The notes under the pieces: model-generated
Told to the model about the DNA's origin: nothing
The model's database searches: none
The model's input: the letters and a program-made list of their open reading frames with translations, nothing else
Source of the DNA: Botryllus schlosseri
Taxonomy: Eukaryota
DNA: 64,000 nucleotides
Assembly: GCA_051294905.1 (NCBI GenBank)
Contig: CM119371.1
Span: 23,562,001-23,626,000 of the forward strand
Direction of reading: 5' to 3'
Part shown: one piece after another, positions 1 to 64,000 of the stretch
Layout: each line of letters opens with the position of its first letter
How positions within the stretch are numbered: the first letter of the stretch is position 1
Made by a program: the position numbers and the translations under genes

Positions 1-11539: not shown

Positions 11540-14242
11540 TGTAACACTACGACATCTCTCACTGCAAAGTGCAAGTACGATGAAAGTTGCGAAAAGTTAC
11601 CACAAAAGTGGTATCGGATATTATCTTGTTTCAACTGATACCAACGTTGGGAATACATTTTCACAAAACCTATTACTACGTTGAATGTCATCAGGATAAT
11701 GGGATATATTCCGTTATGATCATGAACTTGCTGGAAGAATCGGGGTAGCTAAAGGTTGTACCATTGGGAAGCCCCGCTGTATGTTGCTGATTGTAAATGT
11801 TTCGCACAATTACTGGGGTAGCATGAAAATCAGTCACGAAACAAATACGCAAGGAGGAATGTGACTATAGAAGACTGCAATGACAGCAACTAGGAAGATT
11901 CAGGAGATCTTATCTCATAATATGGTGACATTCAGCTGTGGATTCAAAGACTGCATCTCAAGGCAGGGAGCAAATGATGCACTGCGAATGATATTGGGCG
12001 CCTTTAATTTTGTGAACTACAGACACTGCTCAACGAAAATGCCTTGCTAGATAACTAGGTTACCCTCCAGTCCCCAATTGCAGTGCAGATGACTGTGTTT
12101 TATGCACTTGGCAAGCATTTTTGCATGTTACCCGTCATATTACAACTTTACAAGGTGTCATCTGTCTGTGTTTTGGTTTGTAATCTATAGTGTCTTCTGG
12201 TAAGTTTATCGCAAGATATCGGAGGAAAAACTTACGACACTCCGGAAAACTCCGGAAAAATAGCTGTAGTAATCTCCGAGTCCACTCCGAGTATCACAAA
12301 ATTGGCAAACCTCCGCTCCGAATAGACTCCGACTCCGCTCCGATGCTCATCACTAATATACATTAAACATTCAACATTACCAGCATGCTGATGTTCTTAA
12401 CAAACGAACTGAAAAACGATTCCAAATACCGTTGATTTCCATCTGATGATGTTATTGATTTTTGTTTGCGGTAATTTATCCTCATGCTACGTCTAAAGAA
12501 ATGGCGCGGTTAATATTAAACCGGCTGCTATCTATGGCTAGTGATTATGTATCGCATATTGACAAAGCGTAATCTTATTGGTGAGTTCGCTCTCTTGGTT
12601 GAATGTATGCCGTGCGAGGTGCACGTGCTGTGTATACTGGTCATGTATATGGTAGCTTGAATAATAAACTTACACGAACACTTGTTACACGACCCCACGA
12701 GAGGTGAATAGATCAAATTCCGCAAATATACCCTACATTACACCTTTGACGCTCAAAGTAGGGTCCGATATTCAAAATGGATGGCTAAGAATACACATCA
12801 ACGCGATTGTGTAAGGTGTGTAACATTTGCCCGAGTTGCATGCGGCTATATTAATAATACACGGTCTTAAGCAAGTAATATGTACATTTCCTAGACCGTG
12901 GTGTAAGCCTACTTCAGCACTACGGTACTGGGTACTTCTATCTTACAAGGTCGTTATATCTCAAATTATATGAAGAGAAGATTAGTCAAAAAAGTTGGCG
13001 AACGTCTGATCAATTGTATTCGAGATCTTGCGCCTACATTAATATTATGCTGGTTAACGGGAGATCGTAAGATGTCCAGTGAAGAAATTGTTGGAAATGT
13101 ACTGTGCTGTCCAATTGTACATCATAAAGTCCGGATTGACAGGACCCGTTTACGCTGACCCACTGCGATAATGTCCATAATGTAATCTGATGATGATAAT
13201 TCTGAAGAAAAGATGTATACTTGGGTATTTGACTCGATAATATTTAATTACCCACTCCCTCTCAATCGCCGTTAGTGACGTTGAAATCAATATTTGGAAG
13301 TGTTAACCATTGAGTCGATTGTTATTTGAAGTATACGCTTGATTCAATCGCCGTAACTATTCTTTCGATAGTAAGTGTGTAAATACTCTGGTATTTGTAT
13401 TTCGTGAAAGGCTTAAAGTCTAGTGCAGTTTTAAACTAACATGTCCTCGTAATAGATGCTAATGGTGAATCTCTCTTCAGGCAATCAATTTACGGAGAAT
13501 TACACGTATAGAAGTTTAGACGGAGGATACGTACTAAAGATATGTGATATAGATAAAAGCATACTAGATCTAGGTAAAGCGATTCTGTATATAGGATTGT
13601 AGAGGTGCGAACAGATGATGGAATTCACTATCGTAAAAATTCCGGAAAACTATTGTGCAGTCCTTCTACTTTCGAGATAAACCCTCTTGTTAATCAGCAT
13701 TGAGTTTTTCAAATTTTTATAAGTCAGGGGCTTCCAAAGGAGGGGTCACGATCCCAATGGAGTCGTTGTCTAGTCTCGGGGTCCCGGAGAAGAATATTAA
13801 CTCCCAATGGCTATTACAAGAACGCCAATTACGCGGATGCTAACGGCGTCTAATTTCTGAATATTTTAAATCATTTTTCAAAAAAAGAAGAAAGCACGAC
13901 CCCTGAGGAATGCGCACCGGTATAAACACGGTATCGGATCACTGAAGTCACCACCTATTATAACTTAAGGGTATATCGGGGGCATAATAAAAATCACTAA
14001 GATATTAATTTTTTCATCCGGACAAACTACAAGTGACCAGTAGTGCTACGTGTTAACAATTGTATAATACATACACACACGCTCGGCGCGGTCGTATAAC
14101 GTAGAGCGATAACTGTGTTTCGCGTGACACAGAGTACCATTTTAATTTACATCTATATACTTGATTTAGCTGTATATTATCTTTTGCTCTTATTATGTCT
14201 TATTCTGTCTATATTCACTATGTATTTCATAGACTTCTAGAC

Positions 14243-15045
14243 CAGTGTTTCGCAACGTTTTTGTCTTCGCGGGCCCCCTTCCGGCCCTCACGGACCCCTG
14301 CGGACCAAAAAATCTTTTGTTCCAATTTAGCCCAATTATCGTGAAACAGTGCAACAGTCACCTTTTTCCTACAAATAATTCCTGTAGGCTAGTTATAAAC
14401 GGCAATAAAATGACTTTTTTGATAATAAAATCATACTATTTATGTAGAAATTGGGTGGACTTAGATTATTTCAAAGCGCATTTCTGCATTTTTTTATTAC
14501 GTGATCGTGTATTCAAATTCCGCGCCTTCGATTTGATACGAATGAGTACCGAAAATCCATTTCCGTGAAGATAGGTGGTGGCGAATGTAGTAATTAGGGG
14601 CAATGCCTCCAATGACTCCAATGCGCATGATCGAAACGGTGCCAAAATAGGGCAAGAGATTTCTTAATGAACATACAACGTCAAGCCTAGTCATTTCTAT
14701 CTAGTAGCTCAGCTTGAAGTTATTCTGGAATAGGGCTTATGTAAATCAAATGAGAAAATGGGATTTTGAAAACAGTTCGAATCAACCCCAACAAACATCT
14801 ATAAACAGCAATATATTTGTGTCAGAAAGCTATAGTAAATTAACATGAGTTTGCACAGTCATTTCATCCGAGACGGCGATTCTGTTTATGTGAGTCATCA
14901 AGTTTTAGCTGTAATGAAGCACAAACTGCCTCGTGATTCTCCTAACATAAATATATATATAAAGTAGGTTATCAACTGTTTTGCAAATTTGAAGGTTTCG
15001 CGGACCCACTGGAAATGATTCACGCACCCCGGTTGTACACCACTT
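14243..15045. mobile_element. Non-autonomous hAT element
   Basis: Starts CAGTGTTTCGCAAC, ends GTTGTACACCACTT; TSD TTCTAGAC at 14235-14242 and 15046-15053. Confidence 0.75.
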
Positions 15046-16709
15046 TTCTAGACGAACGCCTAGGTTATTTACTGCAATGTAGGATTATACTATCTCGCAG
15101 TAGACTACCCCATCGAAGCAGACGACACAATTTTCTGTAGACCTGCGTTCCGAAAATCAAGGACTGGGGTCAACATTAAATATATACTGGTAATCATGGA
15201 TACTCGCGCTCCAGTTTCTTCCACATGATAGACTCGCGGGGTTCCAATTTAAATCATTTGCGTCGTTTGACGTAAATGTACACCAACCGAGTAAAAGATT
15301 ATTTCGCTACCATGTCCTTAGCTGATAGTCGTTAGATCACCATTTATTTGTCCTGTGTTGAAATTATGAATGTTTGGGTTGATTGATGATAATGAACATC
15401 AGCAATGATAATATCAGTTAGTTCGTCCGGGAACTGTTTCTATGTAAACGGCGAAAGTGTCGAAGTCAGATTTTCATTAGCCTGTTTACATAACGCTTTT
15501 GATATCTGCGTTACACTCCCAAATTTTACTAACGCATACATGGGCGAGAGATTATAGTCATTCGAGATTCGAATTGATTTCGAAAGTTCTTTGAGCAAAT
15601 AGCTAATAATGGAATTGAATGGATATACCCTTCAAACAGTCAAAGCCGATTCACCGTGCGTGCATAAACTTAATTACTCACTGAAGCCTAGGATAGGCGT
15701 AGCACAACGATTTCTCGGTGCCGTTACTGTGAAGCATTGAATGAATTGTTTTCATAGATCTGTCAACAGCAACACATAAATATGTGGGTCTCATTTGGTC
15801 TGCCATGCCATTTCTACGGTTAGGCAAAATGTTCGATTCCGATTGTAGTATAAAGCGTTGAATCGAGTGGAGTTTTCGTGTCTCACCCATTACGACATCA
15901 TTGACATTGGTGATATTTGACAAAGTAAAAGTTTTTCCTTATAGTCGACTACAATTAAGATATGTTCAGTTCGGCCTAATCAGGAATAACTTTGTATAAT
16001 TCTTCCAGCCCAATCGATTTGTAGTTTTGTTTAGAACGCCACTTAGGTAATCGAGTCAGTCCGAACATTGTTGGCGTATTTGTAAAATGTCTTTTCATGC
16101 ATCTCGGTTCATGATGTTCGTTTCTGGTGGGGGGTGAAGTTAATGAACTGTACATAATTGACTGTCATTTGACCTTTCAGCAGCGCTAAATTATGATGAA
16201 CATGGGTTCGTCTTTTCATTCATATTTGCAGTTGTTACAGATCATTCAAAGGACATGGCAGGTCGGATAATACCTGCATGATTATATAAATATATCTGAA
16301 AACATCCCACCTATCTCCATGATTTCATCATTTGTTACACGACACACACATCACAGTACATGTGATTTAATGTTAAGAATTCAAATGATAATAATTATCA
16401 TCAACTAGTCACACAAATAGAAGACAGTGTGGAAACGACTTGTTTAGTATTCTTCCAAGAAGGCACCAGCATTCGCCCAGAATATGCAAATGATAGTCGT
16501 GTTCACTCACTGAGAATAAGATGACTCAAAAAAGGATCAACAGGAGGCGACGAAATTGTTGTGGCATGTGACCGCCGGCGAAGTCAAATGTCAGATAAGG
16601 TCCCGTGATCTCGAACACTGGCTTATTGGGGGATAAGTTGTTATGCAGAATCCGACAAATGATAACAGATACAGCAACCGCAAAAGCTCCAGAATTCCTA
16701 TACTCAAGT

Positions 16710-16860
16710 GTAGTAGGTGTATCTAGGCTCCTCTTCTCCATCTCATCCGTGTATACGGTATCTCATAAAAGCCTATAGAATTTCGCCGTGCTACAAGTCG
16801 GCAGCTACGGAATAAAAATGCTGAAAGTTGGCCTCGTGTACATGACAAATTCCACAGTAC
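16710..16860 (+). mobile_element. SINE body fragment
   Basis: CTACAAGTCGGCAGCTACGGAATAAAAA core shared with the 8993 and 23035 copies. Confidence 0.6.
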
Positions 16861-17079
16861 TAGAAAAAATCTATAAATACTCTGGACGCACCAGACTTGC
16901 CGAAGCAGCCAGGCGCAAAAGACGCGTCGCGCTTCTTATTGAGAATATAGTAGAAGAAACACAAGTCAATAACCAGCGACCATACATACCAAAACGACTG
17001 CTTACTACTGCAGAATACTGCATGTAAGTACTTTACCAGTGATGCCGTCTGGTATGATCTTCACATCCTGCCTCTAGTG

Positions 17080-17909
17080 CAGGGCGAGCGACATACGGCC
17101 CGTGGGCCGGATCCGGCCCGCAGACAGTTTTCCGTCTTACATGATAATGTGGCCCGCGGCCCCAGTCTTCCAGGATTCCCTACTACTTGTTTAAATGCAT
17201 CGGATTTTAGTCACCATATTTTATTATACACATGTATGCGCAGCGAGCGAGGGTGGAGCTAACGCGTAAGTTCGTCGAAGCGAGAAGATTTGCATTATCG
17301 GCATTTACGATGTACTTAACCCAAATGTCATTTGTGGTCATCATGGTGTTTGTCGACTACAATGGTCAGGTCATTTACATCACGCCGACATTTCTTATTT
17401 TTGATTCCGTAACCGTCGACTTGTAACACGGCCCACTTCTAACCTTTTGTAAGACACCGCTTATGCCAGTGGTCGCCAACTCAAAACGGGCCGCGGGCCG
17501 CATGAATTTAATATCGAGGTAAAATAGGCCCCACAGTTGAACAATCTCGCTATCTCGTCTTCAACTAAACTCTAATGAATTGATATTTGGTAAATTTGGG
17601 GTATCGGGCTTATCGAACGCATTGAAATCTTCATTATGGATTGCACAGTGTGTTGATTGATCAGAGAGAAGCAGACATGGTGGTGCCTGTATGGCAATGC
17701 TGTTCTCACATCCACATTGTCTTCGTCATTATTGGCGAGAAATGGCTTGAAAACTACATTGCTGTCGTTAAATTACATTCATTAAATACGAATTATTCCT
17801 TGTTTATGCGGATAAATGGGCTGATAATGTATCAATTCAGCAATCCGGCCCACCAAGTACTTAATTTTCCAATATCCAGCCTGCCGACTGGAGAAGTTGC
17901 CCGCCCCTG
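17080..17909. mobile_element. Non-autonomous hAT element
   Basis: TIR CAGGGCGAGCGAC / GTTGCCCGCCCCTG; TSD CTCTAGTG at 17072-17079 and 17910-17917. Confidence 0.85.
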
Positions 17910-18638
17910 CTCTAGTGTAACGTCAACTTCCAATATCACATATTTCTTCTTACAACTATTATACAGCCAGAAACAACTAAAAAGTGCTTTTATTCAGCAA
18001 CTATTTCATATATTCATATCCGCCAGCTATTAAATCCATAGAGGCACACTTTCTACTGAGCAGCTTTCTACTGATACAGGCACGGGACTAACTTTCCGTA
18101 CGGAAGCAAAAGAGCCATGAAGTTGACCCGACGATAACCATAGCGGCAGACTCCGCGAACAGTAAGTCGCTGTCTGAAAAGAAACTCAGTAAACTAAGCG
18201 AGAAACAGTACGATGGAATCCTGCGCGGCAACAATCGCGGCTGGGAAACATGCATGAGTGAATCCGCGTTTTGAGAAAATACGTAATGATGTTCAGGTAT
18301 CATTAGAAAGAAGCACTTTGACCAGCACATTTTACTGAGTGGACGATAACATTCAAAAGTAGATATTTAGTTAACACAAACCAGTATCGTCAACATACCC
18401 GATCGAGTTAGCAAGCTGATCTAATGTTATATGATTCGTTCAGAAATCATTAGCAAGGAAAGTCTCCGCTGTAAGATCGTGACTATTTGAAAATCACAAC
18501 TATCTGTCTATCTGTCGCCGTACAAATTTTACTTGTTTCAGCACAAATTTGCCAATACGACAGCTAACTATATATAATAGGATAATAGCTGATTTATTAA
18601 TCGGATATAACAATCCGAGAATATAGCAAACTGTTTCA

Positions 18639-18699
18639 ATGGCAGAAGGAGGTCACGACCCGACTGCTCGCGTCTCATCATCGAAGCCTAGCATCGCAA
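18639..18699 (+). CDS. NLR-like gene, predicted first coding exon (MAEGGHDPTARVSSSKPSIA)
   Basis: ATG at 18639, donor A|GTGAGT, phase 1; frame-compatible with the next exon. Confidence 0.65.
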
Positions 18700-19202
18700 G
18701 TGAGTGCTTATTTTCGCAATATGGTCGTGAATGGAAATATTAGTCGTTACCAAATGCTAACCAAATACTAACTTTTCAATGAATAGACCACATCTTTCCA
18801 ATATTTTAAATTGCTGGAAGGATGCCACTGTGACGATAATAGGCATAGTCCTGATCCTTTCCCGATGACTTAGCATCGCCGGGAGGCAATTCCGTTGCTT
18901 TATGTTCAGAAAATAACCCATATTCGTTATTTACCAGTTTCCATTACATATATTTAACCATCATGAAGCTCCTGAATTGAAAAGAACCATACGCATTCAC
19001 GAATACCCGCGTCGCTAGGAATTTCCTTATGCTTCGTAATACTTCGTATTTATAATTTTATAACATATTCCTGCTGTCGAGCCTACCGAGATTGTTTCCA
19101 AAAGATAATCACATCCTCGTACGCATGTATATCTGGAATTTAGTGGTACTTTTTTCATGAATTAGAGCATTTATTAAAATCAGATGATCCATTTTCATGC
19201 AG

Positions 19203-19292
19203 TTTTGGCGAAAGGAGATCACGTCACTCAACATTTTGAAAATGCTACGGTGAACGTTGTTGCAGGAGACCAGTACAACACGGTGATTAACG
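19203..19292 (+). CDS. NLR-like gene exon 2 (ILAKGDHVTQHFENATVNVVAGDQYNTVIN), RHIM/amyloid-like motif
   Basis: Acceptor CATGCAG, donor G|GTAAGC, 90 nt, phase 1-1, no stop codons. Confidence 0.7.
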
Positions 19293-20026
19293 GTAAGCAG
19301 AGGTGATCAGTAAAAATGTAGTTGTACTGTTTCGGAGTACGCAAGTAGGTTGAGCAAATAATTGAACTACTCACTCAACTTTACCAATTAGAGTACTTTC
19401 CAATCTTTAATTCTCCACTTCGACTTTAAGTAGATCTGAAAAGTCTAGGAAATGATCACTTATACTCGTAATTAAGGGCAAATTTTTACAACAATAATTG
19501 TACTTCCACTTGAACACTTAGACGGGCTTCTTTCATTTCAAGTTATACTGTACAAAGGTGCATTTAGCGCGATATTGACGAATCATTAAAGCAATACATT
19601 CGGCAGTCGAGTCAGAAAGACGACTTTATTTTAGTTAACACAACAAGAAATTATAGTACAGATCTTAGAATCAGCAGTTTTCTAGTCCGGCAATCTGTCA
19701 TTTATAATTTGTAATAAATGTCCTCCTTTCCGGATTCCAAAATATGGTCACCCTACCGAATTTATATAGCAAATATGACTTGGCAATGTTGTGACAAGAG
19801 CTGTACACAAATTTATCTGTACTGTTAACCATTCGTTCATCACATAAAAGACAATGCGAGTGAATCAAATTATACACGACACAGAAAACGCTAGAAAGGC
19901 GCCGGACCCTTATCAGGTATAGGCTCTAATTAGATACAGCGAGGGCGCTGATCTTTATTGCATACACACCTTACCAAATTTAGAGTTGGATCATGGATCT
20001 TTTTCAAATCGACACCGAGTCACGAT

Positions 20027-20224
20027 CAATGTTCACTCTAATTTTTGACGAGTCTGCGCACACTCACCAACTCACTGCGTAGGTAGACCCTTGGACAACA
20101 GTGCGTAACAACTAAAAAAAGGGTCATCGTTTCGGATTTTTTGTGCGCAACTTAGATTTTCTGTGCGCAGAAACCATATCAGCGCTGCGCATTTGCGCTC
20201 GTGCGCAGCTTAAAGGGAACATCG
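20027..20224 (-). mobile_element. MITE, CAATGTTC family copy
   Basis: Inverted homolog of 3440-3624; near-TSD GTCACGAT/GTCACGGC. Confidence 0.75.
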
Positions 20225-20927
20225 GTCACGGCCATAAAAAGATATGACCCATCACGGACCACAAACCAAAATGATTTCTGCGTTGATTCCTTACTATTGT
20301 AAACTAACCAATGCAGGCTACTACAAACATTATGATAACTGAAACAAAACCAACACGTAAACACCAGCTTATTTATTACAGAAATCCATATTACAAATTC
20401 AACTGGCAATCTAGAATATGGGTTGCAACTGAAACAGCTGGAACTGGAAGCACGTAAGTCACCATGCAACATATCAATGATTTATTCCACGATAGTTCAA
20501 TGTGTGCGATATATACTATTCGTAGTGAACGACGAGTTTCGTAATATCTCGGCTACAAGCGTAGTGACGTATAGCAACTTGCTCTCTCATAATACACGTT
20601 TCTTCGAACTATCCGCGGTTTTATGATGTCATCATCATACGTAGGAATTAGCTCTGGCGACTGCCTTGCTGTAGGTTATGGCGTTTGTCTTGCTGTATAT
20701 TGTGGGTTCGATTTTCGATATAACATATCGATTCAGCGCTACGCATCTATCATGTCTTATACTTTAGCTGACACTTTCTTCAGGTATTCTCATGGAAATG
20801 ACATTGTATAGTGTACGAGTTCATTTATTGCGTAAAAGAGCATAATATATCAATGACAGTCGCATGTACGATAATCTAATGGATATAACGACAGACACAA
20901 ATTAGTCGCACGTACGCCATACCTGAT

Positions 20928-21560
20928 TAATTTTGTAAAATGAATACTAATGTTATTAAACCGTCTAACACTTTACGATGAATTTTGAAAAGTATATAGA
21001 AAATTATTCTTTTCCGATGCACTATAGATTTCAATACTCTGGATTTTGTAGAGTAGGCAATATACTAATTTTACTACGCCGCATCGAATGTTATAGAGCA
21101 GAAAGAAACGACTTTCTACAATGTAATAAAGACTTTACACTATCGATTTTGTAGAACGAATGCTAATCTGATTAGACTATCGAACACTTTTACGCTGAAT
21201 TTTGGAAAGTAGATGGAAAAATACTCTTTTCCAATGTAACAAAGATTTTTGCATTATGGATTTTGTGCTGCATCTGTATATACTAATTTTACTAAACAGC
21301 CGAACACCTTTACATCGAAATTTATAGAGTAGAAGGAGACTACTTTTTTCAATGTATTACTGACTTTTACACTATGGATTTGTGAAATGAATACAAATCT
21401 TATTAAGCCGTCAAACACTTCACGGCGAATTTCGTAAAGTAGATAAAAAACACTCTATTCCGACGTAGGCTACTATAAAGTTCCACACTCTGCATTTTGT
21501 ACAATGTACACTAACTTAACTAAACCGCTCCGGCTTTTATCGAGTAGAAAGAAACCCCCT
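20928..21560. repeat. Diverged tandem repeat, ~105-118-bp units
   Basis: ATTTTGT..ACTAAT..AACACTTT..AGTAGA motif recurs at about 20930, 21042, 21145, 21259, 21377 and 21493. Confidence 0.8.
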
Positions 21561-23034
21561 TATATTTTGATGTCGTAAAAATACCACAAACTCCGGTAGC
21601 GTTCAGAAACGATGAAGAAATACTTGTTTTTGCGTTCACTCACAAAATACGGAAGTGTTTATGATATTGGACTGACTGGAAAATTGCCTGACGATATGGA
21701 ATATTTGATTCCGGGATATATTCCAATTAGAATTTCATAACCTGATAGCACTGGTCAACAAAAAGAAAAAGAGAAGAAATTTTGACAGAACACCTGAGAA
21801 ACGTTTCTGCGGTTTTCGAAGTTGCTATTTAGGAATATTATATTAATTTGCCTGATGGGCTCTAGAAAAGAAGACATTTATATCCCTATAACGCCTAAAA
21901 TCGCTGTATTCGCGGTGGCTTTAAAACGTTTCGGAAACACTGGGTTAGATGATTCAATCGGTGATTTCATTCTTACTATATTAGCAATTTCGGAATCAGT
22001 ACCGCAATATCACTCGATATAACGCGTTATTTTATATGTATGCGCTGTTTATGATGAATTGCGGTATCACAGATGGTGTTTTATTTGCATGTGCCTCACT
22101 CGTCCATGCGCCATATTTCTTTTATGGACAATGAACGTTAAAATTACGTAATGTTATTTTTATACATATATACACTTATATGAAGAGAAGGAATCACATA
22201 TGTGAAGGCCTGATACCTAATTAACTAATGGGGGAAATTAGATTTATATGCGAGAGGTGAAAAGGGATAATCTGCTAATATTCCGTATCCATGCCGGACT
22301 TGCCGGTGTAGTAATAAGTTGGCCGATATACCTAATATAAAATCAACGTCTAGTTGCTGTCAATTTTTGACAACTAATGAATTTCAATAAGGTATACGGA
22401 TATATAACTCGGAAACCGAAAACAATTTATGTTGACTTCATCTTCTTAACGAACTCCGGCATTGATTTTCGATGTCGCTATTTCTAAATAAAATTAAAAA
22501 AAAAACTATTTTACTGAGTTTCAGGCAGTATTGCGTCCACTTTGTGATGTTATATTTTATGATTGAGAATTCGCACAAAACTTTAAATTGACTAATGGTG
22601 GCCAAACTTTTTGGGTTAGTGGCTGACTGGAAAAATTATAAAACGCTTTTAGCACACTTGCAAAAAAGTTGTTTTTCAAAGAAAAAACTTAATGTGGTAA
22701 AGAAATGGTTTTGCGACGTTTCGTATAACAGTGGTCTGTTCTTTTGCAGAAAGATTGTTGATTCCTTGCTTACGAATAGACTAATAACCCATCTAAAGTT
22801 GTGAACATCAAATCCTTAGAACTCTTTCAATGCAAGTGGAATTCCAGACAGTGCGTTCAGGTTTTCGTTTTTTTTACGAGATTCTTCACAAGGAGTGTGA
22901 AACGAATTTTCGACACATAGTACCCGATGATTACGGGACGATTACACACTCATGGGCACTGTCATGATTGGTTCGATTTCCATGGTTATATGTGCTTATT
23001 TATCAGTTACGAAGCAGTGTCGCATATAGTTATT

Positions 23035-23185
23035 TTCCCTCATCCGCGTGAGCGGTGTCTTACTAAAACCCTAGAATGGGACCGTGTTATAAGTCAGCAG
23101 TGACGGAATAAAAATGAAGAATATCGGTGTGATGTAAATGACCATAGTAGTCTACCGACAACATGAATACCTCAAAACAAACAAA
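23035..23185 (+). mobile_element. SINE 3' portion
   Basis: Core GCGGTGTCTTAC...AAGTCAGCAGTGACGGAATAAAAA plus (AAAC)n tail. Confidence 0.6.
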
Positions 23186-23356
23186 CTATAGTTCTCCCAA
23201 AAATTCCAAAAAGATTCTCGGCACCCCTTACAATATGTGGTGACACGTCAATGTGCCTAACCGCACAGTTTGAGAATCAGTAAACTATACAATAAAATTT
23301 CACTTAACACATGACCGGTATCAGCCTACATATAAAGACAAGCACATTGATTACAG

Positions 23357-23431
23357 AGCTCACTGTGGTTAATCCATCGGGCAGTTCTGAGAGTAAAAAA
23401 AAACTGAATGCGCAGATAAGTTCAGGAGCTG
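23357..23431 (+). CDS. NLR-like gene exon 3 (ELTVVNPSGSSESKKKLNAQISSGA)
   Basis: Acceptor TTACAG, donor G|GTGAGT, 75 nt, phase 1-1, open frame. Confidence 0.65.
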
Positions 23432-25058
23432 GTGAGTTTCTATAAAACATCTTAATGGATTGTTTGACCTACATGATAGTAATGAAATATACTCTTACTT
23501 CAAGCTTATTCTAACTTATTATACTACTTCCTAGACCGGTTATATTTTAAGCTACTTCTACTTGATAGATTTAAGAATGCCTAATTATTTACATATTTGT
23601 GAATCTCAACTTTTACTTCTTCTTGAGTAGTAACTGCAAGCTTACGAACAACAATGACTATTTTGACCACTCTGGTTCATTCATAAATTTTATCCTTCGG
23701 TGACTTCCCACTTACTTCTAGCCACGGGAGGCGGATAGCTATTGGCTGGGCAGATCCAAGTAGCAGGGTAGATCCAAGTAGCTTTGAATCCCGATATGCC
23801 TTTGCCATACCGATTTTACCTGCCAATCTCAATCTGTAGTCGACAGTCCCTGTCGTCATCAAGTAAAACGTTCAAAAGTAACTCGACGCGATGTACCCGC
23901 AAACCAATTAGTCGACTCGGAATCCAGTTACCTCCTTGAATTCACTCACTCACGAAATTCGAGTACGTAGTATTTCGACTGTAGCAATGCATTTCAACCT
24001 GTGTGACGCTTCGCACTAGTGCGAATGAAGGAAATTGCATTGCGAATGACGGAGGTGGTGTGAATGAAAATCCGGATTGAGTGCGAATGAAAATCGTGAA
24101 TACTTTTAATTTTTCTGACGTGGAATAATTCACATAAACGTAATGCGAAATTCAAGGGCAGTGTAACTTTTGTGATTGCGACGCAATTGTAAGTTGTTTG
24201 ACTTACGACGCACCACTAATCGTAGGTCTCACAGAGTCACAAGCCGTAGTGCATTAATATTTCCGCCCTATAATTATTACGTAACCAAAAGCCTGGTTTG
24301 GAAGCTGTAGCTACACACACAATTGTGTAGTGACAGTCATACAGTACGTCAGCCCGTCTGAGCCTGCGACAGGCTGAAAAATGACGTCAAATTGACTTTC
24401 TGCTTTCTTTCGCTGAACAATCGTCGTATTTTTGTATTAACTGTTCAATTACCGCGAGACATGAGAATAGTAGTAAATACCACTATTACAGACTCACAAT
24501 CGCAAGTTACTGTAACGCAAATTTTTACCCTTCCACGGGTTAATAAAGTATGGACCGCAAGCGGTTGGCCTAAAAGTTTGGGCCGACACTCGACACGGTG
24601 CCAGTGTTATCTGTTAATATGTATATGTAATTTGTTGAACTGATTGCAAAATATCCTGCGATAGTATTTGCATATCCAAGGTCACTGTGTTGGGTACTGT
24701 AGCCAATAAGCGAGACACGCAGAAATAACACTTGATCATGGCAATCGCCCGACCTTTTCAGCTAGTTTGTGCGAATGAAATTTATTTCACAAGAAAAAAG
24801 GTTGAAAAGCACTGGACTATAGGATCAAGGGATGTCAATACCGTATCGACGAAATAACTACTAGGTTGCATGTTGTTTTTCTTCTGAGGCAATTTCGGAA
24901 TTAATCATATTGATGCATGCATTGCTAAAGTGCTGATACTATACCTGAACGACCAACTACCAAGCTACTAATAAGGTCATAGCTGTGTTGTGGATATAGC
25001 ACATAAATAAATATATCGAATCTGCATCATCATCTTATTTCCGACTATTTTTTTTTAG

Positions 25059-26197
25059 AAATGTCATTTCTAGCAAAGACTAGACTACATCTGCGAAACG
25101 AAGTTGGGGAAATCAAAATGCCAGCTCGTCCCACAACAATGGTGATAGATATGCAAAACTCTACAGACGCCAATCCGGAAAATGGAAGTCACGGTGCTAG
25201 CAAAACTATATTTGGTCGCGACGTTGAAGAAATCTCTTATGTCCAATTTCACGATCCCTTGAAGGACGAAGTTCCCAGACATGTTATGATTCTCGGAGAA
25301 GCGGGAGCGGGAAAATCGACCATTTCAGCAATGTATTGTTCGGCTGTGGCCGATGGAAATGTTGAGACGCTTCGTAGTGTAGAACTTGTTCATTACGTCC
25401 AGGCAGCCCACCTTCATAATAATAGTACCGCAAATGCCTTTGATCTCTTATTCACCGAACAAATGACTTGCGATCCTATGACTGAGCTGACTGAAAACGA
25501 GAGACGTGCTGGAGCAAAGTGGTTAAATCAGAATTCTGGCAAGCTATTATTGACAATTGACGGCCTTGATCAGTGCTTAGATAACTTTGCTGTGAATAGT
25601 CTACCGAAAACCGACCAACAAAACAATTCAAGAATCAGTAAAACAATTGCTAAGATCATGGGCGGTAACATATGGCGTGGTGCATACATATTGACTACGT
25701 CGCGGTGGAATATATACTGGAACTTTACTGCCGAACAGAAACCTAACAAAGTAATCGGCATGAGAGGACTTGACGACGGAAATCTAAGATTGGCGGCATC
25801 AGGACACTCTGTTGATGGTGATAGGATGATAGATCAACTCGTAGATACTTCGCCGAAATTATTGAATTTGTGTCGAAATCCCATGTTTCTTAAGTACATG
25901 ACGAATGTATTCCGAACCAATTCAGAAAACTTGCCTGATTGCATTTCTGGTCTCGTGTCAGCATTTTTTCGAAATTTTTTTCGCATGTCTTCTGAAAAGT
26001 ATGGTGATATCACGAGACTTGCGTACCATGGAATGTTGAAAAATTTATTCGTTTTCTCCCGATGTTACTTGGAAAACTTGGGAATCAATCCAAAAGACCT
26101 GAATGACTTCTTGTCTGCTGGAGCAAATCCGGAGAAAGATCAAGATATCGCCAATTCATTTGACGATATTTTTGCGTTCTCCCATCAAACGATGCAG
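25059..26197 (+). CDS. NLR-like gene, NACHT NTPase exon
   Basis: Poly-T AG acceptor at 25058; Walker A GEAGAGKS, Walker B LLLTIDGLD, sensor-1 ILTTSR, LCRNPMFL, LAYHGM, FSHQTMQ|GT. Confidence 0.92.
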
Positions 26198-26409
26198 GTC
26201 AGCAACGTTTATGTAACCAAAATTTCCCAATTCGATAATTGCAAAGCTACCCGTTCCAAACACTGTGCAAGTGGTAGCAAATAACCAAGGGTAGGCATTT
26301 CTAGAACATCGTTGTGTCGCAATCATGGAGATTGACGCAGCAAGTAGTACGGCTGACCACGAAATTGTTCTTAATGTTTGGTTAAATTAATATTAATCAC
26401 CCATCTGTG

Positions 26410-26583
26410 AATTTTCCCTTTAAGCTGCTGCGGACACGGTCTCTGCGCACAGAAGATCTAAGTTGCGCACGAAAAAATCCGAATTGATGACCTTTTTTTT
26501 AGTCGTTACGCACTGTTGTCTCAGGGTCTGCGCAGTGACTTGGTGAGTGTGCGCAGTCTCTTCAAAAATTAGAGGGAACATTG
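26410..26583 (+). mobile_element. MITE, CAATGTTC family copy
   Basis: Homologous to 3440-3624; ends AGAGGGAACATTG. Confidence 0.7.
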
Positions 26584-27315
26584 CCCTCTGTACACATGTT
26601 GACGTGTCTTCTGAAAGCAGTGGAAACCAACATCACTGTACATGTTCACAACAATTCAGTTTCAATGAGAAATTAGCATGGTTAAGTACAAGCAAGCATT
26701 GAATACCTGACATAATACTCTCTACTTTTAACTGGAAGCGATGGAAACTTGGGACCATTTAGTAAAACATAGTTGAAATATATTCGAAAATGATCTATTT
26801 TAAAAATTTACTTCTGACTACTGCACTATCGGTTGCAGACTTTGCTTATCAGTTTTTTGAAACAAGTTATAATTTCGAAATTTAATAATAATGAATTTTT
26901 GTACACGTGTATATTTATTGACCTGTAGCCAAAGAATGCTTGCTGACGACGTGTATTTTATAAAATGTTTACTAACTATATGATTTAGAAAGATATGGCA
27001 CGCCATCTTCTTTACATTTTTATAACCAAGCGATTGATAAAGACAGACCCGAAACAGTACTTGTTTAGCACCCTTTGTGCTCTCATAGGACGAAAAAACT
27101 TTTGGGGCCCTATAACCCTCATACCGCCCTTTTACGACGGACATTTCACAAATACTTCGAAATCACGCTTTAATGTGATGGGGATTGATGCTCATTATTT
27201 CGATAGTCGCGATTTTCAAGTCCAGGATTGAATTTTCTTTATATCAATAGTCTATGTACTAATCCTCGTCTCTAAGCCCACATCATCAGATTTATCGTTA
27301 GAGCTGGTGACAGCT

Positions 27316-27655
27316 TGTTTGTTTTGTTTGTATTCACATGTACGCAGTAGCGCTTATCGCCTATACGGTCATTTGCGCCACGACATAATTTTCAGTAATT
27401 TCAATCCATCACCCGTTGTAATGTTTCGGACAATTCTCGCTCTCTCTCATCATCGGTCACTCTCGTTTTTCCTGCCCCCATAGCTTGAACTTTGCTGCCG
27501 ACTTTTGGCTTTTGGCTTTGACTTGTGGCTCGGCTCACCTTAACTCTGGGCTTTCGGAACACTGCTACGGCAGTGGGTCAGCGATGTGGCGTCCAGAGAA
27601 ACATATGAACTTGGTAGAGCCGAGACTCGTACCAACGCACACTGCGCCAGCACTC
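27316..27655 (-). mobile_element. SINE copy (antisense, intronic)
   Basis: Reverse complement contains GTCGTGGCGCAAATGACCGTATAGGCGATAAGCGCTACTG and an (AAAC)n tail, matching the 3' end of the 5269-5639 SINE. Confidence 0.7.
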
Positions 27656-29360
27656 GCATCCCTAGCTACAGGAGGTGGTGGCTTCGAAAATAAAAGGGAT
27701 ATCAAATTATCCTCTGGTGGGCCTGTTATTTATGACTTTGTTTTATGTTTTTCTTTCCGCGACCTCCTATCTCCTATATAGTCAAAATATATTGGAATCG
27801 TCCAAACGTACCATATTAAACCAAAAGTAAAGCCGCATACGCTAATAGAAATGGGCATTGATGCACAGCACGCGTCATATTCCTCGGCAGGTTCCAGGGT
27901 CACATTTGTACTATGAGCTCAGATTGCAATCATGTGATTATTCCGCGGTGGTTTTATCTGGTAATAATGTGTCATGGCAAGGTCATGGAAGGTGCTGAAA
28001 TACCTATTTTGCTAAAGAATGCGTATTTTTTCTTAGGGATGGGAGGGTGCCTATATAAAAATCAGGATAAATGGCGAAGGGGCTACTCTACATGTTTTCG
28101 AGGTCGCGATTTTCCCATGGTGCAGGGAGTCGGTATCCAATGGTCCGAGACCCATATATATGGCTCTTTCGGGTATAACATATGGCTCTTTGGCTATTTT
28201 TTAATCTTGTACTGAATTGATGAATATTGCAGCAACTTGTTGGTGAATATTTATCACGGTCGGTAATAATTTTTCTCGTGGTAGTATAACCATTTCTTTG
28301 AATGGTAGAGGTAATGCTGTATCCATGGTTAGGGACTCGTACCCTCTTTTTCAAAATCCTCAAATTTTCGTTGCAGTCGCGCCGGCGACAAATATCCGAT
28401 GAACCCGACTGGAAACCTAAGATTGCACGATACGCTGATTCACCAAAGATAATAGCAAACATAATGACGCCTGTATGTCATGCGAATCTTAAATACACAT
28501 TGTATTGTATATCTTCGGTGAGAAATAGAGTACCATAGAAGTCACAATAACAAACTCAATTACAAACATGGCCGTAGCTGTTAAAATGCGATAAAATGTA
28601 GGCGTGTAGCGCAACGTTGTATGTTACCGCCGAATACATTGAAAATTTAGAATTGGATTAATATTTAGATTTTCGGAATCAGTGCGACAGTTACATTCGA
28701 TTAATATCAGTTATTCTAATTTAGTTACGATTAATTCCACTATCAATAGTGAGGCTTGGCCTGTCTGCGCCATATACCTCTCGTCTCTTGTGTGTCACTT
28801 GCCACCACTGACCCCACGTCCCTTAACTATCATACCTTGCAGTGGGTATATATTACTGTGGTGACCATGTTTGACTCCACCTGCGCATGTGATCATGCAT
28901 TCTCTCATTTAAAACGAGTATCACAACGAACATATGTTCTCGTATAAGTGATGAAAGTCTCAAATTTTGTATGAAGCCTTTAACCTCATGATTATCAACC
29001 AAGACAACAAAAGTATCAGTAATACCAAAACAAGTATTTCCTGCCAAAAAATGTTTAAATAGTTGAATCACACTTTTGCTGTTATCTACGACTGTTGAAA
29101 ATGTTCATTTTCTTAAGCTCCGAATATCACATTACTCTCAATCTAATACGGTTAAAAAGATGTCACGTGCAAAAGATTTATTTAAATCAAGTATCGAATG
29201 TTCAAATACGGCAACCAGCATTATTAGAACGAGTGCCCGACCCCTGCATAGTGAAATATTGTTGATTGGAAATTTTCACTTTTCCCTAATGTTTCTAAAT
29301 CGGACGTATTGGCCAACAATACAGTTTCATGCTACGCGTATTTCTTGATCATGTGTCCAG

Positions 29361-29523
29361 GAATTTTGCTGCGCACTGCATGTCGCGAGTCTCGACCGAT
29401 CGAATATGAAGAGATTCATTTCGAATGATCTAAACGAGAATGGATTGGAGTTGACTAGACAATTTTTTTACGGATTGATTCTCAATGATAAAGTCACTAA
29501 TCCAATGAGGAAGTTCCTGACGG
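29361..29523 (+). CDS. NLR-like gene exon, winged-helix/HD2 (EFCCALHV...RQFFYGLI)
   Basis: CCAG acceptor, G|GTAAGT donor; splicing yields FSHQTMQEFCCAL, the NLR FxHxxxQEF motif. Confidence 0.88.
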
Positions 29524-30166
29524 GTAAGTGCATGTGTCCGCGTTATCCGAATGAACTTATAATCTTGCACATATTTCACCGTGTTTTCGACATGGTAGTA
29601 GGCTAGTGACGATAGAATGCACCTCTCACCTCCCCATGTTTCCAGAAAGGGGGACAGTAAGATGCAATACTGTTTCGGTACGAAGATAAGACCGCAACTA
29701 TTATTATGACCGACATTTTGCTCCCACGAATTCCAGATTAACCGAATCCAAGCATAATATTATAGAGTGGTGACACCGCCAATACAAAATTAGCCGTGCC
29801 TAACCTATCTTAACTATAGGATAAGAGCAGAAATTATATTAGGATAATTTCGTATACATAGACCGCCTCCTATGGGATAGTCGGTCGAAGTTGAGTATTT
29901 GCTTAGCTTTGTTATATGCATTTAACATATTAGTTTGAAAGGGGAGAATCCGATCACATAATGGCAAATAGTCACGTTTCACAGTAGCCTACTTGTTTGT
30001 ATGATTTATTAGATGGTAAAGTATTATAAATCATCAGCCCTGTAATTAATGTTAACGTCGTAAGATATGTTTGCGTGTAGAATTCGAACAGCGTTGCGTT
30101 TTAAAATGCATTATATGGTTTCCCTTCATCAATAATAATACTTTCATGGCCTTTTATGACTGGCAG

Positions 30167-30486
30167 GTCTCAAAACCCCAATCAGGGATTGTCGCGAGAT
30201 GTTGTTCGAAGAACTTTTTAACATGGTAACTGATGGTACAATACGGGATATTTCAACTGTTCGTCTTCTGTACGAGTGCGGAGACGACACCATTAAAAAA
30301 ATGAAGCAGCACGTTCAACGAGTTACAATCAATTCGGGAGACTTGCTTTAAACTGACCAAATTCTACTAATAACAATGATACAACGACTATCTCCCCTTA
30401 GAACGACGTTCGTAGAGCAAATCGATCTTGATCCATCGATGATATTGTATGTGAAAGATTGTCTCCGATCTACTGATATTTTTGAG
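30167..30486 (+). CDS. NLR-like gene exon (HD2/linker) with in-frame TAA at 30349-30351
   Basis: GGCAG acceptor, phase 1; reads GLKTPIRDCREMLFEELF...VRLLYECG...SGDLL*TDQILL...DIFE|GTATGT. Confidence 0.75.
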
Positions 30487-30596
30487 GTATGTGAAATTCT
30501 ATCGAATCAAGTTTTCGTAGTTAAATTTATATTTTATTCTCCAAAATTGTTTCTTTATGATATATTGCATTTAATAAGCTTATATTGTGTAACAAG

Positions 30597-30746
30597 GCTG
30601 GTTACGAGATTATGGATTCCGTGAAACAAATGCATTTCGATGATGTGATAACAATCCTAAACCAGTCGAAATTATGGTACGTCCGCCTTCGATGTGATGA
30701 TGATGTCAAACTTTTATTTCTTTCCGATTGGATCAAAAGATCACAG
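30597..30746 (+). CDS. NLR-like gene exon (AGYEIMDS...WIKRSQ)
   Basis: AAG acceptor, CAG|GTATTC donor, 150 nt, phase 0-0, open frame. Confidence 0.6.
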
Positions 30747-31400
30747 GTATTCCATTTTTCTATTTTCGTTGTCAGATATAGATATGGCCTTCGGCAAAGG
30801 ACTATTCTATGAATGTCCAAATGCTGATATTCAATATATGGTTCGGCAGTTGTGAATAGAATGAGAATGTTTCCGAATATGGGTAACTCACGAATACCCG
30901 TATCGTTGAAATTGTTAATTGATTTCACAAAACCAAACACTTAACAACAATGTACGACCTAAGCATGCGGAATATTGGTATCGCTAGGTTCAGGACTTCT
31001 ACAAGTATTTTAGCCAGTGACCCAAGCATATCCACTAATCCAGTAACTGATGACAAGCTTGTAGTTTGGTATCTTTCATCTAATATCGGATATCTATACC
31101 CTCTTCGTCCTTTCATCCTTTTCACCTATCATCCGCGCTCGTTCGAACTTTCCAGGGAAACCAAATGACAGAAAATCTTCCAATGGTATGAAATGAACTT
31201 TTGTGCATATTGTCGTACTAACTTTTCTGCAGGTGTCACGCATCGATTATAGTAGGCCACTAAAGAAAGTTAACCTAGACGGCCAGAAAATAAAAAGTAT
31301 AAAAATATCGTTTTCATACGATTGCGATCCACCCTTTGAGAACTAATATGACATAATCGTAGAATCTGGATGATTAAAATATTATGTTCTTCTAATTTAG

Positions 31401-31574
31401 ATTCACCTGGATAACCTTGACTTGTTAAGAATAACGAAAAATGACACTTTGAAATGTTTGTTTAAATTTCTGTCGATACACTCATTAGCAAATCTGCGTT
31501 TGAACATAAATTCTGGCATAATTGGATCACAATTCAAAGATGTTGTTACGTCTCGTGGACCGATAACAAGGAAG
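31401..31574 (+). CDS. NLR-like gene LRR-like exon (IHLDNLDLLRI...LANLRLN...ITRK)
   Basis: TTTAG acceptor, AAG|GTGAGA donor, 174 nt, phase 0-0, open frame. Confidence 0.7.
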
Positions 31575-31664
31575 GTGAGAATTTTCATTATTCAATGTTA
31601 GTACTAAATTGCACCATGTTGTCTGTTTTGTGTGTAAGTCTGTCTGTGTACAAGTACTCTAGAG

Positions 31665-34600
31665 CAGTGGTTCTTAACCTTTTTAAGCTTTCAGACCGGC
31701 AAAATTTCCTAAAATATTCGGCGCACCGGCGGGACTTAAAAAAACTGAAATCAACCCATAATATGATTACGAAAAGAGATCAACATTTTAAATAAACCTT
31801 TTAGATAACCTTTTTCTAAATTTGGACAATAAATTATATTATTTCAGATTTATATTCCTTCCGAAGACTAGAACAAGGTCCTTTCGACCGTGAAAACCAG
31901 TAATGATGCTGGCCTAGGCCTACGTAACCGGACCACAATCATGACGTCGCCGTCTGGGGTCTCCTGTGACCCGATATGCCCAACTTAAAATGCTCAATAC
32001 ATTGCTGTTTGCCAGACTCCATAATAATGTCAATTGTCGCTAAATTTTATTAAATTTTGCTTGAAGTCTTTGTAGCCTTCACCTTCACGTACAACTGGTC
32101 TTGGAGGTTCGACAATTACTGGACAAACTATTGTTTGTATATAACTATTCATTTGTACCAACATGTGTTGTGATCATGATCATAGACTCCGTACGCAGGT
32201 ATGCTGGGTATACTGCACATACCGAGACAAGTTTCTGGGTATGCGGCTACCCAGAATTCCGCTAGGCATGTAACCGCCTAAACTAGCTGGTGGCTTGTGC
32301 TAATTAGAAATAAGCAATTTGTTTCGTTTCTATACCGGCTGCTCATGAGGTCAGAAATTAGCTCCAATACATTGATCGAACGCCAGTAATGATAGGAGAC
32401 GCGTCGGGAGACGACCAAGACATCAATGTTACAGATATAAATATCTACGTGCGACATGTAGTGATTGCCATGTGCTCTGTAGTAAATAGTAATATGATAT
32501 CTGACGCGCCGGCCGGAACTATCGCTTCTGCGGTGATTGTGCTGACATACTGACTCCCAAGACGGAATTAATAATTATACCACATCTCGTTTTTTTTTCA
32601 GTTGTATTTTCATTACAGCTGAATTGCTGTACACAGGATATACTGCATACATATCGGAATTGATTCTCCGTATTCGAGACGTTGGCTACTGATGTGAATC
32701 AGTTGAAAAGTATTTGCTAAATAATTTAACTGTTAGTAGTTATTATTTCATCTCCTTGGTAAATGTGCAAGACTTCATCACCTTCCATTTAGCGATTAAG
32801 ATATAAAATTGCAACATGTCTCGTGGACCGGCAAGAATGCGGCCGCGGACCGGTGCCGTTCCGTCACGACTTTCCTTCCGGTCCGCCAGGTATATTATAA
32901 TTTTATACATTAATTCCAAGATGCAATATATGTTCAAGACTTGTACACTGAAAAAATATATAAAATACCGAATTTTAAACTGATTCATAACTTCGTGAGC
33001 TAACAATAGGACTGGAAATAGGTTCGATTTGACTAGAAGTTCAAACGTGTCATTTGACGACTTAGGATATATATATATCGACTTTTCAATTAGATAAAAT
33101 AAAATGAAAAGGGCAAACGTAACAGGAAACAAAAAAAACATCGATATAATCAGTTTGAGGCTCGTATTAAGCGTCTCCAACGTAGGCGGTCGTGGGCGTC
33201 TTCAAGCGACAGCCCGCGTTGCGCTAGATCAGTCTGCATTGTCGAGCGCCATGTTTTCCGATTCCAGCCACGACTTAGGAGCGACAAGTATATATCAGCT
33301 GACACGCTAAGCCGCGCAGTTAGCGCGATCATTCGTTTTCGATTCATTCATTTTGTTTAGTAACGTAACTAGGGACCCCAAATCTTCAACTGGAGAGGGA
33401 CCGAGCTTGAAGGTGGCCCAAAATAATTTTGCAAATTATAATAAATCATAGAATATTTTTGAAACTTTTTCAACATTTTTCAATTTTTTTTACGTTTTGC
33501 GCGACTTAGTGCCACTCATTGTCTTGCTTATTGGGTATTCCTCTCCAAGAAATACGCATGTTTTATAGAAATAGGCATTTCGGCGTCAGCCATTGCAGTG
33601 CCACGACGCACCAACAAATAATGAAGTTTAGGCTAACCTGGCATTCCGAAAGTTGTGCCAAAAATTCGGCAGCGAGAAAACCATGGCCGAAGAAAACTGC
33701 GCTTTTTTGACCGGAAAATTCGATATTTATATGTTTAATTGTCCATAGGATCCCAAATGACAAACTCTGAATCTCGCTGTCCCGACAATCTGTACCCCAC
33801 AGGACAAATGCCATCTCGCAGAGAAAATTTATTTGCCAGTGAATAAATACCAATTTGGAATCGTCTGCGGCATTTAGTTTAGTAAGCATGGGTGATTTCA
33901 ATATTTATTCACTATACATCAGACAGTAGGTCACGAAAAATTGACATGCAACGAATTACTATTTCAACAGGCCCGTACGATAATGTTTATTATTTGTTAC
34001 GTGCTCTCAATCTTCTAAGATGACAGCTCTTCTACAAAATATGACAATTCTGATCAGAGGGTCAAAAATTTATAGCAATAAAGACTACATGCAATTACGA
34101 ATATTATTTACCGATTCAGTCATGAATGATCGCAAATTTTCGCTTATGGTGCGATTAGGATATATAAAATTTCTGCTTACACCGAGCAAAATGAATGTGC
34201 TCACACGTACTGGTTAAAAATTCATCCAACGGTGGGGTCTAGTGGCGACCCCTCCCTTTGCAGTGTAGCTTATCACCCTGTGGGGGCCCGAATTTTGTGG
34301 ATGACCGGTATAGCTGTTGTTAGATTTTCTCGTGCGACGCATTGTATTTGTAGTAGCCAGAATAGCCTACGTCCGGTGGTAGTGGGCAATGAGCAAGGTA
34401 GCATGATAGGGTGCTTGGCTCGACTCTGAAACGCTTCTTCTCAAGATATTGTGAAAGAGAAGAATATTATTCGAGTGGGCGTGGTCGCTTAAATCCACGG
34501 CCTTCGGCGCGAAATACTGTAAACGTCTCTCGGTGGTAGCACGTTTATCTGGAAGCGGCAATTATAGGTCGACGCAGCAGACTAACTACCGTAAAATAAC

Positions 34601-34777
34601 ATGGATGCGCTTACGAACTTATTTAATAACGATCAATACCCTTCTAATGTCACTCTCTAGCACCACATACTTGCCAAAAACGGCTGCATGTATTACATTT
34701 TTGGTGTATTTTCCGGTCCGCCAGATATATTTCGAAAATTTACCAGTCTGCGACGTGAAAAAGATCGAGAACCACTG
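31665..34777. mobile_element. 3.1-kb non-autonomous hAT element with nested insertions
   Basis: TIR CAGTGGTTCT / AGAACCACTG; TSD CTCTAGAG at 31657-31664 and 34778-34785. Confidence 0.85.
33145..33280 (-). mobile_element. RTE-clade LINE 3' fragment
   Basis: RGWNRKTWRSTMQTDLAQRGLSLEDAHDRLRWRRLI resembles the RTE ORF C-terminus (RGRPxxTW...DR..WR). Confidence 0.65.
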
Positions 34778-35286
34778 CTCTAGAGCATCGTTTGCAAACC
34801 TCACATAGATCATTTGTCTCCGCTAGTTCACACAGCACTAGATGTAGTGGTCTGAAATTCATCTAATAGCCATACCGATCACCCATAAAACTATTAAATG
34901 TCGCCACCATTTGTTAACGGAATTTATATGACAAAAAGCATTGCAGGTAATAATCGAACGAGCGAGAAATCAAAATATACTAATATTCACAATACAACGG
35001 CACCATAAGTTGAGACGTTGAAGCACTTTATCTAGGACATGATGGAAAATGTCAATATTTTATCAATATTTATGTGAGGTCAAGTGCATTTGAATCATTT
35101 ACCTAACTTATGTGTTCGTTCATTATGAAATATTCATGCCTTTATCTCTTCGTATAGTCTCAATTCTATTCTCTTGACTCTGTGATATGCTATATATTAC
35201 TACCTATAGTATTTGATATCCTATGTTGTACTCCGTTTCCATTCCAACGCCATTGCAATGTCAATGCTACGAAACACTTTTTTTAG

Positions 35287-35454
35287 GTTGACAAAATGAC
35301 GATTGAAGATAAATCCATTACGTATGAAAAGGTTGAAGCTTATTTAGGTATTTTCCGGCGCTGCAAGATCACGAAGCTGGGTCTAGCTAAATGTGATCTC
35401 ACCGACAAAGATGTTGACATGATTTTACAATTTTGTCGCGGTCATGGTATTAAG
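35287..35454 (+). CDS. NLR-like gene LRR exon (VDKMTI...ITKLGLAKCDLTDKDV...GIK)
   Basis: Poly-T AG acceptor, AAG|GTAAGG donor, 168 nt, phase 0-0; LxLxxCxLTD RI-type LRR. Confidence 0.85.
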
Positions 35455-36776
35455 GTAAGGACACTGCTTCTATTTAACTTTCATATGCTATAATATAGTG
35501 ATCATTTCGGAACAGAAAAAATACATTAATATATTAGATACATTTGTAAATCCGAAAGCTGAAATATCCGACATGCTGAAATTGTTAAAAGCGTTTAACT
35601 GAATAATTAATGTGGCGTATGGGATATTTTTAAATCAATATAACTGCTTTCCGATAATCGGATTCTAATTTCTCAGTCGTCATCTATCATAAAGATATTT
35701 TTCTGGAAATAAACTGAACGACAGGATATCGTTTCTAAAAATTAAATTTGAGGCAAGATAAAAATGGCGATACATCTTAGCAGGTAACTGTGAAATTTAA
35801 TTTATATAAACAGGTTTTCTCACTCGAGGACATGCTAACATCTTCTTCATTTGCCATAATATTCTTGAAAACCAAACTATCTAACAACATGTTCAATTAG
35901 ATCAGGGGCTGGGAACATCTCCCGTCGGTGGGCCGGATATCGGAAAATTAGGTACTTGGCGGGCCGGATTGATTAATCGATAAATTATATTCGCACATTT
36001 ATCCTCATATACCAGGAATAAATCGTATTTAATGAATGTATTTTAACGACAGTAAGGTCACTTCAAAGCCATTTCTCGCTTATAATGACGTCGACAATAT
36101 GGATTTGAGAATAGCATTGTCATAATGTCGCCACCATGTCCACTTCTCTCTGATAACACGCGGTGCAATTCTCAATTAAGATTTCAAGGCGTTCGATAAG
36201 CCCGGTACCCCAAATTTATCAAGATATCAATACATTAGGGTTGAGTAGGCTACATCGTGAATGCCGATAATGCAAGTCTGCACGCTTCGATTTACGCGTA
36301 AGCTCTAATCTTGCACGCTGTGCCCACATGTATATATTAACATCCATTCACTATAATTTGACGTAGTAAGCAAGCTGAGGGGAATCTCTGCAGACTGGGG
36401 CTGCTGTGCCATTGGTTTTGGAAGTGTGCCTATTCCCCACCAGAAATCCCTTAATTCCCAACAAGTGGAAAGTTGTCCACCAGCTGAGAACCACTGATCT
36501 AGAGCTAATTAGCAATTTTAATTATTCTTTTTATATTCATCGTAAAAAATCGATAAGAATAAGCCTACAACCTTTGAAAATTTGTTGAACCATTTAAGCT
36601 GCAAAACAAATGAAAGTACTGTCCACTATTTTTTCGTTGTATCAAACGATGTTCTGCATCAATCATTCAATAATAATTACGGTTGACTGAGAGATGAATG
36701 TCAGGAATTGCAGTGAGAGATCATGTGCTTTCGAGTAATCGTAACTGGGAGGATGAAATGTTATATTGTTATTCTG

Positions 36777-36944
36777 CTTTGCGACTTGTCGATATGGGAT
36801 GGGACCATGAAGTCAAATGTGTATTGTGACGTCGCGAATATTGTCAGTATCACGGGTTGTTCGAAAGTATTTTTAGGAAACTGCGATCTGACGAACCAGA
36901 AGTTGGAATGCTTTACGGCAACCTGTGTGCAAAATCAAAAATCG
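36777..36944 (+). pseudogene. LRR exon A with mutated splice acceptor
   Basis: 168-nt paralog of 38351-38518, but preceded by TTCTG instead of TTCAG; donor TCG|GTAGGT. Confidence 0.75.
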
Positions 36945-37193
36945 GTAGGTCGTGAAATTTGCCAATACAGCTGTAATTATATTGTGATTTCCCAAAGCAG
37001 GAATCGGAAATGTGGTGTAGCAGGAATTTTGCGACTGCGTCACGAACATTTGGATTGACATTTGTGATATTTTCCATGTACCATCACATCATTATTACCA
37101 CCATTCGAAAAATAGTATATGAAATGAACCATAGCCTCCACTTTATTCGTAAAGCAATCGTCTATTCTAAGTAGCCTCTTTCCTATTTTATAG

Positions 37194-37361
37194 ATCTCTA
37201 GTCTGGAAATATTGGATGTCAAAATGCAAGCCAAAGTTTATCGTGAAATAGCTGTTACACTCCAGGCTATCGGTAGCAACGAGATGTTGTTCCAGACCTG
37301 TGAATTGACGAGATCGAAACTTTCTGAATTCTACATCGGTTGTAAGGACAGCGATCTTACC
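37194..37361 (+). CDS. LRR exon B (ISSLEILDVK...QTCELTRSKL...DLT)
   Basis: TTTATAG acceptor, ACC|GTAAGT donor, 168 nt, phase 0-0. Confidence 0.82.
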
Positions 37362-37564
37362 GTAAGTTACTTCAGTCCAAAGAAAACGCAACGTGAGCCG
37401 AGCTACATAAGTCGCGAGAAAACGACCGGGCGCATGGTAGTGAGAGCGACTTAACAACGGCTGCGAGAAACATTAAAAGACGTCCATGAGAATACCAAAA
37501 AGCTAAGACCCAAGAACAGTATGATATTCCTATCATGGAGCACAACGCCTAAAATGCGCTAAGC

Positions 37565-37999
37565 TAGGGTTACCATATTTTGGAAATCTAAAAAGATGAC
37601 ACTTTTTCAGAAATTTGAGACTTGCAAATCCGGAGAAGAATTCTGTAAAACCGGTGAATTTTTTCCACTCTGTGATCGGTTGACTAAAAAAAAGGTCATC
37701 TTTCCGCTCAGAGCTCAAAATACCGTTTTCTCTCCGCATTGTTAGGCAGATGACTAAAAAAAAGGGTCAACTTTTCGCTCAGCTAAAATCACCGGTTTTC
37801 ACTCCGAAATACCCGCCGGAGAGTCACTTTTGTGCTAATTTACGGCATATCACTCGCAATTTGCTCTAAATCTGACCTAAATTTTCAAAAAAGAGCACAA
37901 AATATCAAAAAAGAGGACAAAAAGGCGTCCTCTGAGGATACTTTCAAAAAAGTCAAAAAAGAGGACAAATCCTCTTAAAAGAGGAATATGGTAACCCTA
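37565..37999 (+). mobile_element. hAT (Tip100-like) MITE
   Basis: TIR TAGGGTTACCATA; TSD CGCTAAGC on both sides; copy of 11101-11539. Confidence 0.9.
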
Positions 38000-38350
38000 C
38001 GCTAAGCACCACTGTGTTGTGACCATTAATACAGTAAGACTCCCGCGTCGCAGTGCAATGTGGTTGGTCCAGTTAGTAATCCCTTTGCAGGCCAAGTCAA
38101 TGCATTTTGACTGAGCATTGTGTCGCTCACGCACTACAGCATTGTTTTCCTTGGCAACTATAATTTTTATGTTAGCTCATACATATTCCGATAAGCTGCT
38201 TAACCAAATATTTTCTTTTATATTTCGTTCGAAGATTTTTATCATATCCGCCAATTATTATTTAAGACGACTCGAAATTAATTCAGAAATTACAGCGAGC
38301 AATTATGTATTCTCTAGTAATCATTACTGAGAAGTTTCCTTATCGTTCAG

Positions 38351-38518
38351 CTGTCCAAACTGTCGATATGGGACGGTACGATGATGTCAGATGTATATTG
38401 TGACGTCGCGGATATCATCAGTATAGCAGGATGTTCGACAGTAGTTTTCGGAAACTGTGACTTGACGAAACAAAAGTTGGAACGTTTCACGGCAACATGC
38501 ACGAAAAAACAAATTTCT
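38351..38518 (+). CDS. LRR exon A' (LSKLSIWDG...FGNCDLTKQKL...QIS)
   Basis: TTCAG acceptor, TCT|GTAAGT donor, 168 nt, phase 0-0. Confidence 0.82.
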
Positions 38519-38933
38519 GTAAGTATGAATAATTGCTGAAAAAATTCTTGGTACACAGATCAGGACATGAAAATGAAGCTCAGCAATATAATGATTTTGT
38601 GACGATGTTATGAGTTTCTTTTGGGAAATTCATTGTTAACCAATCGCATCGCCATGAATATTAATCAATTATTCGTATTTTCTAGCAGTGGTGGCTCGTC
38701 CAATAGGGCAACTGGGGCATGCCCAACCTAAAATTCTGTTCAATAACAAATATTTACCATTTATAGATGCACAGCATTCAAGATATACCGAAATCACAGC
38801 AAAGCTCGCATATACGCCTTCTGCTTTCGCTTGTAAATGTCCATACACAGCGAAGGCTCTGCGAATCGAATTCTCTTCTGTGTTTTCGCTTTGTGAATGC
38901 CTAGCCGGGGCATGCCCCGGTAGCGCTCATAAC

Positions 38934-39448
38934 TAGGGCTGGGCAAAATGATTCGAGTACTCGAATCTGAATCGAGTAGTAATTTTAATGATTCGAGTCG
39001 AGTAGTAAAAGACGATTTTTTCGAGTACTGAAATTTTACGGTCCTCTCAACTGAAAGTTAATTTACTGACGAGAATTATAGTTTTGATACTATTTTCCAC
39101 TGAGGAAGCTGTGAAACCTTGATTGGCCGTGTTTGAGCACACCAGGCACAGTTTAAAGCTACGAACGTTACTGGAAATAACACATTTCCGAAGTCATTAT
39201 CATCCAACAAAATTGTAAAGAAGTGCAATGAAATCGGTATGGTCGAAAAAATACCAAAGTATCTTTAATGTGATGGATAACAGGCATTACGTTCTTTGTG
39301 GTGGCATAAAAGGTTCATATTTGGACTTCGACATAGTACATCCTGTTGTGACGTCATAATGAGTGATACTCGATTACTCGACTCGACTCGAAGCATATTA
39401 CGTGATTCAGAATCGAATCACTCAGGTACTCGATTTTGCCCAGCCCTA
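38934..39448. mobile_element. hAT MITE (TAGGGCTGGGC TIR, CTCGA repeats)
   Basis: TSD CTCATAAC on both sides; partial second copy ending at 41770. Confidence 0.9.
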
Positions 39449-39525
39449 CTCATAACAAGCTTTCACCGTCTGTTCTCTCAAAACCGTGCACAAGAAAGAA
39501 ACGGTGACTTACTCTCTCTATAGAT

Positions 39526-41277
39526 CAGTGCTCTTCAACTTTTTTCGACGTGGTACACCCTTTTAACGTTTGCTCAAAACTCGTACACCCCTGTTCACAT
39601 AAAAACCCAAGTCGGTAATCGGCCTAATTATCATAAGAATTAGCAAGCTATAGGAACTGCTAAATATACTAATTAGGGCCTGTTCTGCCACTTTTAAATA
39701 CATGTGTTGTACATGCTTTTTTTAATCTAAATTGTCTAGGCCAGTGGTTGCCATCCTGGGGGCGCGCCCCCCTTGGGGAGAGTGAAAGCTTGGAAGGGGC
39801 GCGAAGAAGCGGTCAACTGAAGAAAAATTTCGCGCTTTGCCTCCAATTCATGCCTGTTTCTCTATATGTACACCGAATTTCATATTTTTTTAATTCTCTC
39901 ATCAACAGGTATAATCTTCCATGCCATCACAAAATCTGTTGGAGTTGCTGGCATCTTGGTCGGATTTTGTGATATGACGATAAGAGAGGGGGGCGAAATT
40001 TTTCACCATCATAAATGGCGGCGTGTCTAGAAAAAGGTTGGGGACCACTGGTCTAGGCCAAGGTGTCCCATTAAAAGACTACTCGCAATCTTGTGGCGTT
40101 AGTAATTGATGAAAATGAATATATAAGAACGAATTTGTGGACCACTGTACATACAAATACCAAATACTGCACTACAAAATAATGCCAGACATTCAATGCG
40201 CCCGTTGCTGCTGTATTTCGTCTGCCAGCTGCGCGAAGTTAGGCAGTAGCCTTTTTTCGAGTGCTCCTCTCATAAGCATATCAACATCCTTGATGCAATT
40301 TCTTTTTTTCGATTTAATTTTAACAAGTACAGAAAATCCTTGCTCGCAAAGATATGTCGTAGGAATGCGAACAAGAATCTTAAGCGCTTTTTGACTCAGA
40401 CTCAGTGTTTTAGTAATAGCTCAAATCAATTACGGGATTCAGAGTCTATTCGCAGCCAGTTAGGCTGCCCGCCACGCAAATTGGAATTAACTTCGTGTCA
40501 GCCCAAAACGGCATGACATTACGAACGATAATCAACTAAATGTAACAGTATTGGGGAGACAGCAGGTAAAAGTTGCTGCTGCAGAAGCAGTAATTCAGAC
40601 CAGCGATGATAGCAGGCGCACCAGCCTACTGCGTATCAAGCCTGCCCCACACACAGTCGATATTAGCACACTGCCGTTATACACAGTCGATTGCCGCTAA
40701 TTTGTATCACTAATAACAAAATACTAAATTGCAAATGTATGGCGAAATATTGGATATAAAATCGGCATTTTAAAACAATAGGGTTTCGATTTCAACATGG
40801 AAGCTGTTTCGGCCCTGGCTGGCTATGTCACTTTCATGTACGTGCATTGCGGCAATTATTAACGTTGGGTAGGAAGTATCGATTCAAGAAGTCTGAGCTA
40901 TCGCGGCGGTTTCGTCAAGAATCACTAAAAGACAAATCGCTAGCTGAACACATGTTTGTTAACTGCATCCTTTCCAACACCAAACGAAGCCATTGGTCCA
41001 TTCCCGACGTCTAAATGAATAGGAGAAATATTTGCTTATAACATCACAATCTAGCGGTGTATAGTATTACACTTGAGATAACATCGTACCATGTTGCTCA
41101 TTAACCTGTGCGTCAACCTGTACTGACGCATAAACATGCCTTTGTGATAGCTAGCCATCGGCTCAATGTAATTCGGATCTGGTACACCCCTGTACACCCC
41201 ACCCTAGTGGTACACCCTTTGCAAATTCTAGTACACCCTAGGCCTAGGGTGTACGAAACCCCGGTTGAAGAGCACTG
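39526..41277. mobile_element. Non-autonomous hAT element
   Basis: TIR CAGTGCTCTTCAAC / GTTGAAGAGCACTG; TSD CTATAGAT; subterminal GTACACCC repeats. Confidence 0.9.
39742..40050. mobile_element. hAT MITE nested in 39526-41277
   Basis: TIR CAGTGGT / ACCACTG; TSD GTCTAGGC; same family as 1959-2272. Confidence 0.85.
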
Positions 41278-41788
41278 CTATAGATAACTAACCTACGGAT
41301 AGATACGCAACACCCGCCGTCACGCTTGCTTGCTCGGAGGGAAATACTGTTCAGCAATCTGAACGCAACGTAATTGCTAATCCCATAGCTGACGACCCGA
41401 GCGCTCAAATTAAATATAGTCGATCTCATTTGAAAGCTATTGTCGCACTGATTCCGGGTCGTCATCTATGGGATTAGCAATAACGTTGCGTTCAGATTAC
41501 CGAGCGGTATTTTCCGGAAATGTGTCCAGTAACCTTCGTAGCTTTATACTATAGGTTTCATATTCTACGATGCCGCCAATCACGGTTTCAAGGCTTCAAC
41601 AGTGGAAATTAGTGTATGGAAACTATTCTTCTCGTTGATAAATTAACTTTCAGTGGCGAGAAGCGTATAATTTCGGTACTCGAATAAATCGTCTTTTACT
41701 ACTCGACTCGAATCATTCAAATTAGTACGCCATTCAGATTTGAGTACTCGAATCATTGTGCCCAGCCCTAGTCGTAACACACCAGGAT

Positions 41789-43380
41789 GGGGAAGCGAGT
41801 GGCGCAGTTGGTTACGCACTGCAGTCACGACACCAATGGAAGTGGGTTCGAATCCCGGTTCTGACCAACTTTCTACGTGTTGGAGGTTTCTCTGGGCTCC
41901 TCATCGCCGATATCACTACTACGGCAGTGCATTGATAAGCCTAGATCGAAAGCCGGCAGCTGAGACAACGCTGGGGGTAGGTATGAGGGGGGTAGTGGGG
42001 CTCTGCTACTCGGCTTTGTTCCCCAGGACGATATCTGGCGATAACTACTCCTGTGCTATATGAAGGAATTACAATTCTTTGTATATCCCTGCCACTTGAA
42101 ATCGTGAATTCGATGACCGGCCATATAGTATGAGCGTCTGTGAGTAGGGGCTCTGGCGTTAGGGGCATACTCTGTTTTGGTCGGCAGTCTGAATTAGATT
42201 GACCCTGACACGGTCATATTTAGGGCAATGGAGGAGGAAATGCTCCAAGGTTTCTTTGATCCCGCATGCATCACAAAGGCCACTTTGATGACATTAAATT
42301 CTGTGTAGATGACCGTTCAGCCCACAGTGACCAGTCTGCAGTATAATTAGGATTAAAGATTCCCTGCGTGACAAATCGATCATTGGGTTTATGTCCCTGA
42401 TATCTCCATTAATTTTTCTATGTTGCGAGTCGTCGTCATGGGTATTCATGTGATTGATCCACTTTTTCCGACATAATCGGCAATATGGGATTTAATTTTC
42501 TTCATAGTATTTTTTGCTGAAGGTTTTGATCTCGCGCAAGTGGCATCAGTGCTGCTCTTCGTGCGATTTTGTCGGCTTTTTCGTTGCCGCGGATACCTTT
42601 ATGGGCAGGGACCCAGACCAAAACAACTTCGATCCTTAGTGCATTTAATTCAGATCCTAGGAGGAGGATATCGGCGATGAGTTCATTGTCCGGAGAGCAA
42701 TTTCGAATCGCCACTAGACTGCTCTGGCTGTTCGAAAAAATAGCCACACGACTTTCCGGCGTACCATTGCGTTTAACCCATTCTAAACTATTTCGAATGG
42801 CGTTCAATTCTGTCGAGAAGACGGATAAGTGACTGTCGAGGGTATAGCTGTAACAGACGTCTCTGTTCTCAACGAAGAAACATGACCCACAGCCCGATGC
42901 GTTTTCCGAGCCATCAGTATAAATTCTGGTGCTCCCCGCATATTGCTCGTGTATGTATTCTTCGGTGATTTGTTTTGCGAAAGTGGGATGAACATCTCTC
43001 GATAATAACGTAGCTAGGCGTAAGTCTACGCCGATCTTGGGCTGTGGCCATGGTGGCAACGGAGACTGTTCGTAATTCTGGACGATTGGATCTTCAAACA
43101 TATCCGGTCCTGCTAACATGTTGAAGGTTCGCAATGAGTGGTTGCCGGGAAAAATTTCATGGCATGAGCCAGTTATTAAGTATTTGTGGGGCGATTCACA
43201 CAACGTTGGGGGCGCGTGCTATAGTGAGAGTGACTGAAGATTGACTGGGAGAAGAGAATGAAAGCAGTGCCCAAGATTACGAAGGGCAAATACACTATGG
43301 ACATTATCATATTTCGTGTAGTGGCAGCACACGGCTTGAAAAAAACTATAAACGCCACTGTGTAGTACCAATAATTACAA
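41789..43380 (+). mobile_element. tRNA-derived SINE interrupted by a LINE
   Basis: Head GGGGAAGCGAGTGGCGCAGTTGG...GGTTCGAATCCC as at 5269; 3' part resumes at about 43200; TSD TAACACACC(C)AGGAT at about 41775 and 43381. Confidence 0.8.
41978..43199 (-). mobile_element. 5'-truncated I/Nimb-clade LINE (RNase H plus CCHC zinc knuckle)
   Basis: IYTDGS...VFSTELNAI...WVPAHKGIRGNEKAD (RNase H); downstream LQTGHCGLN..CDACGIKETLEHFLLHCPKY; TSD ACAACG(C/T)TGGGGG at 41965-41977 and 43200-43212. Confidence 0.88.
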
Positions 43381-43866
43381 TAACACACCCAGGATCGTGT
43401 ACGAAACACTTTCGGATGGGCTTAGAAAAACTAGGGTCAATCGATTTGCGTAATATCTACCTCGAAATCATAACGCATACTACTAAAGATGCGCTGATGA
43501 TCGATTCGTGGCATAGGGACGATTCTTAATACAATTTGTAAAATGATCCTTTGAATAAAAAAAAAAGAATAAAACATTTTTTACCACACTTCAAGTCACG
43601 GCTCACCGGCAAACCTCTCGCGGCACTACGTTAAAGTCACTGTTGTCGGGAAATTCATGTGACCATCATAAAATTACTTTTTTAAGTTGGAAAACGCCAT
43701 TGTGACATAATTTTGATAAAATGTCGCTTGTAGCCCTTGCCCCACCACCCGATATTGTCACGAGCCGCCACTATTTTCTAGCCATTCGAAGACACAAGGG
43801 ATTAAATCGACTTTAAGCTACATTTATTTTAAAGCATTAGGTTATTGTAATAATTCTGTTTCGAAG

Positions 43867-43985
43867 CTCTCAACAGTTCAAGGAACGACATGAAAATGTA
43901 AGCCGAAGGTTACAATGAAATAGCGAATACACCCAAGTTCATTGGTTGCTAAAAGATGTGCGTCAAAAATTGAGAATTTAAGGTG
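43867..43985 (+). pseudogene. Decayed LRR exon B' (paralog of 37194-37361)
   Basis: AAAATGTAAGCCGAAGGTTACAATGAAATAGCG aligns with AAAATGCAAGCCAAAGTTTATCGTGAAATAGCT; contains TAA/TGA stops. Confidence 0.7.
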
Positions 43986-44657
43986 GGGTAGTCCAATATA
44001 TCAGATTCCTAACGTTAAACGAGCTTAGTATTTAATGATAAGCAAGCTTGTTCTTAATGTGCAGAAAGCAATAATCTCGCTTTCACATTACGAGGTTGAA
44101 ATTGAATTATTGTGGTCTGATGCAATCGTAATTTGAACATAACAGTATTGGCTCAAATTCTTTGAGACTTGAGCAGAATAAATCGACAAGATATGATGCG
44201 CAATGTAATTGATATTGTCAAAACTTGAATCGATGCTGGAACTCTGTCGACGCGTGTATTTCTGCACTCTCAAAGTACAGCTCTTCTCAAATATAACAGT
44301 TACTTTTCTCTGATCTGAATACCAGCTTCCATTGTGCGACAACCTCTCCATTGTTCTGCTTCACCTCGTAAATTTATTCTCTGTTCAATTCAACTTGAGC
44401 ATGCTATAGTAATCTCATCGTGAGCAATTTCCGAGATAATATGACTCGATAAACGCAATGTAAATCCCCCTGACGACACTGTACATTAGGATGAACTGGC
44501 CAATTAGTTCGAACTACTTGGTTTCTCATAAGAACGACCATATTCGACTATATCATACGACTAACTCTCGGATTGGCACATTGCACACGTTACTATAAAT
44601 TGGTGTTTACCTGCCGTGTGTCGCAAAGAGAATCACAGAATACAAGTAGGCTACAAC

Positions 44658-45893
44658 CAGGCCCGTAACTGCCGCACCCCAAACTCCCCAATTGGGGAGG
44701 GGGTGCGCTCGTAGGGGACCCAAAGTTATTTCGTGAATTAGTATAAATTATAGAGTATTTTTTGAAAATTCATGCAACTTTATCATAATTTTTTCGCGCT
44801 ATGCGCGATTTTACGTTGCCAGTTGCCTTGATCTTGGGGTATTCTTCCCCCGAGAAAAAATACGCAAGATTTATAGAAATAGGCATGTTGGCGTTGGCCG
44901 TTACCGCGCCACGACGCACCAAGACATATAAAGTAGGTCATGTAACATGCGACTCCAAGAAGTGTGCCAGAACAATCGGCAGTGAGAATACCTTGGCCGA
45001 AAAGGACTGCCCTAATGGAGACCGAAAACTTCGTTATATAGGCCTATACAGAATACTGTCTTGGCAATCTGAACCTCGCAAGACAAATACCATCCCGCAG
45101 GGAAAAATTATATGCCAGTGAAGAAATTCCAATTTGAAATCGTGTGCGTCTTTTAGTTTCGTAGCCTGCGCGTTATGGCGATTTTATATTTTTTATATAG
45201 CAGACAGGAGGTCACGAAATAACATCATGTTAAGGAGTCATACCAACGGGCCCTAGTTTCCAAGACACCTCACTCAGCTCTACCGGTAAATCTGATTACG
45301 TGAGCAGAGAGGACAAGAAGTTGATAGCAATATATATGCAATTCCCGATCGTACTGACCGATTTTATCATAAATTTTCGAAAATATTCGCGCTTGGCGCT
45401 GGCCCACTAAGCAATACAACCCATTTCGTGGCAAATCGCACAAGGTGATGGGGGGGGGGTAAGTTTATCACGCTATATGGGAACCCACGACCCAAGATTT
45501 TTAGGGGGGCTGACGAAGTGCTGTTTCGTTCTTGCCAACATTCTTGCCAAGATGTTTAATTATAATATTGAGGGGTCCTACCTTTTCAAACACCCCTCAC
45601 TCAGCTCTACCTGTAAATTTGATTACGGTAGCAGAGAGAGGATAAAAATTCACAGCAACATATATGCAATTGAAGCATGAATTATATAAATTTTTCGCGC
45701 CTCGCGCATTTAGGCTACAAAAGTTGACCCCCTAAACGCTGCCCATTGTAGTGATGAAGAAGCATCGTCAATTAGCGAATAGATTAAGTGGGGTCTGAGG
45801 GGCAAAGCCCCCTAGAAGTTAGGTTCATCAACATATGGGGGGCCAAGACCAACGTTTTTTTGGGGGGGCCGGCGAAGTGCTGTTACGGCCCCG
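44658..45893. mobile_element. Non-autonomous hAT-like element (CAGGGCCGTAAC TIR family)
   Basis: Starts CAGGCCCGTAAC, ends GTTACGGCCCCG; near-TSD GCTACAAC/GCTACAAG; related segments at about 2760-3660 and 33370-33960. Confidence 0.7.
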
Positions 45894-47390
45894 GCTACAA
45901 GCTGATGTGGAATGGGAGAAATGTCGACACGGAATCCCAAAAATTGTACAATATATTTATCCCAACGTCAGTTAAAACCTAATTACTTAGTACGGTATAA
46001 CCCGTACTGGACTCAGAAGTAAGCGCAACATTTAGAGCATAGTTATCTGAGCTTCCCGTCAATACATTCTGCAATTTCATTGTCCTTGCGACGCAACGTG
46101 ACCCGAGATATATTATAATTTTTCGTACGAGCTGTTGTTATTACTATATCATGTGATAAGACATATCGTTCGGTCATAATTATTACCTAGAAGTGCACTA
46201 AACTTTGAAAGACACCACTACCAGCAGGTTTACCGATTAAGCTATTTGTGAATCGGAGATAAGAAGCATGCTAAAACGTGAACTAGATTGGAAGAATTTT
46301 AGACTCGGAATCCTATCAATCGGGTATTCGATTTTTGCATCGCTAGCTAAAACAGGAAGTGCTTTAGAAATGTGTTTTTTAATAATGTTGGGCCACATCG
46401 GATACCACACTGTAAAAAATAAAAACCTCGATTTCCCGCGAAATGTTTGGAAGCACGGTAGCCAGATATTTCGTGGTAATGTAACATTACCGTGAGTCAA
46501 TGTAAATCTAACTTACACTCGTCCGGTAATCTCACTTTACACGCCAGACTGTAATGTTACAGTCACCCACGGTATATTCAATCTACATGTTCTCCTGTAC
46601 ATTCACGACCGAGACTGTAATTTTACCGCCTACCTACATACATGCTGTCCGTGTAAATCAGGATTACATACCAGCTTGTAAATTCACGTACATCCATACC
46701 TATCGCAAAAAGTTCTTCACACTCCCAAAACGACATTGGAACAAACTGTATATTCACGATGAAATGGTTATCGATGGAAAAGTATTGCTGCTGGAGGTAT
46801 AATTCTTCTTTAGGAGACATGAAGTAACACGAGTGGGCTCAATAAAAAGTGAATTAATTCCAACACCGGCCAAACTTCCAATTGTTTATTTTTCTCGTCC
46901 TCATTCCTTCTGTGTAACTAGCCTTGCAGTTCCACTAAAAAGAATTCACGCGTAAGTCGCTATATTAACAGAGTTGCTAACCTGGACATGACATTATAAA
47001 GACTAAGGGTGGATTGCACAGATGTCGAATAATCCCTAATCGCCGATTAAACGTCAGTCATCATCACGACGCGTCGAACGGGCCAAAACCGGCCCACCTC
47101 CAGTTGACGAACTCCTTATAAAAGGTTTTCGATAGGTAATTTTACTGACAATTCTTTAAAATTCGGAGTAGGAGATGTATTGTTTCCATTTGTGTTTATC
47201 GTGACTCTCTGCGTGCTTCATACTCACGTTTTAACGCTCGTTTTGAACTGAATAGACAAATTTTGATGATCATGAGAAACATGGATTTATTGTCTTTTTA
47301 GTAATTCCCAACAAACTAACCATATCCAAAGACTGCTGTACGTCATCAGCTATACGAAAACGACACATGGGGAACACTGCTCGGCAAATT

Positions 47391-48616
47391 CAGAGGTGGT
47401 CAAAGTAGTCAAGAAAGCTACTCAAGTAGAAGTAGAAGTAGCGACGAAAACATCTACTCAAGTACGAGTAGAAGTACTTCTCCCACGAGCAACCTAAAAC
47501 TACTTGAAGTAGAAGTAGAATTTGCTGACTTTAAAAGTACTCAAGTAAGTAAGTAGTTGTGAAAACGATCCTAATTCGTTCACATGGATTGTAAAAAGGT
47601 GCAAATTGAGCTAAGCGAAAGGTGACGAGCTTGATTCATATTGATGCATACCAGCAGGTATCCAATTTTTGATAGCATAAGCATTCGTCCACATCGTTGG
47701 ATGAAAATGATAGTATTGATATGGAAATGCGATACTAATCCTCTGTTTACTCAAAGAGTACGTTTTAGAAAATATCATGGTATTGCGCACTACGGCCTGT
47801 AGTTTAGTCGAAGAGCAATACGGAGAAGTTGTGTTGGATACGGTGTAAACACTTTGTGCGATTAGTAAACGTTAATATAAATATGGTGGACCGTAAAAAT
47901 GCTATATTGTGTAGCTTTAGCATGTACGTTATCGAGACAAAAGAACTGATATTAATTAGAAATCAAAATATATGGTACTGAGTATTGTAAGTGAAATATA
48001 AATCTGAAAACGGAACATGTTTTTAAAGTCTGTAGTCCGGGAAGTTTGGAAGGTTGATATGCAAAAACAGCTCTGAAACTAAAAAAGAAGTCAGAGTCCA
48101 CTTTTTCAGATGAGGACACGCCATGGACAGCTAGATTACGATATGATAAGTAAATGCTAGATTGCGAAACATCATTTTCAAACTTTATGATAAGCCATTT
48201 ATACTGTGATGAAATATTTGATATGGCGAAGGGCGACAATGCGGTATGAACGGAACCACGCCAACCAGCTACCTAAATTATATTCGCCGATACTTTCGTG
48301 AAATTATACTGGATACTCCGCATTCAGCGCGCTCGAAGCGCGACAAAAATATTGGGATTAACTCAACTTTTATGAAAATTAAATGTCGTTACTCCGTGTA
48401 AACAGCCCCGAAATTTCTCAGGCTATCTTCCTGATTGGAGGATTAAACTACTTCTACTTGACAAACTGAAAATAGCGAAAAGTAAGTAAGTAGATCACAA
48501 AATGTTACGAAGTAGAAGTAGTGAAATTCATATCTACTTGAGTAAGTTCCAGAAGTAGAGGAAAACTACTTGAGTACTTCGAAAAAGTAGAAGTACTTCG
48601 TTACTGACCACCTCTG
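47391..48616. mobile_element. hAT element inserted in the left palindrome arm
   Basis: TIR CAGAGGTGGTCA / TGACCACCTCTG; TSD GGCAAATT; AAGTAG subterminal repeats; empty site in the right arm at about 53728. Confidence 0.9.
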
Positions 48617-49537
48617 GGCAAATTCCTAATCTGAACCGCTCCTTAATCAATCTGCAATTGATTTTTATAGCACTGGTATATTTATTATCACTTTTCAGAC
48701 CTTATTCCATCTCAAATTGAATGTTTGAAACATCGGTATGACTACGATAGCGTATTCGATAGTCACACGAACAATGGTGAGTGCATTTAGGACATGAACT
48801 TTTTTAATATGTTACTTGCATCCAATTTTAACTTGCAACAGTCTGGCTTTGCTACTGTGCAGGTGCCTGAGCAGTATCGTTGGCCATATTATTGTTAGGC
48901 TTGCAACTCCACTTGAAAATTTGACTTCGAGTCAGGATTTCTCATACCGTATGTCATACTGAAGCAGTGACTCGAGTCAAATCCATTCATCCTATTCCAA
49001 ACAGGTAATTTTGACTCGAGTCAAATCATGATTTTAGTCATCCATCCTTTCTATGTTTTGCTAGGTTAAGATAAACCATGAAAAAATAATTTGAAAGTAA
49101 CTTTTCTAATGTTAACTTTTCTAATGTATTTCTAACTAAAATATTTAAATTAAATCTTTATTCAGATGCATATTCCGAAGATTCAGTTTGCACCTTCATC
49201 ATCGACTAGGATGTGAGGACAGAGGCTTTTTCTTCATGTCACAACAGCGATAGTAAGTTGAGGTACTAATTTGAAATCCATATGAATCATGTTGGTACTA
49301 ATATAGCCACACGAATACTTCAAATAGAAAATTGCGGGTTGTTTTGATTGACATTAACATTGCTCTATTGCACTTGAACTCTATTGAACCAATACAACTG
49401 TTAACTATAGTTTTCTTGCAGCAAATGAAATTGCTGCCCTTTTCGTTGTTGATGGCGATGTGACGCTTCCTTCAGTTCCCTCGATAGACTTCAGGATGGA
49501 ACACCAGACCGGTAAGTGTTAGCATTAGCATACAACG

Positions 49538-49840
49538 ATGGTGATGCAACCCACAGTTTATTCATTACTACATTCAGATATACAAGATGAAACAGAACAC
49601 AAAAAGCTCAGCGCCAATTGTCTCGAAAAAGAGAGCCAGAATTCCAAGTTTGGAAATACCAGGTGTGTTGATGAAAATATTCATATTTTACCTATAATGT
49701 TGGTGAACAAAATGTGGTGTTCAGAAATGAGCGTCCTGGAAATGGAAAAGGAACAGCATGATATCAGAATGAAATATTTTGAGTTACAGATGCATGTCAA
49801 GTACCAGAAACTGGAAATTGAAAAAGAACTGCATAATTGA
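49538..49840 (+). pseudogene. Harbinger Myb/SANT-like protein, C-terminal coiled-coil remnant
   Basis: LEMEKEQHDIRMKYFELQMHVKYQKLEIEKELHN; mirrored at 52547-52831 on the minus strand. Confidence 0.55.
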
Positions 49841-50256
49841 GAAAATACAGCAACGAATCGAAATAGCACAAAAACCAGACTTGGACAACTAGTTAATTGG
49901 CTGTATAATTAGAATAGTAAGTGCAAATGACAGTAGTATAATTCTAACCGAATTTCTGGTTTTGCTGAAAATTCTATAGTAGAACTCTACAATACTAAGC
50001 GAGTTGTGCAGATTCAATTTTCAAATATTCAGTAATCTCTATTCTAATTTAATTGAAAAATAATTACTGTATCTATAATTCTATTCTAATTTGGAAAAAT
50101 ATGCAGCCATAATTATAATTATAGTCTAATTTTGAAAAGCTGATTTTCTAGGTGTCCAATTCTGACTACAGCACTGAATCTCGTAATAAAAATAATTGAC
50201 GAGGAATTGAATGTGTGGTTATTGGTGTTGAAACACGAGATCAAATACTCAAGACA

Positions 50257-50439
50257 TTACAGAGAAGTGATTTTGAACACACTGCGCTGAAGTTGTGCCG
50301 TCATGTTATCAGTGTCGCTAACCTCCAGCGTATATTCCAATGGATTTGCTCTGACTTTGACCAATCTTCTTGGTACTCTCTCTTCAGCTAGGCTCTCTAA
50401 CATCTGGAGGGTAGCAAGAACATTGACGTATGGATCCAT
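50257..50439 (-). pseudogene. Internally deleted Harbinger (HARBI1-like) transposase
   Basis: N-terminal RVPRRLVKVRANPLEY fused to a C-terminal piece, read in the right-arm copy (about 52064-52112) as ARLQRRQIVQNHFSG; DDE core absent. Confidence 0.6.
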
Positions 50440-53400
50440 TGTTATTCTCAGTCGATATTGCACTATATTAATGTAGGCCTAGCTCTCTATAAAACATGTT
50501 GTATTGAATTTTATGGTTGACCAAATTCTTGATAAACTGAAGTGAGGTTTGGCTGTCAACAAACAAGATTACTCAACTGGGTAACAGCAGATAACTTTGC
50601 ATTGCAAAATTGTAACATAAATGCATTACTATTTGTACAGCAGTTGAGCACATGTATGCACATGACTTATTATATGATAACATCGTCACATTGCACATTT
50701 GCACAACATTTAGATCCTTGCAATGGCTGAAATTTACTTCTACACTCCTGCAGAGCCAATTGTCATTGGTATGGAGAAATCAAAATCGTATGCAAATGTG
50801 TATGCTACAGAATCTACACAGACGTTTTGTATGAACTCAATTTGTATATCTTCACATTGGTGAAGCGGCTATCACGACTAATGCACCAATAAACGAAAAA
50901 TAAAATTCTATTTGAAAAGTATCTATCTAGTTCTAGATATCCCTGAGTAATGAGATAAATGCTCTGCAATATACGAAATTTGTAGTAAAGTTTCTGGCAT
51001 AGCGATACCGGTATAAGGCGATGATTTCGGTACGCTATTCCTACAATACAGCTGATTGCTAACGTACGTCATTTGCGTCGATTTGCGTCAGTAATCCGCG
51101 ATAAGATAACTCGCAGACGAATCCGCATCTGTACCACAGAGTCACCTGAAGACGTACGTTAGAAATCAGCTGTTTTCGGTCGGTGGCGATATGAACTGTG
51201 TCGTCATAAGGGAGAGATGCGCTCTTCATAGATATGTATGTTTAGTTGAAGTCATGTGCGTATAGCAGCTAACTAAACTGTTGCTACTGCACAGTGTAAG
51301 GTTATGAACGTCAGAACAAAAGTTTTGTGGTTATGAAAAGAGGTATTGTAGTAATAGGGCACCAAAATCATCGTCTTATACCGGTATTGCTATGCCAGAA
51401 ACTCTACTACAAATTTCGTATATTGCAGGACATTTATCTCATTACTCAGGGATATTTAGAACTAGATAGATACTTTTCAGATATAATTTTATTTTCCGTT
51501 TATTGGTGCATTAGTCATGATAGCCGCTTCACCAATGTGAAGATATACAAATTGAGTTCATACACACACATTTGCATACGATTTTGATTTCTCCATACCA
51601 ATGACAATTGGCTCTGCAGGAGTGTAGTAGTAAATTTCAGCCACTGCAAGGATCTAACTGTTGTGCAATGTGACGATGTTATCATATAATAAGTCACATG
51701 CATACATGTGCTCAACTGCTGTATAAACAGTAATGCATTAATGTTACAATTTTGCAATGCAGTTATCTACTGTTACCCAGTTGAGTAATCTTGTTTGTTG
51801 ACAGCCAAACCTCACTTCAGTTTATTTATCAAGAATTTGGTCAACCATAAAATTCAATACAACCCGTTTTATAGAGAGCTACATTAATATAGTGCAATAT
51901 CGACTGAGAATAACAATAGATCCATAACTCAATGTTCTTGCTACCCTCCAGATGTTACAGAGCCTAGCAGAAGAGAGAGAGTGCCAAGAAGATTGGTCAA
52001 AGACAGAGCAAATCCATTGGAATATACCCTGGAGGTTAGCCACACCGATAACGTGACAGCACAACCGAGCACGACTTCAGCGCAGACAGATTGTTCAAAA
52101 TCACTTCTCTGGAATGTCTTGAGTATTTCATCTCGTGTTTGAACACCAATAACCACACATTCAGTTCCTCGTCAATTATTTTTATTACGAGATCCAGTAG
52201 CCTATGCTGTAGTCAGAATTGGACAACTAGAAAATCAGCTTATCAAAATTAGACTATAATGATAATTATGGCTGCATATTTTTCCAAATTAGAATAGAAT
52301 TATAGACACAGTAGTTATTTTTCAATAAAATTAGAATAGGGATTACTGGATATGTGAAAATTTGGAAATTGAATCTGCACAGGTCGCTTAGTATTGTAGA
52401 ATTATACTGTAGAATTTTCAGCAAAACCAGAAATTAAGTTAGAATTATATTACTGGCATTTTGCACATACTATTCTAATTATACAGCCAATTAACTAGTT
52501 GTCCAAGTCCGGTTTTTGTGCTATTTCGATTCGTTGCTGTATTTTCTCAATTTTGTAGTTCTTTTTCCATTTCCAGTTTCTGGTACTTGACATGCATCTG
52601 TAATTCAAAATATTTCATTCTGATATCATGCTGCTCCTTTGCCATTTCCAGGACGCACATTTCTAAGCACCACATTTTGATCACCAACATTATAGTTAAA
52701 ATATGATTTTTTTCATCAACACACCTGGCTCTCTTTTTCGAGACAATTGGCGTTGAGCTTTTTGTGTTGTCTGTTTCATCTTGCATATCTGAATGTAGTA
52801 ATGAATAAACTGTGGGTTGCATCACCATCATTGTATGCTAACACTTACCGGTCTGGTGTTCCATCCTGAAGTCTGTCGAGGGAATTGAAGGAAGCGTCAC
52901 ATCGCCATCAACAACGAACAGGGCAGCAATTTCATTTGCTGCAAGAAAACTATGGTTAACAACAGTTGTATTGATTCAATAGAGTTCAAATTCAATAGAG
53001 CAATGTTAATGTCAATCAAAACAACCGGCAATGTTCCATTTGAAGTATTCGTGTGGCTATGTTAGTACCAACACGATTTATATGGATTTCAAATTAGTAC
53101 CTCAACTTACTATCGCTGTTGTGACATGAAGAACCAGCCTCTGTGTTCACATCCTCGTCGATGATGAAGGTGCAAACTGAATCTTCGGAATATGCATCTG
53201 AATAAACATTTTATTTAAAAATTTTAGTTAGAAATACATTAGAAAAGTTATTTTCAAATTATTTTTTCACGGTTTATCTTAACCTCGCGAAACATAGGAA
53301 GGATGGATGACTAAAACCATGACTTGACTCGAGTTGGAATAGGATGAATGGATTTGACTCAAGTCACTGCTTCAATATGACATACGGTATGAGAAATCCT

Positions 53401-54009
53401 GACTCGAAGCCAAATCTGCAAGTCAAGTTGCAAGCCTAACAATAATATGGCCAACGATACTGCTCAGGCACCTGCACAGTAGCAAAGCCAGACTGTTGCA
53501 ACTTAAAATTGGATGCAAGTTCCTCTGTCGTTGGTTGTAACATATTAAAAATGTTTATGTCGTGAATGCACTCACCATTGTTCGTGTGACTATAGAATAC
53601 GCAATCGTAGTCATACCGATGTTTCAAACATTCAATTTGAGATGGAATAAGGTCTGAAAAGTGATAATAAATATACCAGTGCTATAAAAATCAATTGCAG
53701 ATTGATCAAGGAGCGGTTCAGATTAGGAATTTGCTGAGCAGTGTTCCCCATGTGTCGTTTTCGTATAGCTGATGACGTGCAGCAGTCTCTGGATACGGTT
53801 AGTTTGTTGGGAATTATAAAACGACAATAAATCCATGTTTCTCATGATCATCAAAATTTGTCTATTCAGTTCAAAACGAGCGTTAAAACGTGAGTATGAA
53901 GCACGCAGAGAGTCAAGATAAACACAAATGGAAACAATACATCTCCTACTCCAAATTTTAAAGAATTGTCAGTAAAATTACCTATCGAAAACCTTTTCCA
54001 AGGAGTTCG

Positions 54010-54290
54010 TCAACTGGAGGTGGGCCAGTTTTGGCCCGTTCGACGCGTCGTGATGCATACAACTTTTTTGCTTTTCGATTCAAATTTTTCAATACATTCT
54101 GGATTTGGCCAGTTGTACGGCTGCACGCGCAGGACCAGTATTCATAGCTGCGTATTTCTTACCGATTACATCTCAGGCCGCATCTTTTTGCTTTGCCGTC
54201 AGTCTTTTTGTCTTCTTTGGTTTCAATATATTCTTCTATCAATTCAATTATTCTAAACTTTTCCTGTCTGTTGCAATTTTCCGTCCTCGT
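54010..54290 (-). pseudogene. Harbinger Myb/SANT DNA-binding domain remnant
   Basis: With frameshifts reads IE..KKTD..KQKDAA*DVIGKKYAAMNTGPARAAVQL..LKNLNRKAKKLYASRRVERAKTG, typical of MSANTD/Myb_DNA-bind_5; mostly deleted from the left arm. Confidence 0.7.
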
Positions 54291-56799
54291 ATTTTATTTC
54301 CAAAGTATACTATCGAATTCTTACAGTGTACAGTACAGTCTGTAAAAAATGTCATACCGGTAATCATAGCATAATGTACTATCGGCTGTGGTAGGCCCAC
54401 GCCCATAATATGCGCCAACAGTTGTAGTACTGTCTGAGTACAATGTTTTCAGCTAATACCGCAACTGCACGTCAGAGCATCCAGTTAACACCATCTCAGT
54501 ACCAAATACTAGTGTACCTGTAGCCAGCCCAGACCGCAGTCAACGCGAAGCACACAGCCGATTAACTTTCTAGACACCTCGCTCGGCGGATAACATTTGG
54601 CCGATTAAAATTCACCGATTAGTGGCAGATCGGCATCTGTGCCACGGAAGCCAGCCGATTACTGACGTTTAATCGGCGATTAGGAATTAATCGACATCTG
54701 TGCAATCCACCCTAAGACAAATAGGTTAACAAAAATATAACATGTTTCGAAGTACGGCACTGGTACATTCTGTGATGACGGCTCCGCATTTTACTGATAT
54801 AGCAGAGATTCATGACTTACTTTATCTAATGTATTGAAGCAAAAGGTTCCTTATTTGAGGTGGCATGTGTGCCAAATCCAGCAGTGGATGAAAGCATCTC
54901 TATGCTATGGCCCGAAAATTATATTAACAACAGTTTCAACTCCTCCGCGGCGGAGTATGTGGTGTCACAGGTCACTATATAAGTCGACTAATATCCCAAA
55001 ATAGAACAGAGAATGAGGCAAATGAAATATTTCAATCATGAAATCAAAATCATCCCGGTGGTGTGCACAGTCGTAGATATTCACGGTAACAAATACTATG
55101 TAGTACTGTACCTTTTACGACGCGTATCCCATTCAGCATTCCTAGGAATCTTCAACGATCGCGTCCACTTTCTTCAAGCACAAAAAGCTTCGTTCGTTAC
55201 AGCCTTTGCTCAAATCTCAATAATGGCCACTGGCCAGACGTCAGACGACACTCAGTCAGACGATTTCGAAATAAGTGATATATTCATCCGCTCACATGTG
55301 CCACCAATAATATTTACTGGCCACGATATAATGTTTGATCCAGGTCGTTTTTTCCATACAGAAACATTTATCATTACGTATAGTCCCTTTCTTTTCCATC
55401 TAATTTCGTATAAATTGATATTTATTCCAAGCGTTGATCACTACTTACTGTACTTACTTAATCAGACGCTGCTTGTGATGTCACAGTTGTGCGTTGGTTG
55501 TTTACTACGAATCTCAGAAAACCAGTAACGCGTAACGGTAACCTAATGTAACCTATTACAGATCGCGTTGTCCGCCATTGACAAATGGTCAACTGAGCAT
55601 GCGGTGCAGACATATCTAGTTTACCGAACAATGTTATAGGCCCAAAACTGATTTTCAAACTTATCAGCCCTATCCGTGACAACGAATGTAAGCAGCGAGA
55701 CCGGACCTATAGCCATAGCCTTATAATATAATATAATGGCTATGGTGTAACCACATTTGCTACGATTGTCAGTTGTTTCTTGTACCCTACTATGTACTAT
55801 ACTGAAATTGGTACTAGGGCCAACAATTTCCGTATGACAGACCAGTTTCGCGAACGAGGTCGAATCAGGTCAAATGACCACGAGAATGATATTATCAGTA
55901 ACATTCAGTTCCACGTATACATTGGCTGCAGCGATTTTCAAGGTAATCAATCTTGCCAATAGCCTGGTAAAGTGCAGTAACGAGTAACTGTCAGTAATTT
56001 TGCGAAGAAAAAAGGTAATATTACTCATCAAAATGTAAAATTACCAGCTACGCACAGTTATTCGCTGCGACCGGTAATTCGTTGTAAAATTCACAGAGAT
56101 TTCCCAGTAAATCTACCAGAATTTTTACAGTGCAGAGTGATGATTCTATGCTGAAGGCAGTCTTAGGTTTTGAGTGGAGTCGACCATTGGGATCACTAAG
56201 TAAGGCGTCATAATAGTATGAATGAAGCAGAAAGTTTCAATGTACCGTTTATGACAGTTTGTGACTTTTAACGATAAGACATGGTCAAACCGATTTTTGC
56301 TGGTTATTTTTACCTAATTTGGGGTGCTGAATCCGAATCTGGCGTTACTTTTGAAATAATATATATGTTCACTTTTTTTACCTTTTCGGTGTACTGAAGT
56401 AGATTTTGCCTACTTGCATTACTTACTGACGTGTTTATGTTTTCAGACTACATCCGCTTCTACTTGTATAGTACTTTGGATGAACTACATACAATTGTAA
56501 ATTGGATTTTGGAATATAAAAGTAGTGATTTAATAATATTGCACCAGTGTCACGAGTTAAATTGTCATTGCAATAGCGTGAAATAGCCCCGGAATCAGGG
56601 TAAGTGGGTAGGATATATTTGCCATTATTCTACCTATTCGTAACGTTATAATGGCCACTTTCATTAACCCCGGAAGATGCATCCTGAGATTTCGTATACA
56701 GCCACCTCTGAGCAACTGCGAAAACTATGCGATCCCGACCAAATAATCATTAGACACATTCTGACGTAGTACTTTTCATACCTTTCATTAATGTGTTCC

Positions 56800-57950
56800 A
56801 CTTGAAGTATATGTACGGACTGCCAAAAACCTATAAAACCAACGTGCCCGTTCGACCAATTCTTTCTATGATTGGATCGGCCCAGCACAAGCTCGCGAAG
56901 TGGCTTATCGGAATTTTGGAACCAGTACGTTCCATGTATGATTCGCATTGCGTCGATGATTCGTTTACATTCGCGCACAAGATGAAAACCACCGACCTTC
57001 CAAACTGGAATATGTTTCTCGGTTCTTATGATATCGTTAACCTCTTCACGAACGTGCCGCTGAAGGAGACCATTGATATTTGAATTCTTTACACTCGTCT
57101 TTAAAATTCACATTTGAAAAAGAGCGCGCTAACTCGTTACCATTCTCAGACGTTCTAGTGGAAAAACGGGGTATTAGCTTTGTCACTTCGGTTTACCGGA
57201 AGCCAACGTTTATAGGGCATTATATACGCTGGAATTCTTTTAGCCCGAATCGCTGTAAACTAAATTTGATTGGCACGTTGGTGCACAGAGCCTTGGTGAT
57301 ATGTTCGGATGTAATATTAAACGCGGAGCTACAATATATCCGCAAAATTCTAATCGATAACGGGTACCTCGAACACATCAACAAGAGTTCTGTGGACAGA
57401 AAACTCAGTAATTTCAATCCCAGCAAATCACAAAACACGAACACACGGTCTGAGGAGAATGTATATATAGATTTACCGTGGCTGGGCCCCATCTCTTCCC
57501 GTTTTGAAAAGCAATTGATTTCTGCTGTAAATCGCTGTTACGATAACGTAAAAACTAATGTTGTGTTCACCACCAAACAATTGCTTCCTGCAACGCGCAA
57601 AGATGTTCTTCCTGCTTCTCAACAAAGCAATATAGTCTATGATTTCAAGTGCCACTGTGATTGTTGGTACGTGGGAAGAACAACTCAGCGCTTGCAGGAA
57701 CGCATCAAACAACATGTCCCGAGCGTTATCAGATCGCGCACATTGGACTCTCGCGAAGATGCAGCCATAACTGATCTGCGATTACTAGAACGTAATCAAG
57801 CCATGGCTATGAGCTCTGCCATTGGCAAGTATTTGGCTGAGAATGCAACTTGCGGTAAAAACTATCGCGATGAAAGATTCTATATATTAGGTAGAGGTCG
57901 CACTCATCTCCATCTGTCTGCACTGGAATCGACTTGCCATATCTTCAAAT
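56800..57950 (+). mobile_element. Penelope-like retroelement remnant (RT plus GIY-YIG endonuclease)
   Basis: MYGLPK..VPVRPI..LAKWL..SYDIVNLFTNVP, then LKFTFEKE..LPFSDV..VYRKPT..NIVYDFKCHCDCWYVGRTTQRLQERIKQH; catalytic YxDD segment deleted at about 57080. Confidence 0.9.
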
Positions 57951-58019
57951 GTTGGCGGCAATCAGGAAATTAGGGTGTCAGTGCCGACACGTTTTTGGCG
58001 TGTGTTCACTCAGTGCCGA

Positions 58020-58463
58020 CACGTTTTTTGCACGTATTAAATCGATGAAAGCAGTTATAGCCCTCGCCGAATGTCTGCAAGGCAAGCATCATTTTGAATA
58101 CTTGGTAACTGGCAAATTGGTATCCGACCCGATTGAACCTCGATTTGGTATTAACCGTCAAGACAATGGTGGAAACTTTTTCATGTCGGTCAAGCAGCTC
58201 CTCCTGGCAGAAAAAAAATTCGTTGTCTCAGCTTGATTCAGCAACGGGCACTTCAAACTGCATCTCGAATTGGTGACTCTAACCCATTTTTTGCCACCAA
58301 GACTGCATTCGAACCCGAGGAAAATATCCAATAGCTTGCGGAGTTTTTTGATCAAGTTTCATAGGATGAACTGGAAGATGGGGCTATCGCGTTTTTCGTC
58401 AGTGGCTATATAGGCCGTGCCATCTTTCGCCGACGGAAGTGCTCTGACTGCGAGAAATTGTCA
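58020..58463 (+). pseudogene. P-element/THAP9-like transposase C-terminal fragment
   Basis: FEYLVTGKLVSDPIEPRFGINRQDNGGN and later FFVSGYIGRAIFRRRKCSDCE; cut by the LTR at 58464. Confidence 0.7.
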
Positions 58464-59430
58464 TGTTCTTGATCTTGTTTGCTAACTCATACGACGAGGC
58501 TGCAATGTGAAATCAGTATATTATACGGCAGAATAACTTAAAGCCAGCGACACGATCCAGAGTTCAATTAAACGAAAGACCTAGATATCATAATACAAAG
58601 GGTTTAAATACCAGCACGACACACAAGGAAATAATGATTGGCGGTAATTACCAACGTAAATACACGAACATAACAGTCCTCCCCTGTAAGTTAAACGGTG
58701 CAGGGCGATTCACGTTGTCCGATAGAAATCAGTTTGTCTCATATTTCTAACGGGATAACGTCTACCCGACGTACGAGCAAGAATAGCAGCAGGACGTTGT
58801 GCCCTATTACTGACCAATGGTTGCTCAGCTTGTGGCTGTTGAGGCTGAACAACTTCTTGTGTGGATGTATTATGGCCGGGTGAAATCAAGCGTGGTTGGA
58901 GTTGGATTTTATGCCTTCTCCAATACCCATGATCTGTTTGTAAACAACACGTCCAAGTATTTCCGTCACCACGCCAACAACCCGCTTTGGTCCGCGTCGG
59001 TAATTGCGAGCGTAGACCGAGAGACCAATCTCGAAATGAGTGACTGATTGTGTAGACTTAACGGGTTAAAATTTGTCGAAGGGCCAGCACAAACTTAACA
59101 AATTGCGCGGCTGCCGACCATGTAAAATCTCGGCTGGCGTTTTCCAGTCCATGCCCGGGTGCGGTGCACATTGATACGAAGCGAAGTGTTTGGAGCGCGA
59201 AGTTGAAATCTTTTCGCCCGTCGCAATTTTGTATCAATCCAGCTTTTAAGGTCTGGACGAAACGCTCCGCTTCCCCGTTCGAGGTAGGGTGAAAAGACGG
59301 TGATACGATATGGCTGATTGCCAAATTCGAACAAAACGTATCGAATTCATTTGATGTGAATTGCGGTCCGTCATCCGTGACGATTGTTACGGGCAAGCCT
59401 TCGATAGAGAAGACTTCTCTCAAAGCGTTT
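58464..59430 (-). mobile_element. Second Gypsy remnant (3' LTR 58464-58675 plus integrase fragment)
   Basis: Colinear homolog of 9597-10620; IVTDDGPQFTSNEF..HPTSNGEAERFVQTLK. Confidence 0.88.
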
Positions 59431-59497
59431 ATTACATAACGATTTTATTACCAGACCATTAACGTTCAATGATGGTTGCGTTTACGTTTGTTTACAC

Positions 59498-60632
59498 CAG
59501 GGGTGGGCAAACTACGGCCCGCGAGAGTCTAAAAAAACTTGATAAAAATATTCATAGAATGCGTACTAAAAATCAAATTAATGCAGGGACTTACGTAACT
59601 TTTTCTTAGTTCATTTCACCATGATAATTCTGGGGCAGTGGTTATCAAACTAGGGCGCGCACCCCTCTTTGGGGGCGTGAAAGCATCTGGAGGGGGGCGC
59701 GAAGCTGAGCTCGAAAGATTTTTATTTCGCGCCCCGCGCGATTTCCACGCCATTCTTGATTATTTATTGCTCTGCATTTAGTCTGAATTTCACATTTAAA
59801 AATCTCTCATGCACAACCGCAACCTTCCGTGTCATTAACTAATCGTCAGATTTGCTAGCATCCTGGTTACGTTTTGTGATAGGAGGTTAGGGGGGAATAT
59901 TTCAATATCATAAGGGGGTGTCTTAAATAGTTTGAGAATCACTGTTCTAAGGTAAATACTTCCTATATTATTTTTTATTTTTAATTTCTGGCGCTACAGC
60001 CCGATCTCAAGGCCCACGCAGTTTGAAAGGTTTCAACTGCTAAACATCACAGAAATCCTAAAGGAGATTGGAATAATTCGGATCACGAGTGTGATTTCGG
60101 ATTGACCACTCCAGTTTTAATTATTTCAGTGATGTGCTTATTAAAAACGATTCGCGCGTGTCTTAAGTTGATTCGTTCTCTGTATGCGTAGAATTAGGGT
60201 ATTTATATTTTATCTACACATAGTAGAAACGTTGTTTGAAGCTAACATGGTTATGATGCGGTCAGAATTGTGTGTCCTGGAACTGAACCAAAAGTGGAAT
60301 TGGTAAATCTATGAAGAGATCGTTGTTCACGGATTTAAATTTCCATCCTGTTGTAAGTATCGGGAAAACCGACTTTCATCTCTATAGTTTTGACAAATTG
60401 TTTATTAAGGTCAAACAGCCTAGAAATCTCGCCACTGTTTTTGACGCGTGTACGATATCATAAAAGCAATGCATGGTTTGTTTTAAATAAGCATATATAT
60501 TATCTCCATGTCCTCACTATATCATCAAATACCAATATTGCGTTTTGGTTTTCCCAATTTTATATTGTGCGGCCCGCGAATGGATTCAGATGTTGAATGC
60601 GGCTCGCGAGCTCAAAAGTTTGCCCACCCCTT
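59498..60632. mobile_element. Inverted copy of the composite hAT element
   Basis: Same TIR and same nested MITE as 1542-2450; near-TSD GTTTACAC/GGTTACAC; extra ~280-bp insert at about 59953-60232. Confidence 0.85.
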
Positions 60633-62179
60633 GGTTACACGTTTCGGTAAGTCAGATGTAGAAATAACTACGGTATTTTATGTTTACTCTGAACAGTTTA
60701 GGTACCTAATACCGCCATTGTATGATACGTACTATCGACATGATGCAAGATTTATGCATGTTGGTTTCAGATTCCGATTCTTGTGATTGATTGGTCATAT
60801 TCGACTGCAACTGATGATCATATTGTAGTCCTGTGTGACTTGATGGCATTTGTTGTGGAGGTGCTGACTCTACTTCATTGGAAAATCGATGCTGACGGAA
60901 GGAAACGACTTGTAGATACACTGAACCTCGAATACACAAAGGTTAGTGTCTGATTTTGTGACAAGTATATAGTGTTTTCCTCACTGTAACTTTGCATAGG
61001 TATTTCCTACAGTTCTCAACTCAGCCTTGGACAACCTACTCCACGGTGAGATCTGGTGTATCAGGTGTCTCGTTCGGTTGCGCGACAGAATCATTTTTTT
61101 TTCATACCGACTAGAATCAAAATTATTGCATTTGCTGTACGGGCAAACGTCGTTATAATATCGTTTTGAAAATAACTAAAAATCGATGTGTGAGGTCACG
61201 GTGTCTTTCACTGGTGTCTACACAACTAAATTGCACGGATGTTGTGATTGGGCCACAAAAACACATCCATTGTTTTGATCAAAGGCAATTTCTGGCAATA
61301 TTTGGGATGTCGTCCCAAACGCGATGCCATAAAAGCTAGGTCAGAGAACTGCGATCCAAGCGCAGATGGCGTGGTGACTTGCTTGTGGTATGGTACGACT
61401 GCCACGACCTAAATAACCCTTAAACCCCAACCCGAACAGTGGCACAATCGTCTCACAATCCGACTCCAAACGCTAACCATACCACCTGCTGACGTCATCC
61501 AAACTTTAACATTAACGCTCACAATACCTCGCTTCTTTAAATACCCCTCTATTTTGGACAGGTCGATATTTTTACAATGACGATATTGAATGCATCAATA
61601 TTTTGAATACCTAGCTTATATGACATTTGCTTTTTGACAATCGCAATTTTAATTGCATTGCCATTTATACCGGATCTCGCACGTTTCGATATGATTCAGC
61701 GCAAAGTCCTATCGTTCTCTTATAAAAAAAAAACAGGTGGTAGGTGAAGTATCACTTTTGCTTTTCGTGATTTCTGTACTTCACTTTGTTTTCTGTATTC
61801 AAGTTGTGATGTTGGCAAACTATGTGCATTTTGAAATAGCGGTGTTTTAACACTTCGTTTCAGTAAATATTCCATTTAAGATTTAGAAGTTGAGAATCTT
61901 TATTTATCGCGATGACCTCATGATCGTAGGTATAGTGATATGTCGTAATCCACCAATATTATAGTGTGAATTCATCAGTATCAATGTTAAAATTGAACTT
62001 AGAACCCGAGTTTACTCTAACGATGTGAATAAATTCAACTTCATTTCCATTAATTTCACAGAATTGTATGCGTACAATCTGCATTTATCTTCTCAAGGCT
62101 TGATGTGGTCTGTTATACAGCCTTAGAGACTAAATGCCAGCCTGGGTCCTTCTGATACTCCTAAATGATTTTTCTTGTC

Positions 62180-62860
62180 GAAGTTACAATATGGCATCAT
62201 CTGTTGGGGGCTGCCAGTAAAACTGCACTGAAGCCGCTACAAAAACTACAACACCAGGTCCTCCGTATTATAGCCAGAGCCCCAAAGGGACCAGGATGTG
62301 TTTCCATGAAATCACTGCTCGGAACATTCGGTGTCCTAAACATAAAAGATATGCGAAAACTAGAAATTGCAAAGTTTATGTATCAGTTCCACTGCGGCCA
62401 CTGTCCCGAAAACTTCAATGACTTCTTTACCTCGGTATCAAAAGTGCATAACTACGACACACGCGCGTCCACGTCGTCCAACTATCATATGGTAGACAGA
62501 GAAGGTCATCGCTCTATCAAATATGCCTGACCTGAAGTATGCAACAGTATCTCGCCGGCTATCTGAAAGTCGTCGCGCATGTCCACATTCAAGTCAAAAT
62601 ACAAGCAATTTCTGCTGAGTGAATACTAGTCAGCCGTACCACGACCTGATATATCGATCTCGCCTTCCGTCACTTGCCCCATGATTTTATCGCTTGTCAC
62701 TTTATATTATCTTCTTTTACTTTCAGTCAGTGTGCTTGACTCTTCTTTACATCGCCTAGGCCCGGGTGGGTGTCTGATCTCAAGACTACTCCTAGTCGTT
62801 TCGGCATCTTCCTATCATTCATTGTATTGCAGTCTTGTGATGTTTTGAAGTGTTGAAATT
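62180..62860 (+). mobile_element. CR1/L2-group LINE 3' end
   Basis: LQKLQHQVLRII..LNIKDMRKLEIAKFMY..HNYDTR..SIKYA*PEVCN..TFKSKYKQFLL* followed by 3' UTR. Confidence 0.8.
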
Positions 62861-64000
62861 TTATGAATAGGGCTGTTATCTGTGAAATCCATTTACCGCA
62901 TTGCGCTTTCGATTAGGTGAATATCATTGGCGAAGTGTTTAGCTCATGAATGGTAACTATACTTTTTACTACGTTCGTTTCACGGTACTCGATCGCGTGT
63001 CCTATTAATAATACAGGTATAAAATTATGTAACTGATAACTCCACGCATCCGCTACTGTTCAAAGTATCGAATATATATTCCTAAATTGCTTTCCTATGC
63101 GGTACATATTCCTCGATGGAATGTTGTTTTGTGTGTTTCTACAGATAAGTCGCATACAATTTCCGGACGGAAGTCACCATTACAAGCGTGTGCGAAAGAT
63201 CGTGTCAAGGGTGTGTCAATTTGGTTAGTATCAAGATTAAATGAGGATAAAGTACCAATAATATTCCATCGAAGCGACGACGTCAAATGAACACATTCGA
63301 AGGAATTTTAAAGTCAAAAAACGCAAGAAGAAAAATACTCTAAAGAAGTACCTTCGAAAATTAATAATGGCAGATGTATTACTATTAGCAGCAATGTTTA
63401 CCATTATTATTTCGAAAATTTACGATTAAACAATAGTCATCAATACTAGTTTTCAAAATGTTACTTCAACTTATCTCAACTTATATCCGAAAAAGAAACA
63501 TAAGAATAGATATGTAAGAAACTATCATAGGCTATGAAGAATGACAATATGATCATTGCCCCTCTTCAACGTCAATATACCACTCTACATGTGTGAAATT
63601 TCATCGGGGGCATGGCCAAGGAATATTTGTAGGTTAGAAAGTTACGAAAATTTCGGGAGATAAATAATTGACATGCCGTGAAAATGACGTTGAAAACACT
63701 TCAAATTAGATTATCGTGGAAGCGACTCATCATCGAAAATAACTCTTTGATTATATTCTAATAAATGCATGATAATGTAATACTTGTAGTGTTGTAGTGT
63801 TTAATACTCTCAGACTCCGGAATTAGTTTCTTACATCACAAGATGCTTAAATCCTTTATTTGATGAACGATAAATACTAAAAATAGAACGTATTTTTTTA
63901 TTTGTTTGCGTATTGAGTTTACGTATCTATAGAGATGTCTAATACAGCAGTGTATATTGATCAATAAATATTTAATCACCACCGCACAGCCTTTTAAAAT

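Follow-up and report, generated by a model that had tools for sequence, protein, structure and literature searches.

A recurrent N-terminal motif exon of Botryllus schlosseri NACHT genes as a candidate amyloid-like signalling motif

The locus examined here, within a 64-kb stretch of Botryllus schlosseri DNA that was analysed as a whole (the window), is predicted to encode an NLR in which only a few short exons precede the NACHT exon, and raises the question of what occupies the place usually taken by a death-fold effector domain. A reading of the DNA by sequence alone (the sequence-only reading) had proposed a RHIM-like or amyloid-like motif, and we asked whether this motif is real, to which family it belongs, and how it might act.

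Structure of the gene and its N-terminal exons

The gene model at 18639..26197 and a probable further exon consist of the following features:

18639..18699, forward strand: putative exon 1, 61 nt, with the ATG start, 20 codons plus 1 nt, and the donor GTGAGT
19203..19292, forward strand: exon 2, the motif exon, 90 nt, phase 1-1, between an acceptor cag and a donor gtaag
19253..19273, forward strand: core heptapeptide NVVAGDQ of the motif (site G000:C1:23581253-23581273)
23357..23431, forward strand: exon 3, placed tentatively on weak support, a 75-nt phase 1-1 linker between an acceptor cag and a donor gtgagt
25059..26197, forward strand: exon 4, with a pre-NACHT extension of ~72 aa, the NACHT domain and the start of a winged helix, from an acceptor tttttttag to a terminal CAG before the donor gtcagc
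29349..29603, forward strand: probable downstream exon with a helical domain after NACHT (weak NLRC4_HD2 match, E 0.016), boundaries approximate

The sequence-only reading had described four exons with canonical splice sites, joined in frame to NACHT across three phase-1 introns, and inspection of the sequence bears this out: because exons 1 to 3 measure 61, 90 and 75 nt all three introns are of phase 1, and the computed join stays open and enters the frame of the ORF at 25007-26284. An in-frame TAG (18624-18626) lies 12 nt 5' of the ATG of exon 1, codons 19205-19291 of exon 2 specify a 29-aa motif, and exon 3 bears a second V-V-N element; an alternative splice leading directly from exon 2 to exon 4 would also be in frame. 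The earlier figure of ~75 aa ahead of NACHT has to be raised to roughly 148 aa, since ~72 more residues precede the P-loop within exon 4, and no known domain was matched in this region of ~148 aa. Exon 4 itself is recognised by the Pfam NACHT model over exon residues 73-217, with an E of 2.6e-11 and a score of 44.1 bits where 26.7 is the cut-off; the NOD2_WH match of the gene is weak (E 0.0077, 16.7 bits, under its cut-off), and no LRR was found among its ORFs of at least 45 aa. Paralogues of a second NACHT clade, clade B, give NOD2_WH scores of 32.7 and 28.1 bits, over the cut-off, and an LRR_6 match with E 0.0014. The ORF at 29349..29603 is conserved in four paralogue loci (L035-L037 and L032).

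Comparison with 20 paralogue loci showed that the four exons differ in how widely they recur. Counterparts of exon 1 occur in only two loci (L031, with 80% aa identity, and L034), and those of exon 3 in three (L035, L036 and L037), with intact splice sites and an open frame; the conservation of the exon is no higher than that of the surrounding intron. Exon 2, by comparison, is an isolated island of conservation with 80-86% nucleotide identity, beyond which the paralogue flanks do not align, and its acceptor is shifted 9 nt downstream relative to most paralogues. The behaviour of the paralogues suggests that exon 2 is included in the mRNA of this gene, and the splice signals are consistent with a transcript that runs through exons 1 to 4.

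The absence of a death-fold domain, asserted earlier, holds within the gene and around it. Pfam searches found no death-fold, TIR or other family in the peptides of exons 1 to 3, nor any such domain in the 21 forward-strand ORFs (at least 45 aa) between exons 2 and 4, which are a subset of the 108 ORFs scanned, and five ORFs within 2 kb upstream of the gene contained none either. Likewise, four further paralogues have no known domain between the motif exon and the NACHT exon, and none of the 116 Death-domain exons was found at those motif sites that were compared by eye.

A large and conserved family of motif exons

Searches of the genome recovered the motif many times over. The peptide of exon 2 gave 82 scored matches (25 with E<1e-3) and a clade-B copy used as query gave 150; a degenerate NVVAGDQ pattern fits 39 sites exactly, and its reversed control fits none. 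The union of the searches is 153 distinct sites. At 104 of the 153 a NACHT exon follows on the same strand less than 30 kb downstream (median 8.3 kb), while the other 49 have no NACHT exon in our catalogue, which is incomplete. Seen from the other side, a motif site precedes 93 of the 177 NACHT exons in the catalogue, and for 11 of these there are at least two such sites; at both L038 and L043 two copies occur that are splice-competent and share one phase. At least 93 genes have the motif ahead of their NACHT exon, on a symmetric phase-1 exon. This exon is about 90-99 nt long and of phase 1-1; at least 26 of 30 copies have an AG placed 11 nt ahead of the Leu codon, and 21 of 30 a phase-1 GTRAG donor. 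A profile made from the paralogues gives exon 2 a score of 75 bits. In the ORFs P0014 and P0016 the motif begins at Met1.

The 153 copies share the motif LAEGDxVxQxFxNxTVNVVAGDQ, or more fully x-A-x-L-A-E-G-D-x-V-x-Q-x-F-x-N-x-T-V-N-V-V-A-G-D-Q-(Y/T)-x-x-x-I, over ~30 residues (~45 in the second clade). The conserved positions first alternate in an i/i+2 pattern (V10, Q12, F14, N16) and then form an unbroken T-V-N-V-V-A-G-D-Q. In composition the motif is rich in N+Q (21.4%), V+I (20.6%) and T (9.7%), with 0.2% P and 2.7% K+R, as against 8.8, 13.3, 5.6, 3.5 and 12.0%, respectively, in the NACHT exons. Structure prediction gave no confident globular fold for either the 32-aa motif exon (pLDDT 73.8, pTM 0.22, zero DSSP elements) or a 52-aa clade-B segment (pLDDT 49). 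Such alternation, such a composition, the lack of a confident fold and the start at Met1 in some ORFs are traits common among beta-forming or amyloid signalling motifs.

Thirty copies were compared in more detail at the nucleotide level. Across them pS is 0.65 and pN 0.18 (pN/pS 0.28); the core TVNVVAGDQ, present in 22 nucleotide versions, has a pS of 0.56 and a pN of 0.096, and the exon is 72% identical where its flanks, at 27-30%, are about random. The motif is thus a real protein-coding element under purifying selection, and a lack of conservation among paralogues, which the sequence-only reading had named as grounds for giving up its proposal, is not what 153 copies with this pN/pS display. 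The carriers belong to two NACHT clades with a mutual identity of only 19-28%; between clade-B paralogues and the present gene the motif retains 52-64% identity and the NACHT exon 19-24% in one comparison and 22-28% in another, so that the motif is better conserved between the clades than the NACHT domain. The possession of one motif exon by two deeply diverged NACHT clades is what exon shuffling predicts, and the earlier description of a shuffle-ready phase 1-1 exon fits a symmetric exon with this distribution. Beyond this genome, the ORF P0009 carries the motif and its closest match in the present assembly is only 56-60% identical, which indicates from its sequence that the motif is present in a second organism. 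Among 1.84 billion representatives a profile of the motif had 15 significant matches, which included no fish protein and no annotated RHIM protein.

How the motif might act

We consider it the best single reading, with a probability of about 40%, that exon 2 is a copy of a previously undescribed, lineage-specific N-terminal signalling motif of a large NLR repertoire that works by amyloid-like assembly. That a new N-terminal NLR motif exists is well founded on the conservation described above, and an amyloid-like signalling role is plausible by analogy; the short, beta-prone segment may represent a new assembly motif, possibly an amyloid-like one. Under such a mechanism the motif would replace the death-fold effector domain, oligomerisation of NACHT would cluster the N-termini, and these would assemble via beta-strands, in the likeliest form as an amyloid-like cross-beta stack that recruits or templates a common downstream factor. 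This mode of action would be akin to that of the fungal and bacterial NLR amyloid motifs and of the RHIM, without membership in either by sequence. The stronger proposition, that we are dealing with a new animal amyloid signalling motif family, unrelated in sequence to the RHIM, through which more than 100 NLRs would share their output module and, once activated, template one or a few motif-bearing effectors, is more doubtful.

A templating mechanism calls attention to possible partners, and the sequence-only reading had suggested a search for the motif in effector proteins. No partner came to light: the window holds a single motif copy, no Pfam domain was detected in the 8.5 kb downstream of each of three unpaired copies, nor in the 1.5 kb around four others, and no non-NLR carrier was found near these seven copies or in the window. 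Candidate effector loci, at which motif copies lack a catalogued NACHT exon, are the arrays (C8:3.86-4.01 Mb, C3:21.62-21.79 Mb) and the adjoining motif-only site C1:23,710,595. Further, the motif has conserved acidic residues (E6, D8, D25) and more D+E (10.9%) than K+R (2.7%). In an in-register parallel stack these residues would form same-charge ladders, an arrangement that makes a simple homotypic amyloid less likely and speaks for a complementary partner or another mode of binding.

The same observations lend some weight to a non-amyloid docking peptide, a beta-strand to which a single globular adaptor or enzyme, common to all of these NLRs, would bind (e.g. by beta-augmentation) without templating, which we regard as a serious if less probable alternative. 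Its conservation regardless of NACHT clade would suit a single trans-acting reader, its net negative charge disfavours in-register self-stacking, no second class of motif-bearing protein emerged from the window or from around the seven unpaired copies, and the known amyloid-motif models are all silent, Pfam HET-s and its counterparts matching 0 of 30 copies. However, the tandem copies of at least 11 genes fit the stacking of repeats better, and with ~25 contiguous conserved beta-prone residues, very few prolines and few basic residues the motif exceeds typical linear docking motifs in length and hydrophobicity.

A cis-acting element, in the form of an autoinhibitory or regulatory peptide, a cleaved pro-peptide or part of a small fold, appears unlikely. 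As variants of this kind one can picture a protease cut after the Asp of A-G-D-Q, or a fold completed by the ~70-130 residues before the P-loop. Both clades do have a sizeable unannotated pre-NACHT extension, and Asp25 is retained in 26 of 30 copies, but three of the 30 have Asn in its place and conservation reaches far past any cleavage site. Moreover, a cis element that co-evolves with its own NACHT or LRR region should diverge along with it, but between the clades the motif is conserved 2-3 times better than NACHT, on an exon that is separable and duplicated.

The kinship with the RHIM proposed by the sequence-only reading found no support on closer comparison, and by its sequence the motif is not a recognisable RHIM. 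The RHIM core tetrad is given as (V/I)-Q-(V/I/L/C)-G in PMC9444067, and a G-phi-Q-phi-G signature is described as common to RHIM, PP and BASS3 by Dyrka et al. 2020 (bioRxiv 10.1101/2020.01.06.895854). The altered core noted earlier, V-V-A-G, is indeed the sole G-terminated tetrad, and 1) its second position is V in 27 of the 30 copies and I in the other three, never the defining Q; 2) its third position is A in 26 of 30; 3) no copy among the 30 has the RHIM tetrad; and 4) the G-phi-Q-phi-G signature is missing, the consensus T-V-N-V-V-A-G-D-Q having neither the preceding G nor the central Q. In the HMM scan that had been proposed for RHIM and amyloid-signalling motifs, neither the peptide of this gene nor the 30 copies had any match; for Pfam RHIM (PF12721) this applies at E<=10 in searches whose HMMER filters may drop very weak matches. 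Scanned over the whole genome, the RHIM model yielded three marginal matches (E 2.6-9.4), all of them away from motif sites, and the motif profile had no match in the PDB, finding no RIPK or HET-s chain at E<=10. A true but divergent RHIM, homologous to those of RIPK1, RIPK3, ZBP1 and TRIF and of the amphioxus RHIM-NACHT proteins, would agree with the position of the motif, which is that of the RHIM in the amphioxus proteins (PMC4262963), with the hydrophobic-x-hydrophobic-G element followed by D/N amid Q/N-rich flanks, and with the strong divergence recorded for RHIM relatives (PMC4262963; bioRxiv 10.1101/2020.01.06.895854), but in view of the substituted tetrad and the silent profiles it seems very improbable.

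That the exon chain of this gene is unused, exon 2 being a relic or the gene a pseudogene and the transcript starting elsewhere, is hardly credible: four RNA runs did not cover the gene (though such a blank does not count as evidence), counterparts of exons 1 and 3 are few among the paralogues and the neighbouring copy L031 has exons 1-2 with no NACHT exon within 8.5 kb, but exon 2 is undamaged, retains its two splice sites and has a high profile score, the NACHT exon has an unbroken frame of 379 codons and is 91-95% identical to three paralogues, and the motif-to-NACHT arrangement recurs 104 times.

Comparison with known short-motif systems

Animal RHIM amyloids work in kinase and adaptor pathways; to our knowledge, NLR-coupled amyloid signalling has been proven experimentally only in fungi and bacteria, and we know of a single, bioinformatic report, on amphioxus, that links a RHIM to animal NLRs. 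Against this background, a very large NLR repertoire whose default N-terminus is a short beta-prone motif, better conserved than NACHT, offers a concrete peptide of ~30 residues and a defined set of genes with which an animal NLR amyloid relay can be probed. Even as a plain docking peptide the motif would be the output handle common to an expanded family of invertebrate NLRs without death-fold domains, and would help to find the downstream adaptor.

The mammalian RHIM (RIPK1, RIPK3, ZBP1, TRIF) is similarly a short beta-forming homotypic motif of ~18-22 residues between unstructured flanks, with a hydrophobic-x-hydrophobic-G core and N/Q-rich surroundings. The Botryllus motif differs in its tetrad, in giving no HMM match and in its carriers, which are NLRs rather than kinases or adaptors. 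Similar in architecture are the amphioxus RHIM-NACHT-repeat proteins (e.g. BF82280), reported as animal NLRs in which a RHIM replaces the death-fold domain (Kajava et al. 2014, PMC4262963); as described there, these too have a short non-globular N-terminal motif where CARD-like six-helix domains are usual, and belong to an expanded innate-immune repertoire. Compared by description, the amphioxus motifs were found with a RHIM profile, whereas the Botryllus motif matches none and has no tetrad Q.

In the zebrafish NLR-B30.2 (NLR-C) family, with hundreds of genes, Howe et al. 2016 (PMC4852459) describe N-terminal peptides of ~30 aa that are shuffled among NACHT groups, each on one exon 5' of a large Fisna-NACHT exon and repeated in some genes, with no role defined for them in that account. 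Botryllus likewise has a ~30-aa peptide on its own exon common to NACHT groups, though one motif type dominates, mostly as a single copy, and no B30.2 or Fisna domain was detected. Since no fish protein is among the 15 significant profile matches, homology is undetected and the likeness is architectural only.

The preferred reading, amyloid-like assembly, finds functional parallels in the fungal and bacterial motifs, namely HRAM (NWD2/HET-S), sigma, PP and BASS1-10. These are likewise motifs of ~20-30 residues that replace the effector domain at the extreme N-terminus of NOD-type receptors, rich in N/Q/G/V, with pseudo-repeats and variation between families, and a corresponding N-terminal placement is seen in the 104 of 153 motif exons that precede a same-strand NACHT exon. 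With the fungal and bacterial motifs, the effector encoded by the adjacent gene bears the motif again at its C-terminus, of which the Botryllus window has no instance, and the Pfam models of these motifs do not match the Botryllus one. The latter differs further in residing in an animal genome, in genes with introns and on a separate exon. If the amyloid-relay reading is correct, Botryllus would be an animal with the prion-like NLR-to-effector relay known from fungi and filamentous bacteria.

Exon structure of the NLR gene

The window spans G000:C1:23,562,001-23,626,000, and its NLR gene comprises four exons on the forward strand:

18639-18699, +, exon 1, 61 nt, with an ATG start, an in-frame TAG 12 nt upstream and the donor GTGAGT
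19203-19292, +, exon 2 (the motif exon), 90 nt, with the acceptor cag and the donor gtaag
23357-23431, +, exon 3, 75 nt, with the acceptor cag and the donor gtgagt
25059-26197, +, exon 4 (the NACHT exon), with the acceptor tttttttag, ending in CAG before gtcagc

As exons 1-3 measure 61, 90 and 75 nt, all introns are in phase 1, and the computed join of the exons is open and enters the NACHT frame. Direct reading of the sequence thus agrees with the four exons, splice sites, phase-1 introns and in-frame NACHT join that the earlier sequence-only reading had described. Exon 4 matches the Pfam NACHT family (E 2.6e-11, 44.1 bits, cut-off 26.7) and weakly matches NOD2_WH. Pfam searches recovered: 1) no family at E<=10 for the three short peptides of exons 1-3; 2) no relevant family for the 21 forward-strand ORFs of 45 aa or more that lie between exons 2 and 4 and are part of 108 ORFs scanned from 19.3 to 46 kb; and 3) no family for five ORFs within 2 kb upstream of the gene. 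The proposed absence of a death-fold domain from this gene therefore stands for these three regions. The N-terminal region is longer than the ~75 aa first supposed, with ~148 residues preceding the NACHT domain, including ~72 ahead of the P-loop in exon 4, and none of these residues yields a known-domain match. A tblastx comparison of the 3' half of the gene with its paralogues was dominated by repeats and by recent duplication of non-coding sequence, the sole exon to emerge being 29349-29603. Mobile-element remnants flank the gene (6540-7964 and 10112-10753 on the reverse strand, 42502-43215 also on the reverse strand, and 57077-57970 on the forward strand). Among them are an RNase H (E 1.1e-10), an integrase core (rve, E 9.5e-10) and an ORF of 298 aa whose 64 relatives bear reverse-transcriptase domains. 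An open frame of 474 aa, also near the gene but on the minus strand, has no Pfam match.

We infer the exon chain from the sequence and the paralogues. Four RNA runs of raw reads under the same species label (X9, X11, X12 and X13), of which ~6-13% each was covered over window positions 13000-32999, gave neither exon depth nor joints and are neutral either way; all aligned reads fit only partially, which points to repeats, and no RNA data set was listed as containing the NACHT exon. Paralogues lend strong support to exons 2 and 4 and sparse support to exons 1 and 3, which have counterparts in 2 and 3 of 20 paralogue loci, respectively. The counterparts of exon 3 keep an open frame with its acceptor and its phase-1 donor, and the conservation of this exon is no higher than that of the surrounding intron. 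A direct splice from exon 2 to exon 4 is also in frame.

A family of motif exons upstream of NACHT exons

Searches of the 495.5-Mb assembly (219 contigs) with the 29-aa motif peptide returned 82 matches on many chromosomes, 25 of them at E<1e-3, and a copy from clade B, the more distant of the two NACHT groups that carry the motif, returned 150. A degenerate form of the core NVVAGDQ has 39 exact genome sites versus 0 for the reversed control, and merging the searches gave 153 distinct motif sites. The consensus is x-A-x-L-A-E-G-D-x-V-x-Q-x-F-x-N-x-T-V-N-V-V-A-G-D-Q-(Y/T)-x-x-x-I, with twelve alignment columns at least 90% conserved. An AG precedes the Leu codon by 11 nt in at least 26 of 30 copies, and a phase-1 GTRAG donor follows in 21 of 30; these define a symmetric phase 1-1 exon of ~90-99 nt and bear out the phase assignment made from the window's gene. 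In that gene the acceptor AG typical of the family is gone (window 19192-19204) and a new AG 9 nt downstream is used, so its motif exon is three codons shorter than those of most paralogues. Columns 16-18 of the motif (window 19241-19249) form a formal N-glycosylation sequon, N-x-T, with N in 28 of 30 copies and T in 22 of 30; as exon 1 is devoid of a signal-peptide-like hydrophobic stretch, this is probably mere beta-strand composition.

Across 435 pairs the motif exon has a pS of 0.65 and a pN of 0.18, while the core TVNVVAGDQ, encoded by 22 nucleotide versions, has a pS of 0.56 and a pN of 0.096. Identity is 72% in the motif exon versus 27-30% (about random) in its flanks, and in blastn the exon appears as an isolated island of 80-86% identity. 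The motif exon is clearly under purifying selection, and conservation among paralogues, when checked, extended over the 153 sites. In two paralogue loci, L038 and L043, the motif exon occurs as a tandem pair, both members of which are splice-competent and share one phase. The second exon of L038 (5674-5763) lies 4.2 kb from the first and that of L043 (1028-1084) 0.45 kb, both with intact splice sites; the latter is a distinct variant, ...A-E-E-G-N-T-E-Q-T-I-S-N-A-T-I-N-V-I-G-G-N-Q..., which recurs in the ORF P0011.

The genome encodes at least 200 NACHT exons. The Pfam NACHT scan gave 224 candidates (94 scored), the NACHT exon of the window's gene 199 (108 scored) and a clade-B NACHT exon 219 (88 scored), and the Walker-B pattern FDGLDQ occurs at 143 sites versus 4 for the control. 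From these partial lists, which include the first 100 of the 143 FDGLDQ sites, we compiled by hand a catalogue of 177 distinct exons. When motif sites were paired with NACHT exons on their own strand, at least 104 of the 153 had one downstream within 30 kb, at a median distance of 8.3 kb. Conversely, 93 of the 177 catalogued NACHT exons are preceded by a motif, 11 of them by at least two, and 14 of 20 inspected paralogue loci have motif and NACHT exon no more than 8.5 kb apart. The NLRs of this genome usually begin with the motif. Its carriers fall into clade A, which includes the window's gene and has the P-loop GEAGAGKS/T and a NACHT exon of ~380 aa, and clade B, with the P-loop ASAGSGKT or GQPGSGKT and a NACHT exon of ~490-540 aa. 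Clade-B copies share only 19-28% identity with the window's gene in the NACHT versus 52-64% in the motif, which is thus better conserved than the ATPase domain attached to it. In clade B conservation runs beyond G-D-Q as I-x-x-N-x-V-V-Y-x-I ... A-E-x-E ... Q-G-E-C-N, in place of which clade A has a V-V-N element on exon 3.

Clade-B exons match NOD2_WH above the cut-off, and one ORF downstream of a clade-B NACHT weakly matches LRR_6. The nearest ESM Atlas clusters to the NACHT exon are NACHT/NOD2_WH proteins, mostly from chordates; among 5.8 billion proteins this exon recovered two matches in the 'near' class and one in the 'longer' class, a Death+NACHT protein of Styela clava with 30% identity. 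By these affinities the motif carriers are animal-type NLRs. The motif is absent from the Styela protein, their sole named relative. In four further paralogues, for which 132 ORFs were scanned, no Pfam domain was found between motif and NACHT. The assembly yielded neither an NB-ARC match at E<=0.001 nor a COX1 sequence, and those Death-domain exons that were compared by eye do not overlap motif or NACHT loci. Many of the 116 Death-domain exon matches form near-identical inverted pairs ~10 kb apart on many chromosomes (e.g. G000:C4:20656892(+)/20667428(-), C5:25440527(-)/25450416(+) and C12:17220158(-)/17243607(+)); the pattern suggests a repeat scattered through the genome, perhaps a mobile element or two genes duplicated in inverted orientation, and not single genes of the usual kind.

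The remaining 49 motif sites have no NACHT exon in the hand-compiled partial catalogue, and several lie in arrays:

C8:3,863,738 / 3,917,728 / 3,973,816 / 4,008,646, +, four sites at regular spacing
C3:21,620,750 / 21,663,592 / 21,703,802 / 21,788,095, +, four sites at regular spacing
C3:20.09-20.18 Mb, two sites
C12:3.10-3.14 Mb, two sites

Some of these must be gaps in the catalogue, as the 100 listed FDGLDQ sites stop short of the other 43, which are on higher-numbered contigs. The arrays at C8:3.86-4.01 Mb and C3:21.62-21.79 Mb have no NACHT in four partial catalogues and no exact FDGLDQ; since the FDGLDQ list is complete for these two contigs, they could represent NLRs whose Walker B differs or a motif-carrying family other than NLRs. 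The nearest paralogue, L031 (G000:C1:23709095-23719094, motif at C1:23,710,595), lies ~129 kb downstream of the window's gene and holds a recent duplicate of exons 1 and 2 of that gene, with 88% of nucleotides identical across window 18000-20151. No NACHT exon was found within 8.5 kb of it, none is in the partial catalogue before the next gene, and 24 ORFs gave no Pfam domain; L031 could be a gene that encodes the motif alone or a copy that has been truncated.

Candidate role of the motif

The motif comprises ~25-30 contiguous conserved residues. An i/i+2 pattern of conservation (V, Q, F, N) leads into T-V-N-V-V, after which come a turn at G-D and more beta-prone sequence. Its composition (N+Q 21.4%, V+I 20.6%, T 9.7%, P 0.2%, K+R 2.7%) may be compared with that of the NACHT exons (8.8%, 13.3%, 5.6%, 3.5% and 12.0%, respectively). 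AlphaFold2 predicted no confident globular fold for the 32-aa exon (pLDDT 73.8, pTM 0.22, no secondary-structure elements) or for a 52-aa clade-B segment (pLDDT 49); a complex prediction with four copies of the 32-aa exon scored 0.21 against a mark of 0.32 and was excluded as evidence. In its length, conservation pattern, composition and lack of a confidently predicted fold, the motif resembles an element that assembles through beta-strands more than it does a folded domain or a conventional linear motif. Location at the extreme N-terminus of NOD-type receptors, tandem copies and conservation across NACHT clades are also hallmarks of NLR-associated amyloid signalling motifs, and suggest one shared downstream reader. 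Our first-ranked reading, to which we give a probability of about 40%, is that this is an amyloid-like (cross-beta) homotypic signalling motif, copies of which at the NLR N-terminus would assemble with one another through beta-strands.

Two observations weigh against the amyloid reading: 1) no partner carrying the motif was found, the 64-kb window holding one copy only and no domain being detected downstream of three unpaired copies or around four others; and 2) the conserved acidic residues E6, D8 and D25, with almost no basic residues in the motif, would stack into ladders of like charge if the strands were in register. A non-amyloid docking strand is the next candidate and somewhat doubtful. 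A cis-regulatory or processed N-terminal peptide is unlikely.

We rejected a RHIM kinship of the kind suggested in the sequence-only reading, as profile, PDB and tetrad tests are all against it. Pfam RHIM matched neither the motif peptide of the window's gene nor any of the 30 copies at E<=10, and its whole-genome scan gave nothing at motif sites and three marginal matches elsewhere (best E 2.6). Other Pfam amyloid-motif families likewise did not match the peptide or the copies, and the motif profile recovered no RIPK or HET-s chain at E<=10 among 177,635 PDB sequences. One account defines RHIM by the tetrad (V/I)-Q-(V/I/L/C)-G (PMC9444067), and another describes G-phi-Q-phi-G as common to RHIM, PP and BASS3 (Dyrka et al. 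preprint, bioRxiv 10.1101/2020.01.06.895854). The only candidate tetrad in the motif is V-V-A-G, the altered core recognized from the outset; none of the 30 copies has Q at position 2, and 26 have A at position 3. The proposed alignment to RIPK3 requires a one-residue shift and depends on the RIPK3 string as it was then given. A true divergent RHIM is quite improbable, and more so still is an unused exon or a pseudogene.

Distribution of the motif and its precedents

Against 1.84 billion representative proteins the motif profile gave 15 matches at E<=1e-3 and no annotated protein of any species. Eleven are short ORFs of 40-160 aa that continue across the acceptor site and are thus genomic ORFs; the best match of one of these short ORFs, P0009, in the Botryllus assembly is only 56-60% identical, implying that the motif is also present in at least one other organism. 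The other four were set aside as long repetitive proteins whose scores are sums of partial repeats, one labelled as a bacterial MAG and the others with bacterial surface-repeat domains. The former, P0013 (NCBI MEY4589450.1, MAG Pseudomonadota), is a surface-type protein with a ~98-aa repeat bearing a motif-like string, e.g. A-E-G-D-R-T-I-T-H-S-I-N-S-P-T-V-S-I-N-V-V-A-G-D-D-I-I-N at residues 1229-1256; each repeat contributes only a few bits and the likeness is probably convergent beta-strand sequence. The ESM Atlas returned nothing above chance (0.80) for the motif peptide. A full-text search found no literature containing NVVAGDQ, and no description of the motif was found in the literature searched on RHIM/NACHT, metazoan amyloid signalling motifs or amphioxus NLRs. 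By these comparisons the motif is new, being absent from Pfam, PDB sequences, the annotated proteins searched and the literature found. It is a well-defined, highly conserved peptide, and the more than 90 receptor genes that bear it would allow a direct test of NLR-coupled prion-like signalling in an animal.

Precedents in amphioxus and zebrafish limit the surprise. As Kajava et al. (2014, PMC4262963) describe it, amphioxus has a large set of RHIM proteins, including a RHIM-NACHT-repeat architecture in which RHIM occupies the usual place of CARD-like domains, and tunicates appeared without RHIMs in that survey. Zebrafish NLR-B30.2 proteins, in the account of Howe et al. (2016, PMC4852459), have N-terminal repeats of a ~30-aa peptide of unknown function, each on one exon, and these exons have been shuffled between NACHT groups. 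By the sequence searches above the motif belongs to neither group; it shares its proposed logic with the amphioxus RHIM-NACHT proteins and its architecture with the N-terminal peptides of the zebrafish receptors.

Follow-up and report, generated by a model that had tools for sequence, protein, structure and literature searches.

In the 64,000-nucleotide stretch of Botryllus schlosseri DNA analysed here (the window), two long inverted arms face each other, raising the question of whether one end of a transposon was duplicated into a foldback, as an earlier note had proposed, or whether two elements came to share one site. Self-comparison within the window places the arms at 47007-51049 and 51343-54712, and the E-value of 0.0 for the main blastn match between them rules out chance. 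Their alignment comprises 2,709 aligned bases, with 2,572 matches and 137 substitutions (5.1%; 74 transitions and 63 transversions), as well as 21 indels, and the longest stretch identical between the arms is 103 bp. Differences number 9-20 per 300 columns, and no gradient of identity along the arms, which would be a sign of ongoing gene conversion, was found. One 15-bp duplication excepted, the arms hold no tandem arrays, and there were no Rfam matches within 46000-56000.

The palindrome is bounded by terminal inverted repeats (TIRs) and a target-site duplication (TSD):

46900..47006, no strand: host sequence on the left, belonging to an abundant host repeat that resumes at 54713 (loose ends in sequencing runs)
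47004..47006, + strand: left TSD, TAA, with C before it (C-TAA-G) (sequence)
47007..47028, + strand: outer TIR, the element's left end, 22 bp identical to 54691-54712
54691..54712, - strand: outer TIR of the right copy, likewise the element's left end (sequence)
54713..54715, + strand: right TSD, TAA, followed by G (sequence and runs)

The multi-kilobase inverted arms with matching termini and a TAA TSD, as first described, are borne out by the alignment and by the outer ends, which begin GGG and are identical for 22 bp. We compared the locus with four of 24 listed public sequencing runs (X1, X5, X6, and X23), using a reference without the left arm. Among the loose ends listed, those before 54712 in 2 X5 contigs and 40 X23 reads resemble the left flank, and one in X23 before 55112 (358 reads) resembles 46908-46935. 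Brought together, the flanks give an empty site with a single TAA, within one interrupted host repeat; the claim that a deleted Harbinger-like element is present as two inverted copies at one target site thus held. The C and G flanks together would be expected in ~4% of cases by chance from base composition, a figure that concerns one insertion site only. CTNAGGG is not enriched in the window (15 occurrences versus a mean of 12.2, the chance level). Metagenome contigs gave 0 matches to the TIR pattern and 3 to the flank pattern, all judged to be chance.

The one TAA duplication and the clean empty site, together with both intact outer TIRs, would fit a dimer that was built elsewhere, by any route, and then inserted here once as a ~7-kb composite with two left ends; the two TIRs of mPing act similarly (PMC9921582). 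Indeed, a dimer that formed elsewhere and then moved here is expected to have the same appearance. However, a single TSD also results from double insertion, so that a single TSD around a palindrome is no proof of unit movement. Among the 15 joints listed for the four runs there is no palindromic-centre joint, while monomer-type right ends are listed, and PIF/Pong excision and reinsertion drop with size (PMC10288884). We therefore consider movement as a composite unlikely.

The centre of the palindrome bears directly on the foldback proposal, and its parts are as follows:

47007..51146, + strand: left copy of a non-autonomous element, more decayed, without its last ~51 bp including the right TIR (sequence and runs)
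51151..54712, - strand: right copy, inverted, less decayed, without its last ~127 bp including the right TIR (sequence and runs)
51049..51050, no strand: site at which the left copy lost 171 bp (corresponding to 51172-51342; sequence and run joints)
51050..51146, + strand: right subterminal region of the left copy (X5 and X1 contigs continue via 27 letters into the TIR)
51147..51150, no strand: 4-base filler at the true axis, part of neither copy (sequence and run joints)

Contigs from X5, X6, and X1 reveal that the 293-bp “spacer”, given as ~290 bp in the earlier note, is not unique DNA but the element's right subterminal region, present twice and truncated both times, with the two right ends joined at 51146/51151. 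The joints listed include two between opposite strands, 51058/51164 and 51050/51172, and one from 51146 to 54687/54689 with 27 letters between. In other copies in the runs the right end is normal and bears a TIR, and the monomer right end matches 54689-54712. The true axis lies at 51146-51151 with an unpaired loop of 80 bp (51071-51150), which appears to be 293 bp because the left copy lost 171 bp. Since both copies reach within ~51 bp (left) and ~127 bp (right) of the normal right end, the locus consists of two near-complete ~3.7-kb elements joined tail to tail and not of one end folded back. The inner TIR pair, named beforehand as the observation that would overturn the foldback, is absent, but the subterminal sequences leading to it are present on both sides. 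The TSD between the copies is not kept, and the filler occupies the centre. This filler resembles TAA plus one insertion, a post hoc observation given no weight. Treating the whole spacer as one right end that shares words with the left terminus gave a weak k-mer count (8-22 of 178 background stretches were as good) and was replaced by the run joints.

No read or contig among those listed for the four runs crosses the centre in the window's arrangement, and several right-arm letters are missing from all four runs, as might be seen if two haplotypes or loci had been merged by the assembler as an inverted pair. The missing letters indicate that the locus may not be in those samples. The earlier argument from arm divergence stands in that a difference of 5% and 21 indels is unlike a read fold-back. 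Together the flanks also make up one host repeat, split in two and in the correct order, and the 4-base filler offers no overlap for an assembler to join. An artefact is, in our judgement, very improbable.

The two copies have decayed unequally, and two features mark the left one alone:

47061..47062, no strand: breakpoint of a 602-bp deletion in the left copy, with loss of its 5' region and of the greater part of the Myb-like domain (arm alignment)
47391..48616, no strand: hAT-like non-autonomous insert of 1,226 bp, left only (12-bp TIRs and an 8-bp duplication)

Both the left-only hAT-like insertion and the left deletion of ~600 bp had been correctly recognised. X1, X5, and X6 show normal depth across the 602 bp absent from the left arm (54056-54657), so the loss is on the left. 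The insert has TIRs that start with CAG, subterminal short repeats, and a duplication at 47383-47390 and 48617-48624; we take it to be hAT-like on general TIR and TSD rules. Polarised arm indels number ~15 on the left versus 3 on the right (p = 0.008), and in three gap-free X5 contigs, which take in 11 of the 21 indels between the arms, every one of these 11 falls on the left. The left copy is thus the more decayed by indels, while the asymmetry in substitutions is weak and inconclusive: private substitutions relative to X5 number at least 47 (left) and at most 29 (right; p = 0.05), and relative to X6, 44 and 41 (p = 0.83). Of 26 testable sites at which the right arm stands apart from nearly all reads, the left arm agrees with the reads at 24, and hence it is as if each arm had been drawn separately from the family; at the other 2 both arms share a letter against the family.

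These comparisons also bear on a single-event inverted duplication in place, whereby aborted re-replication or gap repair would leave two left-end-outward copies joined close to their right ends, as happens in Ac composite insertions, or a template switch would occur at a 22-26-bp subterminal repeat. The identical transposase deletion in both arms, the 2 of 26 variants common to them, and the lack of significant substitution asymmetry against X6 are compatible with such an event, and Ac killers form by fusing broken re-replicated ends (bioRxiv 10.1101/2020.01.07.897926). The indels, by contrast, are unequal between the arms, the empty site lacks any flanking inverted duplication or deletion, and the junction lies 76 bp past the short inverted repeat rather than at it. 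For aborted synthesis, it would moreover be a coincidence that the copies reach within 51 and 127 bp of the end of a 3.7-kb element. Duplication in place is thus quite unlikely.

The explanation that we favour, with moderate confidence, is a second insertion into the TSD of the first copy, followed by asymmetric central deletion. A first copy would have inserted at C-TAA-G and, given a G at the element's start and a C at its end, both ends would have recreated a CTAAG target. A second, probably later, copy would have entered the right-hand TAA in the opposite orientation, giving host-TAA-[L..R]-TAA-[R..L]-TAA-host, a nearly perfect palindrome. Next, ~181 bp at the centre (51 + 3 + 127), both inner TIRs included, would have been lost asymmetrically with 4 bases left in their place, stabilising the palindrome, and the left copy would have gained the hAT-like insertion and lost 171 bp and 602 bp. 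The locus has two nearly whole copies between a single pair of outer TSDs, as expected of a double-insertion dimer. DNA-transposon dimers, some of them inverted, arise when a second copy inserts into a TSD (McGurk and Barbash 2018, PMC5932611); 24 of 36 hobo dimers have junction deletions (PMC5932611), and perfect palindromic junctions gain small asymmetric central deletions (review PMC8701086). Double insertion would be proved by the central TAA and the inner TIRs; their loss lowers the proof and not the plausibility, as junction deletions are reported to be common in such dimers. Were the second copy instead inserted, reversed, inside the right subterminal region of the first, a transposase-made adjacent deletion would have had to remove the displaced right end exactly to the TSD. 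Nested inverted insertions occur in Drosophila (PMC5932611) and would likewise yield two ages, but two extra precise deletions would be required and no right-end remnant lies between 54712 and the host flank, making this route scarcely credible.

The copies entering into this favoured double insertion carry remnants of two genes:

47062..49840, + strand: remnant exons of a Myb-like partner gene, left copy (sequence)
52547..54300, - strand: Myb-like partner gene, right copy (sequence, intron reads, and an Atlas lead)
50249..50439, - strand: putative transposase stub, left copy (N- and C-terminal pieces fused; motif patterns)
51916..52122, + strand: putative transposase stub, right copy, 207 bp (sequence and run contigs)
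52181..52809, no strand: overlap of two convergent transcripts (AATAAA at 52181-52186, - strand, and 52804-52809, + strand)

A Myb/SANT remnant and a transposase stub had been noted in each arm. Remnants are indeed present in both, but the 602-bp deletion leaves the left copy only the end of the Myb-domain exon and the later exons, and the names have no significant database match. In the right copy the first coding exon (~53981-54290) is frameshifted and is followed by splice-bounded exons at 53111-53197, 52849-52938, 52725-52788, and 52547-52662. Splicing of the Myb-like gene is real, the intron 52789-52848 being removed in 5 X23 reads and one X6 contig. The start codon of the right-copy stub and its stop (51925-51927) are private changes (51918, 51927), while the fusion is spanned gap-free by an X5 contig and also by an X6 contig; the runs show that the transposase deletion was already present in other copies. 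The 3' read pile-ups in X23, on the Myb strand at 52250-52399 and on the opposite one at 52550-52849, stem largely from other copies.

The names Myb/SANT and transposase are presumptive, drawn from motif patterns and from the two-gene, TIR, and TSD layout. An Atlas search with the Myb-like product gave a weak lead (best score 0.85), with 10 of the 10 best matches having a family in the Myb clan. No Myb match was found in Pfam, PDB, or protein collections: Pfam returned 0 families for 5 of 5 short pieces, 2 of 2 further pieces yielded nothing beyond a sub-threshold DUF7438, homologue searches with short pieces gave 31 and 16 candidates, none scoring, and PDB searches gave 0 matches in one case and a single match at E = 1.4 in the other. 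One match among representative proteins, a repeat-rich protein carrying a bacterial SH3 domain, was judged spurious. The stub, a short query of 38-40 residues, found nothing relevant in protein searches, and its Atlas matches to epimerases were judged to be noise.

From its sequence features, the element is probably a ~3.7-kb non-autonomous Harbinger-like DNA transposon of the NuwaII group that has kept a Myb-like gene and lost its transposase core. NuwaII elements, a group of the PHIS (PIF/Harbinger-like) superfamily, have C-TNA-G targets, TIRs of 13-46 bp beginning with GG, and two genes, one a Myb/SANT partner (Han et al. 2015, PMC4482050). Here, the 22-bp TIR starts with GGG, and a 3-bp TSD in C-TAA-G is seen at both ends and in the empty-site loose ends of X5 and X23, at one site. 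The ~3.69-kb monomer plus a missing transposase core would come near the NuwaII mean of 4.7 kb (PMC4482050). By contrast, a member would be expected to have a DDE_Tnp_4 transposase of the Nuwa clade, and no DDE domain is left to place the element, only a ~200-bp stub; the TAA of this one insertion site also fits PIF/Harbinger proper (TWA).

The locus is most likely without function, although its intact outer TIRs might still allow movement in trans. As judged from its letters, its geometry is unfavourable for a hairpin or cruciform (a loop of 80 bp, another 171 bp of asymmetry, mismatches at 5%, and a longest identical run of 103 bp), and the long hairpin predicted by RNA folding of 50600-51800 (-749 kcal/mol) merely restates the inverted repeat. 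Poly(A)-primed Myb-strand reads of other copies end ~1 kb before the centre. X23 depth over 51050-51349 on the Myb strand is 0.3-0.4 versus 158 at the 3' peak, in a 3'-biased run whose reads carry other copies' letters and whose sample may lack the locus. Among the indexed runs, none from RNA is recorded as containing the locus, which says nothing about its expression. It is improbable that the dimer is a natural “killer” allele, with read-through from the promoter of the right copy's Myb gene or a host promoter giving a multi-kilobase hairpin that silences the family in trans, or a two-left-end composite spread as its own family, or both. As found, it is of minor importance, a tidy natural case of two inverted transposon copies joined at a trimmed centre, and a caution that a lone TSD around a palindrome does not establish movement as one piece. 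If siRNA from the locus silences its family, it would be a polymorphic animal counterpart of Mu killer. As a modest corollary, NuwaII families should be dimer-prone, since C-TNA-G elements with G-starting TIRs rebuild the target at both ends; if such self-regenerated CTNAG targets promote dimers, this would hold for NuwaII elements generally and would matter.

Foldback elements (Galileo, FB, Tetris) have long inverted arms and a short loop, as does this locus. They form dispersed families, however, in which the TIRs themselves make up the long arms and frequently contain tandem repeats, whereas the family members seen here have short TIRs and the arms lack any tandem array beyond the 15-bp duplication. 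MADF-only PIF/Harbinger derivatives such as Harbinger-1M_cIno have likewise kept a DNA-binding gene and lost the DDE transposase, but Harbinger-1M_cIno is of the nematode Turmoil lineage, 1.6 kb long, and shown to be active (bioRxiv 10.64898/2026.05.26.728016). The parts of that study drawn on here describe no inverted dimer of such elements, and none was found for Harbinger elements in the open-access literature. In maize, Mu killer and Ac killers are also inverted duplications of transposon sequence with like ends outward and a possible dsRNA source, but they hold partial 5' fragments and are transcribed through the centre, with siRNA and trans-silencing shown, and the Ac killers have large flanking duplications (bioRxiv 10.1101/2020.01.07.897926); the present copies are near-complete and 5% diverged, with no locus transcript seen in the four runs compared. 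The Drosophila dimers (P, hobo, jockey, and Rover) are mostly head-to-tail and often keep the junction TSD, whereas the present locus is a tail-to-tail pair of PHIS elements with the central TSD gone; in both, two copies of the same family lie at one site, and junction deletions that remove the inner TIRs, as here, are common among the Drosophila dimers (PMC5932611).

Self-comparison of the window resolved three collinear inverted blocks (47003-47062/54657-54716, 47062-47391/53727-54055 and 48618-51049/51343-53734), and global alignment of arm against arm found 2,572 matching positions, 137 substituted ones (5.1%) and 21 indels. The outer termini are identical over 22 bp and adjoined on each side by TAA, the target being C|TAA|G. 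Because self-comparison, arm alignment, termini and the left-only insert and deletion agree, the geometry of arms, termini and target site duplication (TSD) described in an earlier note is borne out. The longest run identical between the arms is 103 bp and divergence is uniform along their length; the earlier note took the divergence of the arms as an argument against an assembly artefact, and an artefact is very unlikely. A 602-bp stretch is missing from the left arm only, and the arms carry the following features.

47391-48616, left arm only: 1,226-bp insert with 12-bp inverted ends starting CAG and an 8-bp duplication
~53981-54290, minus strand: first exon of the Myb-like gene of the right copy, frameshifted
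~200 bp, opposite in direction to the Myb-like gene: convergent stub made of N- and C-terminal pieces

By the usual rules for terminal inverted repeats (TIRs) and TSDs, the left-arm insert is hAT-like. This non-autonomous insert has numerous short subterminal repeats at both ends, and no second copy of it was found within the 64-kb window.

Part of the stretch is contained in 20 of 24 listed public sequencing runs, and four of these (X1, X5, X6 and the single-cell RNA run X23) were compared with it over 51050-55549. Among the joints listed, X5 and X6 contigs follow the minus strand as far as 51164-51172 before resuming on the plus strand at 51050-51058, and X5 and X1 contigs pass from 51146 through 27 other letters to the TIR at 54687/54689-54712. 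The ordinary element is thus ~3,689 bp long with a normal right TIR, and what had been described as a ~290-bp spacer, while indeed the central stretch between the arms, is no separate spacer but the right end of the element present twice. Of the left copy's right end 51050-51146 survives, its last 51 bp being gone along with 171 bp immediately before the surviving stretch; the right copy is present from 51151 onward but lacks 127 bp, and four bases lie between the two. The TIR side of the X5 joint is 29 letters long, no more than a hint of TIR plus TAA without the flank of the dimer locus, at another insertion site. Among those listed, loose ends before 54712 that resemble the left flank occur in two X5 contigs and 40 X23 reads, and flank depth in X5 is 5-25 times element depth, indicating a host repeat interrupted once, with one TAA. 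This host repeat (46900-47006 and 54713-55549) is abundant, has many length variants and shows a strong X23 read peak at 55100-55249.

The exon at ~53981-54290 resembles a Myb/SANT-like domain in its sequence pattern, and is followed in the right copy by splice-bounded exons, the last of them giving a coiled-coil-like tail; splicing of the predicted intron 52789-52848 is seen in five X23 reads and one X6 contig. The ~200-bp stub consists of putative N- and C-terminal pieces of a Harbinger-like transposase. A Myb/SANT remnant had been claimed for each arm; in the left copy most of the Myb-like domain is lost. Pfam, PDB and three large protein searches returned nothing relevant to either name, so neither identity is confirmed by database; an Atlas search with the Myb-like query gave a weak Myb-clan lead (score 0.85). 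Atlas matches for the transposase stub were judged noise. The transposase fusion is spanned without a gap by an X5 contig (record 10) and also by an X6 contig (record 18), and the transposase deletion is therefore older than the dimer.

A single TSD thus encloses two monomers, both nearly complete and joined right end to right end, and double insertion is the simplest route to this anatomy. NuwaII elements are defined by a C|TNA|G target and TIRs starting with GG, according to Han et al. (PMC4482050), and the element, a probable member of the group, has both. An inserted copy with such ends would have CTAAG at either border, as can be seen at 47003-47007 and 54712-54716, and each TSD would thereby become a fresh target. 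A second, reversed copy entering the right-hand TAA would create a perfect palindrome around three bases, the centre of which would then have been trimmed asymmetrically, with loss of the central TAA that would prove double insertion. McGurk and Barbash (PMC5932611) describe dimers made by double insertion, some inverted; 24 of their 36 hobo dimers have deletions at the junction. A review (PMC8701086) reports that small asymmetric central deletions stabilise perfect palindromes and that spacers of 35-52 bp suppress their breakage. The same anatomy might instead reflect a dimer built elsewhere and moved whole to this site, which is improbable, or, with marginally less probability, a single event, re-replication or fold-back, of the kind described for Ac composite insertions (bioRxiv 10.1101/2020.01.07.897926); nested insertion with an adjacent deletion is far less probable than either.

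The arms have decayed unequally. Of the 21 arm indels, 11 fall within three gap-free X5 contigs, which assign all 11 to the left, and indel events, including the 602-bp, hAT-like, 8-bp and 171-bp ones, number ~15 on the left versus ~3 on the right (p = 0.008; two of the latter seen in the variant table and one inferred). The asymmetry in substitutions is weaker and less clear, with at least 47 left and at most 29 right against X5 (p = 0.05), and 44 left and 41 right against X6 (p = 0.83). Among the best 40 of 459 variant rows, picked by the tool as best supported and hence biased toward right-private sites, 32 fall in the right arm; for 26 of these the left arm offers a corresponding site, where it agrees with the reads in 24 cases and with the right arm in two.

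With strand convention in X23 fixed from spliced reads, depth on the Myb strand is highest at 52250-52399 (158) and amounts to 0.3-1.9 between 52099 and the centre, with one exception of 2.8 at 51650-51799. On the opposite strand the highest depths (142 and 87) fall within 52550-52849, and an AATAAA lies downstream of each strand's peak. The letters of these reads at listed sites are those of other copies (86/86, 174/175 and 196/196, with 160/185 and 132/171 at two more), so the signal is mostly expression of the family rather than of the dimer locus. From the opposite-strand peaks and the two AATAAA motifs, the family's two convergent transcripts appear to overlap by ~650 nt at their 3' ends (52160-52830; left copy, 49550-50190), so ordinary monomers may yield sense-antisense RNA without any palindrome. 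Within the overlap zone, 44 bases at 52235-52280 are replaced by 6-9 others in a family variant present in all four runs compared, which indicates several subfamilies.

Going by the palindrome review (PMC8701086), the 80-bp loop, the further 171-bp asymmetry and the 5% mismatch make it unlikely that duplex DNA would extrude a cruciform here; in yeast, fold-back of long single-stranded DNA is reported to tolerate up to 25% heterology (PMC10164571). For hairpin RNA to form, transcription would have to continue past the poly(A) site of the Myb gene, which lies ~1 kb short of the centre. The left copy lacks the Myb 5' region, and transposase promoters, which probably lie near the centre and point outward, would give same-sense transcripts. 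That the locus acts as an animal killer allele or a mobile composite is quite unlikely.

Elsewhere in the window, a 425-aa open frame with a P-loop (25007-26284, plus strand) is presumably NACHT-like. Motifs also suggest retroelement remnants at 9591-10756 (an integrase-like frame) and 58458-59436 (its second copy, at 58.5-59.4 kb), and at 42502-43218 and 57077-57973 (one frame RNase H-like, the other a C-terminal RT/GIY-YIG frame of Penelope-like type). Short self-inverted, MITE-like stretches lie at 4143-4457 and 41339-41515 amid many dispersed 100-500-bp repeats.

No described Harbinger inverted dimer was found in the open-access literature. The monomer, a probable PHIS element that keeps its Myb-like gene and has its transposase deleted, is in this like the MADF-only derivatives described from C. 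inopinata. The dimer resembles the double-insertion dimers reported in PMC5932611, with a centre that has been revised. The locus is real, and known processes explain the dimer.
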